NCBI GenBank assembly: GCA_030141605.1 | Contig: JAQGDQ010000031.1 | Location: 744,001-808,000 of the forward strand | Length of the DNA: 64,000 bases | Direction of reading: 5' to 3' | Origin: Tubiluchus corallicola | Lineage: Eukaryota > Animalia > Priapulida | Part shown: positions 1 through 64,000 of the stretch, piece after piece | Numbering within the stretch: position 1 is the first letter of the stretch | Layout: every line of letters begins with the position of its first letter | The notes under the pieces: generated by a model | What the model saw: the letters and a program-made list of their open reading frames with translations, nothing else | Told to the model about the DNA's origin: nothing | Database searches by the model: none | Made by a program: the position numbers and the translations under genes

Positions 1-255
1 GACTTTAAAATTTACAATATGCCAAAAAATTTCAGTGAAAAACTATGAAAACTAAAAATAAGAGTTTTTAATTGTTGCACAGAGCTCATAAAGCTCAAAT
101 TTTTATGCCTATTAGCAGAATAGCTAGGAAGTTTTGTTAAAGATGGAATACAGTAGTTGCATAATATTGCAAAGATAAAACTTAAAAGTCAATGTCAGTT
201 ATTAAAAATGAAATAGTAAAAGAATTGAAGGATCTGGTACTTGTATATTATCTAC

Positions 256-3200
256 CTGTATTGCTTGTAGCTTTGAAATTGCTTGGCCAAATGCTTCTCG
301 TTTTGTTGCATAGTCAACTGCACAATCTAGTGATGCCTGCAAAGAAGTATATTACAATACATCACCAGAATTAAATAAGTATAGTATTAAATTACATCCA
401 ATTAATCCAATATAGTTAGTAAACTATAAACAATATGATTTCTATTGAAATACAGTCATAAGTACATGTACTACACAGTTTGAGAATTTCTGAAAATAAT
501 TCATCATGCTGAAATGTTTGGCTATTATGTCTAACCTAATATCAGTGTTCATTACTTTGTCAATGGTTTAGTAACATTCTGGTATTCACAGTCATACTCC
601 AATTAATGGTTTCTTTGTAAATTATAGTAATAATTGAGACAAACATATTTGTAAATATACATTCAATTACATACAGCCGAATTTAGCTGTAACGCTCCCT
701 TTATAATGCCAACCATACTTAACGCCCAAATTTTTAGCAAAATAAAATGTCTATATTTGCATAGACATGTATATGCATTAATGCACCTCGTTATAATGCC
801 AAACTCGCTTAATATCAACTTTTTTGCAGTCCTAAAGTGGGTATAAAAAGGTTTGACTGTATATATAAAGTAACCAATGTACTAAGTTGCAGTTAAGTAC
901 CTGTGCAATTCCTAATGCTTGAGCTGCAATACCAATTCGTCCAGAATCTAAAGTTTCCTAAAGTGAAAAACAAAAGATTGCATAATTGCTTAATTTCCTA
1001 GCAAAGTTTTATGTAAATAGGGCAAAAATTTAGACTATATAACATGGCTATAATTAATATTGAAGGGACCAAAATGTTGTAATATTTGTAATAAATGCCT
1101 GTTCGAAGCCAAAGAAACATTATTTTAAAACTACAAGGCAGAAAGAAAATAGTGGCAAGCAAAGTAATTACATATATATATATATGTTATAGCTATGTAC
1201 TATTGCAAAATTGGCTAAACTGCAAATTTAGTGGTGCTTATGCTACATTTGCAAAAGAAAGATTCTGCATATGTATATATATATTACACACAACTGTTAA
1301 TGTTAATTAAAGAAAAAAAGCGTGTAAACAAACAACAAATTACTTTTTTACTGAAATTTAACACTAGGCTTTTTACAATGTGTTATAAGGTTTGAGTACA
1401 TACCCAACAGTTTTGTTTATTTTACTTTAAATTTATTTTCAGTTTTGTTGCTTTTCCCCCAATGAAAGCACTCTCAATTTTAAGTAGAATTAAATTATAT
1501 AACAAAAGATGTAAAGTTTTTCAACTGTTTTTTTGTTTTTTGGATGTGATAAAATTCAGAGAATTAGTCCTTTGAATTCTAACTAAATAACTTCTAAAAG
1601 TATATTTTTGATCTACCTAGTACTGTTCATAATTAGATATAGTTGCGTAAGATAAAAAACATACAGATAAAAATAGTCACAACACCAACTTTTTATCATC
1701 TTATTAACATGGCAGCTTACCATTGCTATTTTGAAGCCCATTCCTGGTTCACCCAACAAGTGATCTTCGGTTATAGAACAATCTTCAAAAATCAACGTAG
1801 TCGTAGACGAAGCTTTAATGCCAAGTTTATCTTCCTTTTTACCAATTGATAACCCATCATACGGCTTTGGTGTCAGAAATGCACTAATGCCCTGTAAATA
1901 CATGTACAGAACTCCTACTAGCCACTGCACAAAATATCCATACCTATTATGTACATGAGGATGCAGTCTCTGCAAAACTTCTTGGCTTCGTATCCTTTCC
2001 CTTGAAGAGGTCTTTAGTAAAGAAATTCACCGTATTATTGGTAGTGCACAAATTAGTTGAATTTTTAATACCAAACTTGAAAGACAGAAAATGTAAAGAA
2101 GTCGTAGTTCAGCCTGGATTTGAACCAGGGACCTATACTGCTTACAAGGCTGATGCTTAAACCAAAGCAGTGGCCTAATGGTCTAAGCATCTGCCTCATA
2201 AGCAGAAGAGACACTCTGGTTCAAATTCAGGCAGCATTCTCGCTTCTGATTTCCTGTCTTTAAAGTTTGGTATCAAAATTTAATTAACTTTAAGTTTGTA
2301 ATATCAGTAATAATAATCTTGATGTTACGATTAATTCGCAGCATTATATATTGTCTAAGGTGATACAACACACTAAGATATCCGAATATTAATCTGTCCT
2401 ATAATATGGCATCAGACAAAAGCTGTTTAAGTTGTTTTTTCTTGTATTACAGCAGACATATAATACCAGAAGGCATGAATACTTTACGAGAATAATAAAA
2501 GAAACGCAATACGTTCATTTACATCAAACTATAATCTAATTTAATGTTATTGTTGCTAAAATTATAAGAGCACCTTATGCTTTTGAGATTTGTCAGTAGT
2601 TGCAAACAAGAGCACACCCTCTGCTTCGTAACCATTAGTAATCCATGCTTTTGTCCCATTTAAAATCCACTTTCCACCATGTGACTTGGCTGTTGTAGAA
2701 GCCGCACCAGCATCACTTCCATTGCCTATAACAACAGTCACTTTTTTACAGTGAAGTTTATTTAGGAGAAAATAAATACAATCTTGTTAACTTGTACCAG
2801 CCAGTGGGTTTTTATATTAAGCAGTAAACATTTAAAACCAGACAAGACAAATTTTAGCAGTGTTAAAGTAAAATAATGTAAGACAATAAAGTGCTGCAGC
2901 AAGTTGCAACCCTGGTGTTAAAAAGAAATGCTAAATTAAATATAAAGAACAACATTAAGGAAGTGAATTATTGGATCACAAACTTTACAAACAAATCGGA
3001 ATTTTAACCAGAACTTAAAGCACTGACATCTTTTGCATGAGACTTTTGCCAAAATATAGCGTAATTTGTTGGTGAGCTTGATCAAACTGGAATTTTGAAA
3101 AAAAAATAAAAAGCACAGCATTTGTAAAACTTGTGTAAGACACAAACAATGATGATGGTTGTTGAAATTAAAAAATGTTTTGAGTGGTATGCATATTTTT

Positions 3201-5827
3201 GGCTTTTATTGTTGCAACACATACAAAATGTCTTCCTAAAGTATGGTATTCCTGCAGCACCAGATGCAAAGGTAACAAATTTAACATGTATGCACAAGTT
3301 AGTATAAACACATTTAAAATTAATTATACTGCATTTTACGTCAGTTAATCAGTTAGTTGGTTCTGTAACAATAGTTTAAATACTTTCTTCGACTTTCAAA
3401 AGGAAAAATTATTATCTGTGCTTAGTACATGAATGATGCAGCATAATTACCTGGTTCACTAAGTGCAAAGCATCCCACCTTGTCGCCATTCATAAACGGT
3501 TTGACATACTTTTGCTTTTGCTCTTCTGTTCCGTATTTGCATATAGGACCCAAGTATAATGACTGTGATAATACATTCACATACTTTAGTTATAGGCTTA
3601 TCAACAGCTCAATAGCTAAAACGCACAAATTTCTTTTAAAAGAGAAGTGCGTCTGGGATAAACGATTTCACATACCCTGCCCAGCAAACTCCTAGTAGAA
3701 GAGAGTAGTTTTTGAACAGGTTTGGATTAGTTTACCAATTTGCCTAGCAGATTGTATTGGACTGTACAGGCAATAGGTTTCTAACCAATCTCTCTAGCTA
3801 ATCCAAACTCCCTCTAGCTTACCCAAATCCCAGACAGCACTTGTTGATGAGACAAAAGGTGAATACTTAAAGAGATGAATATAGCTTTGCTATTTTTCAC
3901 ATGATACACAGTGCTATAGTAGGCAGCTCTCTCAGCTTGGTAAAAGAAACTATTTGTGAATAATCAAACAGATTTACTTTAAAACTACTGAAAATTTATA
4001 AAATAGTGCTCTTCTGGGACATGCCATGGTCATAATCATAAAGAAGTCAAAGTGTCCATTAATTCTAAAAAAAAATTTTTCTCAATTTTTTAATTTTTTA
4101 CAGGAGTCAACGGTTTAGGAAGAGCAGGTTGCTAGGCACTGCAGTTAAAAAATAAAAAACTTTTGAAACTCAATGGACACTTTGACTTCACTATTGTAAA
4201 TTTATTGTTAAAATGTGTATTTAGAATATGAAAATATATGTCATTTAGCACACATATTATTAAAATCTACAACAAAGTTTCACCACACACACTAAAATGA
4301 TCTAATTCACACACCTAGTCAAGAATATTTGTAACATATCATACAGAATGCTTGCATAGTACAGCTTCTCTCTTCAACTTACATTATTTACACTCATAAT
4401 AACGCCAGCAGATGCACATCCACGACTAATCTCCTCCATAGCTATGCTATACGCAAGGTAATCAAGTCCACTGCCTCCATAGGTTTCTGGTACATTGAGT
4501 GCCATGAGTCCAAGTTCACCCATCTTTTTAATCTGAAATAAATCAATCTTATATAGAGATGAACACGTGAATTGAGTCCACTTACACTGTCACTTACAGG
4601 CCTAACAAATATTTTATAAGTAACTCACTAATTTCATCATCATTTTTCTTTGCTACTAACTGACTAATAACTATAACTTTGTGATAAACTCTTACTAAAT
4701 ACAGTAGGCAATGCTTAATAGGTTCATTATGGGGTGGAAGTGTTTTGACCTTAACAGGCTGAATCTATTAGCCAACAGGTGTAGCATTACTAGTATAGAC
4801 TTACCAGTCATCACTCTTCAGCAAGTATTCACTGCAAAGGCTGCAAGAGCTTTAAATATTAAGACTTTATTAGGTCTCTTTTAGGTACTTATGTTCTACT
4901 ATGTATTTTAAAATTTATACTCTTAGTTGCTCTATGATATTCACACTAGTAAGGTCGCAAAGAATTCTGACAGATTACTGACATTGCATACATAGTATCA
5001 CGGCAATAGTCAACTGACTAAATGCTGAAAAGCAGGAAGATCTTCAAAAGGAAACCATTAGGCAAGTGATTAAAATTTGAGCTTCCATAAATTCTTGGGC
5101 AACAAAGTTAACTGCAGCATAGTGGGTTACAGATTCAAAGCAAAACTGCTAGCTAGCACATTAGAGCATGATAAGCAAAGAAAACGCTACTTAACATGGT
5201 TGCTTCAATGTACGTTATTATGTTACAGTGAACAAAAGTGCTCGCACCTGTAAAAAGTAGTAAAAGCTGTTTGGTCACGTACAAGTATCTTATTTTAAGT
5301 ACGTGAAGCAAAATATTGAGTCAATTACGCAGAGTTTTTTTAGTCAACTGCCGACAGTTTTCATATACATTCAAATAGGCGTGGCCCATATCAGACATTT
5401 TTGACACAATTAAGCAAATCATTCTATTAACCGTAACTCTAACAAACGTCACCTACTGTAATTGAGATTTTTTTGAGTCTGCATTAGAAGTTTTATGTTG
5501 TCATGCTGATCTACAGCAGAGATATAAAACAGTATGGATTGAGGTGAACCACATTTGACATCGTTTCTGATAGGTATGCTATATTTATTATTTCAATGCA
5601 CCTGCAATAAAACTGACACCAAACTCTTCTTAGAACATTTCTTATACCTGTAGTTACCTGTTCTTTTGGATACTTGTGTTCTCTGTCATTTTGTGCAGCA
5701 ACAGGTTTCAGTTCATTTTCAGCAAAGTCACGGCATGTTTTACGTAACATCTGATGAGTGTCTGACAGTTGTGCCAAGGAATACAGAGAACGCAACTGTC
5801 GACTGCATCGAGCACGAGGCACGTAAT
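256..5827 (-). CDS. ACADS: Short-chain acyl-CoA dehydrogenase, mitochondrial (3' part lies beyond the left edge; start codon unresolved)
   Basis: GT-AG exons in phase: 5658-5827, 4383-4532, 3451-3562, 2574-2725, 1721-1891, 901-957, 256-336. Peptides [92 protein letters not shown] match SCAD. Confidence 0.95.
674..859. mobile_element. Tc1/mariner(pogo)-type MITE, family A copy 1
   Basis: TA|CAGCCGAA...TTTGACTG|TA; homologous to 11441-11614 and 34365-34480. Confidence 0.7.
2033..2316. mobile_element. Inverted (head-to-head) dimer of a tRNA-derived SINE
   Basis: B-boxes on opposite strands (2116-2126 on -, 2218-2228 on +), A-box at 2171-2181, CAT anticodon arm at 2190-2206. Mirrored bodies ATACCAAACTTGAAAGACAG and CTGTCTTTAAAGTTTGGTAT. 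Confidence 0.7.
4043..4189. mobile_element. Small MITE-like inverted repeat
   Basis: Perfect 18-bp inverted repeat GAAGTCAAAGTGTCCATT (4043-4060 and 4172-4189). Similar TAGTGAAGT termini flank 47027-47309. Confidence 0.55.
4702..5458. mobile_element. Tigger/pogo-like non-autonomous DNA transposon, family B copy 1
   Basis: TA|CAGTAGG...CCTACTG|TA; colinear homology to 25173-25811 and partial copy near 21108-21250. Confidence 0.8.
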
Positions 5828-6306
5828 CTGAAATGTTAGATACTCAAAACAAAAGAGAAGAAATGATTCATTTAAGAGACAAAGGGAATAGTTGAATGAT
5901 CATAATCGTTTGGTTGCAAAGTTAAGGAGCACTGGTTCTGGTTATGGACGAGTGAACAAAGGGTGAGTTGCTCCTGGGCGGTTTCCAGTTCCTGTGGACC
6001 CTGTTCCAAACTTCAGAACCCTGTGTACTGGTCTGTAAATTGAAATTATTTCACTCACACATCTAAAATTTTACAAAATTGGTGTTAAAACAGAAATTTC
6101 GTGACTTCTACTTGCTCCCTGATCCCAATTGCAATATTGTTAACTTAGCGGAATGATTATGATGTTATATTATTAATTTAAATTAAAAAACGTTAAAGGA
6201 AAACCGGATGATTGTGTAAACATGAGTTCAGAATAAAGAATGCTCTAAAATATTGAAAACTACAATAGCCTATTTTAAATCAAAACTTAGATTAAATAAT
6301 AATTAC

Positions 6307-6568
6307 CTCGGATACTCAAATTTCGTTAAACTTTCAAAGCTACGAACGGCTCAGTGAATCTACTAAGGTTGGCAGCGGCGCCTATTTGTCACATTCGCGT
6401 GGCCGACAAGTAGAAGGCGGTACCGTGATAAGCATGATAATGAACTGCTGTGTTAGTTTCTGGCATCACATGATCTAGAGCCCATTTTTCGTGACATCAT
6501 GCGTTTGAATGTGCTTGACGCGCAAGGGAAGACGCCTGCCATTCCACATTCTGTGGTTATTATTTGAC
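6307..6568. promoter_or_regulatory. Putative bidirectional promoter and first exons of ACADS (-) and MAN2C1 (+)
   Basis: CpG-richer patch bounded by outward-facing donors CGAG|GTAATT (-, 6307) and TGAC|GTAAGC (+, 6568). Both downstream coding exons begin at acceptors, so each needs an upstream exon. Confidence 0.55.
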
Positions 6569-7065
6569 GTAAGCAATAGCTGTGTTCGGTTGCCATTAAT
6601 TAACTTTCTAAGCTAATTATTCAAATATAAGGAACAATTACTAACTTTTATACGCAAGAGAATGTATATTTTGGACAGTAAATTAAAATGAAATTGAGTC
6701 TAAACAATCGTCTGGTCTTCCTTTAATTTAATGTTTTAAAATAAGTGACCAAGATGTCTTTCGTTGCTTCTTCTCAGCAGACAAACTGTAGTGACATTGA
6801 CGTTATTTTTTCAACACTATATTCTTTCAAATTAATGTTATGAGAATGAAATTAAACTCAATTGAAGACTAACTGTTTAACTCGTAGGTTAAGGAAAAAG
6901 TTTTGCAGCTCGATGCACAAAAAGAGATGGCTTTCCTAGCACAGGCAGCGTTCATTTTATCAGGTGATTAAACTGCACTAGCATTAGACAGTCCAAGCAA
7001 GCAAACTAAGAAATTATACAGAAAATTACTTGACAAAAAACACGTAAACAGTGCAGCAGCACTAC

Positions 7066-8010
7066 TGTTGGGAGCCGTTTGGACCACTGCGCCAAGTAGA
7101 CCAATTGGTCTACTTGGGCTAGCCCATGTAGACCGCGGTCTACTTAGGCTAGCCCAAGTAGGACACTAGAGACAGGTCGTGAATTCAGTCGTTAAGTGTA
7201 CTGACACCGTCCGTTGTGCTTGTTTATGTAATAATAATAATTAAAAACGTTAATACACGTTGAATAATTTATTATACATCTAATAAAATAAAAGAATTTT
7301 ATTCTGAGCTGGTAGAACGGACAATATTAAATTTGGTTTCGATATTAATGTTGTTGAAGTGAAAAAACCTCACTTTTTTGCGAATTCAACATTTGTTTAA
7401 GGTATATCATTTTTGATTTTGTCTCACTTCACAAACAGGTGATCGGTTCCACTACCTCTTGGGCAAATAATTGTTTTCTTATAAGTAAACGTTCTAGCGA
7501 TCTATGTGTCCTACATGGGCTAGCGAGCCATGTAGGACAGTGCCCTACTTGTTACAATACTACTGATAATATTAAAACTAATTATCCTTGCTTTTCTTAA
7601 ATGTTAAAAATTACTTTTTGGTGTTGTGAAGGCTTAGCAGCATCTATCTCATTTTTAAATTTGCAATTATTTCTGTAATAACTGTGTGCAGAATTTCTCT
7701 CTTTAAAGCATTAGATACTAGGTTTAATGTTATGATATATTAATGGAGTTAATCATAATGATGAAATTATTGTAAGAAATGCATTTGTCAATTGCCAAGG
7801 AATATCCATTTCTAAAAGAAATTTTGTTTTATGCTTTATTATGTCATAACAATACTTATAAACAATGGTAATATAAACTGGAAACAAGTTTTGCCAGAGC
7901 AAGTTTCTCGACAAAAATCGCTAGTGTCCTACTTGGGCTGCCCATGTAGGACACTACTTTTAGCGCATCAAGTGGTCTACTTGGCGCAGTGGTCCAAACG
8001 GCTCCCAACA
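7066..8010. mobile_element. Non-autonomous TIR element with TGT...ACA ends (Ginger-like), in the MAN2C1 5'-UTR intron
   Basis: Perfect 38-bp TIR TGTTGGGAGCCGTTTGGACCACTGCGCCAAGTAGACCA; 5-bp TSD ACTAC at 7061-7065 and 8011-8015; subterminal palindromic modules. Superfamily is inferred from the ends only. Confidence 0.85.
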
Positions 8011-8496
8011 ACTACGTCAACGGAATATGTGGAAATCATTTTTAGGGTCTGTGAAGTTGTTTAAGTTCTGTTGATAACCCATATTGCCCTTAAACATGTG
8101 TCCGATAGTGAAGTCTATGTTTATTAAGTATTGAAAGCAGTAAGCCAGTACGTTAAAGCTACGATGAAATATAGAAAATATTTGGGAAGATTTAGAAGAA
8201 TAGTAGCGAATCTGAAGTACAAACCAAAGCAGGAAAAGAAAGGAAATCAGTGAAGAGTGTCCTGACAGGCACATTTGTGCAGGCTCGTTCAATAGGATTA
8301 GGAAAGAGGAGGGTCCTGAGTAAGCACCAGCACCAGTAATCAAGTACCGTTAATATTTTTTAAAATTTTTATCTACTAGTGTGGAATTTACTTCGTTCTC
8401 TTCGAAATTCATTCGTTATCAGTCTATAATCAATTTCATTGTTAAAAATTGAAATTGTGTTTATGTTATTGATTTAATTTTCTCATCTTTTCAGTA

Positions 8497-11400
8497 ATGG
8501 ACATACCAAACATAAAGAATAGACGGACTGCCTTAGAGAGAATAGAAAAATTTTTATCAGAAGTTTATTTTGTTGATGTCAATTTAGCAGGAAAGTAAGT
8601 GTTAAAATACAAAGTATGTGCACTCATATGCTATAATGTAGTTCAACATATTTTGTGAAATGTGAACTAGGGGTACTCCCACATTGGACTAGCTACATAT
8701 CAGTTAATATACATCACAAACTTTTGGTTGCTGCTTATTGGTATGAAACAGTTGATTGTCTTAAATGAATGAAACCAGTAGGCAGGCGTATATCATTCAC
8801 ATGTGACCATTAATGCACTCTTTGTAATATAAATTATCAAATACTTGCGTGTTACTTTTGCATTTGATTGTCACCAGTACAGTATATACATGTACAAGCA
8901 TCATAAGTGTAGGACTTAACAGACAAAAGGAAATTTGCTTCCCATTTACTAACTACCTATAATGCTTGTATTGGGAGTTATGAGTTCATTTTCAAATACA
9001 GGTTATACTCTGCTAAACAAAAAATCGACAATGTCTGCTATTACTCACCAGCTGAGAGACTAACTTATGAAGAGGCACTGAAGGGTGACTGGAGACAAGT
9101 AACACCTGGACAAAAGTTTGGGCCAACGTAAGTTAAATTTTTTTGTTTGTTTTTTGTCATCATCAGTGAGGATGCCCTGCTCGTTTTGTTCTTGGCACTT
9201 TCTGACACTGTGAGCAAAAAAAATCAAGAAAAAACTAAAACGAAATAGTTTGCATGACTTTTAATTAAATGCATTTGACAGCATAATAGCTGAAACTGAG
9301 CATCTGTTTGAAATTTACATCGTCGGTCAGGTTCCCAAGTGGTTTTTGTGGCTTTGTGAGTGATAGATTCTACATAAGACAAAATAGAACTTATCACTTC
9401 CAGCTGTGATGACATTGTGTAATATTGCCAGTTTAGCAGTTTACGTAATTTGTAATAATTTTTTATGGAATGAAAGTTGGAGTACTCATTGGTTTCGACT
9501 GAAATTCTCCATTCCTGAATTATGGCTAAAGCAGGAAGTCAGGTTGCGTTGGAACTCTGGATGTGAAGCCATGGTGTGGAAAGACGGGAACCCTTTACAG
9601 GTGCATATTTGGAAACATTTATTCCGTTTCTGCTTCTTTTTTGCACTCTTTACTTTCATTCATACCTTTATCATCAAAAGCATAATATCCAATAGTTGCC
9701 ATAAAATCATCTGTCACATCTGGTCTATCTTAGTTTTATCATTTTCGTTTTAGGGTTTATCTGGTGGAGCTGGTAAAAGGACTGATTTTATTTTGTCTAC
9801 CTGCTTGAAGAGCAATGAACTTTCGTATGTTCTCTTTACATTTTATTATGTGTTAAAAGTATTTTGTGTAATTGAATTATGTGGAACTTTAATAAGACAA
9901 ACATTATATTAATAAAACAACAGCCAAATGACTGAGTAAATAAGAAAAAAAACACTAACACATGCACTCATACATTGAGGCCTCATTCCTACATTGAATA
10001 GCATAAAGGCTAATTCCTACAGTGAATAGCATAACGGCTAATTAAAGGCAGCAGGTGCCCAACCAGGAGTTGAACTTAGAGCTTTGCATTTCAGGATGCA
10101 CACTGTGCCAAACTGAGCTACTGGACCAATTTAGCAGAGCTGTTTGCTAAGTTCAATCATTCAAATTATCATTCAGTTAATCATTCAAAGTCATGCAGTA
10201 ATCTATTATGCTATTTTGAATATACTCTGTACCATTCAATAGTGGTAGTTGACTAGGAATCTTTGCACCTATCTATGGGGCATCCAAAGCACACATAAGA
10301 GTTATCATTCTTCTTCTTCCCAGCTTTTCCCTATTCGGGGTCGCCGTTGTGAATGAGTCTTCTCCACGCATTCCTGTTGTTGACCATCTCTTCATTTATG
10401 TCTTCAATTCCCACAAGATCTTCACCGACTCTTCTCTTCAGGTGTCCATACCATCGCAGTCTTGCGAGGCTTCCCCTACTTTTACTGTTCCTCTGATATT
10501 ATTATTTCTAATTTTTCTTCTTCTTGTTATTCCCATCATTCATCTCAATATCCTCACCTCCACCACACCCATTTTCTTCTCTTTGGTCTTCTTTAGAGAA
10601 GGTGCTTCCAGCCCATAGATTCGAGCGGGTCTGACCATTTCTTTGTGGACTTTCCCTTTAAGTCTCACCGACTCATTCATAGAAGGTTTTGGCACAGTTT
10701 TTACAGGCGGATGCCCTTCCTGACCCTAACCCTCCCTATTTATCCGGGCTTGGGACCGGCACTGAGTTGGGACACATGTTTCGTGGCACATGCTCTGCCA
10801 TTTGAGCGACTGACTCGACATGGCGAGGCTGGTCTGACCTCTCACCCTGCTAATGCATATACACAAACTTGGTAATTTTACAGGAAGTCAGAACTACGCA
10901 ATCTTACATTGACAACATCATTAAATCTACCCAACAATTACGAATACTAGAAAATTTTAGAGTAATAGAATTTAGAATAATAAAAACATGGAGACTATCT
11001 CATTTATAGCACATATTTTTGTTGCATACGGGTTCTCAACCATTACAAGAGCACAGCTTGCTAATAAGCTACTAATAAAGTTGGTCATCACTTAAGAAAC
11101 TTTCTTTAACTTTAAACTTTCTGTAATTTAATCTTGCAAATGATTAATAACAGTATATAAAATCGTAAATAGTGGCTGAACACTAAAATGTTACACTTAT
11201 CAATTGTAGTATTACGTAACTATTAAGTATTACCTGCAGATAAAAAACATTTTTTGCAGCTTAATTTTCTGCAACCCTAAAGTTTTAATTGAGTGCAATT
11301 TTCAAAGATTATTATTATTGTTTGTTACACGGGTTTTCTGAATGTGCATTACATTAGTGTCAGTGAGCTACTAGTAAATTAAATATCGCTTGAAAGACTG

Positions 11401-13979
11401 TCGAAAAACTATTCATAGTGTTTTAGCAACAGTATGTATACAGTCAAACATTATTCTAATGCCCCACCCCTTTATAGTACCAACCTGGCTTAACACCCAC
11501 ATTTTTGGCAAACCAAAATGTCTGTATTTGCTTAACTATGTATATATTTATGTACCTAGTTATAATGCCAAATTCGCTAAGTCCCAAAGTGGGCGGTATA
11601 AAGAGGTTTGATTGTAGTAATAAACGAACACTGAACACTACTGCGTTCCACTTGTTTCATAAGTATTATGTACATACGAAGGGCTGTTTTTGAATTATAA
11701 TAATTTATTTATCTGATCCATTCTGGAAGTGTTCATTATTTCTTCTCTTTAAAAACTATTATTATTGACTAGTTTAATAGTGAGATAAATTTACGTAGAA
11801 AGAGAATAATATTTTTGGATAAACAGTTAACGAGTTTAACTGAATAAGTTTTAAATGTTGTATTCGTTAAAAGCAATTTTGTTTAATTTCAGTCATGAGT
11901 TGTACATAGAGATGGCTTGCAATGATTTGTTTGGTGCTGGTGATGGACTCATTTCGCCTCCAAATCCAGATCGCATGTATACAATAACATTTGCTGAAAT
12001 TGCTGTGTTTGATAGAGAAGCTAGTCATTTGATCCGAGACTTAGAAATACTTTATGGCTTGGCAAAAGTACGGTTTAGTAATATCCATGACATTATATGT
12101 TTGCTATACTGAATGTAGAAGATTTTATGTTTAAAAAGTCCAAATAAATTGTCTATTTTTGCTGCTACTACTGCAGATTGTCTTTAAGATTAAATTGTTA
12201 AAGGAAACAATTATTAATTTTATGATTCTGTAGTGCACTGAGTGAGCAGCTTTTGCTTGAATATGTGTAGTATGTACAGTAATTTATCACACTGGTGTGC
12301 AGTGCTCAGCCTTGCAAATTTTGGTTTTTGATTAGAGTTTGATTTGCTATCATACTTTTTGCGGCAACAGTACAAAGTAATTGGTGATAAGCAGGTTATT
12401 TTTGTTAATTCGCACTTCGTTTTGGTAGTTTTGAATTGCTTACTAATTTTTTTACTACCAAATACAGTACGTGGCCATTATGTATGTATAGGGTTGCCAG
12501 ACGTCCCTTATATACGGATAAATTATCCCATATTTGATATATCCCTTGTCCCATACTGACTTTTCGGGGACACCCAAATGTCTAGTATTTAGTTCATTTT
12601 CAAATTTAATAATAAAATACATTTTTGCTACCTCTTTACTGTTCTTAAATGTAACTTCAAAAGTAATTATACTTTCTTTTCTCAGATTCTCTTGATGAAA
12701 ATAAGCCAAATGTAATGAGGAAACTAGTGTTGCTAGAAGTTTACATAAAACTGACATGTTTGCTGCATGTTTGCAACTTGCTTTATGTTTTTAACTTATG
12801 TCTCTACTTTTATCCAATATATTGGTTCTGGGTGTGGAGGCATGTATGAATTTGTATATGTATAGTAATATAGAGAGAAATTTTAAGCGTCTTGTACTTC
12901 TAATTTTCTAATCTGGCAGCCCTATTCATGTAAAGTGTTATGGATATAATAGTCTCTGGTATACTAACTACAGTGTGTTTTCGTGTACCTGTGCTTGTAT
13001 AAATACTGTTGGTTGTTACCATTTACACAGAAGGGCCACATTTTTGGAAAGCTTATATGTAATTTAAGTAGTTAAATTTGGTTTAGTAGCTTCAGCTTTT
13101 GTGTTTGCATTTAACATAATTTGAGCTTTTGTTTGTTGGATATTTAACTGTCCATTTAAAGTATAACTTATTGTTTTTGTATTCGCGTAACTTTGTGCAC
13201 TTTTTCAGAACCTGTCAGAAGATGACTGCCGTGGCTACAAAGCTCTGTATTTGGCAAACGAAATGATAAATGCCTGTGATACTTCCAAGCCAGCAACTTT
13301 TAAGCTGTACGTTCTTAATAACATTGGTAAACTGTCAGTTTACTTGTATGAAATAGTACTGTCTATTGAGCATGCCAAAATCTAAGTTAATAACGTTGTC
13401 TAATTTTACTAATTACCTTAACATTCTTGATTTGCAGTTTTTGCAAATGGTGTAGTATAAAATGCATTATCATTATGTTATTTTTAAAGTTGTATACTTG
13501 GTCCACTTTTTACTTTCTGCTTTGCTTTACTAAAGCTCAAGCTTTTTCATTAACAAATATTAAAACATTTCGTAGTTTAGTGCCAATTACTATTTGATGA
13601 ATAGAGTGTCCTCATAAAATATTTTTGTTTTGATATTTTCTTTTGCCATTGTCCATGAACATGATTGGCTTGGACTTTTAAAAATGCTTCTTCCCACCAG
13701 AGCCATCTAGTGGGGTGTTTTTGTATAGTTTGCTTTTATTAGTCAAATAAACTTCTTTAAATTATTAATGTATTGCAATACATAGCTGTGCTGCACGTAA
13801 ATTGATGAACACATTAAAGTTTCGGTCTCTATCTAAACTGATTGTGCTTATGCAGCACTTTGTCACAAAATTATACCTGGTACTACGGATGTATTGATCC
13901 ATATTTAAGTGTATGAAAAATTCTACTCTCGTTGTTTTTGCCTTTTTATGTATGTTTTTGATGTTTCTTCCTTTCTCTC

Positions 13980-14016
<37 letters not shown>

Positions 14017-14025
14017 TCTCTGTCT

Positions 14026-14063
<38 letters not shown>

Positions 14064-14075
14064 TGTCTCTCTCTT

Positions 14076-14140
<65 letters not shown>

Positions 14141-17100
14141 CTCTCTCTCTCTTCAATATGAAAATGTTTGTTTATAGGGCAAGAGAGTTGGGAACAAAAT
14201 TCTTTGATAGTAGAAATGGAGATCTCCAGCATGTTGTTCATGCTATGGGTCACTGTCACATAGATACAGGTAGCTGCTTATTAACATAATTAACAAGATA
14301 TTAACATATTAACACTAAAACTACACCATGGAGTTCCTTTGGTTATAACTGGTACCGAAAAATATTATTATTTCATTGGTTTATTCTTTAAATTTTTAGG
14401 TTCTTGTTTTCGTCTATTTAATGCTACTGTTTTTTGTCAATTTTTTTTTGTTTGAGCATTTTTCGTGATGTAAAAATAGCGAACTGAAACATAGAGAAAA
14501 AAGAGCAATGGTAAACAGTGCCAAAATTTCGCTATGTACAATAGCTGATCGTTAAGACTGTTGCCAATAGTAAAGACAATTATCGATCAGTAGCGTAGTT
14601 AAAATTGGTGGGGGTGCTACTTCAGAAAATTTTTAGTCATTGTTTTAGTACTGTGTAAAACGAAACAAATATATGTAATTTTAATGTTGTAATTTGTAAT
14701 TGTAATCTTAAACAAACAAACATACGAACATTTATATATAAACTTGATAAAATCCTAAACAAAAAATTTTTTGTTGACAAATAGCCTAAACTGCCACAGT
14801 TTAAGAATATGCCGGTACACGGTTTTTAAGCACGTGACAACTGACAACAAACTGTGTGAGTGACAATACTTTCTCTACCTGGGCTCAGACGTGTGCATGG
14901 CCGCATGCGCACAACAGCCAAACACAGCTGAAGCGCACTGTGCTGGGCTGACAACAAACAGTACTACCCTTATGTGCTCTGGGCCGTACACCGTACAAGT
15001 ACAAAGAAACAACTAAAGAAAGACTTGTATTGAATATTATCGATAATATCGAGTCAACAAGTTCTGCAGTTCCACAGTACCTATACACGAGCCGTCAGTG
15101 TTCTCAATAGTCACGCAATTTGCCATTATTGGTATTAATGAAGTCTCGCAGTAAGGAAGTAATTTTTTTGCATCAGTAGAAGCAGTGAATTTGCAAACCA
15201 GTAAAACAACCATATGGAACTCTGTTTGGTTTAATAGTATTAACATAGTATCTAGGATGTGCACTATATGCTGCTGCTGCTGCTTGGAATTGTGATCTAA
15301 TTTTACTTATGGATTGTGTTATTGCACAATACTTTTAAATCAGCCCTGTTATAGTTTAGGATGTAACTAAAATTTGCCTACTTGAGCGTTACTGTTAATG
15401 TAGTTTTATTCAAATTTCTGTGTTTTTTGCTTAAATCTAATTTAGCATGGTTATGGCCAATAAGTGAAACAAAGAGAAAATGTGCTCGAAGCTGGTCATC
15501 AGTGGTCAAACTGATGGAACAATATGATGATTTTACCTTCACGTGTTCACAGGTGTTTTTTTGTTTGCTAATTTTTTACACATGTTCACATTTGCTTTTT
15601 GTTTGCTCATTATTTACATCTCTTCACAGGTATTTTTGTTTGTTTATTATTTTCACATGTTCACGCGTTCTTCTTGTTTGCTCATTATTTACATCTCTTC
15701 ACAGATATTTTTATTGTTTATTATTTTCACATGTTCACATGTGGTTTTTTGTTTATTCATTATTTTCATATATTCACAAGTGCATTTTTGTTTGTTTATT
15801 ATTTTCACATGTTCACATGTGGTTTTTTGTTTATTCATTATTTTCATATATTCACAGGTACATTTTTATTTGCTCGTTATTTTCATGTGTTCACAGAGGT
15901 ATTTATTTTTTTATTTGCTCATTGTTTACACATGTTCATAGGTATTTTTTGTTTGTTAATGATATAAGGAAATCAGTTTGCTAGCTAATAGTGTTTAACA
16001 TATAACTTCCCTGATGGCTATTTTCATCGATGCAACTAAAAAATCAATTTTGTTAAATGCCTCAAAATAGTTTTTGTACTTATGGTAGGTTTTCATTGTT
16101 CTGCTTCTCTTCTGACATTTGTGTTACTGTCCACTTTAGTTAATGATAACCACTAGCTGACCACAAGTTGGGTGTGCCTGTGTTTCTTATATACCCTAGT
16201 AAATCAATACTGTATAATTTTTAGGCTCAGCAATTGAGTTGGATAAAGCAGGAGTATCCTCCTTTGTACGAGAAAATCAAACACTTCGTTTCTCTTGGAA
16301 AATTCATTCCAGTAGGTGGCACTTGGGTAGAAATGGTAAGATGTTACTTTTGTTCTGTGCTACATTCTGCACATCATCAAGCTGCAACAGTGCACAAATT
16401 CACAGGTACAGAATGTCACAATTTGTCTGTACTATGTACCCGAGTGCATTCCTCATAAATGGCCTTTCATAGAAGTTTAATAAAATGTGATAATTCAAAA
16501 AGAGTTTAAATTACCAAAACATTTACAAAAATCTGTTTTACTAAACAAACAGTGACACTGGCTATTACGTTAGAAATTTCCCATTTTTGTTCACATTTGT
16601 AAAAATAGTCATTCAAAGCATTGTATAAAATGAGGTTTTGCTATGCAGTGTTTAATGTGCATTGACAACTAATAGAAACATATTTTGGAATTTAATCTGA
16701 CATTTATTATATTATTTAGCTGTTGCTTAAAACTAAAGCATTTGGCCAAAGACTGAATAGTTCTGCTGTTTAAACTTCAGGACTCAAGGAGGCACCTGCC
16801 GTTTTCTGGAAATACCTAGTTAGTTCACTTGAACTAGTTTTGAGAAAATGGGAAAACTGTTGCCTTTTGCCACGAAGCACTGGTTTAATGGATTACCTTA
16901 AATTTGGGATGAATGCACGATAAAATGTGCTCAATTATTTTGTAAGAGAAAGACAGAAATATTTAATTAATGTACTTTTAAATTATTGAACCTATAGGCT
17001 GCACTGAAGTGGAACTACAAATATGCATTCTGTACTTGCTGGCTGTTTTCAGAAAGCAGAACATGTTAGGCTCCTCCGTCCAGATGGAGTTGTCATGCAA

Positions 17101-20100
17101 ACTATTGCTAAAGCCATCAGATATGCAGGAGCACTGCAAACTGTCGCAATTATAGGGTTACATATATCACCCCATTGCCTGTAAAGAGTTGAAAAGCCTG
17201 CCTGACTTAGTATAGTAGCTCCTGAGTGCATAATTGTAACATGCCTCTTGATTTGCTAAAAAGAACACTCCTGTGGACTACTAAGTTTGTCTGAAAATTT
17301 GTGCGTGAAATGGATGTTAGGTTTTTTAAGTTGATAATAACTTGCTTACTAAGTTTCAGATCATCAAATCATTTGGTGGTAAGATGTAGCATGATATTAT
17401 GAATGCCAGTTTTCCTGATTTGATAATTAAGTTCTGCCAAAAATGGACTTACTAGGTTTTTTGTCAAAATGGGTGAGAGATCCCATTAATTGATTTGTCA
17501 CTAGATTTGACCATTTCCTACTTTAGAAGATGTGTCACTGATTATATTTCAGCTCATACATAAATTTGTTGGTAAATTTTCTGGTTTATTATAGGATGGC
17601 AACATACCAAGCGGCGAGTCATTCATTCGACAGTTTGTATATGGGCAAAGATTCTTTGAAAAAGAATTTGGAAAAAAGTGTGATGTCGTAAGGCACTTAT
17701 AATATCTACTTGTTGTAAATCCAGATACAGTGAATACCTGTGCTGACTTTGTTCAATGGTACAGAATCTTGTAAATCTGTAATTTTGTGGGAAGCAGTAC
17801 TTTCCCAAATTTTTCAACTGACAAATATATTGTAAATATTGCGTTTTGTCCTATTACTATCATAGTACAGTGATATAAATGTACCACAATTTTTTTTATA
17901 TTTTAGCCCTTTAAATATTTGAAAATTGTGCTAATTGGCTACACTAATATGCTTGAATATTTGAAAAATTTTCAGTTTTGGTTACCAGACACATTTGGTT
18001 ATTCAGCCCAATTGCCACAAATCATTCGACTTGCGGGAATTGAATGCTTCCTTACACAAAAGATTAGCTGGAATCTAGTCAATACATTCCCAGTAAGTTT
18101 GTAGTATCTTCTAAAGTTTACTAATTAAAATTGGTGAGTGTAATATTATACAAATAATTTAAATTGAGGGAATTAGTGCTGCTAGTGACAATCCTGTTGG
18201 TAATAAATGCACTGCTGTCTGAAAAACTAGGCATTATTTCTTTTATTATTCACAACTATAATTTGTAATTAACAATTTATAATTAACAGACCATTGTTAC
18301 ACCTTTCCTTGAGCTTGAACTTGCACATTCGGCATTCTGCAAAAGTCATTGTGATTGGTCATGTGACATTGTTCTGGCAATTAGCAGAATTTTTTACAAT
18401 CTTTTACAAATTTTATCAAATTGGTGTGTAATAAAACTAGCTGTTGTTCCCTTATTATACTTCAGACAAATTGCCATAAATTTTGTTGGCCGTTTTAATT
18501 GTAACTGAAATAATTGCTGACAACAAAATTGGAGTGAGCAGTTTAGACACCAAAAAAGTAGGCAATGATCTAAAATTTATGTTTATGAATTATCATATTT
18601 GGCAGTATGGTAGATTCCTTGCGAAAGCAAATAATTTTTTCCCAAACCCGATTAGATGCATAAAATTTGATGCAATTATTTCTTTTCTTTCCAAATTTTG
18701 TGAAAGAATTATAATATTTTTTATTGTCAAATTTTTACTATTGAGTCCTTTTATATTTTTCTAATTATTTTTTAGGCTGACCAATAATTGGTAGTAATTT
18801 CATTGCTGTAAAAACATCAATTAATTGAAAATTTGATGTCGTTATCGATTACTGTCAATCAGTTGTTGAAAGCTTGAAAACTGTACGGTTCGCATTGCTG
18901 TAGCGCCATAAATTATTTGCTTTCGTAGCAAAATGAAAACAATTTTTTGTGCAAATTCCCTAATTTTGGCTGCATTTGGAATATGGGAATATGAATACAG
19001 TTGTAATAAACTCTGCAATATATTTTGAGGAGCTTCGTTAATTTTGATAATCTTTCAGCACAACAGTTTCATCTGGCAAGGTATAGATGGCTCTAATGTC
19101 TACTTGCACTTTCCACCTGGAGATAGTTATGGTATGGAAGCAAAAGTGGAAGACGTAAGATAACTTTTTAATACTATAACATAATTGTAGCTCCATAATA
19201 TTTTATACTTTCTGTATACTTCATTCTGCACTGCCTGTGCAATGTGTTTACACATGGATGCATTCATTTTCCTAAAATTTGCAAGATGCAGTAATCAACT
19301 TTATTTTGCTGTTTAATGTGCTCTCCATACAACTTTTTTCAGTTATTTAAATGAAGTTGGTCAAAGATTACTAATGTAAACAGCTGGTGCAGTATGGCAG
19401 ATAAAAGTGCAACAGTAGCTGTCTCACTAGTCACCCATCTATTTAATTGCCAAACTCAGTGTTGTTTAAGTTTGGTTGTTGAGCCCACACAATGACCACT
19501 CGACTAATCCTCATCATGTATTAATTAATAAACAAGAATATATGAATTTTAGCATTTTAAAACAGTGATTAATTGTTATATCATATCAACTAATTATTGC
19601 TGAATTTGACACCTGAACAGATCTCTTTACATTATTTTCTATATAAGGCACAGTTTCCTTTAATGACATTTTAATTTGTACCCTACTTTGCTATATCAGT
19701 GTTGTTAAGCAATGACTTTCTGTACTCAGCTTCAGACTTAGTTCAACTTTCTTAACTACAGTGAAAATTTACTTTTGAAAAAAATTCTGCTTACCTGTAT
19801 TGAAATCAAGAAAAAGTTGGTGGAGATAACTGTTATATCATGAAATTATTATTATCAGCTTTTATTATTTACAGTTACTCTTCAAGTTACTTTTTTCAAA
19901 AATACTTCTGTTTTTAGTTATTTTTCACATTATTTGTGCTAATATTGGTGAACTTATATAATTATGTTTTAGGTACTAAAATGTGCGCAAAACAATAAAG
20001 ACAAGGGTAGATTTGACTGCAGTATAATGCTGTATGGTTATGGTGATGGTGGAGGTGGACCAACGTAAGTGTTTATTTGTATTTGCTGTGTCTTTCATTC

Positions 20101-23100
20101 ATCCTTAATTTCACCCAGCTTCATTTAAGTCCCTGTACCTGGCTGCATCATTGTAAGTGCAGTCAACTCTTTCTTTGTCACTGGATTTTCACTGGACCAC
20201 ATTCAGCTGACCAAGGCTGTGTCCGAACCGTCAGTTATTCATGTTTTTTCAGTGTGATATGTTAGCATGTTATTTTCCCCTTTATTTTAGGCTTATAGTT
20301 AATGACGTATTCATGATAACAGTAAAGTAAAGTGCTAGTTAGATATTAAAGAGCGGTGCACTGCAAACATTGTACTTCAATAAGTAAGTAATTTTTTTTT
20401 ATCGCTTGCATTACTTATATAACAGCAGTTAGTATATATTCTTGGTCATCTTGGAAATAGGCATCGCAGACTGCAGAAATTTGATGAATTCTCACAAAGA
20501 CAATAGTAAAATAGAAAGTCTGACAGATTTTTCTCCTCCACTGGTCCACGAACCCGAGACTTTTCTACTTTTCTGGCAGCTGTTCTAACCATTGAAAAAC
20601 AAGGGCGTTTAACTTTTCGGATTCAGATATTTACTCTCGAGGCTAGTAGAGCTGTGCTAGTAGTACCAGTTGGAATTCGAAGTCCATACTATAGCAAAAG
20701 TCCAAGACATAACATGATATAAATCAACATTTTGTTAGTATTTTACTGCCAATTCAAAAGATCTGTGCTACTTCATTTTCTAATATTTTTGCACCATGAT
20801 TACTTAAATAAGCTAATTCTGATAACACTTTTAATTTTAGGGAGGACATGGTACAAAGAATTTTGCGCATGAAAGATATTGATGGTTTACCAAGGTATGT
20901 GTGCCTGGCAGGCTGACAGCACTCTGACCTGCTGTTAGCTTGAGGTGTAAGAAAACAACCATATTGTTGACAGACAGATTTTTTGTTGAAATTGTAAGAA
21001 ATGTTGTTAGTATTCCACAAAAAGCTGTGTATAGAAAGCACAGTTCTTAGAACACATCACTGCTCTTCTTCTAAGTTAGTAAATTAGCAGTAACCTAAAA
21101 TAAAGTTGGCACTGCTTAATAGACTCACTTTGGGATGGATGTGTTTTGACACAATTAACTGCCTGATTCTATTACCTTATGGGTGTAGCATATTAGTATT
21201 GTAGAAGTATGAGTCATCGCACTTATAATATGCACTACAAAGCTTTAAATAAATTTTAGAAACGAATTAATGTCAAAAGTATTATGTGCAGTTATTTAAG
21301 AACACTAATTTATATAAGCAAATAAATAAAAAAGGAAAATAAGAATCTGATTATTACCACTAAAAATTACAAAAATTTGTGCAAGCTCAGTTGCTTCATT
21401 TCTTCACGAGGAAGTTGGTTTATGAAATTCTCATATTGATAAAAACATTAATAATCTGTTGCTCTGTGCTATGCATGTTCACCCATAATACCGAGACAAC
21501 TAGTTGAGCTGCAGTTGGTGATGACCTTGTTTCCCCTGCGAAAAGCAGTGGGAGCTTCAACAGCAAACCGGTGAGCAGTTGCTCACATGCACAGTTGCTG
21601 CAGGTAAAAGGTTAAGTGTACCACAGCAATGCGTGTTGACAACAGCTGTCACGTGACGTGTGAGTAAAGCAAAGCTGTTTGCTTGCTTCTGCTCAGTAAC
21701 TTCAGTTTTTTTATGTGGACTTTACTTAATTATGAATTAGTATGTGTATTGAGTGATTTACTAGCAGGAGCTTGCTTAGGAACAATAAATAATGAACTAA
21801 GTAAAGTTCTAGCTAGCTGTTAAAACTGTTGGTATTACAACAGCATGGGCTGCGAGGCATTGACAAGTCTACACACATGCATTATCTGGTATGCTTAATC
21901 TTTGATCTTTTCACTGTGAAAAGGCTTATTGAGTAATACTGGTCTTTATAAAAGTAGTCTCTCGCTGTATATAGTAGTTAAATGTCATTGAAATTGCACA
22001 CATGTAAAAGAGTACTTCCTGTGTTGTGCACTAATTTACTGCAATACAGTAGTAACGTTAAATAGTGTTTGTAACAGTGGATGCTTATTTTGAAATGCAC
22101 TAGTGACAGCAGTATTTAGCCTTTCCGTGTTTATCCTTTCCAGATTGTTTTAAGACTTCTTAGTACTGATCGTCGCTAACACAGTTATTAAAATACTGAT
22201 TGTTTATTCGTTACTATATTAGTTATCAGCTCAACTGATGTCAGATTTTTAGGAAAGAGGTACAAAGTACAGCTTTTGCAAAGAATTTACAGAATTTTGG
22301 AAAGAATTAATATCAGTCTTTTTTATTAAATTGTGAAAGTCATTAAATGTAGGTCAATAAGCTCAATATCTACTATAACGTTCTGTGTTTTTCTGAGATA
22401 TTTTAAGCTATAACCTTTAGGGATGAAACTGGATCTTATAATCACGTGAAAGCAATATTAAATTTGAAAAACCGCAAGAATGTTGCACCTCTACTAGTCA
22501 TAAAATTGATAAGACTCGCTTTGTTTATTATTTATATCAAGAGTTTTTTGAATTTGAATTGTGTTTCTGAACTGCTTGTGTTGTCAACTTAAAAATTTAA
22601 ACCTAGAAAAATTGAAACCTCTTTTGCCGGAAATTTGTCTTACATTTTCTCAAAGATTTAATTTTATTTTCATTTGCTATAAAAATATTTCTGAGATCAT
22701 CGATTTTTATTTTCACTGATCATACGTATTTTGTGCAAAAATAATTTTAATCTTTATGTAATCTGCTCAATGTGTTGAACAGAATATTATTGATTTTGAT
22801 GATCTAATGATGGTATAATTCATGATACAATAACAAATCTGCATTTCAGAGTTAAAACTTCTACACCCGTTCTGTTCTTTGATGAGTTAAAAAAGCATTC
22901 TAAATCATTGTGCACATGGGTTGGTGAATTATACCTGGAGTTACACCAAGGTACTTATACTACCCAGGCAAAAGTAAGATCATTTTTTTCTTTAGTGTCT
23001 ACAGTTTATTTTGTACATTCATTTTAGCACAATTTCGTTTTTACATGAAAACAACTTCCAAAAATTCACAACTAGAACAAATCTTGTTGTCAGTAAAATT

Positions 23101-26100
23101 CATTTTTCATCTTTTGTTCTAACTTTAACTGGAGTTTTTAACAATAATGCTGGATAACACAATAAACATTAGTTACAGCTGACATTTTTGTCGTTATTTT
23201 TATTCACCATTTTACTATTTTAAACTCTTGCAGTAACAAATTAAAAATAATAAAACTAATTTGCCTTATTTGATTTAACGATGTATTTTAACTCAAGAAA
23301 CGTCTTGTCAGCAGAAGGTTCTTTTTAATAAATATTTCTGATATTTAAGAGTCTAGGGTATTTCATAGATAGTTACGTCAAATATAAACATTGAATATGT
23401 TAAATGACACTCTCTATGTATACTTCAGTTTTTAATTAGACTTATGTCGATTAATTAACTCAGCACTACACATGGTTGACATACAATTATAGTGCCACTT
23501 TCAAATCATTATTTATGAAGCACAAACAAACATCGTATAATGTGTTTGCAGATTTTATTTAAGTTACTTTATTTCAGTTTTTTCTTCCATGTAGCTCAAT
23601 ATTTTGCAGTGATTAGCACATCTAGCAATGTCGCCAAATTTTCAAGTATGATTCATCAAAAATGCTTCTATTAATAACAGTTTTTGATATTAAAAATTAA
23701 CTGTTGTTCACCACAGCCCACATAGCAAATATAGCTAAATTTATAGCGAGACATTTAATCACTGTTAACATGTTAACAGGTGCTAAAACTTCTGATCACA
23801 GAATTATACCATTTCTGCTGATTGAGACTGAATTAAGGTTCATTTACCAGACATCTGGAATGCATTAATTATGCCTTGTGTGTTATTTCATATCCCGCTG
23901 TGTATAAAAAGTCATTAAGAATAGTCGCAAAAATTAACGCAATAGCGCAGGCCTGATGATGTGATGCACGGGTTCAATGAAAACGATGGAAAGACGCCGT
24001 AACGCATAGTGGGTTCCGAATGTCCCATAAACTCCACTTAACTATAATTCATTAAATGCTTCCCTTGTGTTTCAGTTAAAACAGTTAAATAGACAGTGTG
24101 AATTCTTGCTGCAAAAACTGGAATTTTTGTATGCTATGGTGGCATTAACTACACATAGGTGGCATGATGCCGATGAGGAAATGAATGTGTAAGTGTTTGT
24201 GACGCTTGCATGTATTTAATAACATACTGTCTCCAATATACTTGTCACTTATACATCAAGTAAACAACATCATTTATCCATTTGTTTGTACATTCAAACG
24301 TTTTGCTTGAATCTACAAAAATACTGAGTTTTTTATGCAGACGAAACTTTAAATTTTTATTTGCTAGAGGAGTGAAAGAGTTATTCTTAACCAAGGTTAT
24401 CGGCAATGTCGAACTTTGGCTTCTGAGTTTCTGACACATTTTTAAAAGTTCAGTAGTTTTTTGTGCATCCAGAACATTTGACAGAGGCATAATTATATAT
24501 TTACTATTATGGCATGGCGGAGCAATATTTGCCATTTACTTTTCAACTATTTACAAAAAATTATTGAAGGAACTGAAAACTATAAACGATGCAGTCCATT
24601 GATTATGTTTCTTGCTCTATTAATTTTTCTGTATGTTTTGTCACATATCAAACAAAAGGTTTCTTATATGATTAGACGATTATCATTGGTAATGAGCTAG
24701 GGTTTGGTCCCGCCACAATGATATTCTGCCACTGTGAGAATAAAACATGCATATTATAGCTTTTCGTGAAGAAGATATTTGATTTGAAAAATCGTTTCAT
24801 TTTATCTGTAAGTCTGATACACTTACCACTTCATGTAATTATTGGTGTATGAATCATTATGAACTAATTGTAGATTTTGATAATGATAATGAATTCATAC
24901 TAATGATTTTATGGACTAAGCAGACTTTGTGACTAAATTTCTTCAATTTTCAGGGGAACAGGTGAGCATTTTCCCGTGTTTCTTTGGGAAACATTGCTTC
25001 TTCAGCAGTTTCATGATATTTTGCCAGGCTCTTCTATCCATGTTGTCCATGAGGAAGCTCTATCTACATTGCAAAACTTGCACAAGTATCTTAACAGTAT
25101 GGTTGATGCATCTGCTTTTCTTCTCATGCCGTCTAACGAGGTATAGAGCTTTGAAGACGTGATAGTCTGATACAGTAGGCGTTGCTTAATAGACTCACTT
25201 TGGGACGGAAGTCTTTTGACCCAATTAACTGACTGAACCTGTTAATTGACAGAAGTAGTATTACTAGTATAGAAGAATGAATCATCAGCTCAGTATGCAC
25301 TGCAAAGGCTGCCTATATGTATCTATATCGTTACTGTATCTGTATGATGCCTGTATCTTTAACTGTTAACTGATTAAGCATGAAAACCTGATTTTCAACC
25401 AGAGCTTCAAAAGGAAACCACTAGACAGGTAATTAAATGTTTAGCTTCCAGAAATTCTTTGGTAACGAGGTTAATTGCAGTGGATGAGCATGTAACAAAT
25501 TCAAAGCAAAACCGCTACCCTAGTATGTTAGTGCACGATAAACAAACATGCGTACAAACAAAACGGTACTTAACGTGATTGTTTCTATGTACATTATAGA
25601 GCACAAAAGCTAACTAAGATGACACAAATGCAGTAAAAGCTCATTGATCACACAAAAGTGTCTTATTTAAGTACGTGAAGTAAAAATATCGAGTCAATTA
25701 TGCGGGGTTATTTGAGTCAATTGCTGAAGTTTTTATATACATTTGAATAGGAGTGGCACGCCAGACGTTTTTGAGTTTATTAACTGTGAGTCTAATAAAC
25801 GTCACCTACTGTATAATGATATCAAAACAATAAAAAACTGTTTTGCAGATTTTTTGCCAGTTACTGTCATGAGATTTAGTAAGAGAAACTGTGCATTAAA
25901 CATAAGTTGAATGGATTTTTGGCTTCTTTTTCTGGTGAGGCTATGTTTTTCCTGCCAGGACTTGAATCAGTCTTTGAAATTTATTGTAATTTGTGTATCA
26001 ATGTTGGGCTTTAAGTGCAGGCATGTCTAATACCCCACAGACTTCTTTTTTGAACACTTTTGTGTTCTAATTTTTGACCATGCTTTGAAAAGTGAAATGT

Positions 26101-29100
26101 GTTTTCTACACTTTACATGGCATATGTGAGAGAATGCCATTACATACTATTGTTACTGTCCATTAGATGCCACCACATAACAACTTGAGAATTCTATTGT
26201 CTTTTTTATTAAGTGATAAATAAGTATGATAGGTAAACATTTTTTCATTAAAAAGTGAAATGAAGGTCTTCATTCAAATGGAGAAGAACTGCTCTGCATA
26301 TTTGCCGTCATTTATTTATGTTATACTGTTTTCCTATTTGATCACCTGCTAAAACATGTCGCTTCATTATCAGCCTGTAAGTTATTGCATTAATAAATTC
26401 ATTGTGAATTATAAACATCAATCATAATTCTGCTTGTGAAGCCACTTGCTTACTTTAACATTCACTGTTTCTTTTTCCAAAATTTTTAAACCATTAAGAT
26501 GTTAGCAGAGTTGCTTTGTTTCTTTATAGGGGCTAGTAGGTCATGTTGCTGTTATTAACACCCTCTGCTGGCCAAGAACCGAAGTGATTAAGGTGTCATC
26601 AGCCAAACTGTCATGTTCACTTGATTGTCCAGAACAGGTATCTTCTGACAAAGAATCAAAGTTCTTGCTGCTGTCTGATATTCCTTCGATGGGCATTACA
26701 TCGATTGCCAATTTAGCAGGAGGGACGATGACCACCAAGCTGCCGAACGAATCTCATGCTGTTATACATCAAGATGGTGATATTTTTATCTTGCGCAATG
26801 ATAAACTAACAGCAAGTTTTGATTCATGTGGTAGGCTGGTCTCTTTAAGAGTTTTAGACTTAGAAAAGGAGTTTGTTGCTTTCGGATGTTTGGCTAATCA
26901 ATTTGTTATGTTTGATGATATTCCGTTATACTGGGATGCTTGGGACGTAATGGATTATCACTTACAAACAAGGTGCAGTAACTTTATTTTGATGTATTTA
27001 AATAGTTATAAACTTTTATTATAAAGTTTAAATTTGACTGAACTGGTGCAGAATGTTATTATAAGGTGTCTTTTGAAATCTTTGTAAATGACTGACTGCT
27101 GTGCAGGTAATTGAAAGTTTGCTAAGAAAGCTATTTTATAAATATTGTATTCTTAAGTTTACAGTGTATGAATGCGTTTTTCGTACATTGTTAGTTGAAC
27201 TGCACAACTTGGGCAACTTGTGGTAGTTGCTCTCTTCTGAAGGTCGTTAAAACTCCTGCATGCGAAGAACAAACCATTTTTTTCTAGATTTGAAACAAAC
27301 AAACGCATGACAAGTAAAAAAACTAGGAAACATAAAAAATAACAGTTTGGCGTTTTGCAGTACGTAGTACTTGTTCTGTTTTAAGTACTTCACGAAGATT
27401 TCAAAGCAAGTTAAGTTGGCACTATGTGTAATTTAGAAATTTGTTCTTGGTTTTTAGGAAAGCGGTGAGTAACATCAGATTGGATGCTGTGATTACTGAA
27501 AGTGGGCCTCTTAGAGTAACTCTTCACACTTCTCTTCAAATCAGTGGTGAAGCACCGCCTGGTGAGTTTGGTGGCAGTTACATTGAGCAATGGATTTCTC
27601 TCGATGCATTTTCTCCATACATCAGGTTTTCGACAAAGGTACATACATACAGTTTTGATTCTTCAATTAGCTTGAACTGCAAATCATTGTTTTTGTAATA
27701 GACAGTAATGGTAAACAGCATGCTTTCGGTTACTGAAGCCGAAAATGTATAGTTGTCGTGCCACTGTTCTTCAAAGCCTAGTTGTCGAGGAAGCGTAAAA
27801 TTACAGTACGTTAGTTGTACACTGTCACTGTATAATTTTCACGATCGTGAAATGAAGCCCAGTCATAAATCATTGCTAATACAAACTTACCGTTTATCGG
27901 CTGCATCTCAACGGTATTAAAGTAAAAACTCCTTTGTTATTGTTCTGAATCGTACCCTAATATTGTTATATGCTTGTGGCAGGATCAGAATCTAGCTAAT
28001 TATGTAAATTAATTCACGCCTTAGATTAGACACTGAATTGGTAACTCCCCTAGTGAGAAAAATAGTCAAGGTCATGATGAAACCAGTTATAAACACTTTC
28101 TTTTCTTGATTTTTAAATTAAACATTTTTGAAATTCATAATATTTGTGTCCCATCAATCTGTGGAATGTGGTCAAAATGTCTTTAATGATATATTGTACC
28201 ATATGAACCATATTATTTAAGGCTCACAAAACCAGTTATTTGAGGTTTATGATATTATGTTAACTATAGCTGGAGGCCATGGAATTTTAAAAAACGTATT
28301 TCCCCTGAGGTTCTCAGCCTTGGTAACATGATGTTACTAAGTATGCACCGTGACACTAAGCAAGTCCCTTTGCCTTGAAATAATAATGCTGTGGGCTACA
28401 GTTAGGTGGTCCATTACTGTGCTTTGCCCAAATATGCATGCAATGGTACTGTTGTAGGAAATAATGACTGTAAAAATAGTGTAATGTGAATGAATAATCA
28501 CCCATGAATGCAGTGATCACTTTGTAAACTACTGCTGTACAATTGCTCATGATTGAGAACACATCTGTCATGTATTATTGTGTTTTTCAAATTGGCTAAT
28601 TCAAATAAAGTTAATGCGCCGGTTAGCAAAACAAACATGTTCTAAATTCATCATATTTTTTTAAAAATAGAGATCTTTTTCATACATGGTTAAATAGATC
28701 AACAACATTTATAAGTTGCACAATACTGGTTTAGCTTGGCAAAACTATAGTATAAGCAAGTTCATTCCACCAAAGAGTTCTTGCTCCTGGCTTTAATACA
28801 TTTAACACACAATGATTTGAATGAATTTGACATAATTCAATTAACACACAGCCAAAAAGTCATATACTAATTTAATAATTTATATACCCGTCACATGCCA
28901 ATTATTGTACTTGAGCATTGAATGTAATTTAAGCACAGATTGTCTTGAAAGCATTTTGTACAGGACAGGCACGTCAAAATGCAATTATTCCACACTAATG
29001 ACTGAGATTTTTTGTATAATTGTTTCTCTCAATTTTTATGTATATTCAGCCTAAACTTAGCAGAGTGCATGAAGAGATTATTTACTTGTTTTTAACTAGA

Positions 29101-32100
29101 ACAGCAAATTTCATTTGTTACCACTTAATATTTTTGTACATTTGTAGGTTAAGTGGAATGAGACTCATAAATTTCTGAAAGTTGAGTTTCCATTCAACAT
29201 CCAAACTAGTGTTGCAACTTATGACATTCAGTTTGGTCATCTACACCGGCCAAATCACCTTAATACATCTTGGGACAGTGCCAAGTATGAGGTAAAGTCT
29301 GTCTTTCTCGTGCTGTCTCTCCATCTTCTCTCCCCTCATCTCTTTTGTTACCTTCTCTCCCCCTCCCCCTCTCTCTCTCTCTCTCCTTTCTCTCTCTCTC
29401 TCTCTCTTTCTCTCACATGCAGCAGTTTACTTTTGGGTCTGTTATTTTGCAGTGTAAAAGTTTTGTACCTAGTAAAAAAGAAAAATACCTGGGTCATATT
29501 TTATCAGATGACAATAGAGATGATTTAGATATATTACGACAATGTTCAATTTACTATGGCAGAGCAAATAAATTACTCATGAAATTTACTCACTGTTCAG
29601 GTAACGTGAAGAGACAATTGTTTAATGCTTACTGCAGTGTTTTTCAACCAGTGTGCCGCGGCACACTGATGTGCCATGAGAGATCATCAGGTGTGCCGTG
29701 GGAAATTATCTAATATCACCTAATTAACCATTGTCGGGTGTCTGTGCTGTAATAAAGTGTGGCCGATAATGTAATACTCTTCTATTTCAGTGGGTGGCAG
29801 CAGAGAGCGATAAATGCCTGTAAAGTCAGTAGAGTTAGTGTTTATGTACAGCATCATTACAAATATACTAACTTGACTCTCAAAACACTGCGGGATTGAA
29901 TGATAAACAAGAGAATTATCGCTGTTGTATGTTTGCTTAGTAAATTCGTATACAGTTTACTTTGAGCACATAACTGGTTTAGATATACCATAGTTTAGGT
30001 TTGCTATATATACAAATGCAAATGTGTTGCGGGCAATCAACCACAGACGGCTTCATTAATATAGTAAGTTTTCAGCTTCTTTAGAACTATCAATCGACTT
30101 GATCAGGCGTAATTGTAGGGCCAAAGAATTCCACAATTTGGAGGCAGGAGACGTGAACGATTATGTGACTAGCCTGCCACGTGAGACTTCAAGATTTCAC
30201 CACTTTCTGTGCTGACGCATCAGTCAGAATGGTCACGTGACGCATCAGTCAGAATGGTTGGTGGTGTGCCCGAGGATTTTGGAAATGTAAAAAATGTGCC
30301 GTGGCTCAAAAAAGGTTGAAAATCACTGGCTTACTGCACTACTTTTTATTGTATGTCCACTTGGAGACATTTTTATTCTTACAATCTTAGCAAACTCAAG
30401 GTTGCATATAATGTATCAACACGGAAGCTATTTAACTTTTCATATGATACGAGCGCAAGATATATTTCTACTAGACTTAATATTATTTATTTTGATGTTA
30501 TTCACAGAAAATGTGCATACAGTTTATATGTCAGGCTAAATAAGAGTGAAAATTTTATATGCAAGAACATTTTAAACAGTGATGCAAACTTTACTTCTGC
30601 AATTAGATGTCATTGGCGTAGTTTCTTATATAGTTAATTGTTATTTGTGTTATTGTTGTGGTTCATGATTTATTGTATTATTTGTATTAATTTGTGATGT
30701 GTTTATGAACTTTGCGAAGTTTGAAATAAAATATTAAATTTAAATCTAGATCTTGCTCTTTCCACATTTCATTATTTTTTCCTCATCTCATTTTTTTTGC
30801 TTTCTCTTCAGTGTTTACATGTGTAAAAATTACATCTTTGAGAACCTATATAAATCATATTTTTATAGTTGTTATTACTTATTAACATAGCAAGTGTTAT
30901 CAAAATTTTCAAAAACTGTTCTGGTATCGTTATTTCTCAGGTTTGTGGACACAAATGGATGGCTGTGACAGAGTATGGTAGCGGGGTTGCCATCCTCAAC
31001 GATTGCAAATATGGCTTCTCAACTCTAGGTGGAACAATTAGAATGTCACTGTAAGATCATTTTTATAACTATAGTATCTGTCTTACCTACAATTACATGC
31101 ATATCAAAGTTTTTTTGTACTGTTTGTTATATTGCAAGCTGAAATCCACCTAGCACATAACATCATTCAATTACTAGTACTGAATGATTATGGTAGGACC
31201 CTGATATAACTAATTACCAAGGACAAGACCTGCTGAGATCAGATATTGAAGTGTCTAGGGTCATTAGGATGTAAATACATTTTGTTTCAATAAAAGAAAT
31301 GGCTGGAAGCAGTATGATAGAGGAAACCCCCTAAAGTATTCTCTCTGCTGTCATCAATCTGCTTACTAACTGGATCAAGTGCTATTTATCTTTGTATCCA
31401 TGTGCAGATTTGGCTATTCTGCATTATCTTGTTTTCCGTACAAGAATTTTTTTCAATAAAAGAAATAGCTGGAAGCAGTATGGTAAAGGAAACCCACTAG
31501 CGCTCTCCGTGCAGTCACCTATCCACTTACTAGCCGGTTCCAGTGCTGTTTACCTTTGTATCCATGTGCATATTTAGCTATTCTGGATTATCTTGTTTTT
31601 TATTTGAAATGTGAAATATTGGTCATTGGTTATTTGTTCAAAGGTTGCGATCACCCAAAAGTCCTGATCCATACTCTGACATGGGCGAGCATTCGTTCGA
31701 ATATGCACTTATGCCATTCAAAGGTAAGTCACAGATTTAATTCTCCAGTACCATTGTAAAACATTTTACTGGTGTAAAAGTTTATTAACCAAAAAAAACT
31801 GGTTACCAAAAAATTAGAGTGTGCACACACTATATTGATTTTCTTATTGATTTTGGTTGTTGGTTTGTTTGCGAAATAGGAAGCAAAATTGTTATTTATT
31901 TTTGGGTTTTGTGAGAAAATTTGCATCATTGTTCTCTTTAAATATCCCAAAAAAGTAAGTGAATTCTGATGAAATTTTGTACAAGTATTTGGCTGTACTG
32001 TGGCTGAAGGATCATTCACTTAGATTTGCTGATCTGGTGATTGCTTAAGAAGTCAAAAAAATCTAATTTTTACAAGGAAAATTCTGTTTTTGTGGTATTT

Positions 32101-35100
32101 TGTTGAATACTGAAAAAGTAAAAAAAATAATGTAAGTTCACACATATCCTGATTCACTCTTCATTTGTAACCTTCTGCAGTAAATTTGCCTCATATACAC
32201 ATAGCACTGATTGGAGTTTTATAAAGATTGCACATGGAACCATTATCAGAAAAGAAATGTAGGAGAACTTACCAGTGATCAGAGATAAGAAATCCATTGG
32301 TCTACTGAATGGAATCAGTAATTGGTAAAAGTGATGGGAAGCCCATTTTTTATTTGATCTGTGACTTGGAAACAAGGCATCCTGTGAGCCTAGCTTGTTT
32401 TAGTTTCTGATGGTATAGCATCTTTTTCTACACATTTTAATCCAGGTTCTTTCCAGTCTGCTAGTGTTATTCAACAAGCTTACAACTTGAACAGTCCGCT
32501 CAGTATCCAATTCACTCAAGATGTCCTTCACCATTCTTTTGTGAAGGTGGATAATCCTGCTGTCGTCATAGAGACAGTCAAGCTAGTAAGTATTTTCTAA
32601 GTTGTTTGATTTCTGATCTTTACTTTGGATTTATTCCACTTTTTTGTTGTTAAAAATATAAATTATATTGTAAACTTAAAACAAGAAACCAAACTTGATT
32701 TTTATTTTTCTGTCTCACATGCCGAGTCACTAACTTTTCTTTTTTTGTGTATTTTTGTCTGATAATTGTTGATCAATATTTTATAAAATTTTAAGTATGT
32801 GAGCTTTGTCATTTCTACTACTTTCTACTTAAGACTTCATTTCATGTTGCTTTCAGTGCGCAAAAACGAAAGTTCTAAATTTGGTCAATAGTCTCGTCTT
32901 GGGAGCGTAACAATGAATATTTAGATATTTGTTGCTTAGTAGTGACCTTTTTATGGATACTAATTTGACCTACACGACTCTAGGCATGAAAAAAGTCTCG
33001 CAAAATCTTCTTCTGTGACTTGAGGTCTAATAAAGTTCCCGTTAGCCAATCACAGCATTTGATTAATTATCTTTGTGTTTATTACAAATGGACTTTGTAA
33101 TAAAAATATTGTTTAAACTAATAAAGTTCCTTTGGTAATTTTATATTTTGCTTTATCTTATGCTTGATGAATTTTTTTAATAACTTGTGTATTGCTTTTA
33201 TTACTTGAGATTTAACAAGTATGAGGTTACAAAGATGTCTTAGTAACTTGTGGTTTGCATTTCACCTCCCATAGGTACTATATGACTGGGAATTTGAACA
33301 GATGAAAACATATATTTTTGTCAGTCTGACAAATATTGATTAAATCTTTGCTCGTTTTACTAGCAAATCATTACTGATGAAGTATGATCGTCTAGTTTCT
33401 GATAGTAGCTAAAATTGTGACTGACTTCGACTCACACTGGAATAAAAATTTCTTAAAATCCTTGTTACAAGAGCTTTCAACATTTCCTCAGATGTCCAAT
33501 TAATCTGTTCGAATCTTTATTTCACAAAATCTATTGAGTATACTCTTGTGTTACTCTAGGTGGATGCACTTGACACTCGAGACACGGTTCCCTTAGTAAT
33601 GCGAATATACGAGTCGTTCGGAGGGACGGCTAATGCAACAGTGTCGTTGTTCGAATCACTTGATCATCGCATACTAATTACTAAAGTTATCGAGTAAGTA
33701 GGCAATAAGCATAGTGTGTTGTATTGTGAAATTTTTTGAACTTTTGCAACTTTTAAAGATCTTTCCAGCTTTGCTAAAATGCAACATAATGTATCTTTTG
33801 TGTTGATTTTTTTTAAAAAGGCATAAGTTTATTTTTTCTCAATCCAGCCAACAGATAGCACCTGAAACATAATGCATAATGTATTATTATTGTCACTGTT
33901 TATGGCACCTGTGTCATCATTTACTTACTTTATTTTCGACTATACAAGAGCTAGAATACCATTAAGACAATAGAACAGAATGCTCACATAAACTGATTTA
34001 CTTCTGATAGTGAGCTTTCTGTTCATGTGCTCACTGTGTTAATGTGTCCATGCTTGTAACATGGACGACAGTGGCATAGCTAAGATCGGGCAGTCTGCCC
34101 CGGGCAGCACTTTCTCAAGTGCACAGAAAAGGTTGATTGTGTCAGAACAGTTGAATGGCAAAACACCTGACCGCAGTGCATTATTATAAATTTTGATCAA
34201 TTTATCTCCAACTGGAATGCAAAATGCTAAATCTAAAATCTAAAATTGCAAGTACATTGCTATGTTGGTTGGACAAAGAACATTTAAACTCTTGGCAGCA
34301 TTACATTTCTATAGAATACAAGTGACTAAAAACAAAATCAAGTGTTGAAAGACATGTACATGTACAGTCAAATCTCTTTAAACCACCCACTTTGGAACTG
34401 CAAAAAGTTGGCATTATAACGAGTTTGACATTATAATTGTTACGTACGTTAGTGCATGTTACCTTCGCAATATAGCTAAACATTTTTTCATCTACTGAAT
34501 TTCACTTAGATGTGATTAGTTCATATAGCTTTTTCAGTCTGCCAAATTTTGCTTAACGCAAAAAAACATTCTAGCTGCAGTAGAACTCATCAAGCAGGTG
34601 GGAGCGATTAGTTGATTACTCTTTATTTGGACACTGTAGTGGTTTCACAAGATTTGTACTAAAAGTGTCGTGATGTAACATTTTATGCTATTATGAATGT
34701 GACATGTTACTGTACATTAATTGCTGGTTTTTACAAAGGTAACATGTTGCATGGACATTACTGGAAATAGTGATATGTTACTACGGTAGTAGTTACATAA
34801 AACATTCTGCAATTAGTATGTTACTTGTCAGTTATAACATGTTACTATGCAACATTATATTTATGTTGTTTTTTCAAGTCAGAAAATTGTAGGTACAATT
34901 TGCTTGCAATGACTTCACCATGCAATGAATGAGACATTACTACATGTATGTCTGTTGTTTTTGTCATTCATGCATTGTTTTCCATTGTTTATTTTTACTT
35001 TTTTCCATGTAGGTCAAACATTTATGAAGAAGTAACAGAAAGTTCTAGAATCCATCAGACTGAAGGCAGCAGCTTCAAAATACAACTTACACCATTTCAA

Positions 35101-35205
35101 GTGAAAACACTTCTAGTTTATCTACATGTTGATCAAATACCAATTAGAATTTCCAAGGAGTATTGGAAGCTTCAGCAAAGATTTGCACCTAGTGGAGATA
35201 AATAA
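8497..35205 (+). CDS. MAN2C1: Cytosolic alpha-mannosidase 2C1 (GH38), 25 coding exons, 3303 nt, about 1100 aa
   Basis: Exons: 8497-8594, 9002-9127, 9477-9600, 9754-9824, 11893-12067, 13209-13306, 14178-14269, 15446-15552, 16225-16335, 17595-17687, 17976-18092, 19059-19154, 19973-20064, 20841-20894, 22850-22973, 24076-24188, 24954-25140, 26530-26972, 27458-27638, 29148-29291, 30941-31050, 31644-31723, 32446-32585, 33560-33693, 35013-35205 (TAA). Motifs [90 protein letters not shown]. Confidence 0.96.
9985..10127 (-). mobile_element. tRNA-derived SINE (head 10054-10127) with a 28-bp tandem duplication in the body
   Basis: Minus strand GGTCCAGTAGCTCAGTTTGG (A-box)...GTTCAACTCC (B-box); degenerate cloverleaf; ATTCCTACA(T/G)TGAATAGCATAA(A/C)GGCTA x2 at 9985-10040. 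Confidence 0.65.
10308..10770 (-). mobile_element. Internally deleted RTE-clade non-LTR retrotransposon (5'UTR fused to ORF C-terminus, (GAA)n tail)
   Basis: Minus-strand translation [19 protein letters not shown]...EVRILR*MMGITR...IRNNNIRG...[11 protein letters not shown]...[14 protein letters not shown], then GAAGAAGAA. The 5' part carries AGGAAGGGCATCC...GTAAAAACTGTGCC. Confidence 0.8.
10728..10762 (-). ncRNA. Twister self-cleaving ribozyme core (3' two-thirds intact; 5' cleavage strand degenerate or missing)
   Basis: Minus strand UGCCGGUCCCAAGCCCGGAUAAA-UAGG-GAGGG-UU: P4 stem CCGG/CCGG, loop UCCCAAGC, pseudoknot partner GAGGG. Confidence 0.75.
11441..11614. mobile_element. MITE family A copy 2
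   Basis: TA|CAGTCAAAC...GTTTGATTG|TA; homologous to 674-859. Confidence 0.7.
12489..12924. mobile_element. hAT-type MITE
   Basis: TIR TAGGGTTGCCAGA / TCTGGCAGCCCTA; degenerate 8-bp TSD TGTATGTA / TTCATGTA. Confidence 0.7.
13970..14153. repeat. Compound (CT)n/(CA)n microsatellite just upstream of MAN2C1 exon 7
   Basis: Directly visible alternating CT and CA tracts. Confidence 0.95.
15530..15955 (+). repeat. Minisatellite of about 38 bp, about 11 copies, starting inside MAN2C1 exon 8
   Basis: Unit similar to TTTGTTT(G/A)(C/T)TCATTATTTTCACATGTTCACAGGTATTT; TTCA(C/T) anchors recur about every 37-39 bp. Confidence 0.85.
20535..20607 (-). mobile_element. Degenerate tRNA-derived SINE head
   Basis: Minus strand ...CAATGGTTAGAACAGCTGCC...GTCTCGGGTTCGTGGACCAGTGGAGG; A/B-box remnants at tRNA spacing. 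Confidence 0.45.
21108..21250. mobile_element. Partial copy of MITE family B
   Basis: GCTTAATAGACTCACTTTGGGA(T/C)GGA...TTTTGAC shared with the left end of 25173-25811. Confidence 0.6.
25173..25811. mobile_element. Tigger/pogo-like MITE family B copy 2
   Basis: TA|CAGTAGGCG...CACCTACTG|TA; homologous to 4702-5458. Confidence 0.8.
29300..29415. repeat. CT-rich microsatellite
   Basis: Directly visible (CT)n tract after MAN2C1 exon 20. Confidence 0.85.
29430..30750 (+). mobile_element. 5'-truncated L2/Daphne-like LINE (RT C-terminus and 3'UTR), interrupted by a hAT element
   Basis: [20 protein letters not shown]...[26 protein letters not shown]|TTFYCMSTW...KLKVAYN; stop at 30637; AATAAA at 30725. 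Confidence 0.75.
29635..30328. mobile_element. hAT (Charlie-like) non-autonomous transposon
   Basis: TIR CAGTGTTTTTCAACC / GGTTGAAAATCACTG; perfect 8-bp TSD GCTTACTG (29627-29634, 30329-30336); GTGTGCC subterminal repeats. Confidence 0.9.
31281..31600 (+). repeat. Diverged tandem duplication of about 165 bp in MAN2C1 intron 21
   Basis: TTTCAATAAAAGAAAT(G/A)GCTGGAAGCAGTATG...CTTTGTATCCATGTGCA...GCTATTCTG occurs twice. Confidence 0.85.
34365..34480. mobile_element. MITE family A copy 3 (partial, inverted relative to copies 1 and 2)
   Basis: TA|CAGTCAAATCTCTTT...CCCACTTTGG...GGCATTATAACGAG is the reverse complement of the right half of 674-859. Confidence 0.6.
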
Positions 35206-37458
35206 CAAACTGAAATACCATTTACTGATCAATGTGTAGATAGTAAAAGAAACTCTAAACTATTTTCATTTTTACTGATATTGCTATTTTATTTTTTAAG
35301 AATTTGACACTGATTCAAAGTAAAATTACAACATATGTTGAAAATTGAGGATCTATATCAATATTATCTATTATGGAAATCAACAACTATGAAAATATCC
35401 AAAATTAAATCACTTTTTATTTACATATTATAGGAAGCAAATTTATTGAATTTCTGCAATTTACAAAATCTCTGTTAGCTTTCTGCCATTACTTGGAATG
35501 TTTTTGAGAAAGTTTTAGTCAGTGATCTGAATTGAATGCTAACTGAGAGCCTCTCGGCGAGACTTACTCGACTATAGCCTATATAATAAAACTGTTGTCA
35601 CACAGCTTCATAGCATTGACACACTACTAAAATGAGCAACTTAATTTTGCAGCGAGCTCTATACTATACCTCCAATTGATTGTACTTTACATTTTTACCA
35701 CAAATATAGCTTTGACATGAAAACAGTTTTGCATAAATCTGCATGCAAGCCTGTTGTGCAAAAATATGTAACACCTAATTAACAAAGATTATGGCAAAGC
35801 TATTACAGAACAGGCTTGTCTTATTCAGACAGGTTAGCTTCAGTAGCTTCGTGCTAACAATTTTACCACTTTGGCATCAAAACGCCAAGTATTTATAACA
35901 GGCCTCAAACAGACTATTTGTTACAAATGACTGGGTTTCCCAATGCCGACAGTGTTAGTAATGCCAAAATATTCTGCGTTATTGTCTACAGTAACTGCAC
36001 GTCTGATGGCCACCCGCAGTACATAATGCAACAGCTCAGCAGTGATCTCAACCGCTGAAAGAGCCAGCTGGCCATGGACGAATGCCACTTTTGTTATTAG
36101 TTAATCGTTTAGTGGCCGTATTCAACCTGTGCCGTTTTATATAAAAGCTATATAAGTGCCATTATCAGTGAAAAGATATTGTTGATCAACACAAGCTGTC
36201 GCCATTTTTAATTGCAGCTTTGCACAGGATGCTCGTATAAAATAATGGTAATCACATTTTTGTTTCATTTCATGACATGCCTGGATACCATTATAATACA
36301 TGTATAAGTTTTAATAAATCGAATTACAACAGGTTAAAGCATTTGATTTTTGTGACTATGATATTAAAAAAAACTCATTCTTCTCTCTATCTGTTTATTG
36401 TCAACTTTCTGATGGTTAGCTGAGTACAGTGGACAAATCCATATCATTTCCAGGCATCCAGACAACTGTAGGGTTAACACATGCATAAAACATGCACAAT
36501 TATACAATTTATCCATTCATTTAATTGATGCTATAACGTTCCATGCTATATACGTGATAATTAAAGTGTGTCATGTTATCAATGCAAACAAACAAACATC
36601 GTCACATATTTTGAAGCGAATATATCCATAATTTATTATAATGTTTTTAATAACAAAACAAGGTAAGGTGAACTCAAGCTAAGTTACCACGTAAGTCTCA
36701 CATATTTACCATTTCAGCTAGCTGATGATTAATGGAAGGAACTGACTGCCTGACTACATTATATACTAGAGTAAAATTACAAGTATCTACAAGTACACAT
36801 TTTCAGATATGAAAACAATATTATGGCATACAATAAGATAGGTTATGGTCATACGAAAGCTCCATAGTTTATTCAAACACTCTCCTCTCCAAGCCTCAAA
36901 CAGATTAACGTAGAACAAAAAAACATTAAATCAAAGTTATGTCTATTAAGCTTTTGAAATGTATTGAATTTATCATCAATCTATTAAAAGACTGTGCTAT
37001 GTTACACAAAATCAAAATATTTCTGAGAAAAGAAAGTTGACCTTAAGCATATGGATCTTTCCGGTGTCTCATTTTGGCAGACTGGTAATGTAGCATAATC
37101 CTTGGTCTACCATCCTATTGCATTTCATTCATGGATGCACAATTTATATTAAGGGTAGACAAGAAATTTCAGGAAAGACAAGCTTTTTCTTAAGGAAAAC
37201 CTTTTCCAACTGTCTCACCAGTATATTCTTTATTACAGAGACTTTGAGGTAAATTTGTGTAAAAAGTTATGTCTATGAAAATCTCAATTTCATTGAGAAT
37301 ATGGACTCAGCATCTCAAATAGAATCTCCTCTGTGCTCAAGTACTACTTGCATTAATTGTTTGATTTAGGTTATCATGTGATTTACTAAGAACAGAAAAC
37401 CTTTTTGCACTGCTGACATGATTACATAATTGTAAACTTTCACCATTCATAATACTAT

Positions 37459-40278
37459 TTAATAGTCACTGTCACTTAGATACAAATCCTCATCCTTAAC
37501 ATAACCTTCTGTTTTTGTCGATGGAGTATAACTGTTATCCTCATCACTATTATCATCTTGTTCTATAAAACTATTTTCAATGTCTTCTGCTTGAGAATCA
37601 TTTACTGTTTCAACAAAGCTGTCCATGTCGGGAGTATTCTTCCCTATAGTTACCCTGTTATCGCTTTCTTCCGGAGTGTCAGGCACAATGAGTGATGAGC
37701 TGCTATAACCGTGGTCAAACTTCAAATCATTTCCTGCTTTGTTATTGTCAGCAAACGATACGTCTTTGCTAGCTACTGGCTCGGGAGTATTTGATTCACT
37801 ACTTACAAGCCGACGAATCCTCCTGTATGTCGGTTTCGCCACTGGGGAATTATCACAGTCTATGTCAAACATAGCATCTGAATTCTCTTTTATCACAGGA
37901 CTACCGCTTTGCCTACTACCAGTAGCAGCATTTGCTTCAGAACTGTCTAGCAAACCGAGTGATGAATCCTGATGGCTGGTTTCATTTCTTTTTAGTGGAT
38001 CGAGTTTGGTGGAAACATTCAAGCTGTCCATATTTTCTTGAATCTCTCTGAGATCAGTGATTGACAAATTATCATCAGAATTATTACTCGTTGAATTGTC
38101 TGCACCAGTAGCAGAAAACCTGACATCGGCGTTAGGAGAATCAACGAAACTATCCATAACACGGCGCACTCGCCTGAATTTCGGCACTGCGACTGGCGAA
38201 TCATCGTCAGTGTCTGACATAATTTCTACTTCGAGTTCACTATTTTCAGCACTCTGGTCTCTGTCTGATGTATTCAACAAGTCATCTGAAAGGCGATGAG
38301 GTCTTCTGTGTTTTGGTGCAGCAATTATTGACTCGCTAAAGTCCGGCAATGCATCTTCATAGTTATCGTCGTCATCATCTGAGACATCCGATGACTCCTT
38401 ATCGTTGACTGCTATTGCCTCTTGTTCTTCGAACACTTTACTCTTTCGAGGAGTACGCTCCAACTTTGCTTCAGGATCATCTCTTGGAGTTGTAGTGAAT
38501 TTGTCGTATTTTCCACTAGCATCAGAACTGTGCAAGCTTTTGTTATTTGCAATGCTAATGCCTTCAACATCCAGTTCTGGCTCTATTGTTACAAGTGGTA
38601 CCGACTCATAATTACTGGAAGAGTAGCCGCCTTTGTTTGTGAAACTACTGCGATCTTGCAAATCTGTGGAAACTGTTTCCTATAAAACAGAGAACATTAA
38701 TTTCATTCACAAAAAGAATTTGGCAGTTCACGCAATAACATGTCAATTTGTAGCAAAATAGAATTGTGTGGATCTAATGAAGCTAAATACAACTTTGAAA
38801 TGATTTAAACATTTAAATTTCGTGGTTCTGCAAATGCAACCCATGTAAGAAAAATAAGCTCAACTCTCTGTAAGGTGAGATTACCATTCAAAGGCAGATT
38901 GTACTTAACATAAGGGTTGTGGGATCACTGGAACCCATCTCACAGTTAAAGATAATCCCGTAATATGAGATACTGGATCAGCAGAAATGGCTAGCCATAT
39001 TCACCTTGACATACAGGGTGTCAGAAAATGATAACCTGCCACACTTAGAAGTAATGAAAAAGTAGCAACAAATGCTTTTTAATATTTAAATCATTATAAT
39101 ATTTCTTATTTAAGATGTATTTAAAATTCTTTCCAAGTCTTATTCCCAGAAAAAAAATCAACAAAATTGTTGAACAAGAGTCAATTAAGTCACCATTCAC
39201 ATTGAAAAACCCTATATGAATCATATTGTTTATGACTATTAGAGCTGCAACATGACAGTACTAGATATTAAGATAAGTTGCTGTTAAAAGAAAAATGGAC
39301 CCCATCTTAAACCATAGGCCAAAACATTCTACCGTACAACAATTATTACCAAACAAACACAATTTCGAGTTCACGCGGCTAGTTCTTTGCTGTTACATGG
39401 ATTTCGCCATTTGCTAGTTAGACAGATGCTAGCGTCTGCATTTCGGAAATGCATTGCACAAAAAACAGATACTGTACATCTGTGTGCAGCGGCGTTCGTT
39501 TGTGATGTAGTGCACACGTTTGAGAGCTCATGCATGAGCACAGTGGTAAATTTGAAATTATGAATTTTTATCTTAAAATTTACCAAGTTTTAGTATATCA
39601 CGATGAATGTTGTCCAGCAGCACTGTACTTCAATTTTCACTTTTGCAAAAATGCGCAACATGCTCATGGAATGTTTTTGCCGTTGAAAATTACGTTCAGT
39701 TGTGATGTCATCAGTAGCGGGCCTCGACCGCCTTTAATTAAGTTTTTAATCTATTATTTAATTATCAGAAATGCTTTTGGAGTATTATTGGTGACTAAAT
39801 GCATACTTTTTACCAAACTTCAAAATGAGGTAGGACATGAAAAATCATCCTGTTTTCCTTTACATGTTCTTTCTCATGTTTCATTGGTTTCTTCTGTACA
39901 GTGAGGAAAGGGGCCTCCATTATTTTCTGATACACAATATATCCTCCCTCAGTTGGGTATATAACCAGAGCCATTTTGTTTTGTGAATTCTTGAAAATTT
40001 GTGACCACAACATTTTTACAAATGTAATCTGGTCACGCATGCCACATTACTCACATCAGCAATGGTAACAGCTGCCAGATCTTCACGAAGATGCTGTTCA
40101 GCATCGTCCAAATCATCAAGTACAACAAGAGGAGTGTTTCTGGTGTTTTCCAAATAAGTGGGTAAATCAGTCGTAACTTCATCGTGAACAGGTGACTTGG
40201 CCTCTGCAATAGAGGAAGCATACAGGTAGATATATAAAGTCCATTTAAGATAAATAGTAATAGTAATAATAATAGTAG

Positions 40279-40332
<54 letters not shown>

Positions 40333-43300
40333 TAGTAGTAGTAGTAGTAGTAGTAGAAGCAATAATAGTAGTTTCAGTAGTGAGTAGCAGCAGTAGAAGT
40401 AACAGCAGTAACAGTAACAGTAAAGCTAGTAGTAACGGCAGCAGCCGCCATTGTTGTAGCAGCAACAGCACTAGTAGCAATATTAAACAATAGTAATAGT
40501 AATATCAAAGAATAATAAATATCGCATTTATATAAAGAGTAACATGCGCTTTCCATGTGTGCCAAAGTAGTTCATCTCACTTAAAATTTTCAAACAATAC
40601 TTATTATTGTTAATTAAACATAATTAGTGTATCAACTACAAACTATGCAAACAAACACAAAGCATCTGAATACAACATAAAGAAACAAAAAGATCTGCAA
40701 CATTGGCTACACTGCATGCTGGAATTCATTTACAGCAACACCTGACTAAATTAAAAATGTTATCATCATGTTTACTGAGCGACAATCGTATCGACTACTG
40801 TAGCCATTATCAAACTATACATCAAGCCAGAAAAGAAGGGTAATTAATACATTAATGATACAAAGGCATAAACTGAAACTACAAAACAACAGAGCAGAAT
40901 TTCACTTATCAAAATAAACGACTTTCTAAAGGAAGAAATTTCAGAGAAATGTACAAATTGCATAAATAGCGTTAAAATTTAGGAAACACTTGAAAACGAC
41001 TTCCACTAGATGTGTAAAGTTTAAAATGAAAATGCAGATGCAAAGAAATCACATTTTTGTACATTATTAACAATAAATATAAATTATCAATATTTGCAGT
41101 CTCCAAAGCTATGAGTAAACTCAAGTCTTATATCAAAAAAACATTACTAGTTTAAAAATGCGTACATTTTCACCTTCTATCTATAACCTCAAGCCAGTGT
41201 ATTCATGTTCTACATATGCCTAGTCATTTTAAATATTAGTGCTAGTTACAGTAACCTGGTTAAACTTTCCAAACTCCAGTTTCCAAGAATATATAATATA
41301 ACTTTTGTCTAACCACACAGTTAGACAAAAGTGTTTAGCAAATTGAAGACTGCTTATTTCGTATCAACACAAATGCAACTAGTACATTAAAAAATACAGA
41401 AATTTCAATAATTAAAGCATTTTAATATAAATAGTTATAAAGAAATTGTAATAAAATTTTACGTACTTGGCTTTGTTGCTACCACATTAGGATTCTTTTG
41501 ATTTTCTTCATATAACTGAACATTTAAGTCAGATTCAGTCTGCATAGAAGACAATGCCTTTTGCACCTGTGTTAAACAATTACACTTTGACTTATATTAT
41601 AAATTTATTTTTTTTCAAAAAGTAAATTTAATCTCTTATGCACATTGGTTATCACAAGTAATAACAATTCTATAAATCAGATTATCATAATGATTACATT
41701 TTATTGATTTTTATTAGGCAGCCCATTTTCACTTGCTGCTGTGACGTTTGATGCAACAGACCATCACACATTGTTTGTCGTCTCGGTTCCAATTTCTATA
41801 ATCTGTTAACTGAAAGTCCTGTCAGAATGGCATGTACCATTGTACATAACTGTTTTTGCAGCAACAGTATTAAAAAATATTTTACCCGAGCTTGTATATA
41901 ATCTTCCTCTACACCGGCTCCCTCTAGTTCTTCTTTACTTGCTTGCTGACTGAACATCAAGTCATGATCGCTGATTCCAAAAATATCTGAAAATGGTACC
42001 AGTACATGAATTTCTTTTAATGAGATAAGTTAATAAACAATGAAGAAAAATTGCAAATATTTCTTGTATTGTTACATCAAGGTTTTTCAAATTAATGCTT
42101 GCTTTACAAAACAGAAGAACAGCAAATAACACTAACTTAGATAGTGTACATTCATTGCAGTGAAATATAGCCTATAACTGTTTTAGAGTTTTCGTCGCTG
42201 TTTGCTATTTTCATACTTGACGCAACGCCTTTTCATTAACTGTTCTATGACTACGTCACTGCGCACATCATGCATCATCGAATTTGACCCATAAAAGAAG
42301 AGAAGACCACATTTTGCAACGTAACTGTGGCTCGCAATTTTGTGCATTACGTAAAGCGAGAAAAACGAAGAAAAAATACCAAAAATTGTTTATTTGTACT
42401 AAAATACTGCATTTTAGTCAGCGTGTAACACGTACTATTTTCTTCTCGATTAACTGAATTATTGTTCAATTATTGATTATATTGATTTATACATCGCTGT
42501 AGTACCGATTAATTTCATTAATCTAGTAATCGCACGTCATTGCGAGTTTCTACCATTATTTTGCATTATTATGTATTACATTTTGCAAACAGTTTGTTCA
42601 TGCTTATCATTCACTTTTCACAGGAACTGAGGCATGAGGCCCAGACATCTTGTTGAAACACCTGGCTCTACTTTGACCTTTTTTCAAGAGGATATATTTG
42701 TATTCATGGGTTTGACTAGCACATTCCACCAATATATTATATATTATTGACTTTACGGGTAACTCGACAATATTTTTATATTAGTTTAGCTAAGCTCTGT
42801 ATGTCCGTTGCAGCAAAATACAATAAAGATGAAATGAGTTCACATCAAAATGGTTCTTTTTTACCGTCTGCATGGAATTATTTTACTGAAAAATGACAGG
42901 ATTCAAGTAATTTACAAAAATAACCCGTTAATAGGTGTCTCTGTATATAACGTTACAACTAACGCTGACCTAATGAATAGAGAAATGCTATATGTTCATC
43001 TAGCTCCGTGTAAGTCTTTCGCTGACGCGTGTGCAACTCCTCCAACTGCTTCTGAGTGTTAGAGAAGTGAGGATCATCGAGTGTGAATAATTCAAAAAGT
43101 TCTTGTCTGGAGAAGTACCTTGTAAAAACAAACATAACACCTGTCACTAATTAGTTTTTAGCCACATACAAGCAACATTGTTACTGGTAATGTGCATTTC
43201 TCACAAGCAATTGCCATAAAAATATGATTTAGAGATGGCAAACATGAACAACAGTTGAAAATACTGTTTCATTTATCTTTTAAAATTTACATGCCAAAAA

Positions 43301-46300
43301 AAAAGTGTGACTTGTATGGCTGCCACACGCAAATTTAGTATTAGAGCTTAGAGGCCTATATAAATGCAACAGACATGACGCTTTTTTAACACATTATTGT
43401 GATTACACAAAGAATTCATAGTTATTATTAAACAAAAGAAATTTACAAATTAAATAAACTATCTTTTTCTGGAGAATTTCGAATGCATGCACTGGGGTAA
43501 GATCGCCATGTTTCGTGTTTTTGGCATGAGTGAGTGAGAATGTCTCACGAAGTACAGAAAGTGTCTTTGGTCACCTCGTGACTGTACTTATAACATCATT
43601 TGTCTAAACAACGAAAAATGGCGTTTTTTTTCAAATTTAATACCACTAACAACAAAGTGATAAAAAACCAAAAGAAACAAGTTTCACAGTAAGTTTATAA
43701 TAAAATAAATTAAATATTTGCAATGAAAAAAGGATTTTAAGTTGTAAAAAACTTATATTAAATTAAATAAGCTGTGGAAAATTACTGACTCATAAGCAAA
43801 GTAAGTTCTCAGTAGGTAGTAAAAATTATTAAATAGTACACCAACATGGCTCTAACTGATAAAAAATAGTAACAGATAAAAAATTACTTTTGCTTTGTAA
43901 CTACTAATGGCAGTAACACCTCATTTTCCAAAAATGAATACCTAACACTGATTACTGCAACCAGTTAAAAATTTGCTAAAAATTACTCACAAAGATAATA
44001 TCGTAACAAGTGTTAAAGTACACCCCATTTGTTCTATTCAGACGTGTCGATTAGTAACCTACTAACAAATATACAGCGATGAATTTTCGCTAATTTTTCT
44101 GGATAACTAATTCTTTGTTTGAAAGCTACAGCTCTTAAAAAATTTCTTAGGCTTATTTTATGCCAATTTTACCTGTATGGGTTTTTAACACCCTCAGTTG
44201 TCTGTTGCGTAAGGGAATTTTTGAAGATTTGTCTTCTATATATCTTTTCTTCTACCGTGCCACAAGTTATCAAGCGATAAACCACAACTGGCCTGTAGAA
44301 ATAATAAGCTAAGGGTAAGATTTCAAGATTTTTTATTTATCTAGCATAATATACAGACTTGTGCATTTCTATAAACAATTTAACACTGTAGCTTCAATTC
44401 AATTACATACATTGATGTCTGTGGCTGAGAGGACATGAAGATGGGAATACAGCGGCATAACTTAAAGGCCAACTCGAGAAGAAACAGAAAAGGAGAAAGA
44501 GAAGGATTGATGAGAAGGAGATTAGGCACCGAGAATCAGAAAAGCTGTTGATGTGAAAATCGATGCTGCGCCGACAACGACGACATTCACAATACAATAT
44601 TAATAACAATAATAAATAATAATAATAATAATGATGATGATGATGATGATGATGATAAAAAATTCAAATTGTGGAATAATAGCATTCATCCGTTAATAAT
44701 TGCCAAAAATTAGTATATTTATACGAATAAACTACTACTAATTCAAGAAAAATAATGGACACGGTAAGTGATTATTGTGTTCCTAAGTGAACCAGAGACA
44801 GTTGTTGACAAACATTTTACTTTCAGGACAAAGCCACACAAACTAAAGGTATTTCCTAACATTTGTCCATCTGCAAAATCAAATGAATATAGGGAACGAC
44901 ATGATGGAAGTTTGCGAGTCGCGAAATGCTAATATAATACAGCACAAGCAAAAAAGACAAAACATGCTGTTAACATGCACGAAGTGCTACACTTTATTAA
45001 AACACACAATGTAGTCAAATTTTTTGAATTTTTTAAGGCAGTAAACTGTAGAATTGTTTTAGCTTACTAAGTATTATGATGCTCCTTTTGCTGTCAGTGC
45101 AATGTATACTCTGACTGGGTAAGAATTTGTTTGATATAGAACTAATCAAAGTGCATTAGTAAATGAATGAACTTAAATTTAAAAATTAGATCTGTTTGAG
45201 CCTTACAAGAAATGTGTCAACAGAACCTTGAAACAACCAAAACTGACCTTCCCAGGACTGTCCATAACCAAATAAAATTAAAATTCACAATTCTCAATAT
45301 GTTAAAAGATAATTTGGTGACAAAATTTTTCCCACTATTTAAATATGTCAGAGTTCAAGCTCTACTAGATGTCTGCTGACACTAAACGCATTTATTACCA
45401 AAGTTTGAAACACAACGTTTTAGCAGGTTTTAAGTCAAAATTATTAGATTAACATTACTATTCAACGAACTAATAATTTAATTTCACACACAATTTAATG
45501 TTACTGATAGTAATCTACCAAAACGTTGTATTTCAAACTCAGGAAATAAGTCCATTTAGTGATGAAGTTTTACATCACCGAATTGACTTTACTGTTTATT
45601 CAGAAGACTTAGATTTCAATACAATTTTTGTGCCGATGAAAACATTTGGCAGAAAAATGTTTACAAGTTGTAATTAAGGGTTTATTCATCATTTACTTAC
45701 CTGGTCTGTCCGATCCTGTAAGCACGGTCAACTGCTTGAGCATCAATTGCTGGATTCCAGCTAGGGTCAAACACTACTACTCTATCAGCAGCGGTCAGTG
45801 TGAGACCCACTCCTCCAACCTGAGTGGTCAACAGAAACACGGAATAGTTATCATTTTTCTGGAATTTTTGTATAAGAATTTCTCTTTCAGCAGGCTTTGA
45901 GATAGTACCATCTAATCTAAGCAGCTTATAGCCCTAAAATAAACCAGAAAAGGTACAAAATCATAATTAAATTCGACCACGATAAATAGAATATTCCCAT
46001 AAAACAATTCAAATAAAATAACCAATAACTTTACCATTTCTAGCAAGAAATTGAAATCAACCCAAAAACCTGGTAACTTAACTGTATGTTGAGAGACACC
46101 ATAAAAGATTGCCTATTATGAAACAGAACTTCAAAGTTAAATAACTGATATTTTTAAAAGAATACGAAATGAATAATGACAGAATACACAGTTACTTAGT
46201 GCTTTGTTCATCACAAGACTATATATAACAACACTATCATATCTACATTTTACAAAAATCTCAACCAGAATCACAAATAATGTCAAATAAACTGACCTTG

Positions 46301-49300
46301 TAAAAAGACATCAATCAATAGCTCATTTAATCGTTTGAATTGAGGTGCCTGTTTCTAGTAAAATCTAGCAAAAGAACTAGTTTAAAACAACAACTTTAAC
46401 AGCATACTTTGTTTTGTAGTATACGTTCTACTATATCAAGTATCTTCCGGGACTGGGAAAAGAATAATGTCCGATGGCCGTCTGCTTTCAGCTGGTCCAG
46501 TAAAGGAAACAAAACGACGAACTTTCCAGACTCCATTGTCAGATCAAAATCACTAACGTGATCGATTTTCATATTCATGGCATGAGGAGACGTGTCTGGA
46601 CCAGTAGTGTCACCCATATCTAACCTAAACAAAACATAAATCAAATTTGTTATCACAGAATTCCCCACACTTAGTGTTAAGCAAGAGCCAGTGCTTAACT
46701 TTTACTGAAGTACAGACAAAATCTTTGAAAGCACCTTCATGTTTAATTTTCAAAATTTTTTCCAGCTGATTCATTGATTTTAGTAATACATTAAAAACAG
46801 AAAAAAGCTCTGGTCTGATGGCTCAGCCGACTCTTATTCTGAATAGAGTCTGTCTGTGTTTCTTCGCTATTTCCTTGAGACTGCTGATCTGATTCCAACC
46901 AAACTTGCACAGCAGTCTGAACTCTACGTGTGCAATACAAAATTTGGTTGATACGGTGATGATTGTAGCTTAGCAAAGCCTGAAAATATTCTAAAATTGG
47001 TACAACAGCTTGAGAACTGCTGAAGTAGTGAAGTCAATACTCAGTAGTTTACAATCTCTGGTAATTATTTAAAAGACGTCAAAGCCAAAGTTAGGAATTT
47101 TATAATGTCACCTTCACAAAAGTCGTAAGACTTAAATTGAACATCCAAACCGTCAAACATTATCAGCCGCCCGACTTCTTTCTCTACTTTGTTGAAATAA
47201 ATATTTTTGTTAGGCCTTGGTACACTGTTAAAGTACAAAGTGCACAATGAATCCTATGATTGCTGCTGAACATAATTTGCAACTACTGCAATTCTGTGAA
47301 ACTTCACTAATGTCTTGTGAAATTTAGTACTCATATGAATGAAAGACTATAAACAGCTAATATAGATAACACTCTTACACACAAAATTTTGAGTGTTACA
47401 AATAATAGCAAAAAAAACAGAATAAAATATAGCTAGTTGCTGTCGGATTACATTTCAAAAATGTTTAGCTTTCCTATACCCAGTTTCCACAATTATGAAT
47501 TCAGAAATAATAAACATGGCACAACAGATTCACATAGAATACATTTTGAAAAGTCGAAGAAGTTCAGAACTTACCCACTTTCACCATCTAAGCCTAACTG
47601 AGCACAAGCGTTTCTGGACAACAATCTAGGATGATCACAGAGTTTCTTTAAAACAGTCAGCTCAACAAGAGGTGATCGACTCGTCATCAATAACTGTGTG
47701 AATATGTTTTAAAAAATAATTAATAATCTTCATTCAATAAATGGATAGATAGATAAGCAATAGTAAATGATAAGCAAGTAGGTATCAATCAAATTCAGTC
47801 AAAAACATACATCTAACTATTACAAACTTAGATTAAGCATAAACATCACAGTATGACGTGCATAATTAATCGATAGCCGCCGAAAGCACGAATCCCGTGA
47901 AAACGTGGCTTTGGACCCTGAAAACCTGGCTTTGGAGACTTGTTTGCCACGAATGCTATGCAAATTATGCAAAAAAACTTAGGTTACTAAACATACTCAC
48001 TTCCTTTATCTGATCTAGAGCCAAAAAATCCTGGTATATCTTCTGTTGAACATCAGTTAGAAACAACCAAACGATGAACTCATTCTTCTGAGGTAAGTTA
48101 TTTGAAAAGCTAAACAAAGGATAAAGAAAAAGTGTTCTGGCTTCAAACAGCATCCAAAACAACAAAATGGTATCACTGATTCAGTTTAGTAACATATGTA
48201 TGATAGACTGCCTATTATCATTTTGTTGTAGATAATTTCTTTAAAGCACTAGATGAAAAACGTTGTGATGTTAAATGTAAAGATGAATGATTTGGTAATA
48301 CGACATACTTTTTTCTGAAGACAGTTTCCGAAAACAATAACCTCTTCTTCAAACGATATGATACGATGTTATTTTGAACGACAAAAACAACACTGAAAGT
48401 TTGGTTAGTTGTGCAAGGAATCTCAGTGTATTGCAACAGTGTATTTTCTTTTCTAAAAAAAGGAGCAGCTGAGGCAGTGACCAATGGGTCTTTCTCTGCT
48501 CCTACTCACATAATATGTTATAGATTTTGCTTTTACTACGCATTAGTTTCCCTATTAATATATAGATACATGTAATTTATGACAAAGTTTTAGTCTTTGT
48601 TTAGTCATAAAATAATATCAATATGTGACAGATAAACATATTATGTATAGACCTGTTACTACATAATATATTTATTTGTGAACCCATAAATGCGACAATG
48701 CCTCTAAAAATACCGAACTTGGAACACGTGTGTCTATAAACAGACTGAAGACAGCTGCTATTGCATGAACAAATACAAAGAGGTTATTGGTACAACCTTA
48801 TTTCAATAAATAACTCTTTTTTTCGATTTTTTTTTGCATAATCCTAGTGCACAAAGGAAAAAGCTAAATGCTTTTATAAATGTGAGCGATATGTAGTGGT
48901 ACACACCGAATTCAATGCAAAAACTACATTCCTAGAATCATATCGATATGATAACGATAAAAACTAATTTTCCGTATAGATACTATTATCAACACCATAT
49001 TGTTATCGTTAACATTCTTACAAGTCACAACATGTACTAACTTTTGTTGGTCTGCATTAACAGTAGTAACTGACAAGCTATGAGTTTTCTCATTTCCCCT
49101 GTTTTCCTTGTTTCCGTCCGGATCTTCCATATTCACATCAGCCTTCGTTCGGCGTAAGAAGTATGGACGGATGAGTTGCCTCAAACTCTGTGCCATTTCT
49201 TCACCTAATCTTTTCTCACCCGGAGTCGCATCTTTCTCTCTAGACTGCAAAGGAAGCTTAAAAACATGTAAACACGAAACCTTGTGTTTTTGCAGGCACG

Positions 49301-52300
49301 CACGCATGTGCACTCACACACACGTACGCACACACACACACACATATATCAGGATCGCACTAAAAACATTTAATATGCAGGGTAATCATATATCAAATTA
49401 TATATGTAAACAAAGAACAAAAGAATAAGTATCAAGAATAAAAACAGCAATGAGTAAAGAAATTCTCATAAAATGAATTTTTGCATGTATCTCTGTGCAC
49501 TGAAATCACAAATCTAGTTAAGCCACATATTAAAAAAAGGGGGAATAAAAACATACGCACGGCATAAAATTGCACTTTAAAAATAAAAAAGTGAGTTTTA
49601 AAACTGCTTAAAGAAATATTACTCACATTTCCAAAGTAAAAAAACAATTTATTTAAAATACCATATATGGCTTAAATGAAGAGCCGAGACACACATAAAC
49701 CCTTAACCAAAGACTTTATCCTCCTTTTAAGTAAAAGGCAATTGATTAATATTTATTAGTAATATAGAAAGCACATTATACATCTGAAAATATGGCCTTG
49801 CGACACCGTATGTGCAAAAAATTCGCAAAAATTAGAAACGATAAGATATACAGCACAAACTAAATCTAGCAAACAAAAATGTTCCGTGTGTGTAACATGC
49901 ATAAAAATAAAACTATTAAAAGTTACGATATCTTAAAATCTATGAGAAATAAAATGGAATTCTTAAATTTAAAAGTATTTGATTTTCTTCTTAAATGTTG
50001 ACAAAATTAACTAAATTCTCCACCATTGAGACTCCACCAACAATGACACGCTGTTGTAAACAAGCTTTTACATTCAAAATAAATTATGTGCTCCACCGTT
50101 AATCAATATTGTGAAGTGGAGTACTTGAGATGTCATCAGAGGGGCAGAACGTCTAATTAACTACGTCCAACTGGCGATGCATATATTTTACTAACTCACC
50201 CGCTTAATTATGTTGCCATATTCAGCCATGAAAGTTCTCATTGTTCCTAACAGCGCCCCCTTCTGTACAAAGTCATATAACGCCCACAACTCCTGCAACA
50301 TTAGTATAAACAATTAGAAATCTGGAAAGTTTTTCGAGGCTATAGGCCTGTAATAACAAATACAGTTATGTGATATTACACCACTGCTAAAATAGTGAGG
50401 AGGTTTTAAATAGGAAAGCGACATCTCCAAATGCTCTATCCGGTCCAATTTTAGATATCACGACATGGCAGAACAATACACAATGTCTGTTAGTGCTACT
50501 TGTGTTAAAATGATAACCCGTCAGACCAGGAAATTAAAAGACTTCTTCTACTAAGTGAACCATCAAATTTAAATGAGGTGAACAAAAAAGGAATAATTCC
50601 ATTTAGTCATGAAATCAAGACAGAATTGTTGAAAAAACTTAATACGTTAGTACAAAAGGTTTTTGGTTCAATTGCGTATTTGAGAGATATCTAAAGTAAT
50701 GAACTCACAAAGTTAAAATGGTTGAAACTCGTGCTCAAAATCATGTACTTAAGCTGAAAACCGTGATTACATTTCTTTAACTGAGAATACTACATAAGAA
50801 ATGTAAAAATTTATTCTATATCACCATTGCGCAGCAGTTCACATTATTAACGGACAAAGTGTGAATAGTTTTGCTAAAATTCAAGTGCTTGTGAGTTTGT
50901 TTTGACACTGCTCAGATACGATATATTGGAACCAGATCTGACATATTTGATTTTGATACCAGTAAGTAACAATTAGGTGTGTCTTTGCATTTTTGAACTT
51001 TGAAACTTTATTACCTAGAATGCTTCTAAAATGTAAAATTGCAGTGAAAGCAATTTTACCGATGTAAAGTTTTTTCAATATTTCTGTTTAATTTTGCAGC
51101 TTTTCTAGGAAATTTGGTTACTCACTTTGCAGTATAACCTCAAATACATAAACCATTAAAATGACACAACAAAAGAATGCCAATGTATATTCAAACAAAT
51201 CATTTATCTGGTTAAACTCAAAAATGCATTTACAACCAACCCTCAAGTCATTCTGTAGGGGCGTCCCGCTCAACACAAACCGAGTCCTTGCTGAAATAGC
51301 ATGAGCTGCTTTTGCTGTCTTGGTAGGATTCTTGATTTTGTGACCCTCATCTAGAATAACTACATCCTAGATATCAATACAAATTAATACAATCGTTCCA
51401 CAAATGAACATGAGTGCCAAAATATAGCAGAGTATTATATTTCTGAAAACCTATTTTGACCATTTTCTTTGCTTTGCTAAAAATCGATGGTGTTACATAA
51501 GCATCGTACACCCTGTTCAAAATCAGGCTACCATCAGGCTGCATTGGCCAGAACCCCAAAATATGTAACATTTTTCTAAAAACCGAAAGGCAAGTTAGCT
51601 GAAAAAGTGCAGGTCATGTCTCCTCCCAGATATCTCATCATCTGTGTAATTGCTAGTCAGCTTCTGAATAATGGCACTTGGAGTCATTAAAAATGAATTT
51701 ATATAAATGTTGAAAGAAGTGTAGATTTGTAAATCTACAAGCAAACCAAAAGCAAATCATGGAGATTGTAAAAAAGGTTTCTCGTTGCTAGCTGGTGCAA
51801 TTTTTACTTCCTAACTTAAAGCAAATGGCTCTGCTGATGCACATCAGTCAACCAGGCATAAAGGAAAACTGACAAAAAGATGGCACCTATGGAACTGTAT
51901 TGTGATTAAGATCACTTACCCAAGTGAAATGTTTGCCTCTGTAGTTTGATAATTCTTCCCAAGACGTTGAAATCGTCCCGTAAGTTGTCATAAGAACGCC
52001 ACCTCGTCGTTGCACTTTATCCAGAGCGCGCTCTTTTTCTTTTTTGCTACTGCCATGATACACATGCACTATGATGCCAGGAGCCCTGCAATACAATTTG
52101 CATAAGAAAAAAGTTATACAAGTTGAGGTTGACTGCTTTAACAAACATACTCCTTGATAGTGAAATTTGGTAGTGCCTTTTAGTGATGGGCAATTTAGAA
52201 ATTTTGTAATTCATTTACAATCTTGCTTTTGCAATTCGATATCACGACCAAGCTTTCACGACGATTTTTAGTGTTTTACTTACATTTTTCAATGGTTGCA

Positions 52301-55300
52301 GCAAAATATAACCTATAACTTCTTCACAGCTTTTGTCGCTGTTTGACATTTTCATACTAGCAAACTATTTTTATAGGCACTCATCGCTTTTTCACTATCA
52401 ACTTTATAACTATGTAACTACATCCATCGTGTGACAGCAAATTTGAAGTCCCCTGTTTGCAACAAGGTTGTTCGCAATTGTGCGCATCATGTAAGGTGAG
52501 GAAAAATGAAGAGAAAACGCAAAGATACTGTTTATTTGTGCTAAAATACTGCGTTTTAGTCAGCGTGTCACCTTTACTATTTATGATTAATTGAACTGCT
52601 ATTCAATTATCGATTATATGGATTCATACGTGCTTGTAATCTATTAATCTGTTAATCGCTGGGACCATAACTTTTGTTGGTGCTTTTAATTGCATATGTA
52701 CTTTATTTTATGCAACATGAAACATAGTTTTAGGGTCCACCAGTTATTCAACAGATTAAATAATAAAATTATTTAAAGTTATTACATCTGTTGGAATCAA
52801 AATCAAGTCCATCATATATATTTTGCATAATTCTGGTCTTATGAGACAACCCGTTTTGTCTGTATACTCACTAAATTCTAATGTTATTTAAGTTTTTACA
52901 TCCCAGAATAGGATATCTAGTACTTGCTTGCATTGTTGTTCTTCTTCTTCTTGTGAACAGTTCATTTTGAAGTTGCGGTTCTCGGAACACGGTTTATTTA
53001 GTTCGCATTGCATAATGCACTTAGGGATGTTATGGCTTACTAAAACTCGTTATGTTAGTAAACGCCCTAATATTTCACTAGATGAGATGTTTTTTGCCTT
53101 TAAGTTCCAAAATCATTTCCAAGCGCAAAGATTTATCACACAAACATGAAGCAAAGTGGTACGTAGTAAGCAAAAACTTATTATAGCAGCAAAATACTAT
53201 CACGATTGGCAATTTATGCAAAACATTGGCAGTACTGATTTTCATCTACCTTAACAGTCGTCAGATGGTTTCACATTGCAGCAGTTTAAAAAATTTCCAT
53301 TATATACAAGAGCTATAGCATGATCACAGAAAACTAGCTCTTGTTACTATATTATAGTGGTAATTAAAGAGACTTCTTGATCAAAAATCCAGAATTTACA
53401 TAACTGTTAATACTCAAGTATTTAAGCTTGTACAGAAATTTATATTTCTTATTAAGCGCTTATAACCACTGTATTAGTTTACATTGTTTACGATGCGAAA
53501 GCAATACTATGGTTATTTTCAACATTATGCTATGTATGTATATCTACTGCTAGTATTATACTGTAATGCTTCTACTGTTTATTTGTTGTCTGCACTCTTC
53601 TAAGTGTTATGTCCCATCAGCAAGAACGTTTATCTGCTGTAACACTGTCTTGTTCAATCACTCGTATCGCTCTCATTATTACAATAAAACTACGTTTAAA
53701 CTAAAATCCAAAATTATAATTGACACTAATGACGCAGAAAAAAATTTTGTGACTAACAATTATCGACATAAAAAATGTTACTTTTATGCTTTTGATTTTA
53801 CCAGTTATCAAATTCTTTCTCCCAATTTGGAATAAGGGATACGGGCATCACGATGAGAACTGAGTTCAGACGACCAGCATCAAACATTCCACTTAGAAAG
53901 CCGATTACTTGAATAGTTTTCCCTAACCTATAATAAATATAAAATTGTAATTACTATATGTGTGCTTGCAAACCAAAATGCTCCACAAGTAGGAATAGCT
54001 AAAACCATGTTATGCTTGAAAATAGAATGCACCAAAAATTGGGCCAGATATTAACTTTTTTTATAAAAGCAAAAGCTAAATATATTGTAATTTTATATTC
54101 TAGCATCAAATCATCAGGAAAATGTTAAAAAAATACTAAAAATTTTGTTTTATAACTCTTACCCACTTCGCCTAAAAACTAGTGTTGCGTTTGTCACAGA
54201 CATTTTCAAATGCCGATAGTAGCTTGTGGAAGCTGTTATTTTGTTTCCTTTTGTCAAGGCCAGATTTTTGTCCGGAAGAGCCATCTACTGAATTTAAATA
54301 TAATTTCAATATGCTCTTGCAAAGTCCATAGCAACCATCCGTTCATTCGGTTGCTAATTCCTTTGCGAAAAACAATGGCAAAATTTGACAGCGATTTTCT
54401 CAATATTATGTTTTTCAGTGAGCAGCGTGCATTTCAACTTCAACGTGGATTGTATCAGCGTAGAAATAACATAGCTTGGTATCAAAATAATCTTCAAGAA
54501 TTGGAGATTCAGGATGTGCGAACAACTAAAAAAGTTTAATTGCTAACTCATGGACCTTTTTTTGCAAGACACATATTATTGTAATTCAATAAATACATGC
54601 ACTTTTTCAAATTATATTCTAAGCTTGTAAATATATGGAAAATTAAAAAATTGAGCGAGGCTGAATTCTCATTTTTTATCAGTGCAAAAATCCATCAAAA
54701 AGTGCAAACAATATTCTGCTCATTATACTAAACTTACCCCATATCATCTCCTAAAATGCCTCCAGTACGCTTTTGGTGTAAGTCGTGCAACCATTGTACG
54801 CCCTCTACCTGATACCTGTACAGACGATCATAGATTTCTTTATACAACACAAAGCCATTCTTCATTTGAACCATTGTACTGTCTTCTTCTTCTTTTTCTT
54901 CAGTGACATCATTCTCTTTCATGAATGCCTACAAGAAAGTACAAATAAATTGTTAACCTGTAGCTTTACAGTGAAATGAAAAACGTGAAGATCATAGATT
55001 TTAAAGTCATGCTAATATGTAGAAAAGATGAATTCATAACTTGTGAGAATTCCAGGACTTTGACTAACCATCCACTGAAATTTAATAAGCAACATCAACT
55101 TTAACGAACACACCCTCTCTCTCTTTTTAAACCTGGTCTAATTTAAAATTTGTTTAAGTATAAAGCCAAACATTCAAGATTCAAGATTAAAAGAGTCATA
55201 ATCATTGATAAATAATGAAAAAACACAAACATTGTTAGTGAAAGAAATACAGGAAATCTGCTACACTAAATCTGTTGATAACAAAAAGTTTGAGCAAAAG

Positions 55301-56069
55301 ACATGAGACAACAGTTTTATTTATGTTATAGCACAGTGATGTAATAATGTTGTAAACTTTAAAGCACAAGAAAACCATTCACTTACATAAAGCTTTAAAA
55401 AAAAATTTTTTTTGAAATTTTATACCACTTAAATGTTGTCTTATTGCACACAGGGCTTGCATTAACAGTAACAATGTATAAAACTTGAGAATTTAAATTT
55501 CCGCGATGACTGTTAGGCACAGCCATTTTGACAGTAAGTCATTTGAAACAAGTTTAGATAATACTGAAGCTTGAAAAAATAATCAAAGCATTCGTAGCAA
55601 AGACTTCACTAACTAAGCAAAATTATAACATCTTATCAATAAGAATAAAAATAGTTCTTTTGTGAGTCAGTGGTCCAACACTGGGAAGGTCAGTCAGTGA
55701 TATTTGACCAATTGGCGCAAACATTTTAAATTATTAAGAATTTCCTATTATTAAGAAGTTACACAAATCTTTCAAACAGGCAAGCGTAATGCTAAGTAAT
55801 ATAACTGTGCATGGAAAGCCTTTTGTAACATAGTTTAACATTGCCTTTTCTTAGTCTTTAAAATAAACACTGATAAGTCAAAACTTTCTAATTAGATATA
55901 TAACCTCTATTTTTGTAATTCGGCGTTTAACTTTTTCAGAAGGGAATATGTCATATGCCAATTTGAAACTGGTTATGGATGCCACAAGTTGTCCTTCCTC
56001 TGCTTGCTGTCTTGCCTTTTTTACTAGTTTATAGAACCTCTCTTTGTCGCGTTCCGTCACACCATCCAT
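37459..56069 (-). CDS. ERCC6L: ERCC6-like / PICH SNF2-family DNA translocase, 17 coding exons, 3588 nt, about 1195 aa
   Basis: Exons: 55905-56069, 54738-54928, 53802-53927, 51920-52085, 51241-51366, 50200-50292, 49042-49244, 48001-48109, 47575-47693, 46408-46624, 45701-45933, 44173-44292, 42970-43118, 41886-41986, 41467-41566, 40055-40203, 37459-38679. N-terminal TPR-like helix (FPSEKVKRRITKIE), GGILGDDMGLGKT, DEGH, SGTPLQND, LKKLCDHPRLLS, LLTTQVGGVGLTLT, QAVDRAYRIGQ, PICH-type YFSRQELFELF and IFGISDHDLMFS, then an acidic disordered tail. Confidence 0.92.
39510..39870 (+). repeat. Dispersed repeat family D
   Basis: Colinear with 62170-62530 (ATGCATGAGCACAG.GGTAAATTTGAAA...ATGAAAAATCATCCTG). 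Confidence 0.75.
40255..40505. repeat. (AGT)n microsatellite with degenerate AGC/AAC extension
   Basis: Directly visible. Confidence 0.95.
42165..42540 (+). repeat. Dispersed repeat family E copy 1
   Basis: Colinear with 52305-52665 (CCTATAACT...GTCGCTGTTTG...TGTTTATTTGT.CTAAAATACTGC.TTTTAGTCAGCGTGT). Confidence 0.7.
44415..44656 (+). mobile_element. Probable decayed LINE 3' end with (AAT)n(GAT)n tail
   Basis: Purine-rich segment ending RRLGTENQKSC* (RTE-like terminus, weak) followed by simple-repeat tail at 44595-44656. Confidence 0.35.
49295..49345. repeat. (CA)n microsatellite
   Basis: Directly visible. Confidence 0.85.
52305..52665 (+). repeat. Dispersed repeat family E copy 2
   Basis: Colinear with 42165-42540. 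Confidence 0.7.
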
Positions 56070-56708
56070 AATACCATGCTAGTCTTGTCAGAGAACTAGT
56101 TAGGACAGATTACGATATCGCTGAAACAAATAAATACTGTGTAAAAGATCAAGATGGCAGTCATGACATCGCAACACGGATTGAAACCAAGAGTAAATTT
56201 ATGTACTGACTAAAGCACCTTCACTATAATAAAGACGTTACAGTAGCATATTTTTGTCTTGCTACTTATCTTAATACATGACTTTAATATTCACTAGTTA
56301 ATAAGACAACCCAAAAGTAACATGGACTTATTAGCAAATGCATCTCCTATGTAAATTGTGATGTGAGAATAACAGAGTTCCAAGTGATGTCAGGGTTCTC
56401 ACAGAATTTTATTAAAATAAATTTCCCTGACTTTTCCCTGACCAAATATTGATTTTCCATGATCAAGATATGCAGAAATTGTATTACCAGGATACATATT
56501 CAAACATTTTTGAGTACGGACATTTCATACATGTATATAAAATACCGTTTAAACGAAATATAATAATCTTTTGCTGGGCTTCGTGACCGTCTCATAGACT
56601 TTTTTCAATACCTCACTGAGTTGTGCATGGTCGTGAGTCTAAGTTATTTGTGCAATCAGCTAGAACCAACATTAAATCACACTTCTTTGGGCATCGTGTA
56701 GTTCAACC

Positions 56709-57510
56709 ATGGAATCATGGTATCAAATGCCATTTAACACAGTTAAATGCAAAACTTTACATCTAGGGAACAACCATGACGAATTTAACTACTTCATGAG
56801 TGATACGTCAGGCTGGCAGAGATTCATAACGCAAATTGAGTGTCAAAAGGATCTTGGGGTATATGTGGATAACAAGCTGACATTTAGCCAACATATTGAT
56901 GAAGTCACCAAGAAAGCAAGAAAGAGGCTTTGGTTAATTAGAACTTTGAGTTTCCTAGATATCCTAATGTTTCTGATTTTATACAAAACATCTGTCCGTC
57001 CTATCCTTAACTATCATATGAAATCTCTAGACTGAATGCAATAAGAAAAGTGGAATCTGTCCAACATAGAGCTACAAAATTAGTTCCCGGCCATGAGCCA
57101 TCTGACATATTCAGAACGGATGAGGAATTTGAAACTCCCTTCATTGAGATTTCGAAGAAGTGATTTGATCCTGATGTTTCGTATCAAGAACAATCTGACT
57201 AAACTACAGCCTGGTCGTTATTTTGCTAATAATGTACGAGGTACTAGATATAAAGTTATTAAGCCCAGATGCAGAAACAGGAATAGGTTTATGTTCAGGA
57301 CTGTCAATGACAGGAATTCATTAAATACTAAGATATGGTGTGCCACTAATGCTTCACACTTTAAGACACAACTGGATTAGTATTGGAAAGACCATCCTGA
57401 AATGTATCACAACCCACTTCAGCCTGAATGGACTTTATTGGCGGAGAATTAAAGACTCCCACCTGATTATACACCACAATGACAGTTATTATAGTATTAA
57501 CAGTTACAGT
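56709..57510 (+). mobile_element. CR1-clade LINE fragment (RT C-terminus, disrupted), antisense in the ERCC6L 5'-UTR intron
   Basis: FNTVKCKTLHLG...KDLGVYVDNKLTFSQHI...LYKTSVRPILNY...KVESVQHRATKLV...LTYSERMRNLKLPSL, with stops and frameshifts; ACAGTT-type tail. Confidence 0.85.
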
Positions 57511-58281
57511 GTTTAACTGGACCCACAACGTTATGTATCCATCCATCCGTCTGGTGCCTAAATCCCTTTTATATCAGGGCGAATATATCAGGTATATAAT
57601 GAAGTATTGCAAGCATGAGCAAAAAGCTATTAGCTTTGGCCCGATCATCGAAGGTAATCATCTTTCATCATCAACCAGTTAACAGTTTCAAAGGCTATGC
57701 TTACCATAATGGTGAGCACGTTGTGATATTTGTCATACGTAACAAAGCAGTTATCTTCACATAATTAAAGGGCAATTCATTGTGCTCTTTGTGGACAGAT
57801 ATTTACAAAAAACGTGCTCTGCCTCCAATCATACCTAAAAGATATTAATATAGGAGACCTTTAGTGCATAAATATCTGTCTAGAACATTTTTGAAACTGT
57901 CGATCGTATGTAATTCTATGACTTCTTCCGATAAGGAATTAGAGAGGACATGAGGACCGTTTATTTCTTTGGATGAGGTATTCTTTGTGGTTCGAGCAAT
58001 TTATGGTTGTCAATTCATACTCCCAGAGAATTGTGAGCCTGCTATTCTATTATGTAGACCTAGATATTATGCCATCTGCACTAATGCTTTAATAAGAAGC
58101 CTATCACGCATAATTTTCATATGTTAAAATTTTGCAACTTTTGAATAAACTACTATATAAACAACTAAGTTCTATACAACGCTGCGCATTACTTATCAAC
58201 AATGTGCTTTACTCAGAAATATCAAAGATAAAATTAAGAATTGCGAAATCTGAAGTCACATTAATTAATCGCCACAATTAC

Positions 58282-58404
58282 CGTACTAAAGTCTTCTTCT
58301 CTGAACGGCCGTAATAGATAATTCCAAATTCGCGCGTTAATGGCTCATATTTTTTTCGCTAGGTGTCAGGCAATTCGAATTCACATTCACGTGGATTGGA
58401 AATG
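58282..58404. promoter_or_regulatory. Putative compact bidirectional promoter and first non-coding exons of ERCC6L (-) and RALBP1 (+)
   Basis: Outward-facing donors TACG|GTAATT (-, 58282) and AATG|GTAAAT (+, 58404) around TTCGCGCG (58329-58336). The ATG exons of both genes begin at acceptors (56120 and 60301). Confidence 0.5.
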
Positions 58405-60353
58405 GTAAATACTTAACAAATTTTTATGAGCTGTTTTCTTATATTTTAATGATCTGTATGTTTTTTATCCTGGTGTACTGACTTTTGAATGACAAAATTA
58501 ATGTGGAGATAAAGAATTCTGTTAATTCGTACTCGGTTGCAGCTGAATGATTGGGCTTAACATGATGTTGTCATGCTTTGGGTTGAGCATTGTGTCGAAG
58601 TTTTGCTCATCTCGTTTTTATTCTAATATCGTAACTCTCGCCACTATTTAGACTAAAAAAAGTGTATAAACCAAATAAGGTCCATTGGAGAATCCCGGGT
58701 TAAAATAAGGAGTTTAAGTTCATAAGTTTTAGGGTGGTAAAAATTGGCAAAATCATCTGTTAATTTCATGCATAGTGTAAGAATAAGAATCCTTTTATTT
58801 CACACACATGGCTAGTACTAGTACTACATCAAGATGCAACAAAACAATGGGAAATGTGAGGGCAGCATACGACCATACAGTCCTGTACATGTTGCTCTTA
58901 TTCTAATATTAAACTGTATAAAATACTGTAGTTGTACAGAAATAATTATAATAATATAGTACAATAATTTAATGAAGTAGCGCAGAAATTGCAAACATTT
59001 TACACTTAGAATTGAGAATACCTCTATAAATACATAACAAATTGAATAGTAGTAAGCTATAAAGGTGCATGTAAACTTACTATTTACCTGTTTTGCTACA
59101 GGATGACTGTATATTACTATAAACAATTTTAAATAATAGGAAATAAATATATATACTTTTGCATGCAAAATAATCGTGTACTTGATCAGTATATATATAT
59201 ATATACTCGAATAATACCATATGAGTAATTACCATTACAGTAGATTACCGTAGATCGACAAGGCGAAGCCTATAAATAGGCTTTTTGCCAATAGTTGTCT
59301 CTCTTGATAAACCTCTGTTAATTGTTTTATCACACATTTTCTCTCTCGTGTTTTATATTTATGTTGTCTCTCAAGTGGAAGTGCTGCCTAGCGGCAGTTG
59401 TCATAGTATGGTGAGGAAGCAAGGTCAGTGGTGGTATGGCAAATGGGTCAAATGTGTTGATTTATGATAAACTGAACTGTAATACTATAATTGTATCTGT
59501 AAGAATAATTATGGAGAAATTCACTATGTAGTATGAGTGTAGTAACACTAATGAGGAGTATGCCATTCAGGACAATATGTCGTAGGCAAAGCTAGCAAAA
59601 ATGAACCACTCAAGTACCGTACCGTACATTTATAGGTAGAATACGTATTTTTGTAAAACACAGAACGCCATTTTACAGGAGAGAGCGTATGCAGATTCTG
59701 CATGTCATTTATAGGTGGTAGCTGCTATTGCATCATACTATTACGATTTTATGCAAAAACAAAATATAGTTCAGTGTTTCTTACTCATTTACATATAAAC
59801 ACAAAATTTTAAATCATTGTTAGAATACAGGATCGATGTGTCAAGTTTTTATTGCTATTGCAATTAAAAGAACTAATTTCGTTTTGTAGGTGATGTCAGT
59901 TACTAAACCCAAGTAGAAAATTGTTTTTAACCATTTTTTCTGCACCATTTTTTCTCTCATCATGTTGTATTGTTCACTATGAAATTACCTGAAGAAGTGA
60001 TGAACAGTAACATATCAAGATTCACATCTTTTCAAATTTAAACTTTGTAAATTTGTTAGCTTAAAAGCCTCAAACTGTCTGCCACTTTATATACCTCGTT
60101 ACTAAATGCAGAATATGTGTTATGTTTTGTTAAGATACCTAACCGTGTATCTCTACTTTACTTTATACTTAGCAAATACACTTGAAGAATTGTCACCTAT
60201 TTTAAAAGTTATACGTTTACTTAAAAAAGTTTATTTGTTCCTTTGTATGCGTAAGTAAAATTACTGCCAAGTCAGCATAATGCAGCCTCTAGTTTTACAG
60301 GTATGTTAGAGCATTTTGTCAAAAGGAGTAAAACGTTGGAGTAAAAAGGGGCA

Positions 60354-63016
60354 ATGAGTTTTGATGATAAAGACTTTCCTGGGTTGTATTCGGCAGATGA
60401 CGATTTAGGTAAGTACATATGTGACCCAAAATTTTCATTGTGTAAATTCCAATGACTTTGTTTGCTTGTTATGGTCATTATGCAACTACTTTTATGTAAA
60501 TTGTATACCATGGTATACTGTTAGTATATTTAACTTCCTTAGAGATTCTCATTTCACACTTATGTCAAAGATAATTTAGTTGAACTTAATTTTATACATA
60601 ACCCTTATAAAATAAAGAACGTATGCTGTCTTGATGAGAATTAGAATGTGTCGTGATTGTAGTAATTCAGATAGACAGAAGAAGGGTTTTATTTCCTTGA
60701 TGCCCTATTTCAATATGAAGGCTGTGAATGAACATCCAACTTCTTATCTAGGCAAGGCTACAACGTGGTCAATTAAAAGTGTTGTTATTGTCGTTTTTTC
60801 CAGATGATGAAGGTGAAAAATCATCTCGGAAAAAAGATTCCAAAAAGAAAGACAAGAAGGATAAAAAGGATCGTGGTTACAAAGTTTTTGAAGGTGAAAG
60901 TTCGGGAGAAGAACTTGTTCCTGATGGAACGAAGTGAGTGATATCTTACTTTCTTATATTTTTTGCACATTTGTAACATCAATTTTGATTTACAACTCAC
61001 TAATCAGGGATATTACTGAATGAAATTTTGTTTTGGTTTGCACTTTCTGTTGAGTTTGCTTTCACCGAAAAGTATTAAGTTTCGCAGCTGCAAATTATTT
61101 TCGGAAGCACTTTTCCAAGGTTTTCGTAGTATTTATCCAACTTACCTTTTTTCTGAATGTTAAAAATTGCTGAAAAATAATTTTGGCTAAAATAGTTTAA
61201 TTTAATTTAACTTTTTGTACCATTTGTAGCATACTTTTTACAGCAATGTGGCATATTTTCAGTGCTGACAGCTGAGAAGCTTTAAGATCTCCAGGCACAA
61301 TCAACCGTAATATTAAAGCATAATTTGACTAAAAAACTGTCTGATTTTATAATATATGAAATATAGGCAACAAAATGTTTACAAAATAAAATTTGTCAAC
61401 TTTTTTGAAACTTCGTGATCTTTAGCCATAAACATTGTGCTACTTTTTTGGTTAGGTATTTTTTGCCTAGCTACTTCATCGAGCTTGTATCAGAGCAATA
61501 AAACCAAACAAGCAATAACAAAGTATTTTATTTATTTCTGAATATTCTTCGTTTTTTGATAGTAGGTGGTTTTGCAAAAATGATTTCGGTTCCGTTTAGT
61601 TTCGGTATCGGTTTCCTATGTTTCGTAAATTTCGGTTTCGGCTTGTAATTTCAGTTTCGATAACATGTTTGTTACTAATGTAGTGAAATGCAAATTTCTG
61701 CTTGTGTAGCTAGTAATGACGTAGAACGTGACGTAAAAAAGAAACTTTCCTGCCATTCTTGTCAATTCTTTTTCATGACGACAAGCTTTTAATATCTTTC
61801 TCTCTTTTAACGATGGATATTTTGTTTTAATGAGAAAAATATGGTCTCAGCCTTGTCATATTTATGTTTATAGTGTTGGTTCTTTATCATAAAGCTGCCA
61901 TCAACTGAACTTGTAGACCTTCAATGTTTGTCATCCTTAAAATGTCTATAGCAGATTGTCAGATAACATATTGTGATTTGTTAAAGGTCTGTATTATCTC
62001 AACAGGCATTTAAGTTTTTTTAACGCATTTTTATGATTACACATAATTATTATTAAACAAAGGAAACTTATAACTTAAATTTTTCTGGCGAATTTTGAAT
62101 GAGGGCATTGCCGTGTAGATTGCCATGTTTCGTTTTTTTACACGAGTGAGCAGGAATGACAGCTTTGACACACATTTGACAGCTTATGCATGAGCACAGC
62201 GGTAAATTTGAAACTTAAATTTTTATCTTAAAACTTGCCTAGTTTTAGTACAACACATTGAATATCTTACAGTAGCACTATATTCAACTTTCGCTTTCGC
62301 AAACTCGTGCAACACGCTTGTGGAATATTTTTGCTGTTGAAAATTATATTAGTTTGCGATGTCATCAACAGTTGGGTTCGCCCGCTGTTAGTTAAGATTT
62401 TATTCTATTATTTAAATATCAAAAACGCTTTTGCAGTACTAATTCTGTTAAAATGCGTATGTTTTATGAGGCTTGAGAATTGGGTAGTATATGAAAAATC
62501 ATCCTGCCCTCCTTTACCTTTACATGTTCACCGGCAGTGCAAAACTGCTGTATTTGGCTGAAACACTGTATTTTTATTATTAATCGAAAGCTTACTGCAA
62601 AAAATTTAGTGTGGATGCACTTGCCTTTGGTGGGTTTTATAAATCTGCCTCTTTGAATGTAACTTTTCTGTTATATAGTATAATTTACTTTTTGAGAAAT
62701 ACACGTATTGCAGCCATGAAATCTATTATATTTTTAGCTCATAATTCAGTGTCATATGCTGTTCATTTCAGAAGTCCAATCTCAAAGCTCAAAAAGTCAA
62801 AGCATTCGTTTCGTTTCGCAAAACGACCAGACAAACTGAAAGCGAAAGAGAAGGAGCGGGAAAAGGAGAAGGAAAAAGAGAGGGGGAAAGAAAAAGAAAA
62901 AGAAAAGGAAAAGGCAAAAGAGAAAGAAAAATCAAAGGAAAAGGAAGGAGTTGGAAAATTGAAATTGAAAAGCAGGAAGAAGCATAACATTGGAGGAGCA
63001 ATAGCTGACCTCCCTG
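60354..63016 (+). CDS. RALBP1: RalA-binding protein 1 (RLIP76), N-terminal exons; continues beyond the right edge
   Basis: Exons 60354-60408 (MSFDDKDFPGLYSADDDL), 60804-60933 (KKDRGYKVFEGESSGEE), 62772-63016 (SPISKLKKSK then a KE-rich tract), all in phase. FPGLY, GYxxFxxxSSGxE and the KE-rich block occur in this order in RALBP1. The RhoGAP domain is not in the window. Confidence 0.82.
61005..61671. mobile_element. hAT-like MITE with TTCGG subterminal repeats
   Basis: Near-perfect 8-bp TSD TCACTAAT / TTACTAAT; degenerate TIR; repeated TTTCGGT at 61584-61660. Confidence 0.55.
62080..62530 (+). repeat. Dispersed repeat family D (longer copy)
   Basis: Right part matches 39510-39870; left part (TTTTCTGG.GAATTT.GAATG...GCCATGTTTCGT) matches 43465-43545. 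Confidence 0.75.
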
Positions 63017-64000
63017 GTAAAGTATAAATCATTGTTTATTTTATTTTCTATTATTTGATTCCTAGATCTTGTAGTGACGGTTTCTTAGTACTGTTATGGA
63101 TCTTTTCTTTCTTGGTTTGGCATCTATATTGGGTGGTGAAAAAAAATGCATCAAATTTAAAGTACAGTAATATTAGAAACAAGTGTCCTCCCTACAAAGT
63201 TGAAATTTCACAATGTGTTGTAATACATTAACTTTGTCTAAACTTGCAAGTTTATCCCTTTAAAAGTTTTTGTTAAAGTTGCGACTGAAAAGTTTTCACA
63301 CATTTAAAATTTAGAATTTGGAACAATATGAACTAATCATCATTTGAAGAAAAAACAGCCTCGTTGATGTAAAAACAGCCGAGTTGCTAGGACTCAATAA
63401 GTGGTAGCAAGACAATGAAGAAATTATTACATACACACCCAAATTGATACATAAGGACAGTTGGTCACTGCCATTTTATAAAGTAGTTGAACTACTGATG
63501 TTTGGTGAACTACCTCTCTCACATTTTAAATAAGTTGTACATCAATGGCATATATATTGTAAGTGTTTTGCAGAATTACTTCATTATTTTCTCTAAATTT
63601 AACTTGTGAGGTCACAAATCTGGACTAATTCTGGCTTTTCTGACTTGCTGTCCTCTGAGCAAGGTAACTTAAACTATCGTACTGATTGCCACTGCTTCCA
63701 CACAAAAAGTTTGATGGCTGTGTGTGTAGGAATGGACTAAAGATCGGAAGTAAAAGATGTTTTTAGCTTGCCGAGCCATGAGTGTTTCAAACATACAGCT
63801 GCTGGCTTTGTATACTCCATAGAGAGTGGAGACTACAATGAAATGAAAGTCTTGATGAACAAGGGATAAAACTGCACTCATGTGAACCTGTACATGGAAC
63901 AAAACTATATGTCTTTTTCTTTATTCACATAGTTCAGAATTTCAGTAAGACAACTAGCCTAATACTGCTTTAATTTGATGTTACCAATCAGGAAGAAAGT

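What the first reader, a model, noticed from the sequence alone, without database searches (positions are those of the whole stretch)
10728..10835. Twister ribozyme core at the 5' end of an RTE retroelement
Seen on the minus strand: UGCCGGUCCCAAGCCCGGAUAAA-UAGG-GAGGG-UU. Known: this is the twister catalytic architecture (P4 CCGG/CCGG, loop UCCCAAGC whose CCC pairs with the GGG of GAGGG, general-base G in GAGGG). The first 23 nt match my recollection of the rice twister used for crystallography, and twisters process 5' ends of RTE-type elements in Schistosoma. The required 5' strand (UAA-CCUA-GC) is not intact; the nearest candidate is CAG-CCUC-GC (10823-10831), implying a long P3 insert. Inference: this copy is probably inactive, but it marks a twister-processed RTE family in this animal. 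It lies antisense to MAN2C1, the orientation that avoids cleaving host pre-mRNA.
Basis: partly seen in the sequence, partly recalled or inferred. Interest (0 to 1): 0.75.

Follow-up and report, generated by a model that had tools for sequence, protein, structure and literature searches.

The report
Truncated twister ribozyme heading mini-RTE retrotransposon
This is the back half of a self-cutting "twister" RNA at the front of a short, abundant jumping element; this copy lacks the cut site and is likely dead, while sister copies carry the missing half and likely cut themselves out of host transcripts, as shown for a blood-fluke retrotransposon.

Summary
The twister core is real (10730-10759, minus strand; Rfam twister-P1 E 2.5e-4, below gathering). 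It heads a 464-nt, high-copy, internally deleted RTE-type element (10308-10771): about 90 nt of 5' UTR, an AUG, the last ~150 residues of the RT protein (with deletions), and a (GAA)n tail. It lies antisense in a MAN2C1 intron. Similarity to the family stops sharply at 10771, so this copy is 5'-truncated inside P3 and has lost the cleavage site, the P2 5' strand and the L2 GC. Contigs of other copies show the missing AA-CCUA-GC strand, so the family ribozyme is predicted intact. The orientation argument has no support. Extra finding: directly 3' of the twister, 25 related sequences share a covarying hairpin, probably an H-type pseudoknot; the published Perere-3 sequence fits it too, and I did not find it described. 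Twister-headed RTEs (Perere-3) and bipartite RTEs are both published, and this scan has noted twister-headed mini-RTEs in four earlier findings on other genomes. Verdict: new member of a known kind; cleavage untested.

The parts
10308..10771 (-). 5'-truncated copy of a high-copy bipartite (internally deleted) RTE-type element, 464 nt
   Evidence: summed contig depth 1e4-1e6 inside, 6-191 in the upstream flank; matches of other copies end at 10771 and 10308
10760..10771 (-). 3' strand of twister P3; its partner strand is missing in this copy
   Evidence: sister contigs carry a complementary CACU plus G-run and an AAGCCA loop 5' of this point; 7 relatives carry the same loop
10730..10759 (-). 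twister 3' core: P4-L4-P4, AUAAA, P2 3' strand UAGG, GAGGG
   Evidence: Rfam RF03160 31.7 bits; no other letter at 2% or more among laid contigs over 10735-10771
10705..10727 (-). covarying hairpin directly 3' of the twister
   Evidence: alignment A1, 25 sequences: 97% of cells paired, 6 of 7 pairs with changes on both sides
10691..10715 (-). predicted pseudoknot helix: loop GGC(A) 10712-10715 with (U)GCC 10691-10694
   Evidence: 73% of cells paired in A1; own-versus-cross permutation p 0.002; most family copies have C at 10694, so 3 bp in this family
10678..10680 (-). AUG, likely the parent element's start codon, in frame with the RT C-terminal fragment
   Evidence: translation; relatives have an AUG at a similar distance
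10337..10671 (-). broken remnant of the C-terminal ~150 residues of an APE+RT single-ORF protein (in-frame stops, frameshift, deletions)
   Evidence: tblastn of P0080/P0089/P0093/P0077, E 1e-16 to 9e-14, 43-48% identity in the first block, reaching the protein's last residues
10308..10336 (-). short 3' UTR ending in (GAA)n
   Evidence: sequence; other copies diverge into unrelated flanks at 10308
8497..35124 (+). host gene MAN2C1; the element lies between coding blocks 9466-9600 (plus a probable small exon starting near 9752, read by eye) and 11891-12067
   Evidence: tblastn of five MAN2C1 proteins; Pfam Glyco_hydro_38C

Best explanation
This is a 5'-truncated, likely dead copy of a high-copy non-autonomous RTE-type retrotransposon whose full-length members carry a complete type-P1 twister fold that likely cuts the element's RNA out of host read-through transcripts at N^AA. 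Shown: the element joins a ~90-nt 5' UTR to the last ~370 nt of an RTE-type ORF and a (GAA)n tail; that joint is shared by other copies; sister copies carry AA-CCUA-GC; this copy stops inside P3. Inferred: the cleaved RNA is reverse-transcribed in trans by an autonomous RTE protein (not found here); the insertion site supplies the P1 5' strand; this copy lost about 30-35 nt at its 5' end, most simply through incomplete reverse transcription at the G-rich P3. The hairpin or pseudoknot 3' of the twister is predicted to be a second cis-element.
For: Rfam hit. Family boundaries 10308 and 10771 in 4 runs from at most 2 samples. The 10771/10772 junction is spanned by low-depth contigs in X1 and X4. 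One X2 contig shows flank-U-AA-CCUA-GC followed by a short P3; one X1 row (1 contig) and the X3 consensus show (C)UA-GC-CACU. Contigs with 3-15 differences span the 5'/3' joint near 10680. RT C-terminal homology. In two related families conservation starts exactly at the AA: 22 and 8 distinct flanks. L098 is a short twister-headed element with a 20-nt target-site duplication ending on the AA. 29 of 123 twister loci have RTE-type ORF homology downstream. Perere-3 precedent with in vitro cleavage (PMC8501958).
Against: No cleavage assay. For this family the complete 5' strand with its AA is seen in 1 contig, with partial support from 2 more rows; the multi-contig consensus rows are blurred by a variable G-run and two of them read as a P2 mismatch, so a 5'-end pile-up is not shown for this family. 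No target-site duplication was found for this copy, so a later deletion cannot be excluded. No autonomous parent was found, since no genome is held. RTE clade membership rests on architecture, not on an RT tree.
Confidence: 0.85

Rival explanations
1. One reading: this copy has a degenerate 5' strand at 10823-10831 and a ~60-nt P3 insert, and could still fold weakly.
For: The candidate has A at the cleavage position, 3 of 4 P2 pairs and the GC.
Against: It lies in single-copy flank; its score is at chance level; P1 has 1 of 4 pairs; the insert would be 63 nt against 5-47 nt in 81 intact loci; the MFE fold does not form P2 or P4, z 0.52 (a weak test, because intact L065 does not fold into the twister in MFE either).
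Confidence: 0.04
2. The family descends from a twister-bearing RTE, but its ribozyme is mostly a passive relic; copies spread without cleavage or from a few master loci.
For: The blurred consensus rows could hide a P2 mismatch; several copies break off inside P3; summed depth is higher at the 3' end.
Against: The core is invariant among laid contigs; one copy begins at the predicted cut site with a perfect P2; related families pile up at the AA.
Confidence: 0.08
3. The locus is a chimeric retrocopy: a tRNA-like 5' half joined by template switching to the ribozyme-less RTE remnant, that is, an incipient SINE of the kind Kojima describes.
For: The flank has a D-arm-like stretch at 10792-10807 and is 53% GC against 29% further out; no target-site duplication at 10771; RTE-derived SINEs lack the ribozyme end (PMC5786205).
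Against: The pattern was written after seeing the sequence; similarity to the window's tRNA-like repeats is marginal (145 and 84 of 2000 shuffles as good); no Rfam tRNA hit there; the join is single-copy. This concerns how the copy arose, not what the family is.
Confidence: 0.12
4. It is a circularly permuted (P3- or P5-type) twister whose missing strand lies downstream.
For: Permuted twisters exist (PMC5408937).
Against: The best downstream candidate scores 6 of 8, chance level; P1-type scores best in Rfam; sister copies hold the strand upstream.
Confidence: 0.01

Closest known systems
T-variant twister ribozymes at the 5' end of Perere-3 (RTE clade), Schistosoma mansoni (Liu et al. 2021, PMC8501958; read parts 1 and 3-7 of 9, plus three supplement searches)
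   Same: Type-P1 twister core followed by GAGGG-UU at the head of an RTE-type element; element start at the AA; same downstream hairpin, with loop-distal complementarity in the Perere-3 construct.
   Different: Here the carrier is a ~500-nt non-autonomous derivative in another animal; P2 is CCUA/UAGG; P3 is G-rich with an AAGCCA loop; this copy is truncated; activity untested.
Bipartite non-autonomous RTE elements such as RTE-N1/N2_Lch and RTESINE1/2 (Kojima 2018, PMC5786205, parts 2-3 of 5; PMC7245038, passages)
   Same: 5' end of an RTE joined to its 3' end by internal deletion; high copy number.
   Different: The parts read invoke only the ribozymes of Ruminski 2011 (HDV-like according to PMC6765202; that paper is not held). 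This family keeps ~370 nt of 3' sequence including coding remnants, in frame with the AUG.
Rfam twister-P1 (RF03160)
   Same: 3' half matches the consensus nearly letter for letter.
   Different: 5' half absent in this copy; score below gathering; the model ends at P1 and does not cover the downstream hairpin (no other family at E 0.5 or better in 14 loci).

Membership tests
twister-P1 ribozyme (this copy) | P4-L4-P4 with UCCCAAGC and GAGGG able to form T1 | tested here: met
twister-P1 ribozyme (this copy) | 5' strand with scissile N^A, P2 partner and L2 GC (needed for T2) | tested here: not met
   element ends at 10771; best candidate at chance level
twister-P1 ribozyme (this copy) | Rfam gathering score 67.2 | tested here: not met
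   31.7 bits; note that 13 of 14 related loci also fall below it
twister-P1 ribozyme (family) | 5' strand AA-CCUA-GC complementary to UAGG | tested here: met
   complete in 1 contig, partial in 2 more rows; share among copies unknown
twister-P1 ribozyme (family) | self-cleavage at N^A | not testable with these tools
   needs an in vitro assay
Perere-3-like twister-processed retroelement | element 5' ends and target-site duplication sit at the AA | tested here: inconclusive
   1 contig in this family; met in two related families and in L098; no duplication for this copy
RTE clade | single APE+RT ORF, no C-terminal CCHC knuckle, short 3' UTR with simple repeats (features recalled; single ORF for Perere-3 stated in PMC8501958) | tested here: met
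   relatives of ~1000 aa with PF03372+PF00078; no CCHC in 4 of 4; (GAA)n tail
RTE clade | RT-domain phylogeny with named RTE references | not tested
   the element has no RT core, and no named reference was fetched
bipartite non-autonomous RTE | 5' and 3' ends joined by a deletion shared across copies | tested here: met
   contigs of other copies span the joint near 10680 in 4 of 4 runs
bipartite non-autonomous RTE | autonomous parent with matching ends in the same genome | not testable with these tools
   no genome held

The most novel reading that the evidence does not exclude
Twister-headed RTE elements, from Perere-3 to this family and many metagenome-derived relatives, carry a second conserved and apparently undescribed RNA module right behind the ribozyme: a bulged hairpin whose loop pairs with a strand about 10-20 nt downstream (H-type pseudoknot), often just before the AUG. 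It would act on the uncapped cleavage product, as a cap-independent initiation element or as the 5' handle for the RT protein, and its retention in non-coding mini-elements favours the second role.
Probability: 0.45. Interest if true: 0.55.

Novelty: new member of a known kind. Interest (0 to 1): 0.33.

Why it matters
The locus itself is a dead repeat copy. The family extends the only function so far published for eukaryotic twisters in the papers I found (5' processing of Perere-3) to another animal and to a non-autonomous element. The downstream hairpin or pseudoknot gives a concrete, mutable candidate for how an uncapped RTE RNA is translated or recognised, which bears on RTE-based gene-writing templates (PMC13708176, passages only).

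Tried and rejected
Whole-genome search: no genome held. No second copy in the window. No RNA holder listed; run X6 laid 0 contigs: no evidence on expression. Viral-contig scans with three patterns found 0. Pfam on the RT remnant: 0 families; word-index homologue search: 0; the HMMER representative search then found 189 hits at E 0.001 or better. Target-site duplication search: best match 6 nt, not adjacent. Single-sequence folding does not recover a twister even for intact L065, and the z-scores of the 48-nt downstream segments are mostly weak (window -0.2). A first crude pseudoknot test gave p 0.026, but its non-RTE control gave p 0.036, so I give it no weight. One search used a register off by one (39% paired); one search is the intended one. 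Covariance model R1 hit 15 of 63 loci outside its training set, all close kin of training families, and missed more distant hairpins such as L001, L020, L035, L070 and L081. Literature searches found no twister-RTE paper besides PMC8501958 and no description of the downstream module; Ruminski 2011 is not held and Roth 2014 was not read, so absence from print is not established. The window's downstream and P2-GAGGG motifs were not in the Liu supplement. The host animal group was not resolved: one MAN2C1 exon is about 40-50% identical to vertebrate and invertebrate proteins alike.

Full report
Observation. The minus strand carries the 3' half of a type-P1 twister at 10730-10759. Rfam twister-P1 matches at 31.7 bits, E 2.5e-4, against a gathering score of 67.2, and only the 3' half aligns well. 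The core pattern occurs once in the window and in 0 of 100 shuffles. By PMC5408937 (passages), T1 needs L4 and the GAGGG loop, which are present, while T2 needs the GC of L2 and catalysis needs the A at the cleavage site. Both lie on the 5' strand, which is absent here.

Context. Five MAN2C1 proteins map as ordered plus-strand blocks from 8497 to 35124; the motif falls between blocks 9466-9600 and 11891-12067, so it is intronic and antisense. The animal group was not resolved.

The element. No genome is held, so I laid public contigs on the stretch. In 4 of 4 runs (at most 2 samples) summed depth is 1e4-1e6 over 10308-10771 and 6-191 over 10794-11000. Core-to-flank ratios are about 1,200-3,600; the tool warns that this is no copy number, so I read it only as high copy. 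The copy differs from the majority of laid contigs at 18 of 464 positions, and loose ends near 10401, 10466 and 10515 suggest further small deletions. Downstream of an AUG at 10680 the sequence matches the last ~150 residues of ~1000-aa APE+RT single-ORF proteins, E 1e-16 to 9e-14, down to their final residues, followed by a short UTR and (GAA)n. Contigs with 3-15 differences span the joint between the 5' UTR and this remnant, so the deletion is a family trait: a bipartite non-autonomous RTE-type element as described in PMC5786205. The RTE label rests on architecture, not on a tree.

The missing strand. Other copies stop matching at 10771 and continue into a G-run and an AAGCCA loop. One X2 contig reads flank-U-AA-CCUA-GC and a short P3; one X1 row and the X3 consensus read (C)UA-GC-CACU. 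CCUA pairs fully with UAGG, and CACU with the AGUG at 10760-10763. The multi-contig consensus rows are blurred by the variable G-run and two read as a P2 mismatch, so the share of intact copies is unknown. No other letter reached 2% across 10735-10771. The window's own junction is spanned by low-depth contigs in X1 and X4 (X1 may be the source sample), so the truncation is real. No permuted strand lies downstream. No target-site duplication was found.

Relatives. Pattern scans gave 123 twister-core loci; 89 have a full-score 5' strand. 29 of 123 (15 of the 43 with 800 nt or more downstream) have RTE-type ORF homology on the same strand; 12 of 13 selected downstream ORFs hit an Exo_endo_phos family. 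In two multi-copy families conservation begins exactly at the AA: 22 distinct flanks (from 24 loci, 22 with the anchor) and 8 (from 9 loci). L098 is a short twister-headed element with a 20-nt duplication ending on the AA, and L121 is bipartite like the window's. This is the pattern reported for Perere-3, where the variants cleave in vitro, variants without the AA do not, and the target site supplies P1 (PMC8501958).

Mechanism. Inferred: full-length copies are co-transcribed from host promoters, the twister cuts at N^AA, and an autonomous RTE protein copies the RNA from its 3' tail. This copy lost its first 30-35 nt and cannot cut in cis. It corresponds to the enzyme strand of a twister split at P3, but I have no evidence that it is transcribed. 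Its antisense orientation says nothing about selection, since it is a single copy with no cleavage site.

Downstream module. In an alignment of 25 hand-picked sequences (window, 22 RTE-linked loci, L033 and L116) a bulged hairpin directly after GAGGG has 97% of cells paired and 6 of 7 pairs with changes on both sides; slid registers give 31-43% for the whole structure against 88%. The loop pairs with a distal strand in 73% of cells, with about 6-7 rows visibly misaligned there. An alignment-free test on 17 representatives (1 of 18 dropped for lacking the inner stem) gave own 11.0 against cross 9.4, p 0.002; all 4 GAC-loop sequences have a distal GUC against 0 of 13 others. Against: the windows were chosen after looking, relatedness is not corrected (the 4 GAC loops may be one event), a cruder test was matched by its control, and most copies of this family have only a 3-bp helix because they carry C at 10694. 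Out of sample, the Perere-3 construct in the Liu supplement shows the same hairpin, with a UUAGCG loop-side stretch and a fully complementary CGCUAA 14 nt further on (read by eye); there the AUG lies much further downstream. I rate the hairpin as well supported, the pseudoknot as probable and its function as open. My searches found no description, with key papers unavailable.

Verdict. A real twister remnant in a dead, truncated copy of a twister-headed mini-RTE family. Both components are published separately, and four earlier findings of this scan describe the same combination in other genomes. New member of a known kind, interest 0.33, with the downstream module as the part worth following.

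Noticed in passing
window 10691-10727 (-); alignment A1: Covarying hairpin and probable pseudoknot directly 3' of the twister, shared with many RTE-linked loci and with Perere-3.
   Followed up: yes
window 10680-10471 (-): The retained AUG is in frame with the RT C-terminal remnant; the stop at 10540-10542 is not present in most laid contigs, so many copies may encode a short peptide.
   Followed up: partly
window 10792-10807 (-): tRNA D-arm-like stretch in the single-copy flank just upstream of the truncation; possible chimeric retrocopy or decayed SINE head.
   Followed up: partly
L008, L038, L046, L065, L105, L120, L123, 12-14 nt before P4: The P3 loop AAGCCA is conserved across families whose P3 stems differ; no consistent pairing partner seen by eye.
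   Followed up: partly
window 2164-2239 (+) and 10055-10127 (-): Two decayed tRNA-like sequences (Rfam 36.8 and 19.2 bits), probably SINE heads; the second lies 180 nt beyond the element's tail.
   Followed up: no
L065:1-924; L098; L121; L033: L065 has an RTE 3' end followed about 20 nt later by a twister-headed RTE 5' end; L098, L121 and L033 are further short twister-headed elements, two with target-site duplications.
   Followed up: partly
L122, L123: Twister-RTE 5' ends on short contigs of two bacterial assemblies, most likely eukaryotic contamination.
   Followed up: no
window 1616-5843 (-), 37462-52210 (-), 56676-57377 (+): Other genes seen in translation: an acyl-CoA dehydrogenase head to head with MAN2C1, a SNF2-type helicase, and a decayed LINE-like RT fragment (the last by eye only).
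   Followed up: no
window 15538-15955: 39-nt period tandem array inside a MAN2C1 intron.
   Followed up: no
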